Notes under the pieces: generated by a model
Databases searched by the model: none
Told to the model about the DNA's origin: nothing
What the model saw: only the letters and a program-made list of their open reading frames with translations
Part shown: one piece after another, positions 1 through 64,000 of the stretch
Position numbering within the stretch: position 1 is the first letter of the stretch
How the letters are laid out: every line of letters starts with the position of its first letter
Source of the DNA: Mobula hypostoma
Lineage: Eukaryota
DNA length: 64,000 bases
NCBI RefSeq assembly: GCF_963921235.1
Contig: NC_086097.1
Span: 144,896,001 to 144,960,000, forward strand
Reading direction: 5' to 3'
Program-made: the position numbers and the translations under genes

Positions 1-170
1 TCAAACCCTGCAGTTATTATGAAAGCGGCAGTCCCCAAAGTAGTAGGCATGGAAGGATACTGTATCAGTAAAGGTCATTGTGGATTTGGCGAGCCCATTG
101 ACCCATTTCAGAACCAGAATCAGGCTTATTATCACTGATAAATATCATTAAATATGTTATTTTGCTGCAA

Positions 171-328
171 GACATCATTCGTTTGTTATGTGCTGTGTCC
201 TGTGATGTAGGCGATCATGGTCTTTGCATGACCATGATTCTTCTTGGCAAATTATTCAAAAGAAGTAGTTTGCATTACCTTCTTCTGGGCAGTGTCTTTA
301 TAAGACAGGTCACCCCAGACATTATCAA
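171..328 (-). mobile_element. 3' half of a short RTE-tailed non-autonomous retroelement/SINE, split by the Rex1 insertion
   Basis: Minus strand reads CCCAGAAGAAGGTAATGCAAACTACTTC, resembling the RTE/BovB-type tail motif GAAGGCAATGGCAACCCACTCC. The sequence resumes at 3263-3462 after an ATCAA duplication. Confidence 0.5.
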
Positions 329-3262
329 GTTGAGTCTCTCAAAAGCAAAGGTGGAGGAGGTGTATGCCTCATGGTCAGCTCCTCTTAGTGCTCAAATGTA
401 TCACAGCTGTCCCAATTCTGCTCACCAGATCTGAAGTATCTCATAATTAAATGACATCCATTTTCACCTGCCGCGGGAGATTCCTGTGATCATTTTGGTG
501 AGCAGTGTACATTCCACGTCAGGCCAATGTCAAACAGGCTCTGACTGATCTATGCAATGTGATCAACATGCACGAATCACACCCCGGCACCTTCACCATC
601 ATTTTGGGGGATTTTAACTAGGCCAGCCTGAAAAAGTCACTAAATAATTAACATCAACAAATCACTTGTACTACCAGAGGAAGCAATACACTGGACCACT
701 GTTACACCTCTATCAAGAGTGCTTACCATGCTATTCTACACTGTTACTTCAGAAGGTCTGATCATCTGGCTGTACTTCTACTCCCTGAGCATAGGCAGAG
801 ACTGAAGACTGCAGCATCAGTAGTGAGGGGCAAGAAGGTTTGGACAAGGGAAGCACAGGAGCACCTACAGGACTGCCTTGAATCGTTGGACCGGGCTGTA
901 TACAGGGATTCATCTTCCAATCTGGATGGTATGCCGCAGTCGTTACCAACTTCATTAATACTTGCGCGGATGAGTGTGGGCCTACAAAAACTTGCTGTAC
1001 TTTCCCAAACCAAAAGCCATTGATGAATCAGGGATTCATTGTCTGCTGAGCGCGAGATTTGTGGCACTTCAGTCAGGTGACCCAGGTATATACAAGAAAA
1101 CCAGGTATGACTTGTGGAGGGCTATTTCAAGAGCAAAGAGATAATTCCGAGTGAGGTTGAAGGCGATGTCAAATACATGTCAACTCTGGCAGAGTTTACA
1201 AGACATTACTTCCTACAAAGCAAACCGAATAGCCTGAATGGCAGCAATGCTTCACTGTCAGATTATCTCAATGCCTTCTATGCCCATTTTGAAAAGGAGA
1301 CTATAACTGCAGCTGTAAATGTTGTGTCTTTGCACAACTACATACATATTAAATAAAAGAATACATGTAGAAGATGGTTTTAGCTGGTGTAGTCACATTG
1401 GGGGGAGAGAGTGGGAGAGAGAGGGGAGAGAGGGAGGGGAGAGGGAGAGAGAGGGGAGAGAGAGAGGGGAGAGAGAGAGGAGAGAGAGAGAGAGGGGAGG
1501 GAGAGAGGGAAAGAGAGAGAGGGGGAGAGATGGAAAAACAATGTGCATACGTAGATAACAGCTCATGCACAGGCAACAGGTCAATAGGTAGTGCTAAGAG
1601 GTGGGGGGTGGGTGTCTTTGCTCTAAAAGAAATAAATTCATACATTACAGTGAAGATCCCTGCTGCACCCAGTGATCTCCGTCTCAAAGGCCGATGTTGG
1701 CCTGTCTTTAGGGAGGGTGAACCCTTGCAAGGGAGCAGGCCCTGATGGAGTACCTGGTAAGGCTCTGAAAACTTGTACCAACAGCTAGCAGAAGGTTCAA
1801 GGTCATTTTCAAACTCTCACTGCTGCAGTAGGAAGTTTCCACCTGCTTCAAAAAGGCAACAATTATTCCAGTGCCTAAGAAGAGTAGTGTGAGCTGCCTT
1901 AATGACTATCACCCAGTAGCACTCACACCTCCGGTGATGAAATGCTTTGAGAAGTTGGTCACGGCTAGAATCAACTCCTGTCTCAGCAAGGATTTGGACC
2001 CACTACAATTTGCCTATCACCACAATAGGTCTATGGCAGATGCAATCTCTTCACACGGCCTTATGTCACCTGGACAATACAGACACTTATGTCAGGATGC
2101 TATTCATTGACTATAGCTCAGTATTTAGTACCATCATTCCCACAGTCCTGATCAAAAAAACTACAAAACCTGGGTCTCTGTACATCCCTCTGCAATTGGA
2201 TCCTTGACTTCTTAACCAGAAGACCACAATCTGTGTAGATTGATGATAATATCTCTTCCTTGCTGACGGTCAACAATGGCGCACCTCAGGGGTGTGTGCT
2301 TAGCCCACTGCTCTACACCCATGATTGTGTAACTAGGTATAGGTCAAATACCATCTATAAATTTGATGATATTATTATTAGAATCTCAGATGGAGATGAG
2401 AGGGCGAGATAGACCAGCTAGTTGAGTGGTGTTGCAGCAACAACCTTGTACTCAATGTCAGTAAGACCATAGAGCTGATTGTGAACTTCAGGAAGAGTAA
2501 GATGAGGGAATATGAACCAATCCTCAGAGGGATCTGAAGTGGAGAGAGTGAGCATTTTCAGGTTTCTGAGTGTCAAGATCTCTGAGGATCTAAACTGGTC
2601 CCAACATATTGACATAGCTATAAAGAAGACAAGACAGCAGCTATATTTTATTAGGAGTTTGAAAAGATTTGCTTTGTCACAGAAAACACCAGAAAACTTC
2701 TATAGATGTATTGCGGAGAGCATTCTGACAGGCTGCATCACTGTCTGGTTTGGGGGAGCTACTGCACAGACCAGAGAAGCTACAGAAGTTTGTTAAATTA
2801 GTCAGCTCCATCTTGGGTACTAGCCTCCGAAGTATCCAAGATATATCCAAGGAGCAGAGCCTCAGAAAGTCGACGTCCATTATTAAGGACCACTCCGCTC
2901 CCCCCCCCCCCCATCACCCAGGGCACGCGCTCTTCTCATTGTTACTGTGAGGAAGGAGGTACAGAAGCCTGTAGGGACACAGTGATTCAGGAACAGCTTC
3001 ACCCCTCTGCCATACAATTCCTAGATGGGCATTGCACCCATGAACACTAGCTCACTTTTTTTTTTCTTTTTAAATATATATTATTTATGTTTTTGCACTG
3101 CTTTAAATCTATTGAATGTATATATATACTTACTGTAATTGACTTACTGGGTTATTTATCTATTTATTCATTCTTTCTATATTATCAAGCAATCGCATTG
3201 TACTGTTGCTGCTAAGTTAACAAATTTCATGACACATGCTGATGATAATAAACCTGATCCTG
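329..3262 (+). mobile_element. Rex1/Babar-clade LINE, decayed APE+RT, 5'-truncated
   Basis: Fragmentary frames: AVYIPRQANVKQAL and IILGDFN (APE); [50 protein letters not shown] (RT). 3' end AATAAACCTGATCCTGAT. Flanked by ATCAA (324-328 / 3263-3267). Confidence 0.85.
1320..1649 (-). mobile_element. Solo LTR of the Gypsy family found at 40755-51900, containing a GA-rich microsatellite (about 1401-1530)
   Basis: Reverse complement starts TGTAATGTATG..TTTCTTTTAGAGCAA and ends TATGTAGTTGTGCAAAGACACAACA, matching the LTRs at 40755 and 50597-51900. 5-bp TSD GTAAA/GTGAA. Rex1 sequence is continuous across it. Confidence 0.85.
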
Positions 3263-3462
3263 ATCAATACTCTCCAGGGATGTCTGCCTGACAGATAAGG
3301 ATGCTCATACGACCATCCACCACCAGCTCCCGTGCCTTCGCATGACCCTGATCAGGTGGCTAAGCAGGTGCTACACCTTGCCCAAGGGTGACTTGCAGGG
3401 TAGTAGAGGAAAGGAACACTTTAAGCCTCCTTTGGTAGAGACGTATCTCCACCCTGCCACCC
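3263..3462 (-). mobile_element. 5' half of the RTE-tailed short element whose 3' half is at 171-328
   Basis: Joins 171-328 once the Rex1 insert is removed (CCAGACATTATCAA|TACTCTCCAGGG). The outer flanks (112-170 and 3463 onward) look like a split Rex1-type 3' tail. Confidence 0.5.
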
Positions 3463-3842
3463 AGTGCAATGCATGATATATACTACATATTATCACAACA
3501 AATATATATATTTTTTAACTTGATAAATACCCATTTCTATGTAGAATCACTCCATGACCCTGACTCAATGCAAAAGATACATGCAAATCCAATGCAATGT
3601 CTGTGTACATCACATAGAAGTTTAATGTGGAAGTTCAGGGATATGGGTTTAGAAGAGTGATGCTGTAATACTCCTTGGATACCTTCCTGTTTTTGATTTC
3701 GCAAGCAAAGGGAGAGACCTTATTAGTGAATCAGAGAAAAAAATTGAGCTATTTCTGGTGTGCCCTACCCACTCAGATAAATAATAGTTCAGAACTGTGA
3801 GATCTGGGCTGGTTTTGAGGGATGTGTATGTCCTGTGATGTG

Positions 3843-3980
3843 TGAGTCCAGATGAGGGGTGTAGGCTCAAAATGTCAACGATTTACTCTTTTCTATAAAT
3901 GCTGCCTGGCCTGTTGAGTTACACCAGCAATTTGTGTGTGTTGCTTAGATTTCCAGCATCTGCAGGTTTTCTCATGTTTC
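3843..3980 (+). repeat. Penelope-type 3' terminal repeat with decayed hammerhead motif
   Basis: AGTC-CAGATGA-GGGGTGTAGGCTC-AAAATGTC followed by ATGCTGCCTGGCCTGTTGAGTT..CCAGCA..TGTGTGTTGC, homologous to 22512-22604. Confidence 0.7.
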
Positions 3981-4124
3981 AGGGGTGTGAGGAGGCCTGC
4001 AATCAGGAAGTAGGCTGAGGGTAAGGTAAGAGTCCGTGAAGTGTGAAGAGAAGTTGGATCGAAAAGGGGTATTAGCAATTGTGCTACAAGGGTGAACTGA
4101 CAAAAGCACTTTAAATCTGATGAC

Positions 4125-5022
4125 TAGTATGTCTGCTCTTACCCCATCCTCCCGCCACCCTGCTAGGGATAGGGTTCCTCTTGTCCTCACCTACCACCCC
4201 ACCAGGCTCCGTGTCCAGCACATAATTCGCCGAAACTTCCGCCATCTCTATGGGATCTCACCACCAAATGCATCTTTCCCTCCCCCCCCCCACTTTCTGC
4301 TTTCCACAGGGATCACTCCCTACACAACTCCCTTGTCTATTCATCCCTCCCCACTGATCTCCCTCCTGGCCCTTATCCTTGCAAGCGGAGCAAGTGCTAC
4401 ACCTGCCCTACGCCTGCTTCTTCACTACCATTCAGGGCCCCAAACAGTCCTTCTAGGTGAGGCAACACTTCACCTGAGAGTCTGCTGGGGTCACTTACTG
4501 TGTCTGGTGCTCCCAGTGTGGCCTCCTGTATATTAATGAGACCCAACGGAGATTGGAAGATCGCTTCACTGAGCATCTGGTGGATGGAGTACAGAAAAAG
4601 TGGGATCTCCCAGTGGCCACCCATTTTAATTCCACTTTCCATTCCCATTCCGATATATCTAGCCATGGCCCCCTCCACTGTCGTGATGAGGCCACACTTA
4701 GGTTGGAGGAACAACACCTTATATTCCGTTTGTGTAACCTCTAACCTGATGGCATGAACATCGATTTCTCAAACTTCCAGTAATGCCCACCTCCATTACT
4801 CATCTCCTTTTCTCTCTCTCACCTCATCTCACCAATCAACTTCTCAGCTCTTTACTTTATCTCTCCCCCTCCAGGTTTCACGTTTCACTTGGTGGTTCAC
4901 TTTCCCCTCCCCCTACCTTTTAAATCTACTCCTCAGCTTTTTTTCTCCAGTCTTGCTGAAGGGTTTTGGTCCGAAACATCAACTAGCCTGTTGAGTTTCT
5001 CCAGTGTTTTGTGTGTGTTGCA
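4125..5022 (+). mobile_element. Penelope-like element 3' fragment (GIY-YIG endonuclease), frameshifted
   Basis: RVPLVLTYHPT and DLPVATHFNS..HSDIS..EEQHLIFRL are homologous to ORF 21474-22217. Pyrimidine-rich 3' UTR and decayed hammerhead at about 4949-4984. Confidence 0.9.
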
Positions 5023-5774
5023 TGGTGTTACCACAACGTCCAATGTTCCCAGGACTAGGGATGGCCTCAGAGTGGGATCTTCAAGCAGGAGTTCGGCCCC
5101 TGACCTGCAATGGTCCTATTTTAGATACAAGTTCTGATCATCTGTTTTTCTTTCCCTTCGTCAACATGTCTTGCCCTACATTTCCAGCTGGACATATGCA
5201 TTTGATTCCTACCCATCAAATTAATGGTTTACCAAAATGGCTAATGACCGAAATGAGGTATTTCTAACTGGATTCACATGCCTAGCACAAAATTCAGCTT
5301 TATGCATGAGCTGTACCAAACATCAATTCAATCTGAAAATCAAAACACGAGAATAACAACCAAATTAGCAGGATAGAGTCCTGCAGCTGATCCACTCGGA
5401 TATTCAGATCACTAACCAGGATCATTATTTTTGGCAGCCTGTCAACATCTGAAATTAACACAAGCCTTTGATCAACAGCAATGAATTATAATAATTAGCT
5501 CCTGGTCTGCCTGGTATGTCTTGCTCTTGAGCAGGCCAATCAGCAATATTTAAAGGAGTCACTGAGGGACATTCATCTAAACAACCCAAAACCTCAGTAA
5601 TGTTGTTGATTAGGGAACCAGAAAGAGGAGGAGTGTAACTCTTGATTTCTCCTACAATAATATAAGGTCTGTTAATCCACAGTTCGGTGACCCACAGCCT
5701 CATCTGGACCCAGTCACGCTTAGAATCCTGGCTAAGGAAATACTCCCCGAGCATTCACCACACATGAATTTAGC

Positions 5775-6025
5775 CATAATCAGAGTACTACAGCACAGAA
5801 ACAGGCCCTTCAGCCATCTAATCCATACCAAACTGCATCTTCCCATCAACTTGCACCGGGACCATAGCCCTTCATTCTCCTCCCATCCATATACCTCTCC
5901 AAATTTCTCTGAAGTGGTGAAATCAAACCTGCATCCACCACTTCACTGTCAGCTTGTTCCATATTCTCACCACCCTCTGAATGAATATGTTTCCCCTCAT
6001 GTTCCTCTTAAACATTTTACCTTTC
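5775..6025 (-). mobile_element. CR1 LINE 3'-end fragment, old
   Basis: CAGCACAGAAACAGGCCCTTCAGCC is the reverse complement of the tail type at about 14385-14427, followed by a degraded ORF2 C-terminus. Confidence 0.55.
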
Positions 6026-7070
6026 AAGGCTCCCTTCTGCAATCTCCTGCTATCCTTACTGATGGATCTTCTTCACCCCCCTGCCTTAGCACTCAGCCCC
6101 TTTACCTCGGATTCCCAATTCCACTCAAACTTCTAAGGCTATTCCTTTTTTTACCATGCTTCAAATCAAGTCGAGTTGCTTTTATTGTCATTTCAACCAT
6201 AACATCTGGTAGAGTACACAGTAAAAACGAAACAATGTTCCTCCAGAACCATGGTGCTATATGAAACAACACATAACTGTGTGTGTATAGGTTGGTGTCA
6301 GACTAGACTCTGGGAATTGAGGAGTCTAATGGCTTGGGGGAAGAAACTATTACATATGCTTCTGAAACATATCCTGAAAATCAACTCACCTACTAAACTA
6401 ATTTCAGCCTTTTATTATCTCTTTTTTAAAAAAAAAATTATTCTGTCTGGGCCTTCCATTTCTGGTATGTCTCTCTATATAGTATGTGTGTTCTGCTATA
6501 AATACAAGCTGGCTCTGATGTTATGAAGTAGCCAGTCTATTAGTTATTAAATGTCAGATTAATATCATAGCAACCAAGTGAACTAACACAGACACCAAAG
6601 TCCATTTGATTTACCTTAGTACCACAGATATATGTCACAGTGGTCAGTAATAGCATGTTGCAGGCAGGAACCCAAGAACAGTTCACTTGACTACCCTTTC
6701 AAATCCTTGGATCACACCTGACACAAACCACACCAAGTGATAGATTAAATAAACAATTTACAAAAAAATAAATCACACCAGAGGCAGAAAGAAGTTATGA
6801 GTGAGCAGCAAATACACACAGTTTCTTTTAAGCAGGTAACTGACTCACAGTCTAATCTTAATGGGGCTCCACCCTCAGAAGAAAAGGCTGCACAAGCTGC
6901 CATGATAAAAATGATTGATTATTCATCAACCTTACTAAGAAGTAATCCATTCCAAACAGCCCTCGTTGAAACCATTAGGGGTTTAATTTGGCATGGTTGT
7001 GATCCCAAAATGAGTGAAATTGTAAAAAATAAATATAGTTCAGAGGCTGATGTGTTTCATGCTCTATTAA

Positions 7071-7478
7071 CCCTTACATACAGTTCATCTTCTATACCTT
7101 CACAGTATGGTCTGGGTCAATTTTGACCCAGCCCAAGAATCCCCTCATAACAAGTGTCTATACCAAATTTTGAACCACAGATCTACTTAGAATGAATAAA
7201 TAGCCTATCTGACATTAATAAATAGGTGATTAATCCTTAATTAATGTTTCAGAGATTTAATAGATATGGGTCAAATTTGACCCAGAACAGCCTAAATGTA
7301 CAAAAATCTGTAGCACCTGTACAAAAGTAAAATATTTTTAAAATATTTTCATTTTTTGCATATTTTGGGTCACTTTAGGAAAAGTCATCAAATTTCGGCT
7401 AAAAAAATGGCATTTAGGGTGTTTTTACTGCTGTCAAATGTCAAAATGGGTCAAATTTGACCAAACAGTATGTAAGTG
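7071..7478. mobile_element. piggyBac-like MITE (TTAA TSD)
   Basis: TTAA|CCCTTACATACAGTTC ... AAACAGTATGTAAGTG|TTAA, with imperfect TIRs. Three internal palindromes GGGTCAA(A/T)TTTGACC at about 7112, 7267 and 7449. Confidence 0.8.
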
Positions 7479-10010
7479 TTAATAGATTAACAGATGGCTG
7501 AAATAAGTGCAGACTTCATTTCAACATTGAGATGAAGCCTTGCGCCCATATCCATCCCCGAGTGATAAATGAGCCAATTCAAATGTAGCTCCAATCCGTA
7601 TGGTCCAATTTGAATTTGTAACAAGTGGAGATCATTCGAACAAAAGGGCCCTAAAAACAGAAATATTTACCGTAGTGCCAGACGGAGTGGGAATTGCTCA
7701 GCTGGTCTCATGCCTTCCTAATAACTTTTCCCCGCCCTTTAGCCTCCCCATTTACAGCCCACTATTATCCTTTGCTGAGTCATTTCTGTGAGGTATCATG
7801 GTTCAAATTTAGTCTGATCATTAGGCCTTTAGGTTCAAGATTCCTATCATTTGTTGAAACTCTGTTATTAAGAATTTATTCCCATTGCCTTTGCTTTTGC
7901 TCTTGCCATTCTAGAGCAGAGGGATGCACAGAAGGCCATAAAGTCATGCAGACAACTGCATCATATATTCAGGGATCTCCTGAATATACTCATAACTTCA
8001 CAATGCCCAGTCCCACTCTATCCACTGCCCTCTCCAACTCTCAAGTCCAATGAATAGGCTGGGATCCTCCGCTGGCAACTATTACTTTTATTTTATGAAG
8101 CTATGCAGAGGGAGTATAAAATTCACCCTTTCAGTTTGTGCGGAGATGTATTACCATATTATTATTACACACTCTGGGCTGCTCTGTAGAAAACGGAATC
8201 ACTGGAAGACACATAAACCCAGTCAGAGAAGCATTTTTCTGGCCATGGTCCATGGCCCATTGTTTCACAATTAGACCTGTCAATATGCACAGTTACAAAT
8301 GTCATTCATTTCATGTCATTCCCCACCTTGTCAACCAGTGGGGATCCTCGCCCTTCCTTCCTGGAAGCTCCACGCCATAGGTATTATAGCACCTGTGCCT
8401 ACCCCATTCTGCATGCTGTCGGTTGAGGCAGTGTATAAACACCTGTTGCCCTAGGCATGAAATTTGTCCAGTGCCAGCGTGAAAAAAAATTGCACGTTTT
8501 GGTAGGATCTACACAGGCCCATGAAATTGTGTTGACTTGATTCTCACATTTGGAGAAATTGTTATGTCTCTGAATCACCTTAAAACCTGGAAAAAGTGTT
8601 GAATTTTGGGAAGTCCTCTGAAATATTAACACTGCATCTCTCTCCAAAGATGTTGTTTCATCTGTGAGCATCCACAGTATTGTCTGTTTTTATTTCAGAT
8701 TTCTAGTATTTAGAGTTTTTGTTTTCCATTCACATCAATATCCACCTGCTAGGAGTACATTGATTTCGGGACGCACATGGAAAGGTTGGCAGAAACTATT
8801 ACAGGAAAGTTAATTCATTCATTACTAAATTTACGTCTGCAATATTCCAGATCACAGTTCTCCTCTATGCTTTTTGTGAGACTAGATAAAGAGTTGGAGT
8901 TTTTACTTGTGAGACTGTTGTCCAAGTTTCCCTTCATAAAATCACACTAAAACAAACATTGTCAACTTTGACATTGATTCCCTGTAGATGAGTTTGAAGT
9001 TGGCATTTCTCTCAAGATCAATTGCTGCATGTGTGATCTTTGCACCCATCACTTAAAGACATTCAATGTTTGGAGTAGTGAGTGAGAGAGCGACATCTTG
9101 CACAGTGGGAGCCATTTGGAAAAAGCAAGGCTCGTCAGGAGTGAGTCATTGTTGAAGTAGTGGGAGAGAGTGAGATCATTCAGAGTGAGTTTTATTTTAG
9201 CCAATAAAAAAAGAGGCATAAGTGGAGCAGCTATTGTGGGAGTGGCAATTGTTGGAGTTGCCCAGAATTAAAGACTTTGGATGAGCAGGCTTCAATGAGA
9301 ATATGCAAAGATTACGGATGGTGTGTGTTTTGGAATCATTTTGCTGATTGTAGACCTTAAGATTATGAAGTTAGAGCCATATGTAAAATAATTATAGGCA
9401 GGATGGTAGCCATGGCAGTGGGCTGCTCCTCCTGTAAGATATGGGATTGCAGGGTACCTATCGGTCTCCCTGATAACTACATCTGCAGGAAGTACACCCA
9501 ACTTCAGCTCCTAATTGACAAGGTCAAGGAACTGGAGCTGGGTGTATTCAGGACAATCTGGAAGGCTGAAAAACTCATAGATAGGAGTTCTACAGAGATA
9601 GTCAATCCCTGAGTGCAGGCTGCAAATAGTAAATCAGTGACCACAAGGAGGAGAAAGGAGAGTAAGACATCAGTGCAGAATTCCCCTGTGGCCATTCTCC
9701 TCAGCAACAAATATGTCCCTTTGGATACTGCTGAGGTGGGGGATGACCTATCAAGGCACAGCAAAAGAGGCCAGGCTAGTTGTACAGTGGCCAGCCCCTC
9801 AGCAGGGGACGGTAAAGTCAGGTAGTGTGATAGTGATAGGAGACTTGATAGGGAGATAGACATAGACTCTGTGACCACAACAAAGATGCTAGGATGGTGT
9901 GTTGTCTCCCAATTGCTAGGCTCGAGGATGTCTCAGAATGACTACAGAATATTCTCAAGAGGGAAGATGAGCAGCCAGAAGGGATGGTACACATTGGCAC
10001 CAATGACATA

Positions 10011-11245
10011 CAGAGCCTATAAAAGGTACTCACCCCCATGGAAGCTTTCATGTTTTATTGTTTTACAGCATTGAATCGCAGTGGATTTTATTTAGCTTTT
10101 TATGACACTGATCAAAAGAAAAAGACTCTTTCATGTCAGTGAAAATAGATCTCTACAAAGTGATCTAAATTAATTGCAAATATAAAATACAAAATAATTG
10201 ATTGCATGAGTATTCATCCCATTTAATATGACACACCAAATCATCACTGATGCAGCCAATTGGTTTTAGAAGTCACATAATAAAATAAATGGAGATCTGT
10301 TGTAGTCAAGGTGTTTCAATTGACTGTAGTAAAAATACACCTGTATCTGCAAGGTCCAACTGTTGGTGAGTCAGTATCCTGGCAAAAACTACACCATGAA
10401 GACAATAGAACACACCAAGCCACTCTACAAAAAGGTTATTGAAAAGGACAAGTCAGGGGATGGATAAAAGAAAATATCCAAGTTACAGAATATCCCTTTG
10501 AGTACATTTAAGTCAATCATCAAGAAATGGAAGGAATATGGCAAGCTGTAAATCTGCCTAGAGCACGCGATCCTCAAAAACTGAGTGACCATGCAAGAAG
10601 GGGACTAGTGAGGGAGGCTACCAAGAAACCTATGACAACTCTGGAGGAGTTACAAGTTTCAGTGGCTGAGAGGGAGAGACTGTGCAGACAGCAACTGTGG
10701 CCCGGGTGCTTCACAGCTTTCTGGGTTAGTGGCTAAGAGAAAGCCACTGCTGAGAAACAACTCACATGATATCTTGGATAGAGTTTGCCATAAGGCATGT
10801 AGAACACTCTGAGGTCAGCTGGAAAAAGGATCTATGGTCTGATGAAACCAAAATTGAGCTTTTTGGCCATCAGACTAATCCCTATATTTGGCATAAGCCA
10901 AACACTGCACATCATCAAAAATGTACCATCCACCATGAAGAATGCTGGTGGCTGCATCATACTGTGGGGATGCTTCACTGCAGCAGGCCCTAGAAGGCTT
11001 GTGAAGGCAGAGGGTAAAATGAATGTAGCAAAGTACAGGGAAATCCTAGAGGAAAACCTGATACAGTCTGCAAGAGAACTGCAACCTGGAGACAATTTGT
11101 TTTCCAGTAAGACAATGACCCCAAATATATAGCCAAATCTACACAGAAATGACTTAAAAACAACAAAGTTAATGTTCAGGAGTGGCCAAGTCAGAATAAA
11201 GAATGAAAACTTCCAAGGGAGGGTGAATAATTTTTATAAGCACTG
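10011..11245 (+). mobile_element. Tc1-family DNA transposon, internally deleted, decayed transposase
   Basis: TA|CAGAGCCTATAAAAGGTACTCACCCCC..GGAAG ... CTTCC..GGGTGAATAATTTTTATAAGCACTG|TA. Transposase motifs LWSDETKIELFG, GGCIILWGCF, DNDP-like, EWPSQ. Interrupts the CR1 esterase at GTNDI|DR. Confidence 0.92.
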
Positions 11246-12628
11246 TAGATAGAAAAGGAGAAGAGGCCTTGCACAGTGAGTATAGAGACTTCGAGAAGAG
11301 GGTGAAGAGCAGTCTCCAGATTACTCCCAGTGCCACGTACTAGTTAGGGTAGGGGTATGATGATAATACAGGTGAACGGGTGGCTGAGAATCTGGTGCAC
11401 GAGGCAGGTTTCAGTGTACGTACTGGATCATTGGGATCACTTCTGGGGAAGGTGTGACTTGTACAAAAAAGATGTTACACTCAACCCAAAGGGTCCAATA
11501 TTCTTGTGGGCAGGTCTGCTAGAACTGTTGGGAAGGATTTAAGCTAATATGGCGGGGGGATGGGAACCGGAGTGATAATGCTGAAGATGGGGCAGTCAGT
11601 ATAGAAGTAGATGCAATATGTGGAGAGATTGTGAGGAAGGACAGGCATTTGAAAGGGCAAAATTGCAGTCAGTGGGATAAGGTGCAGCATAACATGGGGG
11701 CAAAGTTGAAAAGAGTGATGAATACAGCAGTGAAGGGGTTATATTTGAATGCATGCAGAATAGGAAGTAAGGTAGATGACTTTGTGGTGCAGTTAGAGAT
11801 TTGCAGGCATGATGTTGTGGGCATCACTGAGTCATGGTTGAAAGATGATCATAGTAGGGAGTTTAACATCCAAGGATGCTCATTGTATTGAAAGGTCAGG
11901 AAGGTAGGGTAGGCAGAAGGGGTGGGGTGGATCTATTGGTAAAAAAATCAAATCAAATCATTAGAAAGAGGTGACATAGGATTGGTAGACAGAGAATACT
12001 TGTTGGTAGAGTTAAGAAACTGCAAGGGTGAAAAGACCCTGATGGGAGCTAGATGCAGGCCTCCAAACAGAAGACAGTACATGAGATATAAATTACAATT
12101 TGAGATAGAAAAAGTATGTAAAAAGGGCAACAATCATGGAGGATTTCAATATGCAGGTAGATTGGGAAAATGCTGGATCTCAACAGGGGAATGTGTAAAA
12201 TGCTTATGAGGTAGCTTTTTAGAGCAGCTTGTGGTTCAGCTGCTAGGCAAATGGCAATTTTGAATTGGGTGTTGCGTAATTGATTAGGGAGCTTAAATTA
12301 AAAGAACTCTTTGGAGGCACTGATCATAATATGATAGAATTCATAGTGCAGTTTGAGATGGAGAAGATAAAGTCAGATGTATCAGTGTGGAGTAAAAGGA
12401 ATTAGAGAATTATCACAGTGGAGTAAAAGGAATTACAGAGATATGCGTGAGGAGCTGCCGAAAGTTAATTGAAAGGGGCACTATCAGGGATGATGACAGA
12501 AGAGCAATGGCTGGAGTTTCTGGAGGCAATTCAGTAGGCGCAGGACAGATACATCCCAAAGATGAACAAGTATACTAAAGGGGAGAAGAGGCTGATAAAG
12601 GGAGTCAAAGACAGCATAAAAGAAACAG

Positions 12629-12742
12629 CATACATCAAAGTTGCTGGTGAACGCAGCAGGCCAAGCAGCATCTATAGGAAGAGGCGCAGTCGACGTTTCA
12701 GGCCAAGACCCTTCATCAGGACTAACTGAAGGAACAGTGAGT
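12629..12742 (-). mobile_element. 114-bp Penelope 3'-terminal insertion consisting almost entirely of the hammerhead-bearing repeat
   Basis: Reverse complement differs at only 3 positions from 22493-22604. 9-bp TSD AAGAAACAG (12620-12628 / 12743-12751). Confidence 0.9.
12688..12723 (-). ncRNA. Minimal type-I hammerhead ribozyme (intact core)
   Basis: Minus strand AGTC-CTGATGA-A-GGGT-CTTG-GCCT-GAAA-C-GTC-GACT. Stem I AGTC/GACT, core CUGANGA and GAAA, GUC cleavage triplet, palindromic ACGU stem III. Confidence 0.8.
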
Positions 12743-12774
12743 AAGAAACAGAGAGGGCTTATAATATAGCAAAT

Positions 12775-14427
12775 TCTATTCACCTGTGAAAAGGACCTTG
12801 GTTAATTGTCAGGATGATTTACAACGAATTGAACCACTTGAATGTATAGACATTAAGAAAGAGGATGTGCTGGAGCTTTTGAAAGGTATTAAGTTAGATA
12901 AGTCGCCGGGACTGGACAGGATATACCTCAGGTTAATGTGGGAAGCAAGGGAGGAGATTGCTGAACTTTTGGTGATGATCTTTGCATCATCCATAGGGAC
13001 AGGAGAAGTACCAGAGGATTGGAAGGTTACAGACATTGTTCCCTTGTTCAAGAAAGGGAGTAGAGATAACCCAGGAATTTATAGATTAGTGAGTCATACT
13101 TCAGTGGTGGGCAAGTTGTTGGAGAAGATCCTGAGAGGGAGGATTTATGAGCATTTGGAGAGACATAATCTGATTAGGGATAGTCAGCCTGGCTTTGTCA
13201 AGGGCAGGTCATGCCTTATGAACCTGATTAAATTCTTTGAGGATATAACAAACACATTGATGAAGGTAGAGCAGTGGATGTAGTGTATATGGATTTCAGT
13301 AAGGCATTTGATAAGGTCCGCCATGAGAGGCACATTCAGAAAGTAATGAGACATGGGATCCAAGGAGACCTTGCTTTGTGGATCTAGAATTGGCTTGCCC
13401 ACAGAAGGCAAAGGGTGGTTGTAGGTGGCTCATATTCTACATGGAGGACCGTGAGCAGTGGTGATCTGTTGGGATCTGATCTGGGACCCCTCCTCTTTGT
13501 GATTTTTATAAATGACCTGGATGAGGAAGTAGAAAGGTGGATTAGTAAGTATGCTAATGCAAAGAAGTTGGGGGTGTTATGGATAGCCTGGAGGGTTCTC
13601 AAAGGTTATAGCACAACATCGATAGGATACAGAACTGGGCTGAGAAGTGGCAGATAGAGTTCAACCCAGATAAGTGTGAATTGGTTCATTTTGTTAGGTC
13701 AAATTTGAAGCCAGAATATAATATTAATGGTAAGACTCTTGGTAGTGTGGAGGATCAGCAAGTCTTGAGGGCTGTGTCTATAGGACACTAAAAGCTGCTG
13801 CACAGGTTGACAGTGTTGTTAAGAAGGCGTATGGTGTGTTGGCCTTCATTAAATGTAGGATTGTGTTCAAGAGCCGCGAGGTAATGTTACAGCTATATAA
13901 GACCTTAGTTAGACCCCACTTGGAGTACTGTATTCAGTTCTGGTCACCTCATTACAGGAGGGATGTGGATACTATAGAGAGAGTGCAGAGGAGATCTACA
14001 AGGATGCTGTCTGGATTGGAGAGTATCTCTTATGAGAAAAGGATGAATGTACTTGGCCTTTTCTCCTTGCAGCGACGGAGGATGAGAAGTGACCTGATAG
14101 AGGTGTATAAGATGGTGCGAGGTATCGATCGTGTGGATAGCCAGAGGCTTTTTCCCAGGGCTGAAATGTCTAACATGAGGGGTAGAGTTTTAAGGCGCTT
14201 GGAAGTAGATACAACGGGGAATGTCAGAGGTAAGTTTTTCACTCAGTGAGCAACGGTAGTAGAGGCAGATACAATATGGTATTGTAAGAGACTCTTAGGT
14301 ACATGGAGCTTTGAAAAATTGAGGGCTACGTGGTAGGCAAATTCTAGGCAGTTTCCAGTGTAGGTTACATGGTCGGCACAATATTCGGGCCAAAGGGCCT
14401 GTAATGTGCTATAGATTTCTATGTTCT
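12775..14427 (+). mobile_element. Second-family CR1 LINE, 5'-truncated RT, nested in the first CR1
   Basis: KSPGLDRIY..DWKVTDIVPLFKKG, LGPLLFVIFINDLD, YKTLVRPHLEYCIQFWSP. Tail TTTCTATGTTCT. Short AAAT duplication, and the host CR1 resumes at 14428. Confidence 0.88.
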
Positions 14428-15714
14428 AAATATCAGTGGGTAGTAAGAAGATGTTTTCAAAACCACAGAAGGCAATTAAAAAAGCCATAAAGAGAGAAAA
14501 GTTGAAATATGATGGTAAGCTATACAATAATATAAAGAGGATTCCAAAAGTTTTTTTCAGATATAGAAGGAGTAAAAGGGAGGTGAGAGTGGATATCAGA
14601 TCACTGTAAAATGATGCTGGAGAGGTAGTAATAGGAGACAAAGAAATGTCAGATGAAATTAATAAGTATTTACTTTGTGTTTTTACTCTGGAAGGTACCA
14701 GTAGTAGACCAAATATTCGAGAGTGTCAGGAAGCAGAAGTGAGTGTTACTATTATTAAAGAGAAGGTGCTTAGGAAGCTGAAAGATCAGAAGGTAGATAA
14801 TTCATCTGGACCAGATGGTCTACTCCCTGAGGTTCTGAAAGAAGTAGCTGAAGAGCTTGTGGAGTCATTAGTGATAATCCTTCAAGAATCACTAGATTCT
14901 GGAATAGTTCCAAAGGACTGGAAAATTGCAAATGTGTTTCCACTCTTTAAGAAGGGAGAGAGATGGGAGAAAAGAAATTTAAGCCGATTAGCCTGACCTC
15001 AGTGATTGGAAAGATGTTGGAGTCCACTGTTAAGGATGATGTTTTAGGGTACTTGGAGGCACATAATGAAATGGGCCAAAGTCAGCATAGTTTTCTAAAG
15101 GGGAAATTGTGCCTGAAAATCTGTTGGAATTCTTTGAGGGAACAACAAGCAGGATTTACAAAGGAGAGTCAGTGGATGTTGTTTATTTGGATTTTCAGAA
15201 GGTCTTTGCCAAGGTGCAGTGCATGAGGTTGCTTAACAAAATAAGAGCCCATGGTATTACAGAAAAGGTGCTAGCATGGATAGAAGATTGACTGACTGGC
15301 TGGAGGCAAAAAGTGGGAATAAAGGGGACCTTTTCTGATTGGCTGAGGGTAACTAGTGGTGTGCTACAGGGATAGGTGTTGGGACCGATTCTTTTGATGT
15401 TGTATTGTCAATGATTTGGGTGAAGAAATTGATGGCTTTGTGGCCAAGATTATGGACTATGCAAAGATTGACCAAATGGCCTAATTCTCCTCCTATGTCC
15501 TATTGTCTTATGGCTAGGCACAGCTCAAATCAATGTATAAATCCACTGATGACACCACTACTTATGGCAGAGGAGGCACACAGGAATGAAATAGATTGAC
15601 TGGTGTTGCATCGAAATGCTTACACTCAAGGAACTGATAGTGAACTTCAGGAAGGGGAAGTTGGGTGAATGCACACCATACCTCAATGAAGGGTCAACAG
15701 TGGAAAAGGTGTGT

Positions 15715-17485
15715 AACTATATAGAGATAACAGGCAGGAGAGACAAAGGGGAGTCAGTGGATGTTTACTTGTGTAACACCCTGGGAAATGTTTCACTGCT
15801 AATGTAATGGTCTTTCTGTAGAAGCAGTGTTTGGGTTATGGTTAGGGATAATGGGTGTTTTGGATGTGAGCCATCCAATGACAGGACGGTGTTTCTGTGC
15901 CGCGTGCCTCACACCAGGGTGGTCGGGGTCTTTTGTTCGGTGGGAGATGAAGAGAGAAGACGCCGGAGCAGAGCCATGATCCGATGAAGGTCAGGGAGAG
16001 ACTGAAGGAGGATCAGCGAAGGGGAAACCGTAAATTCTAGCTTCTGCACATTAGACTGTTTCATTAAAATGGGCCCTTTTTTTTGCTTTTTCTTCACTAA
16101 TCCTTTAGTCAAATTGAGAACTATAAAGCTAAATTGTCTAATTGTATGCGGTGTTCTGTATGTTATTTTGTGGTACTGATTTGTAACAGGGTAACAAATC
16201 ATGCAGCATGCCCACAAACAGAGGGGTTTCGGTGTGAACTCGCATCTCAATCTCACCCGTTTGGCAGGGCCAGAGATTGTCTTCCCTAGACACGTAGCCA
16301 ACAGAACTGGAGGGTTACACTTGAATTATAGAAGGCATTTGATACGGTGCCACACACGAGGCAGCTTAACAAGATAAGGGTCCATGCTATTGCAGGAAAG
16401 ATACTAGCACAGATGAAAGATTTGGCAAAAGCCAAAGAGTTGGAAAAAATGTCCTTTTTTCTGGCTGGCTGCAATGGCTAGTGTTGTTCTATAGGCGGGT
16501 TGGTATTGGGACCACTTCTTTTCACGTTATATATCAATAATTTGGATGGTGAAACTGATGACTTTGTAGCCAAGTTTACAGATGATATGAAGAAAGGTGA
16601 AGGGGCAAGGTGTGTTGAGGAAGCAGGGAGTCTGCAGAAGGATTTCAATAGATTGGGTGAGTGGGAAAGAAGTGGGAGATGCAGTAAGGAAGTGTATGGT
16701 TATGCACTTGGGTAGAAGGAATAATGATACAGACTATTTTATAAATGTGGAGAAAACTAAAAAATTAGAGGTGCAAAGGGACTTGTAATTCCTTGCACAG
16801 GATTTCCTGCAAGTTAACTTGCATGTTGAGTCAGTGATAAGGAAGGCAAGTGCAATGTTAGCATTTATTTTAAGAGTACTAGAATATAAAAGGAAGGATG
16901 TAATGCTTGGGCTTTATAAAACATCGGTCACACCACACTTGGAGTATTATAAGCAGACTTGGGCCCCTTATTTGAGAAAAATGTGCTGGCATTAGAGAGG
17001 GACCAGAGGAGATTGACAAGAATTATTCCAGAAATGAAAGGGTTAATGTACAAAGAGTGCTTGATGCCTCTAGGACTCTACTAACTGGAGTTTAGAAGAA
17101 TGAGAGGGGATCTCCTTGAAACCTATCAAATATTGAAAGGCCTAGATAGAATGAACGTGGAGAAGATGTTGCCACATTCACTTTTGGAGAGTCTAGGCAT
17201 AGCCTCAGAATAGAGGGACGTCCATTTCGAACAGATGAGAAAGAATTTCTTTGGCCAGAAGGTGGTAAATCTGGAATTCATTGTCTCAAATGGCTGTGGA
17301 GGCCAAGTCATTGAGTATATTTAAAATGGAGGTTGATAGGTTCTTAATCAGTCAGGGCATTAGAGGTTACCGAAAGAAGGCAGAATAATGGGGTTGAGAG
17401 AGATAATAAATCAACCATGATGGAAAGGCAGAGCATACTCAATGGGCTGAATGGCCTAATTCTCCTCCTATGTCTTTCTATGGCC
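15715..17485 (+). mobile_element. CR1 LINE RT-3' portion, decayed, interrupted by a solo LTR
   Basis: EITGRRDKGESVDVYL, VLGPLLFTLYINNLD..KFTDD. CR1 tail ATGGCCTAATTCTCCTCCTATGTCT. Confidence 0.85.
15772..16319. mobile_element. Solo LTR (548 bp)
   Basis: Termini TGTAACACCC...GGGTTACA, 4-bp TSD CTTG (15768-15771 / 16320-16323), CR1 RT continuous across it. Confidence 0.82.
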
Positions 17486-18711
17486 TAAAACACTTTTCTT
17501 TGCAATAGGGGAATGGTACTACTGGATGAATGGTTACAGCAATCGTGGATGTGATGTGGGACAATGCTTCAATGGGATGAGGTAGAAAATACGAGTGGAT
17601 GTGCTTTCTGTGCCAAGTGGGAAAACCTCCAGAAACCTTCTACTCCCAATTCATTATGATCTTGCACCTTATTGTCTTCCCAATCTGCAATTCTTCTGTG
17701 GCTGTTACACTTTATTCTGCATTTTCTCGTAGTTTTACATGGTACTACAAACGTTTGTACATCAATGCAATGTTGTAATGAATTGATCTGTATGCACAGA
17801 ATGCAAAACAAACTTTTTACTGTACATCAGTACATGTGACAATAATAAAACAATACAATTACAATTACAGCCATACACTTCTGGAAAGGTGACGATAGTA
17901 AGAACTCTGTAAAGAAGTTAATACCTGCTCTTTGGAAAAGGTTCCTGGATATGGGCTATCTGTTCCTGTGGACCGAAGAAAATGCAAATGAAGTTCTCTC
18001 TTTGAATGTAGAATGTGAGTGATATCCCTAACACAGCAGTGAGCAGTGAACTGCAGTTTTCCGTTGCATCAAATGGAGTTTTTTTTAAACACTTTTGGAT
18101 AGGTACATGAATATGCGAAAATGAAGGTACATGGACATTCTGTAGACAGAAGGGGTTAGTTTTATTAGGACATTTAATTGGTATAGCTCAATATTGTGGG
18201 TCAAAGGACTTGTTCCAAGTTGCACTGTTCTATGTATCTTGGAATGACCCTGAAGCTCGAAAGCTGAAAGTGAAACTGACATGAATCCCAGTGGGCAAAA
18301 CAGTAAAGGCATGTGTGGTTATATTTGAGTTTGCAGGAGATCATAGACCTTACTGAAAACAAAAAATATAGTTTGTATTTTAGAGCATTAAATAGCATAA
18401 TTTCATTATAACAAGGGTTAAACAAAATTTTGATTATTCTATAAGATTTCTTTAACCACTTAAGTTGAAAATCTCAGAGCAATGAAATTTTGCTGTTTAG
18501 ACTTGGGGAATTTTTATGCCAAAAAGAAGTGCAAGAGAGGATGAAAATCCTGCTGCAAAGAGAGCTTTGAACGTTTATGTTAAGATAAGTAGAAATGTGC
18601 CTAAAATCGCTCTTCTCTGAATTAAGTTAATTATCATCAGAGCAATGTCATTTCTTGAAGAGTTGTGTGAGCATATTTTGAAGCCCTAATTTCACTTCAG
18701 AGTCTTTCAAA

Positions 18712-19050
18712 GACTTTTACCACAAGATCTAAGTTGACATTTCAATGTAGTACTGTGACAGTTGTTGCCTTTCGGATGCCGTATTAAACTAAGACCCCTT
18801 CTGCTCTCTCAGTCAGCCATGTCAGGTTCCATAGCCTTATTTCAAACAAGAGAGAATTCTGCATTTTTCCTTCAGCCAATATTACTCAAGCAGATTATCT
18901 GGTCATTATCACAGTGCAGGTTCTGGAACCTTGCTGTGCGCAAATTGGCTGCCACATTTTGGGCATAGTAAAAGTGACTACTCTTCAAAAGTATGCTATT
19001 GGCTGTAAAGTGCTTTGGGACATCCTGAGGTCATGGAAGGTGATACATAA
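18712..19050 (+). mobile_element. DeuSINE (SacSINE1/AmnSINE1-like) body and L2-type tail
   Basis: Recognised motifs GCCTTTCGGATG..TTAAAC..GACCCC, CAGATTATCTGGTCATTATCACA, GCTGTGCGCAAATTGGCTGCC, ATTGGCTGTAAAGTGCTTTGGGACATCC. Minus-strand pieces of the same family at about 38770-38835 and 39495-39580. Confidence 0.75.
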
Positions 19051-20049
19051 TCCAACAAATTTTGAGAGCTGTGCTTATTCCAACATTACATTTTATCTTC
19101 AAGTTAAAACATGTAAACAAAAATTGAAACCAACATAATTCATCCAAACTTCACCATTCTGGTTAAAACAGATTGCATCAGTGGAATGCTAAAGCCTTGT
19201 CACTGCACTCCAGTCATTTGTTTTTCTACCCTATTGGGTATGTGTACTGTCATTTAAATATATTGAGCGAACTGTTCATTGCACCATTTCCCAAAGCCAT
19301 GAGCTCACACCTCAGAACACTTCCTGTGTCGATTATGCAGCTGGCTACATCATTTACAATTTGTGGAATGGATCAATGGCAAAACATAGAAGAAATCCTT
19401 GATGCGGTGTTCCAAACTTGGGCTGTATATGTCTCAAATTTGGAATAAACCTGGCACAAAGCACATGTGCTGTTATATTTCCATCTCGGAGGATTGAAAT
19501 GATTTTATTTCTTCTTGATTACTCCTCAATGTTAACAAACCTATCAAGTTATCTGCTGATTTAATATTTATCTGCTCCTGTTCTCTCTCCATTCTAAAGC
19601 CATCCATCCAGATCCAAGTGCTAGATTTCTAGGAATCTAACAATGAATCTAAATAGCACCCCAGTTGAGCACAGTATTGACTTCAGTATTTTATTTGTAA
19701 ATTTTATCAGCTTTCATACTTTATTTATAGGTGAGTTTGAGTTCCCAGAAACAAAAAAGGGGCATTTTTTACCCCTGAGAACTGGACATAGTTATCAGCA
19801 TGTCTTGATAATGAACAGAGAGTTTAGGTCAGATTAACTTTGCTGAACATTTCTGGCTCAGCTGCCACATCTGACATGGTACATCTGCTCATTCAGATTG
19901 CCATCTATGCATTCTTACTCTGTGAATATTGGCTGCATCCTCTATCGCCCACTACAAAGGTGAATACACAAAGTACTTCTTTACACCTAAAGAATTCTAA
20001 AATAGAATAGAATTAGAATGACAAGATATAAATTCCAGCCAGATAGTTT

Positions 20050-20700
20050 TTGATGTTTATTGGCTGGATCAACAAGATTGATGAGATGGAGTTTGAGAAA
20101 GAGATCAGGAATGTTGTACAGTGGTGGCAGAACAACTTAGCCTTTAATATCAGTGAGAGCAAAGAATTGATCATTCACCTAAAGAAGCAGGGTGGGGTGT
20201 GGGGTAGTAGAAAACACAATATTTTGTCACCAATGGAGCTGCTGTAGAGATTCATGATAGCTTCAAGTTCCTTGGCATCTGTAATTACAGCAACATTTCG
20301 GGATCCCTTTATACTGATGCAGTGATCAAAAAAGCATATTAGTAGACATCTAGGCACCTGAGAAGATTTGGCATTTACACGAGGATTCTCTCAAGTTTCT
20401 ACAGGCGCACTATATTCCATCTAAACCTGTGAAGAGTTGCAAGTACACCATAGTCATCACAGCTCATCAGTTTCTTCAGTCTATCTTCATAATGCATTCA
20501 TTTAGGAAGGCTATTGACATTGTCAAGGGCGTCTGCTACCTTGATATTCCCTTTACCTTCTTCTACCTTATGGGAAAAGATGCAGGAGCTTGAAAGCCTG
20601 TCCAGAATTAAAAACAATTTCTTCCCCACTGCTATCACACTTCTGAACCAATCACCTCTTCCAAATTACCTTCCCCATGGGACTGCCATGTTCTTGTACT
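20050..20700 (+). mobile_element. Old Rex1-like RT C-terminal remnant
   Basis: WWQNNLAFNISESKELII, SFKFLG, RIKNNFFPTAITLLN. Its 3' UTR continues at about 20950-21055 and 22605-22630. Confidence 0.6.
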
Positions 20701-20716
20701 TTTAACTCGGGGAAGT

Positions 20717-20945
20717 GGGTGCACAGTAGCATAGTGGCTCACATAACACTATTACAGCCACAGCAACCTGCGTTCCATTCCCAACACTATCCGTAAAGAG
20801 TTTGTACAAGCTTCCCATGGCCGCATGGGTTTCCTCCAGACACTTCAGTTTTCTCACACATCCCAAACACTTGCAGGTTAGTAGGTTGATTGGTCGCATG
20901 GGCCGGAAAAGCCTGGTATCAAGCTGTATCTCTAAATAGATTAAA
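20717..20945 (+). mobile_element. tRNA-derived V-SINE (HE1-like)
   Basis: Box A TAGCATAGTGG, box B-like GTTCCATTCC, V-domain GAGTTTGTAC..TGGGTTTCCTCC..CACATCCCAAA, tail GCTGTATCTCTAAATA. Related copies at about 32725-32910 (+), 40665-40754 plus 51906-52100 (-), and 53160-53445 (-). Confidence 0.7.
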
Positions 20946-21055
20946 TAAACTCTACCTCACTCGGTTATTATGTTGCTGTCATTGTGGTATTTTTTATGCA
21001 CTACTTCAGAGAGCACCATTCTGCTTTGGCACTCATTATTTATTGTTATCATGTA

Positions 21056-21409
21056 TATAGAAACATAGAAACATAGAAAATAGGTGCAGGAGTAGGCCAT
21101 TTGGCCCTTCGAACCTGCACCACCATTCAGTATGATCATGGCTGATCATCCAACTCAGAACCCTATAGCTGCCTTCTCTCCATACCCCCTGATCCCTTTA
21201 GCCACAAGGGCCATATCTAACTCCCTCTTAAATATAGCCAATGAACTGGCCTCAACTGTTTCCTGTGGCAGAGAATTCCACAGATTCACCGCTCTCTGTG
21301 TGAAGGAGTTTTTCCTCATCTCTGTCCTAAAAGGATTCCCCTTTATCCTTAAACTGTGACCCCTCGTTCTGGACTTCCCCAACATCGGGAACAATCTTCC
21401 TGCATCTAG
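21056..21409 (-). mobile_element. Young CR1 3'-end fragment
   Basis: (ACATAGAA)n tail on the plus strand. LDAGRLFPMLGKSRTRGHSLRIKG..VNLWNSLPQ. Nearly identical to copies at 28236, 33811 and 63691. Confidence 0.92.
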
Positions 21410-21413
21410 GAAT

Positions 21414-22217
21414 TTCCTCCGTCTCCGCCGCATCTGCTCTCAGGATGAGGCTTTTCATTCTAGGACGAGGGAGATGTCTTCATTTTTTAAAGAAAGGGGC
21501 TTCCCTTCCTCCACTATCAACTCTGCTCTTAATCGCATCTCCTCCATTTCACGTACATCTGCTCTCACTCCATCCTCCCACCACCCCACTAGGAATAGGG
21601 TTCCCCTGGTCCTCACCTACCACCCCACCAGCCTCCGGGTCCAACATATTATTCTCCGTAACTTCCGCCACCTCCAACGGGATCCCACCACTAAGCACAT
21701 CTTTCCCTCCCCCACTCTCTCTGCATTCCGCAGGGATCGCTCCCTACACAACTCCCTTGTCCATTCGTCCCCCCCATCCCTCCCCACTGATCTCCCTCCT
21801 GGCACTTATCCGTGTAAGCGGAACAAGTGCTACACATGCCCTTACACTTCCTCCCTTACCACCATTCAGGGCCCCAAACAGTCCTTCCAGGTGAGGCATC
21901 ACTTCACCTGTGAGTCGACTGGGGTGATATACTGCGTCCGGTGCTCCCGATGTGGCCTTTTATATATTGGTGAGACCCGACGCAGACTGGGAGACCGCTT
22001 TGCTGAACATCTACGCTCTGTCCGCCAGAGAAAGCAGGATCTCCCAGTGGCCACACATTTTAATTCCACATCCCATTCCCATTCTGACATGTCTATCCAC
22101 GGCCTCCTCTACTGTAAAGATGAAGCCACACTCAGGTTGGAGGAACAACACCTTATATTCCGTCTGGGTAGCCTCCAACCTGATGGCATGAACATTGACT
22201 TCTCTAACTTCCGCTAG
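21414..22217 (+). CDS. C-terminal part of Penelope ORF: RT thumb, Cys-rich linker and GIY-YIG endonuclease (5'-truncated TE ORF)
   Basis: Stop-free from FLRLRRICSQ (21414) through ORF 21474-22217. Linker CKRNKCYTC, nuclease VIYCVRCSRCGLLYIGETRRRLGDRFAEH and EEQHLIFRLG..PDGMN. Confidence 0.85.
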   Translation, partial: FLRLRRICSQDEAFHSRTREMSSFFKERGFPSSTINSALNRISSISRTSALTPSSHHPTRNRVPLVLTYHPTSLRVQHIILRNFRHLQRDPTTKHIFPSPTLSAFRRDRSLHNSLVHSSPPSLPTDLPPGTYPCKRNKCYTCPYTSSLTTIQGPKQSFQVRHHFTCESTGVIYCVRCSRCGLLYIGETRRRLGDRFAEHLRSVRQRKQDLPVATHFNSTSHSHSDMSIHGLLYCKDEATLRLEEQHLIFRLGSLQPDGMNIDFSNFR

Positions 22218-22511
22218 GCCCCACCTCCCCCTCGTACCCCAGCTGTTACTCATTTTTATGCACACATTCTTTCTCTCACTCTCCTTTTTCTCCCTCTGTC
22301 CCTCTGAATATACCTCTTGCCCATCCTCTGGGTCACCCCCCCCCCCGTCTTTCTCCCTAGGCCTCCTGTCCCATGATCCTCTCGTATCCCCTTTTGCCTA
22401 TCACCTGTCCAGCTCTCGGCTCTATCCCTCCCCCTCCTGTCTTCTCCTATCATTTTGGATCTCCCCCTCCCCCTCCAGCTTTCAAATCCCTTACTCACTC
22501 TTCCTTCAGTT

Positions 22512-22547
22512 AGTCCTGACGAAGGGTCTCGGCCTGAAACGTCGACT
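22512..22547 (+). ncRNA. Minimal type-I hammerhead ribozyme (intact core), predicted cleavage after C22543
   Basis: AGTC-CTGACGA-A-GGGT-CTCG-GCCT-GAAA-C-GTC-GACT. Confidence 0.8.
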
Positions 22548-22710
22548 GCGCCTCTTCCTATAGATGCTGCTTGGCCTGCTGCGTTCACCAGCAACTTTGA
22601 TGTAAGACGCTAATAAACTAATGTAATCTAACACTTCCTTCTGAATTTTATTGATTTCGTATACTTCTTCAAATTCAAGATTGTTGTCATTTAACCATAT
22701 ACATGTATAC

Positions 22711-23017
22711 CATCACGTGGCCAAGTGGTTAAGGCATTGGACTAGCAATCTGAAGGTCATGAGTTCGAGCCCCAGCCGAGGCAGCGTGTTGTGTCCTTGA
22801 GCAAGGCACTTAACCACACATTGCTCTGTGACGACACTACTGCCAAGATGTATCGGCCTTTGCCCTTCCCTTGGACAACATCAGTCTCGTGGAGAGGGGA
22901 GACTTGCAGCATGGGCAACTGCTGGTCTTCCATACAACCTAGCCCAGGCCCGCACCCGGGAGAGTGAAGACGTTCCAGATGCAGATCCATGGTCTCGCAA
23001 GACTAACGGATGCCTTA
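22711..23017 (+). mobile_element. tRNA-derived SINE with CORE-like domain
   Basis: Box A TGGCCAAGTGG (22718), box B GTTCGAGCC (22763), CORE-like CCTTGAGCAAGGCACTTAACC. TSD GTATAC (22705-22710 / 23018-23023) inside a minus-strand Rex1-like 3' fragment (about 22670-23375). Confidence 0.85.
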
Positions 23018-23477
23018 GTATACTGCTAAACAGAACAACGTTCCTCCGGACCAAAGTGCAGCGCACAGTAGATATAACTCACACACAAAACTTAAAGTAA
23101 TATTACTACAAGCAAATTAACAAATAATAAGGTTCATGAGTACAGCACTACGGGCACTTTATTCATATGTGATGAGACCTGGACGTGGCAGGGTGTTCAG
23201 TAGTCTCACAGCCTGGGGGAAGAAGCTGTTTCCCATCCTAACAGTTCTTGTTTTAATACTGCAATACCTCCTCCCTGAAGGTGGGGGGCCAAAGAGATTG
23301 GTGGACAGATGGGAGGGATGCTAAATGCGTTGCACACACAGCGCTCCCAATAAATATCTCAGACGGGTGAAAGAGAGACCTGTCCTCATTGGGGGATTAG
23401 AAGTGGAGCAAGTCAGCAGTTTTAAATTCCTCAGCATTATTATTTCAGAGGACCTGTCCTGGGCCCATTATATAAGG

Positions 23478-23863
23478 TGCCACGGTCCCGATCGTTAATT
23501 CCTTACCTTTCTCCTAATTTCCTTTGATTGTGCCACAGTTCTGACTGTTAATTTCCCATTTGCTTTTAATTCTGTTTGATGACAGCACACCTGGTTTCCA
23601 TCAAGACCTGCAGCATAAGAACCCTGGTGCTACAACCACTACAGATCGTTGGTTTTGTCTGTGTGGTGATCAACATTTCCTGGCCGCTTTGAACCGTGTG
23701 TTCTAAGTTTTGCTCCAGTTTCAGGGTTACCTATGAAACCCTGTCTCTCCATGTCAAGGTCCCTCCTGTTTGCCATGCAACTTTCACGTCTGTGTAAGCA
23801 TCCTAATTCAATCTCCGTGCCAGTGTCCTGCACTTGGGTTCACTTCAGTCGTTCATTGCAACA
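23478..23863 (+). repeat. 5' LTR of sushi-like Gypsy
   Basis: TGCCACGGTCCCGATCGTTAATT...GTTCATTGCAACA, collinear with the 3' LTR. Confidence 0.9.
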
Positions 23864-23879
23864 GAACAATCTGGCCACA

Positions 23880-24903
23880 ATGGACCCAGCGGACACGAGA
23901 ACCCTGCAACAAGCCCTCACAAGCCTGGTCTCCCTACAGCGTCTGCACAATCAACTTCTCTGGGATGTCATGGAGAACCTCCGTTCCCAGTCCGCTAACG
24001 TATCAAAGATCGGTGACCAAGTGGACCGTGTATCCACTCATCTTACCCCATCCACTCCTGGAACTCAGTCTAACCAGCCCAGACAGCCTGTACTGGCAAT
24101 CCCCTACGTGCCAGCAACACCCCCGACAAGAGAGCTGCACGTACCTGAACCAGAACATTATGCTGGGGATTTGGGGAAGTGCCGGGCCTTCCTACTGCAA
24201 TGCTCCTTGGTATTTGACCAGCAGTCATCCACGTACTCCACAGATAAGTCAAAGATAGCTTCTATCATGGGGTTGTTGCGGGGAAGTGCCTTAGCGTGGG
24301 CTACAGCTGACTGGGATAATCAACCAGATATCTGCTCTTCTTTCCCCAACTTTATCGCAGAAATGAAAAAGATCTTTGGCCACCCCGTCCATGGTAAAGA
24401 TGTCGCTAAGCGTCTACTCACTCTCCGTCAGGGCTACGCAGTGTTGCCGAATATTCCGTGGAGTTCCGGACTCGGGGTGGAACGATGAGGCACTCCAAGG
24501 GGTATTTCGGAACGCTCTCAGTGACAGGGTGAAAGACGAGTTGGCAGCAAGAGATGACACCAACAGCCTGGATTCCTTAATCTCCCTAGTCACCAGGTTG
24601 GACAATCATCTCCGAGAGCGCCATAGGAAAAGAACTAGTCGTCCACCACCTTTGGCCACTTCACGGCACTCATTACCGTCTCCCACCAGCACAAGCCTCT
24701 CTTCTCCTCCTGTTCCTAGAATAACTCCCAGCCTGGCCGTTTCCACCACCCTGGGAGAGGAACCCATGCAGCTGGGAAGGACCCATCTCTCTCCTACAGA
24801 GCAACTCTGGAGCTTCAGAGCAGGCGAGTGTCTCTATTGCGGCCAGTCTAGCCACTTCTGTGCTACCTGCCTCCTTCAGCCAAAAGGGAAGACTCACCAG
24901 TAG
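23880..24903 (+). pseudogene. gag: gag (capsid + CCHC knuckle), frameshifted near 24430-24470
   Basis: MDPAD.., [67 protein letters not shown]. Confidence 0.88.
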
Positions 24904-27900
24904 AAAGGGGGATCCTGGTGAGCCAGACAACATTCCCTTATGTCCCAGATGCAGATCCAAGCTACACTACATTACAACCAACAGTCCCACCCTGTCAGCT
25001 CTAGTGGACTCCGGTTCTGAGGGAAACCTTCTGGATGAAAACATAGCTTCCCGGGCCGGACTTCCTCCGGAGCCATTGAGTACCCCTCTGGAAACCCAGG
25101 CACTGGACGGCAGACTCCTGGCCAGAGTCACACACTGCACACCACCTCCATCTCTTATTCTCTCCGGGAACCATCGAGAGCAGGTACAATTTAACCTAAT
25201 TTCCTCTCCTCAAGCTCCTATAGTTCTTGGGTACCCCTGGTTAAGCCGCCATAATCCCCACGTTGACTGGTCCACCGGGAAGATAGTCAGCTGGAGTCCG
25301 TTCTGTCACTCCACGTGTCTACAGTCGTCCCTGTCCCCTGTGAAAGTCACCGCGACCTCGTCTGCCTCAGAAACCCCCCGACTTATCCAAGGTTCCAACA
25401 GAGTATCACGACCTGGGACAAGTGTTTAGTAAGCAACGGACCCTTTCCCTGCCTCCATACCAACCTTACGATTGTGCTATTGTACTTCTCTCCAGAACCC
25501 CTCTACCCACTAGTCGGCTGTATAACTTGTCCTGGCCAGAAAGGGAAGCAAGGGAGGCTTGCCTAAATGAATCTCTCGCAGCGGGTATTATCCGACCCTC
25601 ATCCTCCCCTGTAGGTGCAGGTTTCTTCTTTGTGGGGAAGAAAGACGGCTCACTGCACCCCTGCATTGACTACCGGGGCCTGAATAGCATCACCATAAAG
25701 AATAAGTATCCACTGCCCCTTATCAACTCTGCTTTAATACCCCTTCGTGGAGCCACAATCTTCTCTAAGTTGGACCTACTAAGTGCCTACCAGCTGGCCA
25801 GGATAAGGGAGGGAGATGAGTGGAAAACAGTTTTTAACACCGCTCTTGGTCACTTCAAATACCTGGTCATGTCATTCGGTCTCACCAATGCCCCCACCGT
25901 CTTCCAAGCCCTGGTAAACAATGTCCTTAGGGACTTTATTAACTGTTTCATTTCTGTTCATTTGGACGACATCTTAATCTTCTCCCGCAGTCTTCAGGAA
26001 CACACCCACCATGTCCGTCAGGTTCTGCAAAGGCTTTGGGAGAACAAACTATTCATTAAAGCTGAGAAGTGCGAGTTTCATGTCCTTCTGTCAGCTTCTT
26101 AGGGTACATCATCGAGAGCGGGCAAGTGAGGGCGGATCCCGAAAAGATCCGAGCAGTGGCGGAGTGGCCAAAACCTACGACACTCAAGCAACCCCAGTGA
26201 TTTTAGGGGTTCACAAACTTCTATCATCGCTTCATCAGGGATTACAACCGGGTGGCAGCTCCCCATACTCAACTCACCTCTCCTGCGACCCCTTTTCACT
26301 GGGACCCCAAAGTGGACTCAGCCTTCTCGGAGCTGAAGAGGCATTCCACCTCCGCTCCCATCCTGGTCCAACCTGACCCCACCTGTCAATTCATTGTGGA
26401 GGTCGATGCCTCTGGGTGGGAGTGGTCCTCTCCCAACGCTCCTGCCCAGACCAAAAACTCCATCCCCGCGCCTTCTTTTCTCGTCATCTTCCCCCGCCGA
26501 ACGGAACTACGACGTTGGGAACCGGGAGTTACTGGCTGTCAAACTCACCTTGGAGGAGTGGAGGCACTGGCTGGAGGGAGCTGATGTCCATTCATCGTCT
26601 GGACCGGTCTCAAGAATCTCGCATAGACTCAAACCACCAAATGCCTGAATTCCCACCAAGCCTGTTGGGCATTATTTTTTGGCCGTTTCAGATTCACACT
26701 TACCTATCGTCTGGGGTCCAAGAAAGGGAAGCCCGATGCTTTCTCCCATCAATACATCTCCGAGGGAGGCCTTTCCAACCCCGATACCATCCTGTGTAGT
26801 GGCTGCCCTCACCTGGGAGATGGAATCCATAGTCAAAGAGGCCCAACGGACTCAACCTGACCCAGGCAATGGACCCCCCAGTTGCCTCTTCGTGCCTGAC
26901 TCGGTTCAGTCTCAGGTTCTCCAGTGGGGGCATACTTCTTGTTTCGCCTCCATCCTGGAATCGATCTAACTCTGCCCCTTCTGAAGAGACATTTCTGGTG
27001 GCCCTCCATGGATACTGACACTCGCTCCTTCGTCTCTGCTAGTTCTGTTTGTGCCCGCGGAAAAGCCTCCCACCAACAACCTGCTGGGTTGCTTCATCCC
27101 CTACCTGTCCCTAGCCGCCCCTGGTCTCACATTGCGCTGGATTTCGATACAGGACTACACCCTTCGCTTGGGAACACTGCCCTACTCACCGTGGTGGACT
27201 TGCTTCTCCAAAGCTGTGCATTTTGTAGCCCTTCCCAAACTCCCTACAGTCTGTGAGACAGCCAACCTCCTTGTTCATCACATCTTCCGCCTTCGTGGTA
27301 TCCCCTCTGACATCATTTCTGACTGGGGCACCCAATTCATCTCTCAAGTCTGGAGATCCTTTTGTCAAGCCTTTGGAGCCTCCGTAAACCTGTCTTCCAG
27401 CTTCCATCCGCAGACTAATGGTCAAACAGAATGAGCAAACCAGGATTTGGAAGCAGCACTGCGCTGCATAACTGCCAACAACCCGTCATCCTGGAGCACC
27501 CATCTTGTTTGGGTCAAATACGCCCACAACTCCCTGGTCAGCACTGCCTCCGCAATGTTCCCCTTCAAATGCTCCCTCAGTTATCAACCCCCTCTGTTTC
27601 CTGCCCACGAAGATGACATCGTTGTGCCTTCTGTTCAGGCCTATCTCTGCTGGTGCCACAAGATCCGGAAGGATGCACGCATGGCCCTGCTCCGCTCAGC
27701 CAACCGCAACCAGAGGATTCCCAATCACCATCGAATTCCTGCACTAAATTATCGGCCCGGGCAGAAGGTTTGGCTCTCGTCAAAAGACACCCCCCTCGAG
27801 AATGAACGAAGAAACTCATCCCTCACTACCTGGGACCATTCGAGATTGAGAGTATTATCAACACCTCGGCGGTCAGACTCAAACTGCCCAGATCCATGCA

Positions 27901-28201
27901 CATTCATCCCACGTCCCACGTCTCCCAATTGAAGCCCTTTTCTGTCAGCCCTTTGTGCCCTCCTGCCAAACCCCCTTCACCCACCCGGATCATTGACGAA
28001 CACCCAGCATACACCGTCCAGCAAATACTGGGTGTGCACAGCCGAGGCAGAGGCCTCCAGTACCTGGTCAATTGGGAGGGATATGGCCCGGAGGAACGCT
28101 CCAGGATTCCTCGCTCTTTCATCCTGGACCCTTCCCTCCTCCGTGATTTCCATCGAGACAATCCAGAAAAACCTGGTGGTCCGCCTCAAGGCTTCTGTTG
28201 A
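24860..28201 (+). pseudogene. pol: pol (protease, RT, RNase H, integrase, chromodomain) with multiple frameshifts
   Basis: [107 protein letters not shown]. Confidence 0.92.
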
Positions 28202-28212
28202 GGGGGGGTTAT

Positions 28213-29107
28213 TGTCACGGTCCCGATCGTTAATTAGAAACATAGAAACATAGAAAATAGGTGCAGGAGTAGGCCATTCGGCCCTTCGAGCCTGCACCGC
28301 CATTCAGTATGATCATGGCTGATCATCCAACTCAGAACCCTGTACCAGCCTTCCCTCCATACCCCCTGATCCCTTTAGCCACAAGGGCCATATCTAACTC
28401 CCTCTTAAATATAGCCAATGAACTGGCCTCAATTGTTTCCTGTGGCAGAGAATTCCACAGATTCACCACTCTCTGTGTGAAGAAGTTTTTCCTCATCTCT
28501 GTCCTAAAAGGCTTCCCCTTTATCCTTAAACTGTGACCCCTTGTTCTAGACTTCCCCAACATCAGGAACAATCTTCCTGCATCTAACCTGTCCAATTCTT
28601 TTAGGATTTTATAAGTTTCAATAATATCCCCCCTCAATCTTCTAAATTCCAGCGAGTATAAGCCTAGTCGATCCAGTCTTTCATCATATGAAAGTCCTGC
28701 CATCCCAGGAATCAATCTGGTGTACCTTCCCTATCTTTCTCCCAATTTCCTTTGACTGTGCCACGGTTCTGACCGTTAATTTCCCATTTGCTTTTAATTC
28801 TCTTTGATGACAGCACACCCGGTTTCCATCAGGACCTGCAGCATAAGAACCCTGGCGTTACAACCACTAGTCGCCAGATCGTTGGTTTTGTCTGTGTGGT
28901 GATTAACGTTTCCCGGCCGCTTAGGACCGTGTGTTCTAAGTTTTGCTCAGTTTCAAGGTTTACCTATGAGACTGCGTCTCTGTGTCAAGGCTCCGTGTCC
29001 AGATCCCTACTGTTTGCTGCTCAACGTTCACGTCTGCGTAAGCATCCTAACTCAATCTCCGTGCCTGTGTCCTGCTCTTGGGTTCACTTCATTCGCTCAT
29101 TGCCACA
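28213..29107 (+). repeat. 3' LTR of sushi-like Gypsy, split by a CR1 fragment
   Basis: TGTCACGGTCCCGATCGTTAATT | CR1 | CCCTATCTTTCTCCC...CATTGCCACA. Confidence 0.9.
28236..28728 (-). mobile_element. Young CR1 3'-end fragment
   Basis: ORF 28332-28715 IPGMAGLSYDERLDRLGLYSLEFRRLRGD..; (ACATAGAA)n tail. Confidence 0.92.
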
Positions 29108-29544
29108 TAAGGGCAATTACAAGCAAAGCACAACAGTGCGTCTACTTCCTTAGGAGTTGGCGAAGATTCGGTATGACATCTAAAACTTCGACAAACTTCT
29201 GGAGATGTGTGGTGGAGAGTATATTGACTGGTTGCATCACAGCCTGGTATGGAAATGCCAATACTCTTGAATAGAAAATCCTACAAAATGCAATGAATAT
29301 GGCCCTTCCATCATGGGTAAACCCCTTAGCCCCATCCCCCATTGAGCACATCCACATGAAACTTTGTTGCAGGAAAGCAGCATCCATCATTAGGGATGCC
29401 CACCTCCCTGGATATGCTCTCTTCTCAAGGTACTGGAGCCTCAGGTCCCTCACCAGTAAGAACAGTTACAACCATTTAACCATCAGGCTCTTGAACCGGG
29501 GAGGATAACTTCACTCAATGTCACTCACCCCATCATTGAAATTT

Positions 29545-31785
29545 TCATTTCATTTCATTTTAAAATCTTTTTTATTAATTATTACTGAAAATCAACAAAA
29601 ATACATTAAAGTAATCAAGTCAACATGTCAATATGGACAATAAGAATTAAATTATCAAACAACTGGTTTACAAAGCTAAACAATATATCAATAATAAGAA
29701 GAAAAAACAAAATGTTAGAACTATTTTTTTGGAAAACAGAGTGAAAGAAGGGAAAAAGAACCCTTACTAACTAACACAAAAAAAAACCCTACTAATGAAA
29801 AAAATGGAAAAAACACCATTGGGAGCACAACCCTGGAGCTATACGCCATACAAACTTCCATAAAAGAAAAACATCAATCTGCCAACCAAATCCATTTAAA
29901 CAAGAATCATAAGGGGACCATCTTAATTAACTCAAATCAATTAATAGTAGCGGGCAAAAGAACCCCACCTTTTCTCAAAGTCAAATCGAGGATCAAAAGT
30001 TCGACTTCTGATTTTCTCCAAACTAAGACATAACATCACCTGCGAGAACCATTGTATCAAAGTGGGAGCAGAGGCATCTTTCCATTTCAATAAAATTGCC
30101 TTTCTGGCCAATAATGTGAAAAATGCAATTACAAATGTTTGTACATGTTGGTCTAATATAGAAATACCATGAATATATTGAGGGATTATACCGAACAAAA
30201 CTGTCAATTTATTAGGTTGTAAACTAATTTTTAAAGCTTTAGAAATTGTAGAGAAAATAGATTTCAAAAACTGTTTCAATACAGAACACGACCAAAACAT
30301 ATGCATCAATGTAGCTGTCTCAGTTTTACATCTATCACACTGACTATCAACATTAGGAAATATTTTAGACAGTCTCTCCTTTGTCAGATAGTAATGATGT
30401 ACAGTTTTAAATTGAATTAGAGAGTGACTGGCACAAATCGAAGAAGAGTTAACCAACTTCTGAATTCGCAACCAATCCAATGTTATCAAGGTCATGTTAA
30501 GCTCTCTTTCCCAATCTTGCTTAATCTTAAGTAAAGGATAATTGTACTGTTGTAATAGTAAATTATAAATTTTCTCAATAAAACCTTTCACTAAAGGATT
30601 CATTTTTAAAATAATGTCCAACAGGTCAGAATCTTGTATATATGGAAAATTACTTAAATGTTCTTGTAAGAAATGTCTGACCTGAAGATATTGTAAGAAA
30701 TGTGAGTACGAAAAAGAATATTTAGTTACTAAATTTTCAAAAGACATCAATCGGCCTTCTTAGAACAGATCCATGAAGGAATAAACTCCTTTATTCCTCC
30801 AAAAAGAAGAGGTAGGATCACTAAGTGAAGGTTTAAATAAGCAGTTTCGATAAATTAAACTAAGAAGGTTAAATTAAAAAGAATCACAAAACTGGTACCA
30901 AATTCGTAATGACTGCTTAATCATAGGATATAAATTTAGAATAGAAATTTTGGCCAGTTGTACAGGTAAAGAAGCTCCTAATAACGAAGTTAAGTAAAAG
31001 TGTTTCACAGCTTTCAATTCCAAATCAACCCAAGGAGGTCGTTCATTTTTATCAGTCCAACATAACCAAGAACACACATAATGTATATTAACAGCCCAAT
31101 AATACATTCTTAAATTAGGCAGAGCGAGACCTACATCCTTTTTTAATTTTTGTAAATGATATTTTCCAATTCTTGGTCTTTTATTATTCCAAACAAAAGA
31201 CGAAATAATTGAACCAACCTGATCAAAAAACTTCTTAGTTAAAAAAATAGGAATATTTTGAAATACATATAAAAATTTTGGTAAAATCATCTTCTTAACT
31301 GCATGAATTCGGCCAGCTAACAAAAGTGTAAGTGGATTCCATCTACAGAATAATTGGTTCATAAAATCCACTCAGGGAACCAAATTAGCTCTATAAAGGT
31401 CTCCGTAATTTTTAATGATGATAATACCTAAATATTTAAAAGAGTCCATAACTTTAAAAGGAATGTCATCATATATAGAAGCAGAATCATTTAAAGGAAA
31501 TAATTCACTTTTATAAAGGTTTATTTTATATTCCGAAAACTTTCCAAATTCATTTAATAATTTCAATAAACTAGGAATGGATTCTTCAGGATTCGAAACA
31601 TAAACTAAGAGATCATCAGCATAAAGGAAGATCTTATGAATAGTCCCATTTATGGAAATTCCTTGAATATCTTTAGCTTCATGAAGTGCAATGGCCAAAT
31701 TAAATAATCGGGGACTTAACGGACATCCTTGTCTCGTACCCCATGAAAGTCGAAAAAAAGGAGATCTGCAATTATTAGTAATAAC
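29545..31785 (-). mobile_element. L1-clade LINE, 5'-truncated (RT C-half + zinc finger), same family as 43416-49441
   Basis: GTRQGCPLSP, LYADDLLVY, MILPKFLYVFQ, CDRCKTETATLMHMFWSC. AATAAA followed by a (TGAAA)n tail. Confidence 0.92.
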
Positions 31786-32088
31786 CATGACCTATGGATT
31801 CACTTTCAAGGATTCTTCATCTCATTTTCACAATATTTATTGCTTATTTCTTTTTTTATTTGCTTGTTTGGTTGTTTGATTGTTTATTTATTTATTTATC
31901 TTTTGTATTTGTACAATTTGTTGTCTTTACCATATTGGTTGTTTGTCTGTCCTGTTAGGTGTAGTCTTTCATTGATTCGATTACGTTTCTTGGTTTTACT
32001 GAGTATGCCTGCAAGGAAATAAATGTCAGAGTTGTTTATGGTGATATATACAATATGTACCTTGATAATAAATTTACTTTGAACTTTG

Positions 32089-32615
32089 ATGATCCTCTCA
32101 GCAGCCCTCGCAATCCTTTGTAGGGTCTTGTGGTCAGATGCCTTGCAATTCCTGTACCAGTCAATGATGCAGCTGGTCAGGGCACTGTCAATGGTGCTCC
32201 CGTAAAAAATGGTTAGGATGGGGTAAAGGGTGTGCCTTGCTCACCTTCAGGAAGTGGACATGCTGCTTTGCTTTCTTAATTAAATGGGTAATGATGAGGG
32301 ACAAAGAGAGATCGTCCGTTATATGCACTCCCAGAAAATTGGTGCTCCTAACTCTGTCCACAATGGTCTTGCTTATGTGCAGTAAGGAGTGGTCAGCCAA
32401 CACCTTCGTAAAGTCTACAATCATTTCTTTCGTCTTGTCAATTTTGAGACTCCAGTTGTGTTCGCACCATTTTACCAGCTGCTCTATCTCCTCCCTGTAC
32501 GCGTCTCGTCATCATTATAGATGACACCAGCCACTGTTGTACCATCAGCGAACTTGACAATTTGGTTCAAACTGAATCTAGCAGTACAGTCATACTTCAG
32601 CAGTGTGAACAGCCG
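32089..32615 (-). mobile_element. Rex1-like RT C-terminal fragment
   Basis: Minus strand VKFADGTTV, MIVDFTK..FLGVHITDDL..KKAKQHVHFL. Confidence 0.7.
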
Positions 32616-33619
32616 CGGTGGGGGGGGGGGGGGCCTAAGTTCTCAGTATTCTTATTCTTCAGTGTTCAGAAGTTCTTATTGAACCTCTACATTCGCTTTC
32701 ATCTCCCATCTAGTGCAAAGCAGTGGGGTGGCAGGGTAGTGGTTAGTACAGTGCTTTACACCCACAGTCCAAAGGTGCAACCGGTTGGTAAGTTAAATTG
32801 TTATTGTTAATTGTCCTGTGATTATTTTAGGGTTAAAATCGGAGGGCAGCACGGTTTGAAGAAGCGGAAAGACCTATTCCCCACTGTATGCCAATAAATA
32901 AATAAATAAATTGGTTAATATAATCCACCAATTTAACCTCGCCTTCCTTGATGTCTCCTTAAAGGAAAACAGAGAAGACAGGAATCAGGTAGCATCTGTT
33001 GAGAAACAGTGATGACGTTTCCAATGTTAATTCTTTCTGTAGGAGTATTGTCTGACTCTGACTCTATCCTGCACTCACTGTCCTTAGTTCAGATTTCCAG
33101 GTTTCCAGTATCAGCAATTTTTTGCATTTTGCTTCTTCCTTATGTGCCTTGGTATCAAAGTAAATTTGATAATGCTTAGATGAAGCACTTTAGGATGTAT
33201 GGATGCAATATAAATGTAACGCTGTCGCATCTTCCTCACATAACTGGTAAAAAAAATTATTTCCTTGAATCTAACATCAGTGGTGATGCCCACTCAGCCA
33301 CTCTGCCTGTGCTATGTAATTACTTTAATTAATCCTACTGTCCCCATTTTCTCTTTTTTCCTTTTTAATTATTTATTTCCAAGGAATTTCTCCTCAATCT
33401 GCCTCTGCACAATTATGAGGCTGTACATTTCAGATCACTTTAACTCACTGCGTACAGAAGTATTTCCTTTTTGTCCCCATGTGATTATATGAATAATCAT
33501 AAACTTAAATCCACTAATTGGTGGTGACTCTCTTTGCTACATTTCTCTTCGTTGCTTTGTCAAAACTCTGAGATTGAAGGTCCTGTACTGAATTAAGGTT
33601 CATGCATTTGCCTTGCTTT

Positions 33620-33795
33620 GAGCAACACACACAAACTGCTGAAAGAACTCAGCAGGTCAGGCAACATCTATGGAGAGGAATAAACGGTTAACAGTTTGGA
33701 TTGTGATTCTTCATACAGATTTGCCTGACCAGCTGAGTTCCTCCAGCATTCTGTGTATGTGCCTCTGGATTTCCAGCATTTGCAGAATCTCTAGT
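33620..33795. repeat. Palindromic (inverted) Penelope terminal-repeat unit, decayed
   Basis: CACACAAACTGCTGAAAGAACTCAGCAGGTCAGGCAA ... TTGCCTGACCAGCTGAGTTCCTCCAGCATTCTGTGT. Confidence 0.75.
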
Positions 33796-33810
33796 TTATT
33801 AATTTTATCC

Positions 33811-36250
33811 TAGAGACATAGAAACATAGAAAATAGGTGCAGGAGTAGGCCATTCGGCCCTTCAAGCCTGCACTGCCATTCAGTATGATCATGGCTGATC
33901 ATCCAACTCAGAAACCTGTACCTGCCTTCTCTCCATAGCCCCTGATCCCTTTAGCCACAAGGGCCATATCTAACTCCCTCTTAAATATAGCCAAATAACT
34001 GGTCTCAACTGTTTCCTGGGGCAGAGAATTCCACAGATTCACCGCTCTCTGTGTGAAGAAGTTTTTCCTCATCTTGGTCCTAAAAGGCTTCCCCTTTATC
34101 CTTAAACTGTGACCCCTCGTTCTGGACTTCCCCAACGTCAGGAACAATCTTCCTGCATCTAGCCTGTCAATCCCTTTAGGATTTTAAATGTTTCAATCAG
34201 ATCCCCCCTCAATCTTCTAAATTCCAGTGAGTATAAGCCTAGTCGATCCAGTCTTTCATCATATGAAAGTCCTGCCATCCCAGGAATCAACCTGGTGAAC
34301 CTTCTTTGTACTCCCTCTACGGCAAGAATGTCTTTCCTCAGATTAGGGGACCAAAACTGCACACAATACTCCAGGTGTGGTCTCACCAGGGCCTTGTACA
34401 ACTGCAGTAGCACCTCCCTGCTCCTGTACTCGAATCCTCTTGCTATGAATGCCAGCATACCATTCGCCTTTTTCACTGCCTGCTGTACCTGCATGCCCAC
34501 TTTCAATGACTGGTGTATAATGACACCCAGGTCTCGTTGCACCTCCCCTTTTCCTAATTGGCCACCATTCAGATAATAATCTGTTTTCCTGTTTTTGCCA
34601 CCAAAGTGGATAACCTCACATTTATCCACATTAAATTGCTTCTGCCATGAATTTGCCCACTCACCTAACCTATCCAAGTCACTTTGTATCCTCTTAGCAT
34701 CCTCCTCACAGCTAACACTGCCGCCCAGCTTCGTGTCATCTGCAAACTTGGAGATGCTGCATTTAATTCCCTCATCTAAGTCATTAATATATATTGTAAA
34801 CAACTGGGGTCCCAGCACTGAGCCTTGCGGTACCCCACTAGTCACTGCCTGCCGTTCTGAAAAGGTCCCGTTTATTCCCACTCTTTGCTTCCTGTCTGCT
34901 AACCAATTCTCTATCCATATCAATACCATACCCCCAATACTGTGTACTTTAAGTTTGCACACTAATCTCCTGTGTGGAACCTTGTCAAAAGCCTTTTGAA
35001 AATCCAAATATACCACATCCACTGGTTTTCCCCCATCCACTCTACCAGTTACATCCTCAAAAAATTCTATGAGATTCGTCAGACATGATTTTCCCTTCAC
35101 AAATCCATGCTGACTTTGTCCGATGATGTCACCGCTTTCCAAATGTGCTGCTGTCACATCTTTGATAACTGACTCTAGCATTTTTCCCACCACCGATGTT
35201 AGGCTAACTGGTCTATAATTGCCCAGTTTCTCTCTCCCTCCTTTTTTAAGAAGCGTGGTTACATTAGCCACCCTCCAATCCTCAGGAACTAGTCCAGAAT
35301 CTGAAGAGTTTTGAAAATTTATCACTAATGCATCCACTATTTCTTGAGCTACTTCCTTAAGCACTCTGGGATGCAGACCATCTGGCCCTGGGGATTTATC
35401 TGCCTTCAATCCCTTCAATTTACCTAACACCACTTCCCTGCTAACACGTATTTCCCTCAGTTCCTCCATCTCACTAGATCCTCAGTCCCCTACTATTTGC
35501 GGGAGATTATTTATGTCCTCCTTAGTGAAGGCAGAAACAAAGTAGTTATTAAATTGGTCTGCCATGTCCTTGTTCCCCATGATCAATTCATCTGTTTCTG
35601 ACTGTAAGGGACCTACATTTGTCTTAACCAATCTTTTTCTTTTCACATATCTATAAAAGCTTTTACAGTCAGTTTTTATGTTCCCTGCCAGTTTTCTCTC
35701 ATAATCTTTTTTCCCTTTCCTAATTAAGCCCTTTGTCCTCCTCTGCTGGACTCTGAATTTCTCCCAGTCCTCAGGTGTGCCGCTCTTTCTGGCTAATTTG
35801 TATGCTTCTTCTTTGGAATTGATATTATCCCTAATTTCCCTTGTCAGCCGTGGGTGCACTACCTTCCCTGGTTTATTCTTTTGCCAAACTGGGATGAACA
35901 ATGGTTGTAGTTCATCCATCCAATCTTTAAATGCTTGCCATTGCATATCCACCGTCAACCTTTTAAGTGTCATTTGCCAGTCTATCTTAGCTAATTCACG
36001 TCTCATACCTTCAAAGTTACCCTTCTTTAAGTTCAGAACCTTTGTTTCTGAATTAACTATGTCACTCTCCATCTTAATGAAGAATTCCACCATATTATGG
36101 TCACTCTTACCCAAGGGGCCTCTCATGACAAGATTGCTAATTAACCCTTCCTCATTGCTCAATACCCAGTCTAGAATGGCCTGCTCTCTAGTTGGTTCCT
36201 CGACATGTTGGTTCAGAAAACCATCCCGCATACATTCCAAGAAATCCTCT
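33811..36250 (-). mobile_element. Young CR1 LINE, 5'-truncated within APE, ORF2 nearly intact
   Basis: ORFs 35482-36327 and 34159-35469 are in frame and separated by one stop. RT motifs YLDFQKAFDKVPH, GVPQGSVLGP, KFADDTK. One C-terminal frameshift near 34165. Confidence 0.95.
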
Positions 36251-37575
36251 GTGTTCCCTTTCTGACTCTTGTCAGAGCCATGAACTGAGGCATTAGAGAG
36301 TGTCCAGAGGAGGTTCTCAAGAATCATCCCAGGTATATTGGGAGGTTGTTAGGTTCTCAGTGAGTAAGAGTGGCAAAGGTAACAAAGAGAAGGCAAGAGA
36401 ATGGGGCTGAGAGGGTAGACAGGATAGACATCAGCAACAAGCAGACTCAGTGTTTCCATCGAATGTTAATGGAACTTGATACAGAAAATGGTTTAAAACT
36501 GGGGAAAAGATCTGGTAAATATGGATCCAAGATCTTCTATTATAAAACAAAAAAAAATGAAGGAAACAACAGATTGGCAGCACCTGTGGAGAGAGAAATA
36601 GAGTTGGACATGACATGTTAGAGTTGGTGTTCAACAGAATTAAGAATGGTTAGAGTGAGCAAAATTTTGAACATTATATCTTTATTACAATTAAAATATA
36701 ACAGATTAACATTTTCTCAAACCATACGGAACTTACAAAAATTGACTTACTCATCTTTGTCAATTTTACTGTGACTAACTAGAATGTGAACAACCATTCT
36801 GTTGTTGAATGTATTGTGAGATAGGCCAATTTAAAGAAATGCTATCTAGATTACCTCCCGCAATCATAATAGTTACAAGAAAGTACAACAATATAGCTGG
36901 AGAATAACAGCAATAATTCTTTATCAATTAGTGTAATTGATAACAAATGACATCAGTTGATAACAATCTTCCAAAACATGAGGAAAAGAAACTGCCAGAG
37001 GAGAGTTTTGAAAATCATGGGTTTAAAGACACCTGTTCCTTCATAATAATTTCCATCAAATGTCTTGAGTAATCTATTTCAAAACGATATCCAAAGTATT
37101 TATACAAAAATAGTCCTCCCTCAGGAAAAAGGAATTTCATCTCATAGACATGTCAGCAGATTTCAACAATATCCATCATCAGTACATTGCAATATCTCAA
37201 CTTTTATAGAGTCTGTTGCTTATATGTTCCTGCTTCTGGGGTCCTATTTGCTAGTGGAATGTGGCATACAAAAGAACGGTGCTGATTTTAGCTGGTGTTC
37301 ATAAGTGTTTCAGTGTGATTATGCCAGCTTGCTGTTCAATGCCTTTGTGCAGTACTTTTTTCATCATGGATACTCCAAAGGTTAAACTGAAAACTTTACA
37401 GGATAAAGTTTCCTGAATGTATTTAGTCTTCTCCAAATATTACGAGTTGGCTATTGCCAATTCATCAAGAACTTTTTTACATTTTTTTAAGTCTGTAGTG
37501 ACTGTTTACAACATGTGACTTACTCCGCCGGCTTAGGTGTGAGTAAAAGGACATCAAAGTAGAAAGGACCAGAAA

Positions 37576-37800
37576 CAAAGCAATACACACAAAATGCTGG
37601 AGGAACTCAGCAGGCCAGGCAGCTTTTATGGAAAAGAGTAAACAGTCGACGGTTTGGGCCGAGACCCTTCATCAGGACTCATGAAGGCTCTCAGCCCAAA
37701 AAGTTGACTGTTTAGTCTTTTCCATAGATGCTACCTAGCCTGCTGAGTTCCTCCAGCATTTTGTGTGTATTGCTTTGATTTCCAGCATCTGCAGCTCTTC
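37576..37800. repeat. Inverted repeat (about 100-bp arms) of the Penelope terminal repeat with two opposed decayed hammerheads
   Basis: CAAAGCAATACACACAAAATGCTGGAGGAACTCAGCAGG ... CCTGCTGAGTTCCTCCAGCATTTTGTGTGTATTGCTTTG, centre CCTTCATCAGGACTCATGAAGG. Confidence 0.88.
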
Positions 37801-38034
37801 TTGTAAGAGTCACATCTAGCCTACATCAAATAGGGAATGATACTTTTCCTTCCTTGAATAACATTGTGAACTTGTAGGAATTTATAATGATGCAAACGCT
37901 TTCCATTGTCAGTCCTTAAATGACACAGAAATGAACATTTTATACTGACAATAATTGAGGCAGGAATCCTGGTCAGACCACAACAACACTTAATTGAATA
38001 GCTCCATAGAACTTATAAGTATCCTTTTGCATTA

Positions 38035-38645
38035 TCTGTAGAGTCTGTTGAGCCTGCCCAATTGACATCAGCATCTAACCTGTAGCATCAGAAGTCCCAA
38101 CAAACTAGTCCTCTGTTATGCCAAGATAAGGAATGCCTACCGTTCCATGCCCAGACTGCATTTTGGTAAATGTGATCACTTGACTGTCCCTCTCCTACCT
38201 GCATTTGCTAAAGAGCAAAACTCCAGAGATTAGGACAACAAAGGGGTGATCGCAGGGGCAGACAAGTGACTACAGGATTACTTTGAGTCAATGGACTAGG
38301 TCATATTCAGGGACTCACGTGTGGATCTGAATGAATACACCGTAGCTAACACAGATTTATTAAAACAATTGGACATGAATGTGCCAAAAAATCATTTTGA
38401 GTCCCCAAAAAATCATTTAGTCTTCCCCAAAACAGAAACCCTGGATGAACCATGAGATTCTGAATCTGCTGAGGGCCATATCAGAGGCATTCAAGTCTTT
38501 GTCGACAATAGCTCAGCATTCAATACTATGATCGTCTCAAAACTAATCAATAAGCTTCAAGACCTTGGCCTCAATACCTCCTTGTGCAATTGGATACACA
38601 ATGTCCTTACCTGCAGACTGCAATCAGTTCAGATTGGCAAAAATC
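38035..38645 (+). mobile_element. Rex1-like fragment with large internal deletion (APE end joined to RT)
   Basis: [32 protein letters not shown], then [23 protein letters not shown]. Confidence 0.7.
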
Positions 38646-41154
38646 AGTCACTTTTACCTTGGTTTGGCAATGAGCAGTGATACCCATTTGTAAGGGATGG
38701 CATCTTTAAGCTGGACAGACAGACAAAGCTGCTGTCCAATGCTTTCTTCTAAAGGCTGTGTCCTCTGCTCAACAATGCAGCACACTCCCTCAGTTCTATA
38801 CTAGTGTGGCCACCAAGGTGATGTTCTCCGGACTAAGAATGAAATATGAAAAGAGCAAAGAGTTTCAGTTTAGTTTTAAAAGGAGGCCATATGGAGCTGG
38901 TTACTGTGTGCTAAAGCAAGTGCTTCACTCTGAAAGGCCCCTCCTGGGATTCCTTAGTTGAGTCATTGTTTTGCATATATTTTTGCTTTTTCTTTCTGAA
39001 GACTGTCCAAAGATTTCCCTAGTCGTGTTAAATTATGCAACATTGGAAATAAGATTCTGGTCTCTCAAGTTTGAGCATCAGACAATGAAAATACAGCATT
39101 CTGAGATTATGGAATTAATTATTCTTAATCACTTGTAATTTGAGTTTAATTGGCTCATGTTTCAGAGACGAATCAAAATTGATGGAAAAAGCGTGTCCAA
39201 CATGGTTGGCCTTTGGAGTATTTATTTTCCATTAGCTCACTCCCAGTGTTTGATTATTTATCACTATCATTTGATGGCTGATGGGGCCACCCTATTATAC
39301 TGAGGCCATGGAGGCACTTACCTCTGTTTGGGGAAAAGAAAAGCAATATCAGTTTGAAACTGAACTGACAATCAGCATTGGGTCCCTGATTGAACTTCGC
39401 CTGGAATCTGAATCTGGGTCCAACCTTTATCAAATTATTTTTCCAAGAGGGAAAGGAAAGAAATGAGAAGCTCTTACATCTGGATTGCTCTTGAGGAAAA
39501 GAAACACTTTTCATTTAATAGCACCCTTTAAGGTTTCAGGATGTCCAAAATACACAATAGCTAATTAAGTATTTTAGAAGACGTTTAACTATAAGAGACT
39601 ATGGATGCTGGAATTTGGAGCAACACATAAAAAATGCTGAAGGCACTCAGCAGGTCAGGCAGTATTTATGGCGAGAAATAGACAATCAACATTTCTGGTC
39701 AAGACCTTTCATCTGGACAGTGAGGTGGGGCAATGATCTATGTGATAGTCTGAATAAAAAATCAGGATACGTGTCCAGAACTGTCCAGAGCTAACAATCT
39801 CCAGCAGCACCATCTTGGATTGTGCTTCATACTTACACATTGGATTCTGATGACTGGGTTTTGTCAGAGGCAAAACATGAAATGGATTGCTTCCCATGTC
39901 AAATGCATGATACAAAGCACAAAATGGACTGTACACACGTCACGTGTTTGCAGTACAACAGGGAGAAAAATATGAAGTCTAAAAGATGAAGTAATTGACA
40001 ACTATATCTCAGATGGATGATATGGAAACAGCACTTATCTAATGAGCACAAAGACATCATTTACCCCCTTGGTAAACAAAAATTAAAAATTCCTGCAGAT
40101 GCTGGAAATCTGAAATTGTAATCAGAAAATGTTGGAAACACTCGGAGGTCAGGCAGCAGTTGTGGAATGAGAACCAGACTTAGTGTCTCATGGAGTTCTG
40201 TCAAAGCTTCACATGTCTGAAAAATTAAATCTGTCTCTCTTCCCTCACACACTTCTTGATCTTTAAAACAGAGATGAAGTGGAATTTCTTTACCACAAAG
40301 GTAGTTAATCTATTCATTGCCAAAGATTGCTGTGGAGGCCAAGTCACTGGATATGTTTAAAGCAGAGGTTGATAGGTTCTTAGTTAGTAATGGCAGTAAA
40401 GGTTACTGGGAGAAGACAGGATAATGGCATTGAGAGAGAAAATAAAGCAGCCATGATCAAATAGTGGAGTAAATTTGATTGGCCAAATGGCTTAATTCTG
40501 CTCCTACATCCTATAGTCTTACAGACCTGGCTAGTGTTTCTAGTCATTTTCTATAAATTTCTATTATCTCTTCAGATGGCTCCATGTCAGATGTTATTTG
40601 ATAATATTCCCATGAAGCAACTTGTGAAGTAGTAAGTGCAGTATGTAAATAATGTTGTTTGTGTTATCTATTTACTGATGGTGTGGAGAAGGCTCTCCCA
40701 GCCCTTCGAGCCAAGCTGCTCCACTACTCCTTGACAAACCTAATTAACTCTAACTGTAATGTATAGATCTATTTCTTTTAGAGCAATTTCATCCCCCACC
40801 CCCAGCACTACATACTGATCTATTGTCTGCACATGTGCTGTTGTCTATGCATGTGCATTGCTCTCTCTCTCTCTCTCGCTGCAATGTTAATACTCCAGTT
40901 AAAGCAATCTCCCGCGTGTGTGCTTTTATTTAATACAGTATATATGTAGTTATGCACAGATACCACAAATTGATGGTGAGTACGAAACTAAATGTCAGAA
41001 AATATCACACACTACATCGACATTTCTGGCACGATTACGGGACGAAACAGTAAGAGTTAAACAGTATAGAGAAGGCTGTCACAGACACTGAAAAACGCAC
41101 AAGTACAGTGCATAGTAACAGTGAAAGACACCCTAAATTTAAAGTGAGAATAAC

Positions 41155-43415
41155 ATGGCAATAGCTTCAGACAGGAAAGTTGACAAATTTGATAGTGATA
41201 ATTAAGTCTGGGAGTTGTATATTGAGAGGGTTGAACTGTATTGTAATGCGAACAATGTAGAGCAGAAAAAGAAAGCCCATACACTTCTTAGCTTAATGAG
41301 CACAAGAACGTACAGTCTCTTGTGCAACTTAGTAACTCCTGAAAAGCCAGCAAGCAAGGCTTTTGATGAAATTGTTACAATTTTACAAAATCACTTGAAC
41401 CCTGAACTTCTGGCAATAGCTGACAGATTTAGATTTTACAAAAGGAACAAGTCAAAAGATGAAAGCCTTTCTGAATAAATTGCAGAACTGCATAAACTTT
41501 TCCAGTATTGTGACTTTAGAGATGGACTTTCTGATGCATTAAGGGACAGGCTTGCATGTGTCATGCATAGTCAAGCATTCAAAAGAGGCTACTGTCCAAA
41601 AAGAAACTTAACTTTAGAACAGGCATTGACCATTGCAATGTCATTAGAGACAGCAGCAAAGGGTGCAGCAGAACTACTGAAAAAATGTTTAGAATGTAAA
41701 ATGCACAAAATGTCCCTGAATGGTGCAAAAGCCAAAAATGTTATTGATGTGGCAAATCCTCCCATGATGCAAATGACTGTTCAGTTTGCAGAATGTGTCA
41801 CAGGCAAGGTCACAGAGCGAATGTGCAAGACAGACAGAAAGCAGAACCAAGTGAAAGGTTTCAAACACAAAACTAAGAAAATAAAACCTACGGTCTTATG
41901 GTCAAGAGCATAAAGTTATCAAGTGTAAAACAGAATCAGACAACACAGAGTCTGACAAAGGTGAACTTGTTATGCCTAGAACTGTATAGTATTACTGAAG
42001 CAAATTACTACATCATCTAGATCACAATAGATATGTCTGGTGTAAAACTGAAAATGGAGCTGGGTACAGGTTCAGCTTTGTCCATCATTTCAAAGGCTGA
42101 CTACAACAGACTGTTTTCTAAGATACCATTAGAGAAGACCTCAGTGATGCTGAAGTCTTAAACAGGTGATAAAATATCTTCCAAAGATAAACTGAAAGTA
42201 AATGTGAACTGATAGAACTTCATGTATTGAAGAGCAGAGGACTAGCAATTTTAGGATGTGACTGGTTGAGAAAAATTCAACTAGAATGAGACTCAATTAA
42301 AGCTCTCAGTGTGACATCAACAGGGAATGGTCGCACTAACCAGAGACTGTCACAGTTGCTCAATGCTAATGAGAAGGGGTTTGAGAAAGGGATTGGTAAA
42401 CTCAAAGGCATGAAGGCCAGAATTGAACTGGATGAAACAGTAACACCAAGATTCCGTAAAATGTGTCCAGTGCCTTACGCAAAACGTCCTAAAGTGATGC
42501 CGAACTGCAGAGCTTGGAGGCGTCTGGAATTCTCTCCAGGGGTAACTGGAGTGATTGGGCCACACCCATTGTCCCAGTGACCAAAAAAGGAAAGACTAGA
42601 GCCGTTGGCATATGTGGGGATTTCAAGGAGAGCACTAACCCGGTGCTGCATACTGTGCAATATCCCCTGCCGCAAATAGAAGACATTTTTGCATCTTTGG
42701 CAGGCGGGGAGAGTTTTTCAAGATTGACTTGTCATAAGCCTATCTGAAAATGGAGACTACTTCAGGAGTGAAGTAGGAAGTTCCTCACTATCAACACTGA
42801 CAAGGGGCTGTTCCAGTACAATCCTCTCAACTGTGGTGTCCATCAGCTCCAGCAATTTGGCAGAGCAATGGACCAAATTCTCCAAGATATTCCAGGAACA
42901 TAAAGTTACCTTGATGAAATCATTGTGACTGGCAAAAATGATGAAGAGCACGTCCAGAACCTGGTAAGGTGCTTACCAGTCTGAGTGACTATGGCCTGCA
43001 TGCTAAAAGAGAGAAATGTGAGGTTTTCAAGAATGAAATCTCATATGGTGGTCATGTCATTTACAACCATGGCTTCTCACAAGAGAAGTCTGAAGCAGTG
43101 CTACAGGTACCTAAACTGGAAAATGTGTCACAACTCAGGTCATACTTAGGCCTTGTAAATACTACATGTGCGTAAGGCACCGGTTTCTCCCAAATATTGC
43201 GACACTGCTGCATCCATTGAATGCACTGTTGCAGACAGGAGCAAAGTGGGAATGGTCAGAAAGATGTGAAAGAGCATTCAAGGGAACAAAGAGACTAATA
43301 ACACCCGATGAACTACTCACCCTTTATGACCCATCCCTACCCATCAGAGAGGTGTGCGATTCATCCCCTTATTGTGTTGGTGTAATTTTGTCACACACTA
43401 TGAAAGGTGGATCTG
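41155..43415 (+). pseudogene. Gypsy gag-protease-RT-RNase H (5' part), disrupted
   Basis: YIERVELYCNAN..TYSLLCNLVTPEKP..IADRFRFYKRNK; KMELGTGSALSII; SDWATPIVPVTKK..ICGDFK..YPLPQIEDIFA; YLDEII; CDSSPYCVGVILSH. Confidence 0.85.
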
Positions 43416-43542
43416 GAGGGGACTGCACCTGTCTGTAAATGGAGTAGCAGCTGTTCTTGTGCTGCTCTTAGTTCTGTTCTTTCCCTCTAGTTTAAACTTC
43501 AAATTTAAGGTTTTTATTTGCTGATTCTTGAGGGGGAATAAT

Positions 43543-44555
43543 ATGTCTATGTCTACGAGGAGTGGGAAGAACTTGTCTGAATCTAGTGATAAAGGTAATG
43601 GGAAAGGAAAGATGCAAAAGGAAAGATCTGATGAAATGCCACCAAGGGCTGAAGATATGGTTCAGACACTGAATTCAATTAAAGATCAGAATGGGTCAAT
43701 TAAAGACCAACTGGAATGGAATAGTATTGAAATGGTCGGCAGATCAGGCAGCATCCGTGGAAAAGATCGGTCGACATTTCCACGGATGCTGCCCGACCTG
43801 CTGAGTTCCTCCAGCGCGTTGTGAGTGTTGCTTTGACCCCAGCATCTGCAGATTATTTTGTGTTAATGAAATGACGTCATTTCTGGGAAAACTTAAAGAC
43901 CTGGAAACTCAAGATATTACACTCGAAAAGGAATTGAGGATAACCAAGTAAAAATTGTTTGAAGCTACAACTCATTTGGAAAGATATCAAAATAAGATTA
44001 TAGACCTGGAAACCAGGTATCGCCGAAGGAATATACGATTTGTTGGGCTGCAAGAAGGAGCTGAAGATGAAGATTTAACTACTTACTTTGGTAAGCTTTT
44101 TGATACCTTATTTCCTACCATATTATCACAGCCGCCTACTATAGAAAGAGCACACAGAACCTTTACTTCGAAATCTAAAGATCCAAATAAACCAAGATCT
44201 GTTTTGGTTTGTTTTCATCACTTTAAAATTAAGGATCAAATAATGCAACAGGCAAGAAAACAGAGTTTTTAGATTTAAGGAATCTGAGCTCCGTTTTTAT
44301 GAGGATTATCCAAAGGAGGTAATGGAACAAAGATCAAAATTTGCTCTGGTAATGAAACAGGCATATGATAAGAAACTCTTTCCTTCTTTACGTTACCCGA
44401 CAAGAATTAAAGTTTTTACCCAAAAGCTACACTGGAGTTCGTTCGAACTATACCTGCTGCCGCTGCTGAATGAACTGTCCGGGAGATTATTTGGTTATCT
44501 GTATATTATTGGCATTTCAGAAAGATTTATGAAGGTTACTTGGATGTCTCATTGA
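43543..44555 (+). pseudogene. L1 ORF1 (coiled coil + RRM/CTD), disrupted
   Basis: IDLETRYRRRNIRFVGLQEGAE, IERAHR, PRSVLVCFHHFKIKDQIM, FYEDYPKEVMEQR, LRYP. Confidence 0.85.
43735..43866. repeat. Short palindromic Penelope-end insertion in L1 ORF1
   Basis: Hairpin GGCAGCATCCGTGGAAA/TTTCCACGGATGCTGCC. 7-bp TSD TGAAATG (43728-43734 / 43867-43873). Confidence 0.85.
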
Positions 44556-45386
44556 GCGACTATTAAAAGAAGAGAAGGAGATTTGTTCAATATTGCATAT
44601 TACTGGTTTTTTTGGAAAGAAGATCTCTGGTTCAAGTATGACTGTTTAAATGGTTATGTGGACATTCAACTGAGAAAAATAAGGTAAAGGGACTTGTTCC
44701 TTTAACTTAATATCTGGTTTGATGTTTTTTTTTGTTTCTTTCTTAATTAATCAATTGGTAGTTTTTCCTACTAATGGGGCTTCTCTTTATACATATATTT
44801 AGGGGAGGGTTTAATTACTTACAATATTATTAGTTGGTATCTTTGAAAATTTAATTGCATTAAATATGCTATTAACTTTTTTTCTGCTTTATTATAACGT
44901 CTTATACTGTAACCAAATTTAAAGCTTTTTTAGGGATTTAATGTTAAGTTTTAAAATGGCGCTTTTTTTCTTTTTAAGAGATAACATCATTTTGGTTTTT
45001 TTCCTGTTTAAAAAGAAGATTAAATATAAACATGGGATAGTTTGTAGATACTGCAATGTAAATACTTTCCTCTGTTGAGATTTTGTCATTCCTCTTACAA
45101 GGTCGGTGCTTTCTTTTAAACTGGGATGGGAGAGGGAGAGAGAACCTCTCTACATCTTTTGTGTACAGTCAGAGCAGTCCCTGGCTTCGTATTCTATCAT
45201 AGGGTGCCTGCTTTTTTTCGAGCTGTGGGGGGAGGGAGGTGGGGTTAGACTTAGGGGCTTTTTCCCATTGGGTGGTTCTGGAGCGTACGTGTTTTCTATG
45301 TGGTTGTATTCCTCATTGTCGCCATTTTTGATCATTTTGTATTGGTATGTGCTCTGTGCATGTGTAAAGTAAAATAAAATTATAGT

Positions 45387-48300
45387 ATGGTATTTAAATG
45401 GATTAATGTAATAAGTTGGAATGTACATGGTTGGAGTCATTCTATCAAACAAAAAAAGGCTTCTAAATTCATTAATAGATTCCAACCTGATATAATTTTT
45501 GCCCAAGAGACACATATCAGGGCGGGAGATCAAAATAGATTTTTGTATGGTGGAGGGATTTGCAGTCTCACTCCACTTCTCAGAGTAAAACTAAGGGCAT
45601 GTCCATCTTTATTAAATCCAATATATTTACTCAAGAGGATATTGAGCTAGATTTTAATGGTAGATTTTTAATTGTTAAAGGAGTAATTTGTAACAGAAAA
45701 GTTGTTTTGGTCAATTTATACAGTCCTAACTTAAATGATCCCTCTTTTTTTAAAAAGGTATTTGCTTTACTGCCTGATTTAAATGAATATATGCTGATAA
45801 TAAGTGGGGATTTTAACTGTTGTTTAAATCCTTCGACTGACAAGAGCTCATCTAGTCACTGACTTCCAAATCGCTCCACGTCACATATTAATTCCTTTTT
45901 GACTGATTTTGGATTGATTGAATTATGGAGATATCTGTACCCTGATAACAGAGAATATGCTTTCTTTTCACGTTTATAAAAAATATTTGAGAATCGATTA
46001 TATTATAATCGATCCTTGCTTCTTGTCTAGTGTTAAAAATTGTGAGTATGATGCTATTGCTATATCTGATCATGCACCTTTGAGTTTGTCTTTTGAATTT
46101 GATGATGTCATTCTTGCCCACCCACCATTGTGCATGTCTCAGACATTATTGCAAAACTCTGACTTGGTCAGTTTTGTTGAAAATCAGATAAAAAAAATAT
46201 TTTTAATGATATAGGGGATACATCTAAATTAATCATATGGGATACATTTAAAGCATTTTTACGTGGTCAGATCATTTCTTATTCAGCTGAGCTTAAAAGA
46301 CAATCTGAAATAGAATTAGATAAGATCTCAAAACAAATTAAAGACTTAGATAATATTTATGCAATTTCCCCTAATATTGATTTATTCAAACAAAGGGTGG
46401 AACTTCAATCACAATATAATCCATTATTAACTCATCCTATTGAAGGCTATGTGCTTAAGCTAAAGAGCCAACTTCATATGTTTGGAGATAAAAATAATAA
46501 TCTGCTTGCATCTCAATTAAAAACAGCTAGAGCCAAAAGGCAAATTTTGAAAATCCGTAGGAAAGATGGTACCCTGGCTTGGGAATATGAAGAAATTATT
46601 AAGATTTTTCAAAATTTTTATACTGAACTTTATAAATCTCAATGTCCAGTAGGTTTTTCTAAACTGAATGCTTTCTTACGAAAGATTGCTTTTCCTAAAA
46701 TTTCTGTTGAGAATCAAAAAACTCTTGATGTCCAAATTATTGAAGCTGAAATTCATAAAGCTATTTTTTCAATGCAATCTGGTAAGGCCCCTGGACTTGA
46801 TGGCTATCCTGTAGAAGTTTATAAAAAATTTGGAAAATTGCTTTCTCCGTATATGTTGGAAATGTTTAAGGATTCTTTGGTGAAGGGTGATTTGCCCTCT
46901 ACTTTTTATGAGGCTTCTATTTCTTTAATTCTTAAAAAGGATAAAGATCCTACTAATTGTGCCTCTTACAGACCCATTTCATTATTGAAAGTCGATGCTA
47001 AGATTCTGTCAAAGATAATGGTCAATCAGTTGGAGAATATTTTGGGTAAAATTATTTTTAAAGATCAAACAGGCTTTTCACAGGGTCATTATTCTTTTTC
47101 AAATGTTCGGAGATTATTTAACATTATATATTCATCCTCTTTTAAATCTCCACAATGTGTCATCTCCTTGGATACTGAAAAAGCATTCGATCAAGTCGAA
47201 TGGAAATATTTATTTAATGTTTTAGAGAAATTTGGCTTTGGTGTTAATTTTATTAATTGGATTAAAATGATATATAAAATTCCTATTGCTACTGTTATTA
47301 CTAATAACTGTAGGTCTCTTTTTTTCAGCTTTCACGGGGGACAAGACAAGGTTGTCCATAAGTCCTCTTGCTATTTAATTTAATATTAGAACCCTTTGCT
47401 ATTGCTCTTCATGAAGCTAAAGATATTTATGGGATTTTTGTAAATGAGACCATTCATAAGATTTCTCTTTACACTGAGATTTATTGGTTTATATATGCAA
47501 TCTCAAGGAATCTATTTCTGCCTTGCTGAAATTATTTAATGAGTTTGGAGATTTTTCAGGATATAAAATAAATTTTAGTAAAAGTGAACTGTTTCCTTTA
47601 AAATAATCTGTTTCTATATATGATAATACTCCTTTCAAAGTTACGGATTCTTTTAGATATTTAGGTGTTATAATTACTAAAAAAATAAAAAGATCTTTAT
47701 AAGGTTAATTTTGTTCCCTTGGTAGATTCCTTGAAGTATTTATTTAGTAGATGGAGTCCATTTACATTTTCACTTGTTGGTCGCATCCATATAGACAAAA
47801 TGATGATTTTACCAAAATTTTTATATTTATTTCAGAATATCCCTGTTTTTTTGACTGAGTTCTTTGATCAGATTGATTCTATTATCTTATCTTTTATTTG
47901 GAATAATAAAAGACCAAGAATTAGTAAAGGTCACTTACAAAAGTTGTAAAACGATGGAGGTCTCACTTTGCCTAATTTAAGAATGTATTACTGGGCTGTT
48001 AATGTGCGATACATGTCCTTTTGGTTACATTGGGCTGATGAGAACTATCGGCCAATTTGGGTAGACTTGGAATTGAAATCTGTGAAACAGTTTTATTTAA
48101 CCTCATTATTGGGAGCTGCTCTATCTATACAATTAGCTAAAGTTACTAATTTAAATTTATACCCTGTGATTAAGTATTCTTTACAAATTTGGCTCCAGTT
48201 CTGCATTTTTTTTTAATCTTAAAAATTTAAACTTTGTAGTTTAATTTATCGAAATTACTTTTTTAAGCCTTCTTTGAGTGACCCAATTTTTTTACTTTGG

Positions 48301-49155
48301 AAAAATAAAGGTATTAATACTTTTTTGGATTTAATTAAAGAAGATAGACTGATGTCTTTTGAACAATTGGTTGATAAATATTCTTTTTCTTACTCATACT
48401 TTTTACAATACCTTCAAGTTAGACATTTCTTACAAAAATATTTAAGTAATTTTCCTTACATATTGGATGCTGATTTGTTAGATACTATTATGAGTATGAA
48501 CCCTTCGATGAAGGGTTCCATTGGAAGAATTTATAATTTACTATTACAAATGGGATAAGCATCCTTTATTTAAGATTAAACAAGACTGGGAAAAGGAACT
48601 TAACTTGACTTCTATGACAGAGGATTGGTGCGGATTCTGAAGCTGGTTAGCTCTTCTTCGATCTGTGCTAATCATTCACTGATTGAATTTAAAATTGTAC
48701 ATCGTTACCATGTGACAAAAGACAGATTGTCTAAAATATTTCCTAAACTTGATAGTTATTGTGATAGATGTAAAACTGAGACAGCTACACTGACACACAT
48801 ATTTTGATCTTTTTCTGTACTGGAACAGTTCTGGAAGTCAGTTTTTTCGACAATTTCTAAAGCACTTAAAATTAATTTACAACCAAACAAATTAACTGTG
48901 CTTTTTGGAATAATTCCTCAAACTATCTGTGGTATTTCTTTGTCTGACCAACATGTTATTGCATTTGTTACATTGATAGCTAGGAGGGCCATTTTGTTGA
49001 AGTGGAAGGATACATCAGCTCCCACGTTGTCACAATGGTTCTCTCAAGTGATGCTATGTCTTAGTTTGGAGAAAATTAGAAGTCAAACTTTTGAACCTTT
49101 ATTTGATTTTGAGAAAAGATGGTGTTCATTTGCTCAATACTATCATTTGAGTTAA
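45387..49155 (+). pseudogene. L1 ORF2 (APE-RT-zinc finger), frameshifted
   Basis: ISWNVHG, AQETH, SGDFNC, RIDY..SDH, KAPGLDGYP, SYRPISLLKVDAKILSK, SLDTEKAFD, CDRCKTETATLTHIF. Confidence 0.92.
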
Positions 49156-49455
49156 TTGATAGATTTCCTCCACAATCTAACTGTTAATTTTTGGTACATT
49201 TTTTTTTTTGCTGGCAGCTTGATGTTTATCTTTATGACGCATGGCTTCGGGGTTGAACTCCTAATGGTTTTTTTTTCTGCACTTTTTCTTGCTCAGTAGG
49301 TCTTTTTCCTCTTTTTTTAAATCACTAAATATTTTTTCAATCTTTATAATAATGTTTTTTTTTCTTGAGACATTGTAAGTGTTGTTTACTTTGATGTACT
49401 CTTGTAAATTTTAGATAATAATAAAAAGATTTGAAAAGAAAGAAAGATGGATCTG

Positions 49456-50490
49456 AACACCCAGTTGCATTGCTTCGAGATCATTTATGACTGCAGAACA
49501 CAACTATATACAGAGTTACCGAGAGGCCCTTAGTCTAGTATGGGGAATAGAGAAGTCCCACCACTACCTCTCCAGACAAAAGTTTACGCTAGTGGCAGAT
49601 CACCAGCCCCTTGTGTCCATTTTCAATCCCAGGAAGGGAATTCCAGTGATGACTGCTACCTGATTACAATGCTGGGCACTAATTCCTAGGAGCCCACTCT
49701 TATGGCATAGAGTTCAAAGGTACCAAACAACACAGCAACACTAATGGCTTGTTATGTCTTCCACTATTGGCAACTGAAGAAGAAAAGTTGTGACCCAGCA
49801 GAAGTGTTCCACACCGCATTGGTGGACCAGTTGCCGGTAACAAATTCCGAAATACAAAGAGAAACAAGGAATGACCTGACATTGTCAAAAGTCTATGAAT
49901 CACCATGCAAGGATGGCCAGCTCATGGTAACCCTATGTTTCCAGAGCTCTCAGTGAGAAGAGACCAGCTGTCAGTATGTCAAAGAACGCTGATGTGTGGA
50001 TCTTGTGTTGTGGTTCCCTTTAAACGGTGCACCAGAGTGTTAGAAAATCTGCATGAAGGACTCCAGGTTACCGTCAACATGAAGAGTCTCACCCAGAGCT
50101 CTGGGTGGTGGCTGCTAATAGATGAACAGATTGAAGACTTGGCCAAAATCCCTTTGGGATGCCAAGAAGTTCAAAATGCACTGCACCAAGAACAGTAATA
50201 CCCATGGGAGTAGCTTCATCACCATGGCAAAGAGTACATATTGACTTTGCTGGGCCATTCATGGACTCCATGTTTCTGATTGCTGTGGATGTTCATTTAA
50301 AGTGGGCAGAGGTTCTACCAAAGAAGTCATACCCCTCAGCAAAGACTGTCTCTGCCCTGAGGACTATCGTCACCAGAAATGGCTTACCTAAACAAATTGT
50401 GAGTGTCAGTGGACCACAATACAGGTCAAAAGAATTCTGACTGTCTCTGCAGCAAAATGGCATGGACATTTCAAGTCAGCTCCCCACAAC
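49456..50490 (+). pseudogene. Gypsy RNase H end and integrase, disrupted and truncated
   Basis: Resumes as DGSEHPVA after the L1. VLENLHEG..MKSL..WW, PWQRVHIDFAGPF..LIAVDVHLKWAEV, GLPKQIVS..GPQY. Confidence 0.85.
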
Positions 50491-50606
50491 TGTTATTGTG
50501 AAAGCATGTTTATTTGGAATATGGGTTTATGAAAGGGAAATTGAATGTTTTGTACATATAGAGTTTTATGTTGCATTAATTTAAAAGGGGAGGAAATGTA
50601 ATGTAT

Positions 50607-51763
50607 GGACAAGCCAGCGAGCACTGTGAGGGTCATGTTTTTTGACTTCCCCAGTGCGTTCAGCACCATGCGCCCTGCTCTGCTGGGGGAGAAGCTGACA
50701 GTGATGCAGGTGGATGCTTCCCTGGTATCATGGTTCTTGATTACCTGACTGGCAGACCACAGTACGTGTGCTTGCAACACTGTGTGTCCGACAGAATGAT
50801 CAGCAGCACTGGGGCTCCACAGGGGACTGTCTTGTCTCCCTTTCTCTTCACCATTTACACCTCAGACTTAAACTACTGCACAGAGTCTTGTCATCTTCAG
50901 AAATTTTCTGATGACTCTGTCAAAGTTGGATACATCAGCAAGGGAGATGAGGCTGAGTACAGGGCTACGGTAGGAAACTTTGTCACAAGGTGTGAGCAGA
51001 ATTATCTGCAGCTTAATGTGAAAAAGACTGAGGAGCTGGTGGTAGACTTGAGGAGAGCTAAGGTACCGGTGACCCCTGTTTCCATCCAGGGGGTCAGTGT
51101 GGACATGGTGGAGGATTACAAATACCTGGGGATACGAATTGACAATAAACTGGACTGGTCAAAGAACACTGAGGCTGTCTACAAGAAGGTTCAGAGACAT
51201 CTCTATTTCCTGAGGAGACTGAGATCCTTTAAGATCTGCCGGACGATGCTGAGGATGTTCTACGAGTCGGTGGTGGCCAGTGCGATCGTGTTTGCTGTTG
51301 TGGGCTGGGGCAGCAGGCTGAGGGTAGCAGATACCAACAGAATCAACAAACTCATTCGTAAGGCCAGTGATGTTGTGGGGATGGAACTAGACTCTCTCAC
51401 GGTGGTGTCTGAAAAGAGGATGCTGTCTAAGTTGCATGCCATCTTGGTCAATGTCTCCCATCCACTACATAATGTACTGGTTGGGCACAGGAGTACATTC
51501 AGCCAGAGACTCATTCCACCGAGATGCAACACAGAGCGTCATAGGAAGTCATTCCTGCCTGTGGCCATCAAACTTTACAACTCCTCCTTTGGAGGGTCAG
51601 ACACCCTGAGCCAATAGGCTGGTCCTGCACTTACTTCCTGGCATAATTTACATATTACTATTTAACTATTTATGGTTTTATTACTATTTAATTATTTATG
51701 GTGCAACTGTAACGAAAACCAATTTCCCCCAGGATCAATAAAGTATGACTATGACTATGACTA
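50607..51763 (+). mobile_element. Young Rex1/Babar LINE 3' portion with open RT C-terminal frame (50730-51617), inserted in the Gypsy 3' LTR
   Basis: TGAPQGTVLSPFLFTIYT, LQKFSDDS, LQLNVKKTEELVVD, YKYLG. AATAAA plus (ACTATG)n tail. Confidence 0.92.
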
Positions 51764-52269
51764 TTTTCTTTTAGATCAATGACACCCTCTCTTCACCCTA
51801 CATATTGATCTGTCATCCCTCTCTCGCTACAATGTGAATACACCAGTTAAAGCCAACTTCCTTTTATTTAATACATATGTAGTTGTGCTCAGACACAACA
51901 CAAACCTAATCGTGGGACAGTTTACAGTGACCAGTTAAGCTACCCGATATGTCTTTGGACTACAGAAGGGAACCGGAGGACCTGGACAAAACCCTTGCAT
52001 TCCACAGGGAGGACATACAGAGACTCCTTCCAAAACAGAGCTGGAATTGAACTCCAAACTCTGGAACACCCCAATATGTGATAGCATTGTGTTATTGACC
52101 CTAGGCTGACCTGCAACAAGTATGGCCACTTTCTGCAGTGTGTACACTCTCCAGGCATTGACCATTCCAAGTTTATTTGGAGAATAACCTGTCAGGAATA
52201 AAAGTAGTTTTAGATCAAGGATGCACCTCATCCCTCAAATAACTGAAGCATTCCTTGCTGGTAATAACC

Positions 52270-52400
52270 TCACAGAGTCATTTCACATAAGATCCTGACA
52301 GCCGGCAGACAGAAAAGATTTTCATTCCATCGCCGTGGTCTGGATGTGAACCCAACTCCCAGGAGTCAAAGTCTAGTGGTTAACCCACTGCACCACCCTA
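52270..52400 (-). mobile_element. tRNA-derived SINE head resembling LF-SINE
   Basis: Minus strand GGGTGGTGCAGTGGGTTA (box A), GGGTTCACATCC (box B), CTGCCGGCTGT..TATGTGAAATGA. Confidence 0.45.
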
Positions 52401-54900
52401 TCCCCCCCAGGACACGATTAAAAATGTAACTCTTGAGTTTGACAGATTTTTGATTTTGATTTCTGTTGACCTTTCTTCCATGGAATATTTGGTTGAAATG
52501 CAGAACGCTGACGACATCATCATAGAAATGGTTGGCAGGAATTCCTCAACCACAGGGTATGAGAGAGCTGAGTTAACAGCAGTGAAATGACAGATTTACT
52601 CAAGCACCCTGTGTTAAAGACTATGTCTATTGATGCTCCGTCAGTTCTCTCTCACTAAAACTCCTCCTCAGTAGTTTCCCAGATGATGTAATCAAAAGTG
52701 CTCCTTGAATCAATGTATTCAAACATAGGGCCATATCAAACCAAGGCAACAGCTCACCATCCCACTTCAGAATATTACTCTATGTAATTGGTAGATTCAG
52801 ATCAGTAAACTGCTAATCAATTTGTTAACAGAAGTCATGCAGAAATCAATAGAAAACAATCCTGATGTGTAAAGACCTCACAAATTGAGCATTGAATATA
52901 TTTGTCTATTCTGAAATTAAATTCCTAATTCATTAAACTCCAGGGAATTTAAAGAGATATAAAGGATTGTTTGTTGGCCTTGATATTACTGACTGATTTG
53001 TTAAACAGATCAGAACCGAGGCTGGGCCATCTGCAATATTAATTACCTCACTTGCGGCAGTACGTCTAGAGATGAATTGTGATTATATGACTATTTCAGC
53101 AGGTGCTCTGAGGTTCATGTAAAAGTTACTCTGAACAACACCTCCATTTGCTGTCATAAAGTCATTGAGACATTCATCTTGGAAATAGTCCCTATGGCCC
53201 ACTGAGTCAATGCTGGCTGTCAACCACCTATCTACATTACTGACCACCTATACATTAACGACAGTCTGTAATGGCCGATTAACCTGCTGAACATTATTCC
53301 CTTGGGATGTGGGAGGAAACCAGGGCACCCAGAGGAAATCCACACCATCACAGGGAGAACAGACACAAGGAGAAGAAGTCAGGACTGAACTCAGTTCTCT
53401 GGTGCTGTGAGGCCGCATGTCTACCACCTGTGCCATTGTGGCAGCCACTTGTACATGACATCTGTCAATTGTGGGCAATGTTGTTTCTAAATCAAATGGT
53501 AATTGACCCATAAAGTCAGTGAGCACTACAGCACAGAAACAGGCCCTTCAGCACACCTTGTTCATGCTGAAATGTTATTATGTCTTGTCCCATTACCCAC
53601 ACCTGGCCCATAGCTGTCCAGACCTCTCCTATCCATGTACAAACGTGTACTTACCTAAATATCTCTTAAATGTCGAAATTGAACCTGCGTCCACTAATTC
53701 TACTGGCACCACGTACCACCTCTGAATGAGGAAGTTCCCCCTCAGGTTCTCCTTAGATACTTCACCCTTCACATTTAACCTATGACCTATGATTCTGGTT
53801 TTACCCAACTTCAACCTTGTCTGTATTTCTCTTAATTGTATATACCTTTATCAATTCTCCCCTTATTTTCCTATGCTGTAGTATAATATCCACTGCAGAC
53901 TTGATCACATCAGTTACGTTGGAACTTCAATAAAAAGTTGAAGAAACTGAATGTTACGAAAGAGAATTTGTCAATGTTGACTTTTGGACAGCCAGTTGTA
54001 GGTTGTATTGAGCAGCCAACTATTCTAGTAGCAAAGTCCTCATGAGTCCAGCCTCAGACGAGCTGTAGAGTGTGCGAAAGGTAAATTGATGCCTCGTCCA
54101 TGGCCTGAATTGTGAACTGGAGTTAGTGAAGAGCAGGAAGGATTACAGTATATATAGATTTATGGATTAATAGAGTTATGCACCATGGAAACAGGATTTT
54201 TAAAGCCCAACTTGCCCATATTGACCAAAATGTCTATACACACTAATCCCATTTGCCTGCTTTTGCCCATATCCTTCTACTTTTGCCTTTCAAACATTGT
54301 GATTGTATCTGCCACTTCCACCTCATTTTATATACATATACTCGCCACTATCTGTATGAAAACAGTCCCTTAGGCCTCCTTTATATCTTGTCCCTCAGAC
54401 ATGCTCTTTAGTTTTAGAGTCCCTTAATTGGTGAAAACGACTGTGACTATGCTCTCTCTGCCATCACATTATTTTATAAGCACTTATAAGATTATCCCTC
54501 AGCCTTCTTTGCCCCAATGAAAACAGTCCCAGTTCATCAAACCTCCCTTTACAAACTTGGATGATACTTGATTGGCCATTAACGAGGCTTTGACTAGCAG
54601 CAGAAATGAACCTAATGATCAGGGGTGTAATTCCTTGTGTATCAAAATTTCTACAGCTGGAATAGAAGGCTGGAATGGAGAAGGTGGCTCTTCTCTAGAG
54701 GACAAGGTTAAACACATTATACTACAGAGGACGTTGGTGGGGCAGCCAAGTAAGCCATGATTCAGTGTCTAAGTGTCAGTAACAGAATGGTGTTGAGAGA
54801 GATAATAAATCACCTTTTATTAAAAGTTTGCAAACATTCGGCATGGCATCTTAAAACTTCGACAAAATTCTACAGAGTGGAATTTTGCATCACAGCCTGT

Positions 54901-57900
54901 TAAGACCATAAGATCATAAGACATAGGAGCAGAAGTAGACCAGTCGGCCCATCGAGTCTGTTCTGCCATTCAATCATGGGCTGACCCAATTCTTCCAGTC
55001 ATCTGCACTCCCCAGTCTTCTCCCCATTCCCTTTGATGCCCTGGCTAATCAAGAACATATCTATCTCTGCCTTAAATGCACCCAATGACTTGGCCTCCAC
55101 AGCCACTCGTGGCAATAAATTCCACAGATTTACCACCCTCTGACTAAAGTAATTTCTCCGCATCTCAGTTCTAAAAGGACGTCCTTCAATCCTGAAGTCG
55201 TGCCCTCTTGTCCTAGAATCCTCTACCATGGGAAATAACTTTACCATATCTAATCGTTCAGGCCTTTTAACATTTGGAATGTTTCTATGAGATCCCCCCT
55301 CATTCTCCTGAACTCCAGGGATTACAGCCCAAGAGCTGCCAGACGTTCCTCAAATGGTAACCCTCTTATTCCTGGAATCATTCTCGTGAATCTTCTCTGA
55401 ACCCTCTCCAATGTCAGTATATCCTTTTTAAAATGAGGAACCTAAAACTGCACATAATACTCCAAGTGTGATCTCACGAGTGCTTTATAGAGCCTCAACA
55501 TCACATCCCGGCTCTTATATTCTGTACCTCAAGAAATGAGTGCCAACATTGCATTCACCTTCTTCACAACCAACTCAACCTGTAGGGTAACCTTTCGGGT
55601 ATCTTGCATAAGGACTGTTACGTACCCCATAACTGGGTTGCCAAACCAGCAGAAATGGACCACTTAGTTGGAGTCTGGATTACTGGAACTAAGAAAGTTT
55701 TATTAAAGAAATAAGCAACGCAATACTCTAATAGTAAGGATATAAATGCAACAGGTTAACAATGAATAAACACACATGTACACAGAACTAGGATAATAGG
55801 ATCAATCAAGCTCTATCGCAGTCTAGGGGTAAATGATCAGTTTCGAGTGACGCAAAGTTTAGTTCAATTTAGTTCAGTTCAGTTCGCAGTAATCGCTGTT
55901 GTGCCGTTGGGGCGGGGAGAAGAGAGAGAGCGAAAGCGAATGAATATTCAAACCAGATTCCACACAGACCTTCGATATTCCTCGCAGTTAGCTTTCGGGC
56001 GAGTCCTTTGTAATGTCTTCTGAGGTCACCGACTGTGACCCCTCCGTTCCAGATACGATCGTTCTTCTGCGGTGAACCCGGCACCCTGGCAAGGGCGGAC
56101 ACACACACCAGGTTCCCGCCCGACCGTATCTTTCCACCCTGTGCATCTATAGCTGGTCCCACAATCAGACCTCCAAAAACTCCCACCAACTTGTGGGGGG
56201 GGGGGGCACACCGCTTTCAGGGTCTCGTTACCTCGTGGAGTCGTGTGTCTCTTGCCTTAGCGAACCTGTCCCTTTTTATCCTCCTGCTGGGGTATCGCCT
56301 GTCCATCAAACTTCAAACAGTTCAGGGTTCAAAGCCACCGGTCTCTGACAATGCTCGGAACCGTGTCTCCTTTCGGTAATCTCTCTCATCTCTCTCTTCT
56401 TAGCACCTTGCATGTTCCCACATTGTCCTCTTATCGGCATCAATCTTCTGATAACTGGTTCTTTTGTCACAGGACTCCCAAGTCTCTTTGCATCTCTGCA
56501 TTTTGAACTCTCCCCCTCAACTAAATAATAGTCTGCTCGTTTATTTCTTCCACCAGAGTGCATGGCCATACACTTGCGAACATTATATTTCATTTGCCAC
56601 TTCTTTGCCCATTCCCTTAAACTATCTAAGTCTCTCTGCGGCCTCTCTGTTTCCTCAACACTACCTGCTCCTCCACCTATCTTTGTATCATCAGCAAATT
56701 TAGCCACAAATCCATTAATACTGTAGTCCAAATCATTGACATACATCGTAAAAAGTAACGGTCCCAACACCAACCCCTGTGGAACTCCACTGGTAACCAG
56801 CAGCCAGCCAGAATAGGATCCCTTTATTCCCGCTCTCTGGCTTCTGCCGACCAGCCAATGCTCCACCCACGCTAGTAACTTCCCTGTAATTCCATGGGCT
56901 CTTATCTTGCTAAGCAGCCTCATGTGTGGCACCTTGTCAAAGGCCGTCTGAAAATCCAAGGACCACATGTCTACTGTATCTTCTTTGTCTACCCTGCTCG
57001 CAATTTCCTCAAAGAATTGTAGTAGGTTTGTCAGGCAGAATCTTCCTTTTAGGAAACCATGCTGGCTTTGGCCTATCTTGTCACATGCCTCCAGGTACAC
57101 TGTAATCTCATCCCTAACAATCGATTCCAACAATTTCCCAACCACTGATGTCAGACTAACATGTCTATAGTTTCCTGTCTGCTGCCTCCTACCCTTCTTT
57201 CTCTTTCAATCTTTTTATTCCTCCTACCCTTCTTAAGTAGCGGAGTAACATTTGCAATTTCCAGTCATCTGGTACAATGCCAGGATCTATCGATTCTTGA
57301 AAGATCATCGTTAATGCCTCTGCAATCTCTCCAGCTACTGCCTTCAGAACCTGAGGGTGCATTAAATTTCCTGAGCACCTTCTCAGTCATAATTTTCACT
57401 GCACATACTTCACTTCCCTGACACTCTTGAATGTCTGGTATTCTGCAGATGTCTTCCACTGTGAAGACTGATACAAAATACACATTCAGTTCCTCTGCCA
57501 TCTCTGCATCTCTCATTACAATATCTCCAGCATTATTCTGTATTGGTCCTATAATCTAATCTAATCTACAAACGTAATCTAATCTACCCTCAACTCTCTT
57601 TTACCCTTTATATACTTAAAAAAGCTTTTACTATCTTCTTTGATATTAGTCACCAGCTTCCTTTCATAATTCATCTTTTCCTTTCTAATGACCTTCTTAG
57701 TTTCCTTCTGCAAGTTTTTAAAAGCTTTGCAATCCTCTATCTTCCTCACTAGCTTTGGATTCTTTGTATGCCCTCTCTTGTATGCTCTCTCTCTCTTTTG
57801 CTTTTACTTTGGCTCTGACTTCACTTGACAGCCACGGTAGTGTCCTTCTTCCCTTTTAAAATTTCTTCTTATTTGGAAGATATCTGTCTTGCACTTCCGT

Positions 57901-58850
57901 CATTTTTTGCAGAAACTCCAGCCATTGCGATTCCGCTGTCCTTCCTGCAAATGTTCCTTTCCAGTCAACTTCAGCCAGTTCCTCTCTCATGTCATTGTAA
58001 TTTCCTTTATTCCACTGAAATAACGACACATTAGATTTTACTTTTTCCCTCTCAAATTTCAATGTGAACTCGATCACATTGTGATCACTGTTCCTTACCT
58101 TAAGCTCACTTATCACCTCTGGATCATTGCACAACACCCAATCCAGCACAGCCGATCCCCTAGTGGGCTCAACAACAAGCTGTTCTAAAAAGCCATCCCT
58201 TAGACATTCTACAAATTCACTCTCTTGAGGTCAAGTACTGGCCAAGTTTTCCCAATCCACTTTCATGTTAAAATCCCCAACGATTATCATGACATTGCCC
58301 TTCTGACACGCCTTTTCTATCTCCTGTTGTAATTTGTAATTCACATCCCGGCTGCTGTTTGGAGGCCTGTGTACAAATGCCATTAGGGTCCTTTTACCAT
58401 TGTCATTTCTTAACTCAACCCATAAACACCCTACACCTTCTAATCTTGCGTCATCTCTCTCTAATGATTTAATATTATTTCTTATACTCAGAACCACACC
58501 ACCCCCTCTGCCAACTAACCTATCTTTCTGATACACCGTATATCCTTGAACATTCAGCTCCTCATGGCAGCCATCTTTTAGCCAAGTTTCAGAGATGGCC
58601 ACAACATCATACTTGCCAATCTGTAGCTGAATTTCAAGATCGTCCATTTTATTTCTTATGCTACGTGCATTCAAATACAACACTCTCAGTCCATTTTTTG
58701 TTGCTTTCTGTTTTAACTGTACCACGTCTCTATTGCCCTGTAACTCATGTCACTGGCTTTGATTAAGCCTCATCTCCTGCCTGTTCTTTCTACAATCTCT
58801 GTTGCACGTTATCTTTGATTTATTTCTGCTTTCCCTTTCCTCAGCCCTAG
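54901..58850 (-). mobile_element. CR1 LINE, whole decayed ORF2, interrupted by a solo LTR
   Basis: VLYLNARSIRNK..VAISETWL..IVGDFN (58231-58725), LDWVLCN..SDHN, GVPQGLVLGP..KFADDTK; (CATAAGA)n tail at about 54901-54925. Confidence 0.9.
55616..56471 (-). mobile_element. Solo LTR (856 bp)
   Basis: Termini TGTTAC...GTCACA, TSD GGAC (55612-55615 / 56472-56475). Minus-strand TATA-like GATAAAAAGGG (about 56275) and AATAAA (about 55700) give the orientation. Confidence 0.82.
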
Positions 58851-58857
58851 CTATCCT

Positions 58858-59763
58858 CAGATTGGTGGAGCGGCAAATTGTGTTGAGGAAACAGGTAGGA
58901 TGCAGAAGGACTTAGACAGATTAGGACAATGGGCAAGAAAGTGGCAACTGAAATGCAATGTTGGAAAATGCATGGTCATGCACTTTGGTGAGTAGAAACA
59001 AATGTGCGGACTATTTTCTAAACAGGGAGAAAATCTAGGAATCTGAAATACAGAGGGACTTGGGAGTTCTTGTGCGGAAAACCCTGAAAGTTAACTTGCA
59101 GGTTCAGTTGGTGGTGAGGAAGGAAAATGTCATGTTAGCATTCATTTCAAGAGGTCTAGAATACAAGAGCAAGGATGTGATATTGTGGCTTTATAAGGCA
59201 CTTGTGAGGCCTCACCTTGAGTATTGTGAACAGTTTTAGGCCCCTCATTTTAGAAAAGATGTGCTGGCATTGGAGAGGATCCAGAGGAGGTTCACAAGGA
59301 TGATTCCAGGAATGAAAGGGTTATCATACGAGGAACGTTTGATGGCTCTGGGTCTGTACTCGCTGGAATTCAGAAGGATTGGGGGGAATCTCATTGAAAC
59401 CTATTGAACGTTGAAAGGCCTAGATGGTAGATGTGGAAAGGGTGTTTCCGATGGTGGGAGAGTCTCGGACAAGAGGGTGCAGCCTCGGGATAGAGGGGTG
59501 CCCTTTCAAAACAAAGCAGAGAAATTTCTTTAGCCAAATGGTGGTGAATTTGTGGAATTTGTTGCCACATGCAGCTGTGGAGGCCAGGTTGTTGGGTCTA
59601 TTTAAGGCAGAGATTGATAGGTTCTTGATTGGACATTGCAATGGAGAAGGCCGGGAACTGGGGTTGAGGAGGAAATAGAAAAAAGTATCAGCCATGATTG
59701 AATGGCAGAACATTCTCGATGGGCCAGATGGCCTAATTCTGCTCCTATGTCTCATGGTCTTAT
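58858..59763 (+). mobile_element. CR1 3' fragment
   Basis: QKDLDRLGQW, YKALVRPHLEYC, RTRGCSL..VVNLWNLLP; tail CCTAATTCTGCTCCTATGTCT. Confidence 0.88.
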
Positions 59764-61030
59764 ATTTACTTTGAACTTTGAAATCATCCAGTATTGAATG
59801 GCAGAGCAGACTTGACAGGCCGAATTGTTTAATTCTGCTTCTATGTCTTATGTCTTATGTCCCATGTATCTGCCTCCATTACAGCCCCACCACTCTCTGT
59901 GGAAAAAAAATCTTGCCCTTCACATCTCTTTTGAACTTTTCTCTTCTCACCTTAAATGCACGCCTTCTTGGATTAGACATTTCAACACAGCGAAATATCT
60001 CTCCACTCTTTAAGAAGGAAGGGAAACAAAAGAAAGAAAATTATAGGCCAGCGAGCCTGATTTTAGTAGTTGGAAAGTTATGAGAGTTCATTATTAAGGA
60101 TGATGTTTCGAGGTATTTGGAGGCACATGATATAATAGGCTGAAGGGGAAATCTTGCCTGACAAATCTGTAGGAATCTTGGAGGAAATAACAGGCAGGAT
60201 AGAGAAAGAAGAATTAATAGATTTTGTTTACTTGGATTTTCAAAAGGCCTGTGACAGGATGCTGCACATGAGGCTTCTAAACAAGATAAGAGCCCATGGG
60301 ATTACAGGAAATATACTAGCATGGATAGAAGATTAGTTGACTGTTAGAAGGCAAAGAGCGGGAATGAAGGGGACTACCATAGGGGTTGATGTTGAGGAAT
60401 CGGTGAATTTGCAGAAGGACTTGATCAGACTAGGAGAAGGGAAGGGACAAAGAAGTGACAGTTGGAATATAGTGAAGGAAAGTGTATGCTCATGCACTTT
60501 GGTAGAAGGTATAAAGACAGCCAATTTTCTAAATGGGGAGTGAATTCAGAAATCAGAGGTGCACAGGTCTTTGGAGCCTTAGTGCAGGTTAACTTGCGGG
60601 TTAAGTCAGTAGCAAGGAAGGCAAAGATAAGTGCAAGAATGTAATGTTAAGGCGTTGGTCAGACCACATTTGAAGTACAGTTCGACCTTCACTAATCCGG
60701 TTTCTTTGATAATCCGCACTGATTTCAAATTTTCCGTGTAACTGTGATTTTAAATTTTCTGGGCCAGGCCACCGTACCAATCTGCTGTGCATTGTCTTGG
60801 TTGTGCTAGATCTGTTCACGTGTTGGTGCACTCTTGTAAGCACAGACAGGCAATTCCTGCTTGTTTTCCTGTATTTCTTAATATCATTTGCATGAGGCAT
60901 GGCTGCCTGGCACCCGCCAGCGGGGGGGGGAGCTGGCGCACGCTGGGTCGGTCCGCCTTCTTGCCCACCTGCCGGCTGTCACGCACTTACCCTCCAGCAT
61001 TGCCCGGCCGGCGCTCCGTTCTCTTCTCCC

Positions 61031-61127
61031 TACGACCTCAGATCAGACGTGGTGACCTGCTGAATTTAAGCATATTACTAAGCGAAGGAAAAGAAACTGA
61101 TGAGGATTCCCTCAGTAACTGTGAGTG
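61031..61127 (+). pseudogene. 28S rRNA 5'-end fragment (about 97 nt), preceded by GC-rich putative ITS2 (about 60895-61030)
   Basis: CGACCTCAGATCAGACGTGGTGACCTGCTGAATTTAAGCATATTACTAAGCGAAGGAAAAGAAACT..GGATTCCCTCAGTAACTGTGAGTG matches the start of vertebrate 28S, with CpG-to-TpG decay. Confidence 0.92.
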
Positions 61128-61434
61128 CAATGTAGTCTTTGGGGTAACTGCAAGTCTGTGTCTTTGCTTTCGCTTAGCTCACGCTCGAGTGCTGGTAGCG
61201 GGTGCGCCTTATTTTTTGCCAGTGCTGGGGGGGGGGGGATATTGTTGCTCGCTGCTGCTTACGTGCAGGAGGGAGGGGAGCCGGGGGGGTGGGGAACTTA
61301 GGGGTTCTAACATTTAACTGTCGTTCATTCTTTGGGGCATTCCTCTGTTTTCGTAGATGGTTGCGAAGAAAAAGCATTTCAGGATGTATATTGTATACAT
61401 TTCTCTGACATTAAATGAACCTTTGAATCCTTTG
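61128..61434 (+). mobile_element. LINE-type 3' UTR/tail fused to the rRNA fragment
   Basis: Ends TTGTATACATTTCTCTGACATTAAATGAACCTTTGAATCCTTTGA (ATTAAA signal plus short tandem tail), similar in style to the Rex1-type tail at about 32065-32088. Confidence 0.6.
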
Positions 61435-63690
61435 ATATTTTAAAAGTATGATGTGGCGTTTAGCTATTGCTTAATGTGATCCTTCTGTAATTCAGCATTT
61501 TCACTAATCCAGCACTCCTCAAGTTTCAGCGGTGCCGGATTATGGAAGATCGACCCGTATTGTGAGCAATTTTCGGCCCCATATCAAAGAAAGGGTATGC
61601 TGGCCTTGGAGAGTGTCCAGAGGTGATTCACGAGTATGATCCTAGGAATGAAAGGGTTCAAGTATGAGGAGGGTTTAATGGCTCTGGGCTTGTAGTCGCT
61701 GATGTTTAGAAAAAATAGGGGTGTGGGGTGATCTCATTAAAACCTACTGAACACTGAAAGGCCCAGATAGAGTGGACATGGAGTGGATGTTTCCAATAGT
61801 GGGAGAGTCTTGGACCAGAGAGCTCGGTCTTAGAATACAAGGAACTCCCTTTAAAACAGAGACACAGAGAAATTTCTTTAGCCAGACGGTGGGAAATCTG
61901 TAGAATCCATTGCCACAACCGAGTCATTGGGTATATTTAATGCAGAGATTGATAGGTTCTTGATTAGTTAGGGCATCAAATATTACAGGGAGAAGGCAGG
62001 AGAATGGGGTCAAGAGGGATAATAAATCAGCTAATCTGGAATGGCAGAGCAGAATTGATGGGCCAAGATGGCCTAATTGTGTTTCTATGTTTTATGGACT
62101 TAATGGACTTTTATGGCTTGGATGGAGTCCTTAAAACGTTGAACCATTGTAGAATCCACCAGTAACAAAGAAATTAATCAATAAGGGACACATAAGGTGT
62201 TGATAATATCTTTAAGTAGCACTGGTGGAGTTCCTTTCAGTTGCCTACCCTGTTGTGAAAGGTTAGTATGGGAATTGTACTGAATGGGGTCATAATCCAG
62301 GGGTTCTACAAAGGATACAAAGATAGGTGGGGTGTGGTGGTGTTAAAGAAATGGGGAGACTGCAGAAGGACTTGAACAGATTAGGAGAATGGGCAATGAA
62401 GCGAATGGTGGATGATAATCACTTACATGTTCATCGATATGGTGCTAGACATAATTCAGAGCAGAAGTGGATACTATTTTAATCCATAAACACATGTGTA
62501 GTATCCTAGCAACAAACTGCCTCTCCACCAAGCCCAATTTGGTGCTGCTTTGTCATTCTTTCTATTTGTTCATTCCTTCATTCTCCCTTTTCACCTCACC
62601 TTATATCTATGCTCTGTTAATATCCAAGTCCAAAGCAAGGTTTATTCTTCAGCACAGTTATGTATGTATTGTGGGTCTAACAGCTCTGTTTAGATCCTTC
62701 CCCAGCCTATACATAAGCCTGGACCAATATATGTATATCCTCTGCTGAAAATTCAGCTCTGAGATCAGACCAAACTGTTGTTATTCTTGCTTTCGAAATA
62801 ATTAGAAGTATGTAGGAGTGCAGTGAGCTTGTATTCATGGCATGTGATGGCATTTTTGTGTTTATATTTCTGCTGATAGAATTTGTTCCATGTGTAGAGG
62901 CCAGCTGTCTGCTGGAACTCAGCACACATCACATTCCTGCATCCCTGCAGCACATGCTGCACATTCAGTAAGTGAGCAGAAGAAATTGTCTCCCTTCTCT
63001 CAGTGTCCTTTCTCATTGCTACAAAAGCATTTCATCAGAGAAAACCCTGTTGGTAACTTATGGCAAAATATGTGATGAATTTCTTTAAATGTCTGCCTTT
63101 CCTGACGAGAGACAGTTGAGAGATATTTCCATCATTTTATCCTTCCATAGAGATTATGGCTTGAAGTAACAAGAAAATCCTGTGCTCCTATGGTCCTCAG
63201 AGTCCTGCCAGCAGTATTGGAATTCCTGGTAGGACCACCCAGGCCTGACAGGTCAAAAGGCAGCAGACTAACGACTGACGTAGAGCTTCCTGGTAGGTGT
63301 TTGAAAGTCAGGCTAACAACCAGTCTACGTAAAAATGGTCTTTCATTACAGAAAGACACCAGAGACAAGAAGAGTTTATTATAGACTGGCAGATATAAAC
63401 ATTGACTGTGGAGAACCACAATCTGCTGGAGCGGTAGCAAGATGGTACTCTGATCAAAGTTAAAAGACATTGACAGACCATAGTGGAAGGAATGGGTGGC
63501 TTCACGTCCTGCTCAGAAAAAGAGAGAAGTTAACTGGTTGAAGTGTTTATGTTCTCAGTGGTAAAGTCAGGAAGAGGACATGTTATGTGCATCATCTGCA
63601 CTTATCGTCTTTCCCTTCAGTAGGTTGCTCCTGAACCTAACTGGAGCTGTTGTAGCTCAGGTCCAATTCAGAAATCAAGAGTAATGTGAT

Positions 63691-64000
63691 ATAGAAACAT
63701 AGAAACATAGAAAATAGGTGCAGGAGTAGGCCATTCGGCCCTTCGAACCTGCACCGCCATTTATTATGATCATGGCTGATCATCCAACTCAGAACCCAGC
63801 CTTCCCTCCATACCCCCTGACCCCTGTAGCCACAAGGGCCATATCTAACTTCCTTTTAAACATAGCTAATGAACTGGCCTCAACAGTTTGCTGTGGCAGA
63901 GAATTCCACAGATTCACCACTCTCTGTGTGAAGAAGTTTTTCCTAACCTCGGTCCTAAAAGGCTTCCCCTCTATCCTCAAACTGTGACCCCTCGTTCTAG
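63691..64000 (-). mobile_element. Young CR1 3' end, running off the window
   Basis: (ACATAGAA)n tail; RIEGKPFRTEVRKNFFTQRVVNLWNSLPQ. Confidence 0.92.

Follow-up and report, generated by a model that had tools for sequence, protein, structure and literature searches.

A minimal type-I hammerhead motif in the pseudo-LTR of a truncated, probably Neptune-like Penelope element

A 5′-truncated element from a very large family

The window (the whole 64-kb stretch of DNA analyzed here) carries on its forward strand a 5′-truncated Penelope-like element, denoted copy A, that consists of the remnant of an open reading frame (ORF) and the pseudo-LTR behind it. The features upstream of the hammerhead motif are:

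21414..22603, + strand: 5′-truncated Penelope-like element, copy A; reverse transcriptase core absent; family sequence continues beyond both ends
21414..22217, + strand: ORF remnant of 267 codons plus stop, with thumb/linker region, zinc-finger-like linker, and GIY-YIG endonuclease
21813..21839, + strand: C-X4-C-X2-C linker (Neptune/Nematis-type CX2-5CxxC); C142 invariant, C147 and C150 nearly invariant
21921..22145, + strand: GIY-YIG domain with CCHH residues (Pfam PF01541, E 1.2e-4, 22.7 bits against a cut-off of 22.6)
22218..22511, + strand: untranslated part of the pseudo-LTR, pyrimidine-rich (79%)

The CCHH residues of the GIY-YIG domain were invariant (C185, C188, and H207) or nearly so (H223) among 13 aligned proteins. 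Two shark proteins (62 and 56% identity) were the best of 33 longer homologues of the copy A protein, followed by coral, sea urchin, and metagenome RT-EN proteins at 37–50% identity, which points to a shark or ray as the probable host. The reverse transcriptase (RT) missing from the truncated copy was found upstream in the same ORF in the relatives P0018 and P0023. Loose ends of contigs from four runs extend the family sequence before 21414 and past 22603, and copy A is therefore 5′-truncated at 21414. The CX2-5CxxC linker is described for both Neptune and Nematis elements (PMC8557442) and, since Nematis has the same linker, the assignment of copy A as probably Neptune-like is based on the linker together with the vertebrate host. 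Features in common with the Neptune clade, as portrayed in the same paper, include the C-terminal GIY-YIG domain with CCHH, the linker, the RT found upstream in relatives, partial and inverted copies, and a tail (PMC8557442). Scans for the family tail pattern gave no match in viral contigs or in prokaryote genomes, and a protein scan of viral contigs returned one weak locus. Gene models of skate, devil ray, and zebra shark (P0032, P0033, and P0001) contain translated family pieces and are probably annotation artefacts.

The Penelope family of copy A is very large. In contigs of run X1, a possible source of the window DNA, 312,636 records matched the family and 67,147 did so at ≥99% identity, while the summed X1 depth over the motif was approximately 100,000 times that of the flank just after the element, a depth that does not equal copy number. 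Summed contig depth dropped from millions to 78 just after 22603, and other copies carry different letters from 22604 onward. The first-pass annotation had called the element young, which is apt relative to older copies (70–82%) and agrees with the open 267-codon frame, a CpG observed/expected ratio of 0.52 versus 0.31 for the window, and 97% identity to copy B (see below); as an unqualified label it goes too far, copy A being truncated and differing from the family majority at many sites in the contigs. The best target-site duplications around copy A alone or around copy A plus the adjoining LINE were 6 and 5 nt, respectively, and neither is credible.

Other family copies in the window

A 113-nt query identified nine family copies within the 64-kb window. 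In addition to copy A these are:

12629..12745, − strand: copy B, same subfamily as A; 112 of 115 positions identical to A; intact motif at 12688–12723; 9-bp target-site duplication
37573..37804: older copies C (−) and D (+), head to head, both starting within the hammerhead or at its front edge, with decayed cores
4096..5021, + strand: older copy H, endonuclease remnant (82% to A) with a decayed hammerhead at 4949–4984
3845..3972, + strand: older short copy E, begins at stem I
39588..39718, − strand: older short copy F, begins at stem I
33621..33785: older short copy G (−) with inverted arm
43740..43861: older short copy I (+) with inverted arm, turning near the cut site

Copies A and B differ at three positions, two of which are CpG transitions inside the motif. 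Copy B holds the only other intact motif in the window and lies on the opposite strand, 9.8 kb from copy A. Both an optional tail with two 3′ end points and inverted 5′-truncated copies were seen among the window copies; a tandem or partial-tandem copy with two pseudo-LTRs was absent from the 64-kb window. The three head-to-head pairs of short old copies (33621–33785, 37573–37804, and 43740–43861) have their turning points in or near the hammerhead.

Letters and architecture of the hammerhead motif

Positions 22512–22547 (+) read AGTCCTGACGAAGGGTCTCGGCCTGAAACGTCGACT directly in the window sequence, in agreement with the place, the letters, and the cut site after C22543 given by the first-pass annotation. 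It had also put the motif about 300 nt behind the GIY-YIG stop codon, and 294 nt were measured from the stop (22217) to stem I. The parts are listed below with hammerhead position numbers (9, 10.1–11.1, 15.2–16.2, and C17):

22511..22515, + strand: stem I, 5′ strand AGUC; possible fifth pair U-G 22511/22548
22516..22523, + strand: catalytic core CUGACGA (22516–22522) plus an extra A (22523) between positions 9 and 10.1
22524..22535, + strand: stem-loop II GGGU(CUCG)GCCU with pairs G-U (10.1–11.1), G-C, G-C, and U-G and loop CUCG
22536..22543, + strand: GAAA (22536–22539), loopless palindrome ACGU (22539–22542), and C17 (22543); predicted cut after 22543
22544..22548, + strand: stem I, 3′ strand GACU

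The order of a type-I hammerhead (core CUGANGA, then GAAA, then UH, with stems I and II) is present in copy A, as are the GUC triplet ending in C22543 and a palindromic 15.2–16.2 (ACGU, 22539–22542) that lacks loop 3. The register with the extra base (A22523) was the best one in 25 of 25 palindromic descriptor matches in related loci (the best 80 of 531). The description of the motif as intact holds for all core letters, the extra A, and the palindrome, and needs qualifying for stem II, where two of the four pairs are G-U wobbles, the core-proximal pair 10.1–11.1 included.

A type-I minimal descriptor search, which the first-pass annotation had proposed as a check, matched 22512–22547 and the sister motif at 12688–12723 (−) and nothing else in the window, compared to a mean of 0.0 matches in 100 dinucleotide shuffles. 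If 22512–22547 were a chance match to a short descriptor, the silence of Rfam (nine matches at E ≤ 10 in 15000–30000, with no hammerhead family among them) and the ordinary folding energy (z −0.37) would both be expected, and they leave the case for the motif to the core letters and to comparison. Against chance stand the absence of descriptor matches from all 100 window shuffles and the recurrence of the motif on the same strand and at the same place in relatives at 36–50% protein identity. Coincidence is accordingly refuted by the shuffle controls and the motif-model matches in relatives, leaving it a negligible probability, and 22512–22547 is a real minimal type-I hammerhead motif.

Conservation of the motif in distant relatives

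Of 531 confirmed loci from metagenomes, the best 80 by protein alignment (36–50% identity) served as relatives. Within this set, 46 loci had 400 nt of sequence after the endonuclease stop and 13 of them contained a strict sense-strand motif, spread over 8 of 17 sequence clusters and lying 81–151 nt behind the stop; the same 46 loci gave no match on the antisense strand or in the 400 nt preceding the stop, and 200 shuffles averaged 0.0 matches. In an alignment of 12 motifs (copy A and 11 picked as distinct) the core letters were invariant in all 12 and the stems changed in pairs, with changes on both sides of a stem in 23 cells versus 6.2 in shuffles (0 of 500 shuffles reached 23), although this set leans toward structure because the descriptor that picked the 11 motifs demands pairing. 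A model built on the 12 aligned motifs had 65 matches in the best 80 of 531 loci, and scored copy A at 46.1 bits (as a member of the training set), copy B at 45.0, and copy C at 32.9. These comparisons show a motif kept at the same place and on the same strand in distant relatives. Within the family, none of the 40 variants listed out of 210 (38 of the 40 inside the element) fell in the motif and seven fell within 40 nt of it, a blank that chance alone would give with a P of 0.31.

The zebra shark gene model runs through into the same motif and ends in SLMKGLRPKRQLLCS, whose window counterpart is the frame LTKGLGLKRRL across the motif; the proline in SLMKGLRPKRQLLCS would imply a C at position 11.1 there. 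The near full-length relative L006 has a different hammerhead, with a GC palindrome and a longer stem II, at 126 inside a 158-nt inverted repeat (50–207). Its ORF begins shortly downstream of the repeat, at 234, and approximately 285 nt behind the stop lies a decayed motif (2789–2828).

Extension past the predicted cut

The element continues beyond the predicted cleavage site as one further feature:

22544..22603, + strand: 60-nt extension past the predicted cut, to the nearer of two family end points; putative start of reverse transcription

The drop in contig depth places the element end at 22603, 60 nt beyond C22543, as the first-pass annotation had estimated. Aligned against copy D, the 3′ ends of the window copies fell at +64 to +75 (5 of 11 rows, A and B included) and at +89 to approximately +99 (6 of 11), with alignment ends good to a few bases and copy A ending at +60 in its own count. 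In one invertebrate family of 31 copies, 12 ended at +51 to +76, 17 at +104 to +127, and two elsewhere. In both the window family and an invertebrate relative, the 3′ ends beyond the cut thus fall into two clusters, as the internal-initiation model predicts. For the Poseidon element of the anole, reverse transcription was reported to begin at two RNA-internal sites downstream of the ribozyme that coincide with the ends of genomic copies, and the template that predominated in vitro was uncut (unprocessed) RNA (Frangieh 2024, PMC11167929). Ribozyme cleavage of that element took place only with the protein present, and no RNA-seq reads started or ended at the cut (Frangieh 2024, PMC11167929).

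The first-pass annotation had reasoned from the extension that the template was uncut, tandem, or circular RNA, which is the rule already published (Frangieh 2024). The two end clusters support this reasoning. One route is missing from it, a template jump that joins two cut ends seamlessly; this would yield the same DNA, so that tandem, circle, and jump would look alike in DNA.

Relation to known elements

Minimal hammerheads have been reported in fish Xena, Poseidon, and Neptune elements, and their association with Penelope-like elements has been published for fish, coelacanth, frog, and reptiles (Cervera 2014, PMC4209133) and in reviews (PMC6765202, PMC6155905). The annotated class (minimal type-I hammerhead) and context (pseudo-LTR of a Penelope-like element) were borne out by comparison with these motifs. 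Copy A shares with them the short helix I, the additional base separating 9 from 10.1, the palindromic 15.2–16.2 without loop 3, and the location in the pseudo-LTR, along with the mostly solo occurrence in truncated copies and the inverted pairs; copy A differs in having G-U for G10.1–C11.1 and a 4-bp helix II with two wobbles (Cervera 2014, PMC4209133). In the Poseidon element PAc of Anolis carolinensis, too, copies extend past the cut, an optional tail separates two end points, and the ribozyme is copied uncut (Frangieh 2024, PMC11167929). PAc is a Penelope/Poseidon element whose ORF begins at stem II, in contrast to the Neptune-like linker of the window element, and no long ORF starting in the motif was present in the frames read at copy A; initiation in PAc lies at +111–118 of the ORF (85–92 nt past the cut), compared to ends at approximately +60–70 and +100 in the window family (PMC11167929).

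Animal non-LTR retrozymes also carry a type-I hammerhead derived from Penelope pseudo-LTRs and are reported in one chondrichthyan genome (bioRxiv 10.64898/2026.07.22.740005). They are tandem non-coding repeats (bioRxiv 10.64898/2026.07.22.740005), whereas copy A occurs singly and is joined to coding sequence for the endonuclease; a retrozyme identity was ruled out, the window copies being solo or head to head and A carrying coding sequence.

Minimal hammerheads in Penelope pseudo-LTRs and the extension past the cut are already known, and copy A adds a host family. A literature search found no published report of the copy A family or of a shark or ray case, although Repbase, Dfam, and the supplements of Cervera 2014 may hold the motif; work on the G10.1/C11.1 wobble, on start sites, and on template switching likewise contained nothing on the copy A family. 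For a Neptune-like family, the genomic end points confirm the pattern of internal initiation that biochemical work had shown in the anole Poseidon element. The very many copies, together with a natural G-U versus G-C variant at 10.1–11.1, provide material on selection for or against ribozyme strength in Penelope elements and can also be used to ask whether any copy arose from cut RNA.

Pair 10.1–11.1 and predicted folds

The pair 10.1–11.1 is G-U in copies A and B versus G-C in 11 of 11 other aligned motifs and in 61 of 65 model matches (best 80 of 531 loci, related copies that are not independent). G10.1–C11.1 is described as highly conserved, and not absolute, in Penelope minimal hammerheads, among which a Schistosoma motif gave no cleavage as a single motif and low cleavage as a dimer (Cervera 2014, PMC4209133). 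Position 22535 is absent from the 40 of 210 variants listed, all with top shares of ≥48% and ranked by a rule that is not stated, and U at 11.1 may consequently be the majority letter of the family. U11.1 may be a feature of the master element or may reflect CpG decay in both A and B.

ViennaRNA, which models neither the folded hammerhead core nor magnesium, predicted −7.0 kcal/mol for the open junction of the monomer versus −11.0 kcal/mol for an inactive rod in which core GACG pairs with CGUC. For the dimer it gave −11.5 kcal/mol in the active register versus −30.3 kcal/mol for an inactive rod formed through GUCGAC across the cut site. With the G-U at 10.1–11.1, inactive folds predicted to be stabler, and no intact partner on the same strand in the window, the first-pass wording of an intact ribozyme in copy A, competent though only as a dimer, is overstated.

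Interpretation and alternative explanations

The explanation that we favor, and hold to be probable, is that copy A carries the minimal type-I hammerhead of a Neptune-like Penelope pseudo-LTR, passive in a dead 5′-truncated copy that arose by internal initiation on uncut RNA, with near-silent cutting as a monomer and slow cutting as a dimer. As suggested by Penelope work, the pseudo-LTR would be the 5′ leader of the next unit. The element protein would nick DNA and start reverse transcription inside the RNA, approximately 60–70 or 100 nt past the cut, and copying would then pass back across the uncut ribozyme and, if the RNA is a tandem read-through product (or a circle), enter the end of the upstream ORF; in copy A it would have stopped at 21414. 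In a single ribozyme, helix III would fail to close and the core GACG would pair with CGUC, leaving the monomer almost inactive. Cutting would be slow and would require two copies paired through ACGU, probably with the help of the element protein, such that it trims long precursor RNAs and leaves most templates uncut. Since the sole other intact copy in the window lies on the opposite strand, a different transcript would have to supply the pairing partner for the RNA of copy A, whose ribozyme is probably weakened further by the G-U at 10.1–11.1.

The same weak pair invites the rather unlikely alternative that the ribozyme of the copy A subfamily is catalytically dead or vestigial, with the motif kept as a structural or protein-binding signal or merely hitchhiking. 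G-U in both young copies where 61 of 65 model matches in the best 80 of 531 loci have G-C, and U at 22535 as a possible majority letter (40 of 210 variants listed), would be explained; in addition, catalytic mutants left insertion in vitro unchanged (Frangieh 2024, PMC11167929), and Naiad elements thrive without canonical hammerheads, their authors raising the idea of parasitism by the ribozyme (PMC8557442). Loss of cutting may even favor spread on this account, uncut RNA being all that is copied. However, A and B retain all core letters, the extra A, and the palindrome; a G-U can still form a pair, the stem has a possible A-U register, and C-to-T at the 11.1 CpG could be separate decay in both copies. 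The opposite alternative, proposed in Cervera 2014 (PMC4209133), has efficient cutting in vivo followed by circularization of unit-length RNA (or a jump of the enzyme from cut end to cut end), copies such as A deriving from circles and the seamless DNA motif being the ligation junction. It predicts exactly the DNA seen in copy A, and four short invertebrate copies starting at −13 to +8 from the cut, together with window copy I turning near the cut, are in its favor. Nevertheless, we regard it as improbable given that the anole element had unprocessed RNA as its dominant template and no reads starting or ending at the cut (Frangieh 2024, PMC11167929), while the at least six of nine window copies that hold sequence ≥25 nt before the cut are compatible with either model, and a circle leaves no DNA mark, so that nothing in this DNA is specific to circles.

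5′ ends and a candidate start site

The letters just in front of stem I contain a further candidate feature:

22480..22511, + strand: speculative core promoter proposed from its letters, with a TATA-like TTTCAAAT (22480–22487) and an initiator-like TCAGTT (A at 22508)

The same letters can also be read as a 3′ splice acceptor. Window copies C, E, and F have their 5′ ends at stem I, where a TATA-like box approximately 30 nt upstream would place the start site. Among the 78 matches in the invertebrate loci, 48 reach the 5′ end of the query and none starts at −69 to −40, while four start at −37/−38 (three without L060, a cross-family alignment) and five at −13 to +7 (four without L054, which is not a family copy); left out of these 5′-end counts were L054, L060, L076, which extends further with another query, and L025, which lies at a contig edge. 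The short inverted copies at L061 2166 (−), L081 422 and 3072 (−), and L069 4016 (−) start ≤13 nt from the predicted cut. Window copy I and four copies from invertebrates, all beginning approximately 13 nt or less from the cut, may indicate that some templates were cut. In run X1, 484 loose ends piled up before 22512, which fits either copies truncated at stem I or older subfamilies whose upstream part differs.

TATAAA occurs 37–38 nt before the core in the invertebrate family and TTTAAA 34 nt before the core in old window copy H. As a general feature of Penelope families the TATA-like box was rejected by a rotation test across 21 families: with ≤2 mismatches a box approximately 38 nt before the core was found in 10 of 21 families, a count reached by 297 of 1000 rotations, and with ≤1 mismatch in 3 of 21, reached by 418 of 1000, neither being significant. 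Regarding the splice-acceptor reading, the untranslated part is 79% pyrimidine throughout, most relatives lack an AG at that place, and no spliced joint was among the 15 of 1527 contig joints listed. Penelope of D. virilis has a TATA-less internal promoter and an intron ending at helix I (PMC2377424; PMC4209133).

A tentative proposal, which we consider doubtful, is that transcription of the family initiates at the hammerhead's front edge, approximately 30 nt downstream of a promoter, that the solo copies of 100–140 nt are complete run-off cDNAs of the uncut leader, that the rarer copies starting at the cut are records of cleavage in vivo, and that the currently dominant subfamily spread with a weakened G-U ribozyme. 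Thin support comes from three window and three invertebrate copies that start at stem I, with a TATA-like box approximately 30 nt before in both families, and from the four invertebrate copies that start near the cut. If true, the 5′ ends of genomic copies would provide a read-out of cutting frequency per ribozyme variant and would bear on what Penelope hammerheads do.

Neighboring elements

The 3′ end of a young LINE (21058–21409, −) lies head to head with the 5′ end of copy A via four extra letters; it is 94–96% identical to copies at 28235–28585 and 33811–34162, the latter attached to an RT frame, and a target-site duplication was absent around the LINE, around copy A, and around the two together. 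Downstream, a tRNA-derived SINE head is located at 22717–22776 (Rfam tRNA 27.9 bits, below cut-off), and contigs joining the Penelope end at 22603 to 22714 numbered six in X1 and five in X5, the intervening letters not being given. A Ty3/Gypsy LTR retrotransposon occupies approximately 23400–28000 (+), with gag, aspartyl protease, and RT pieces in separate frames.
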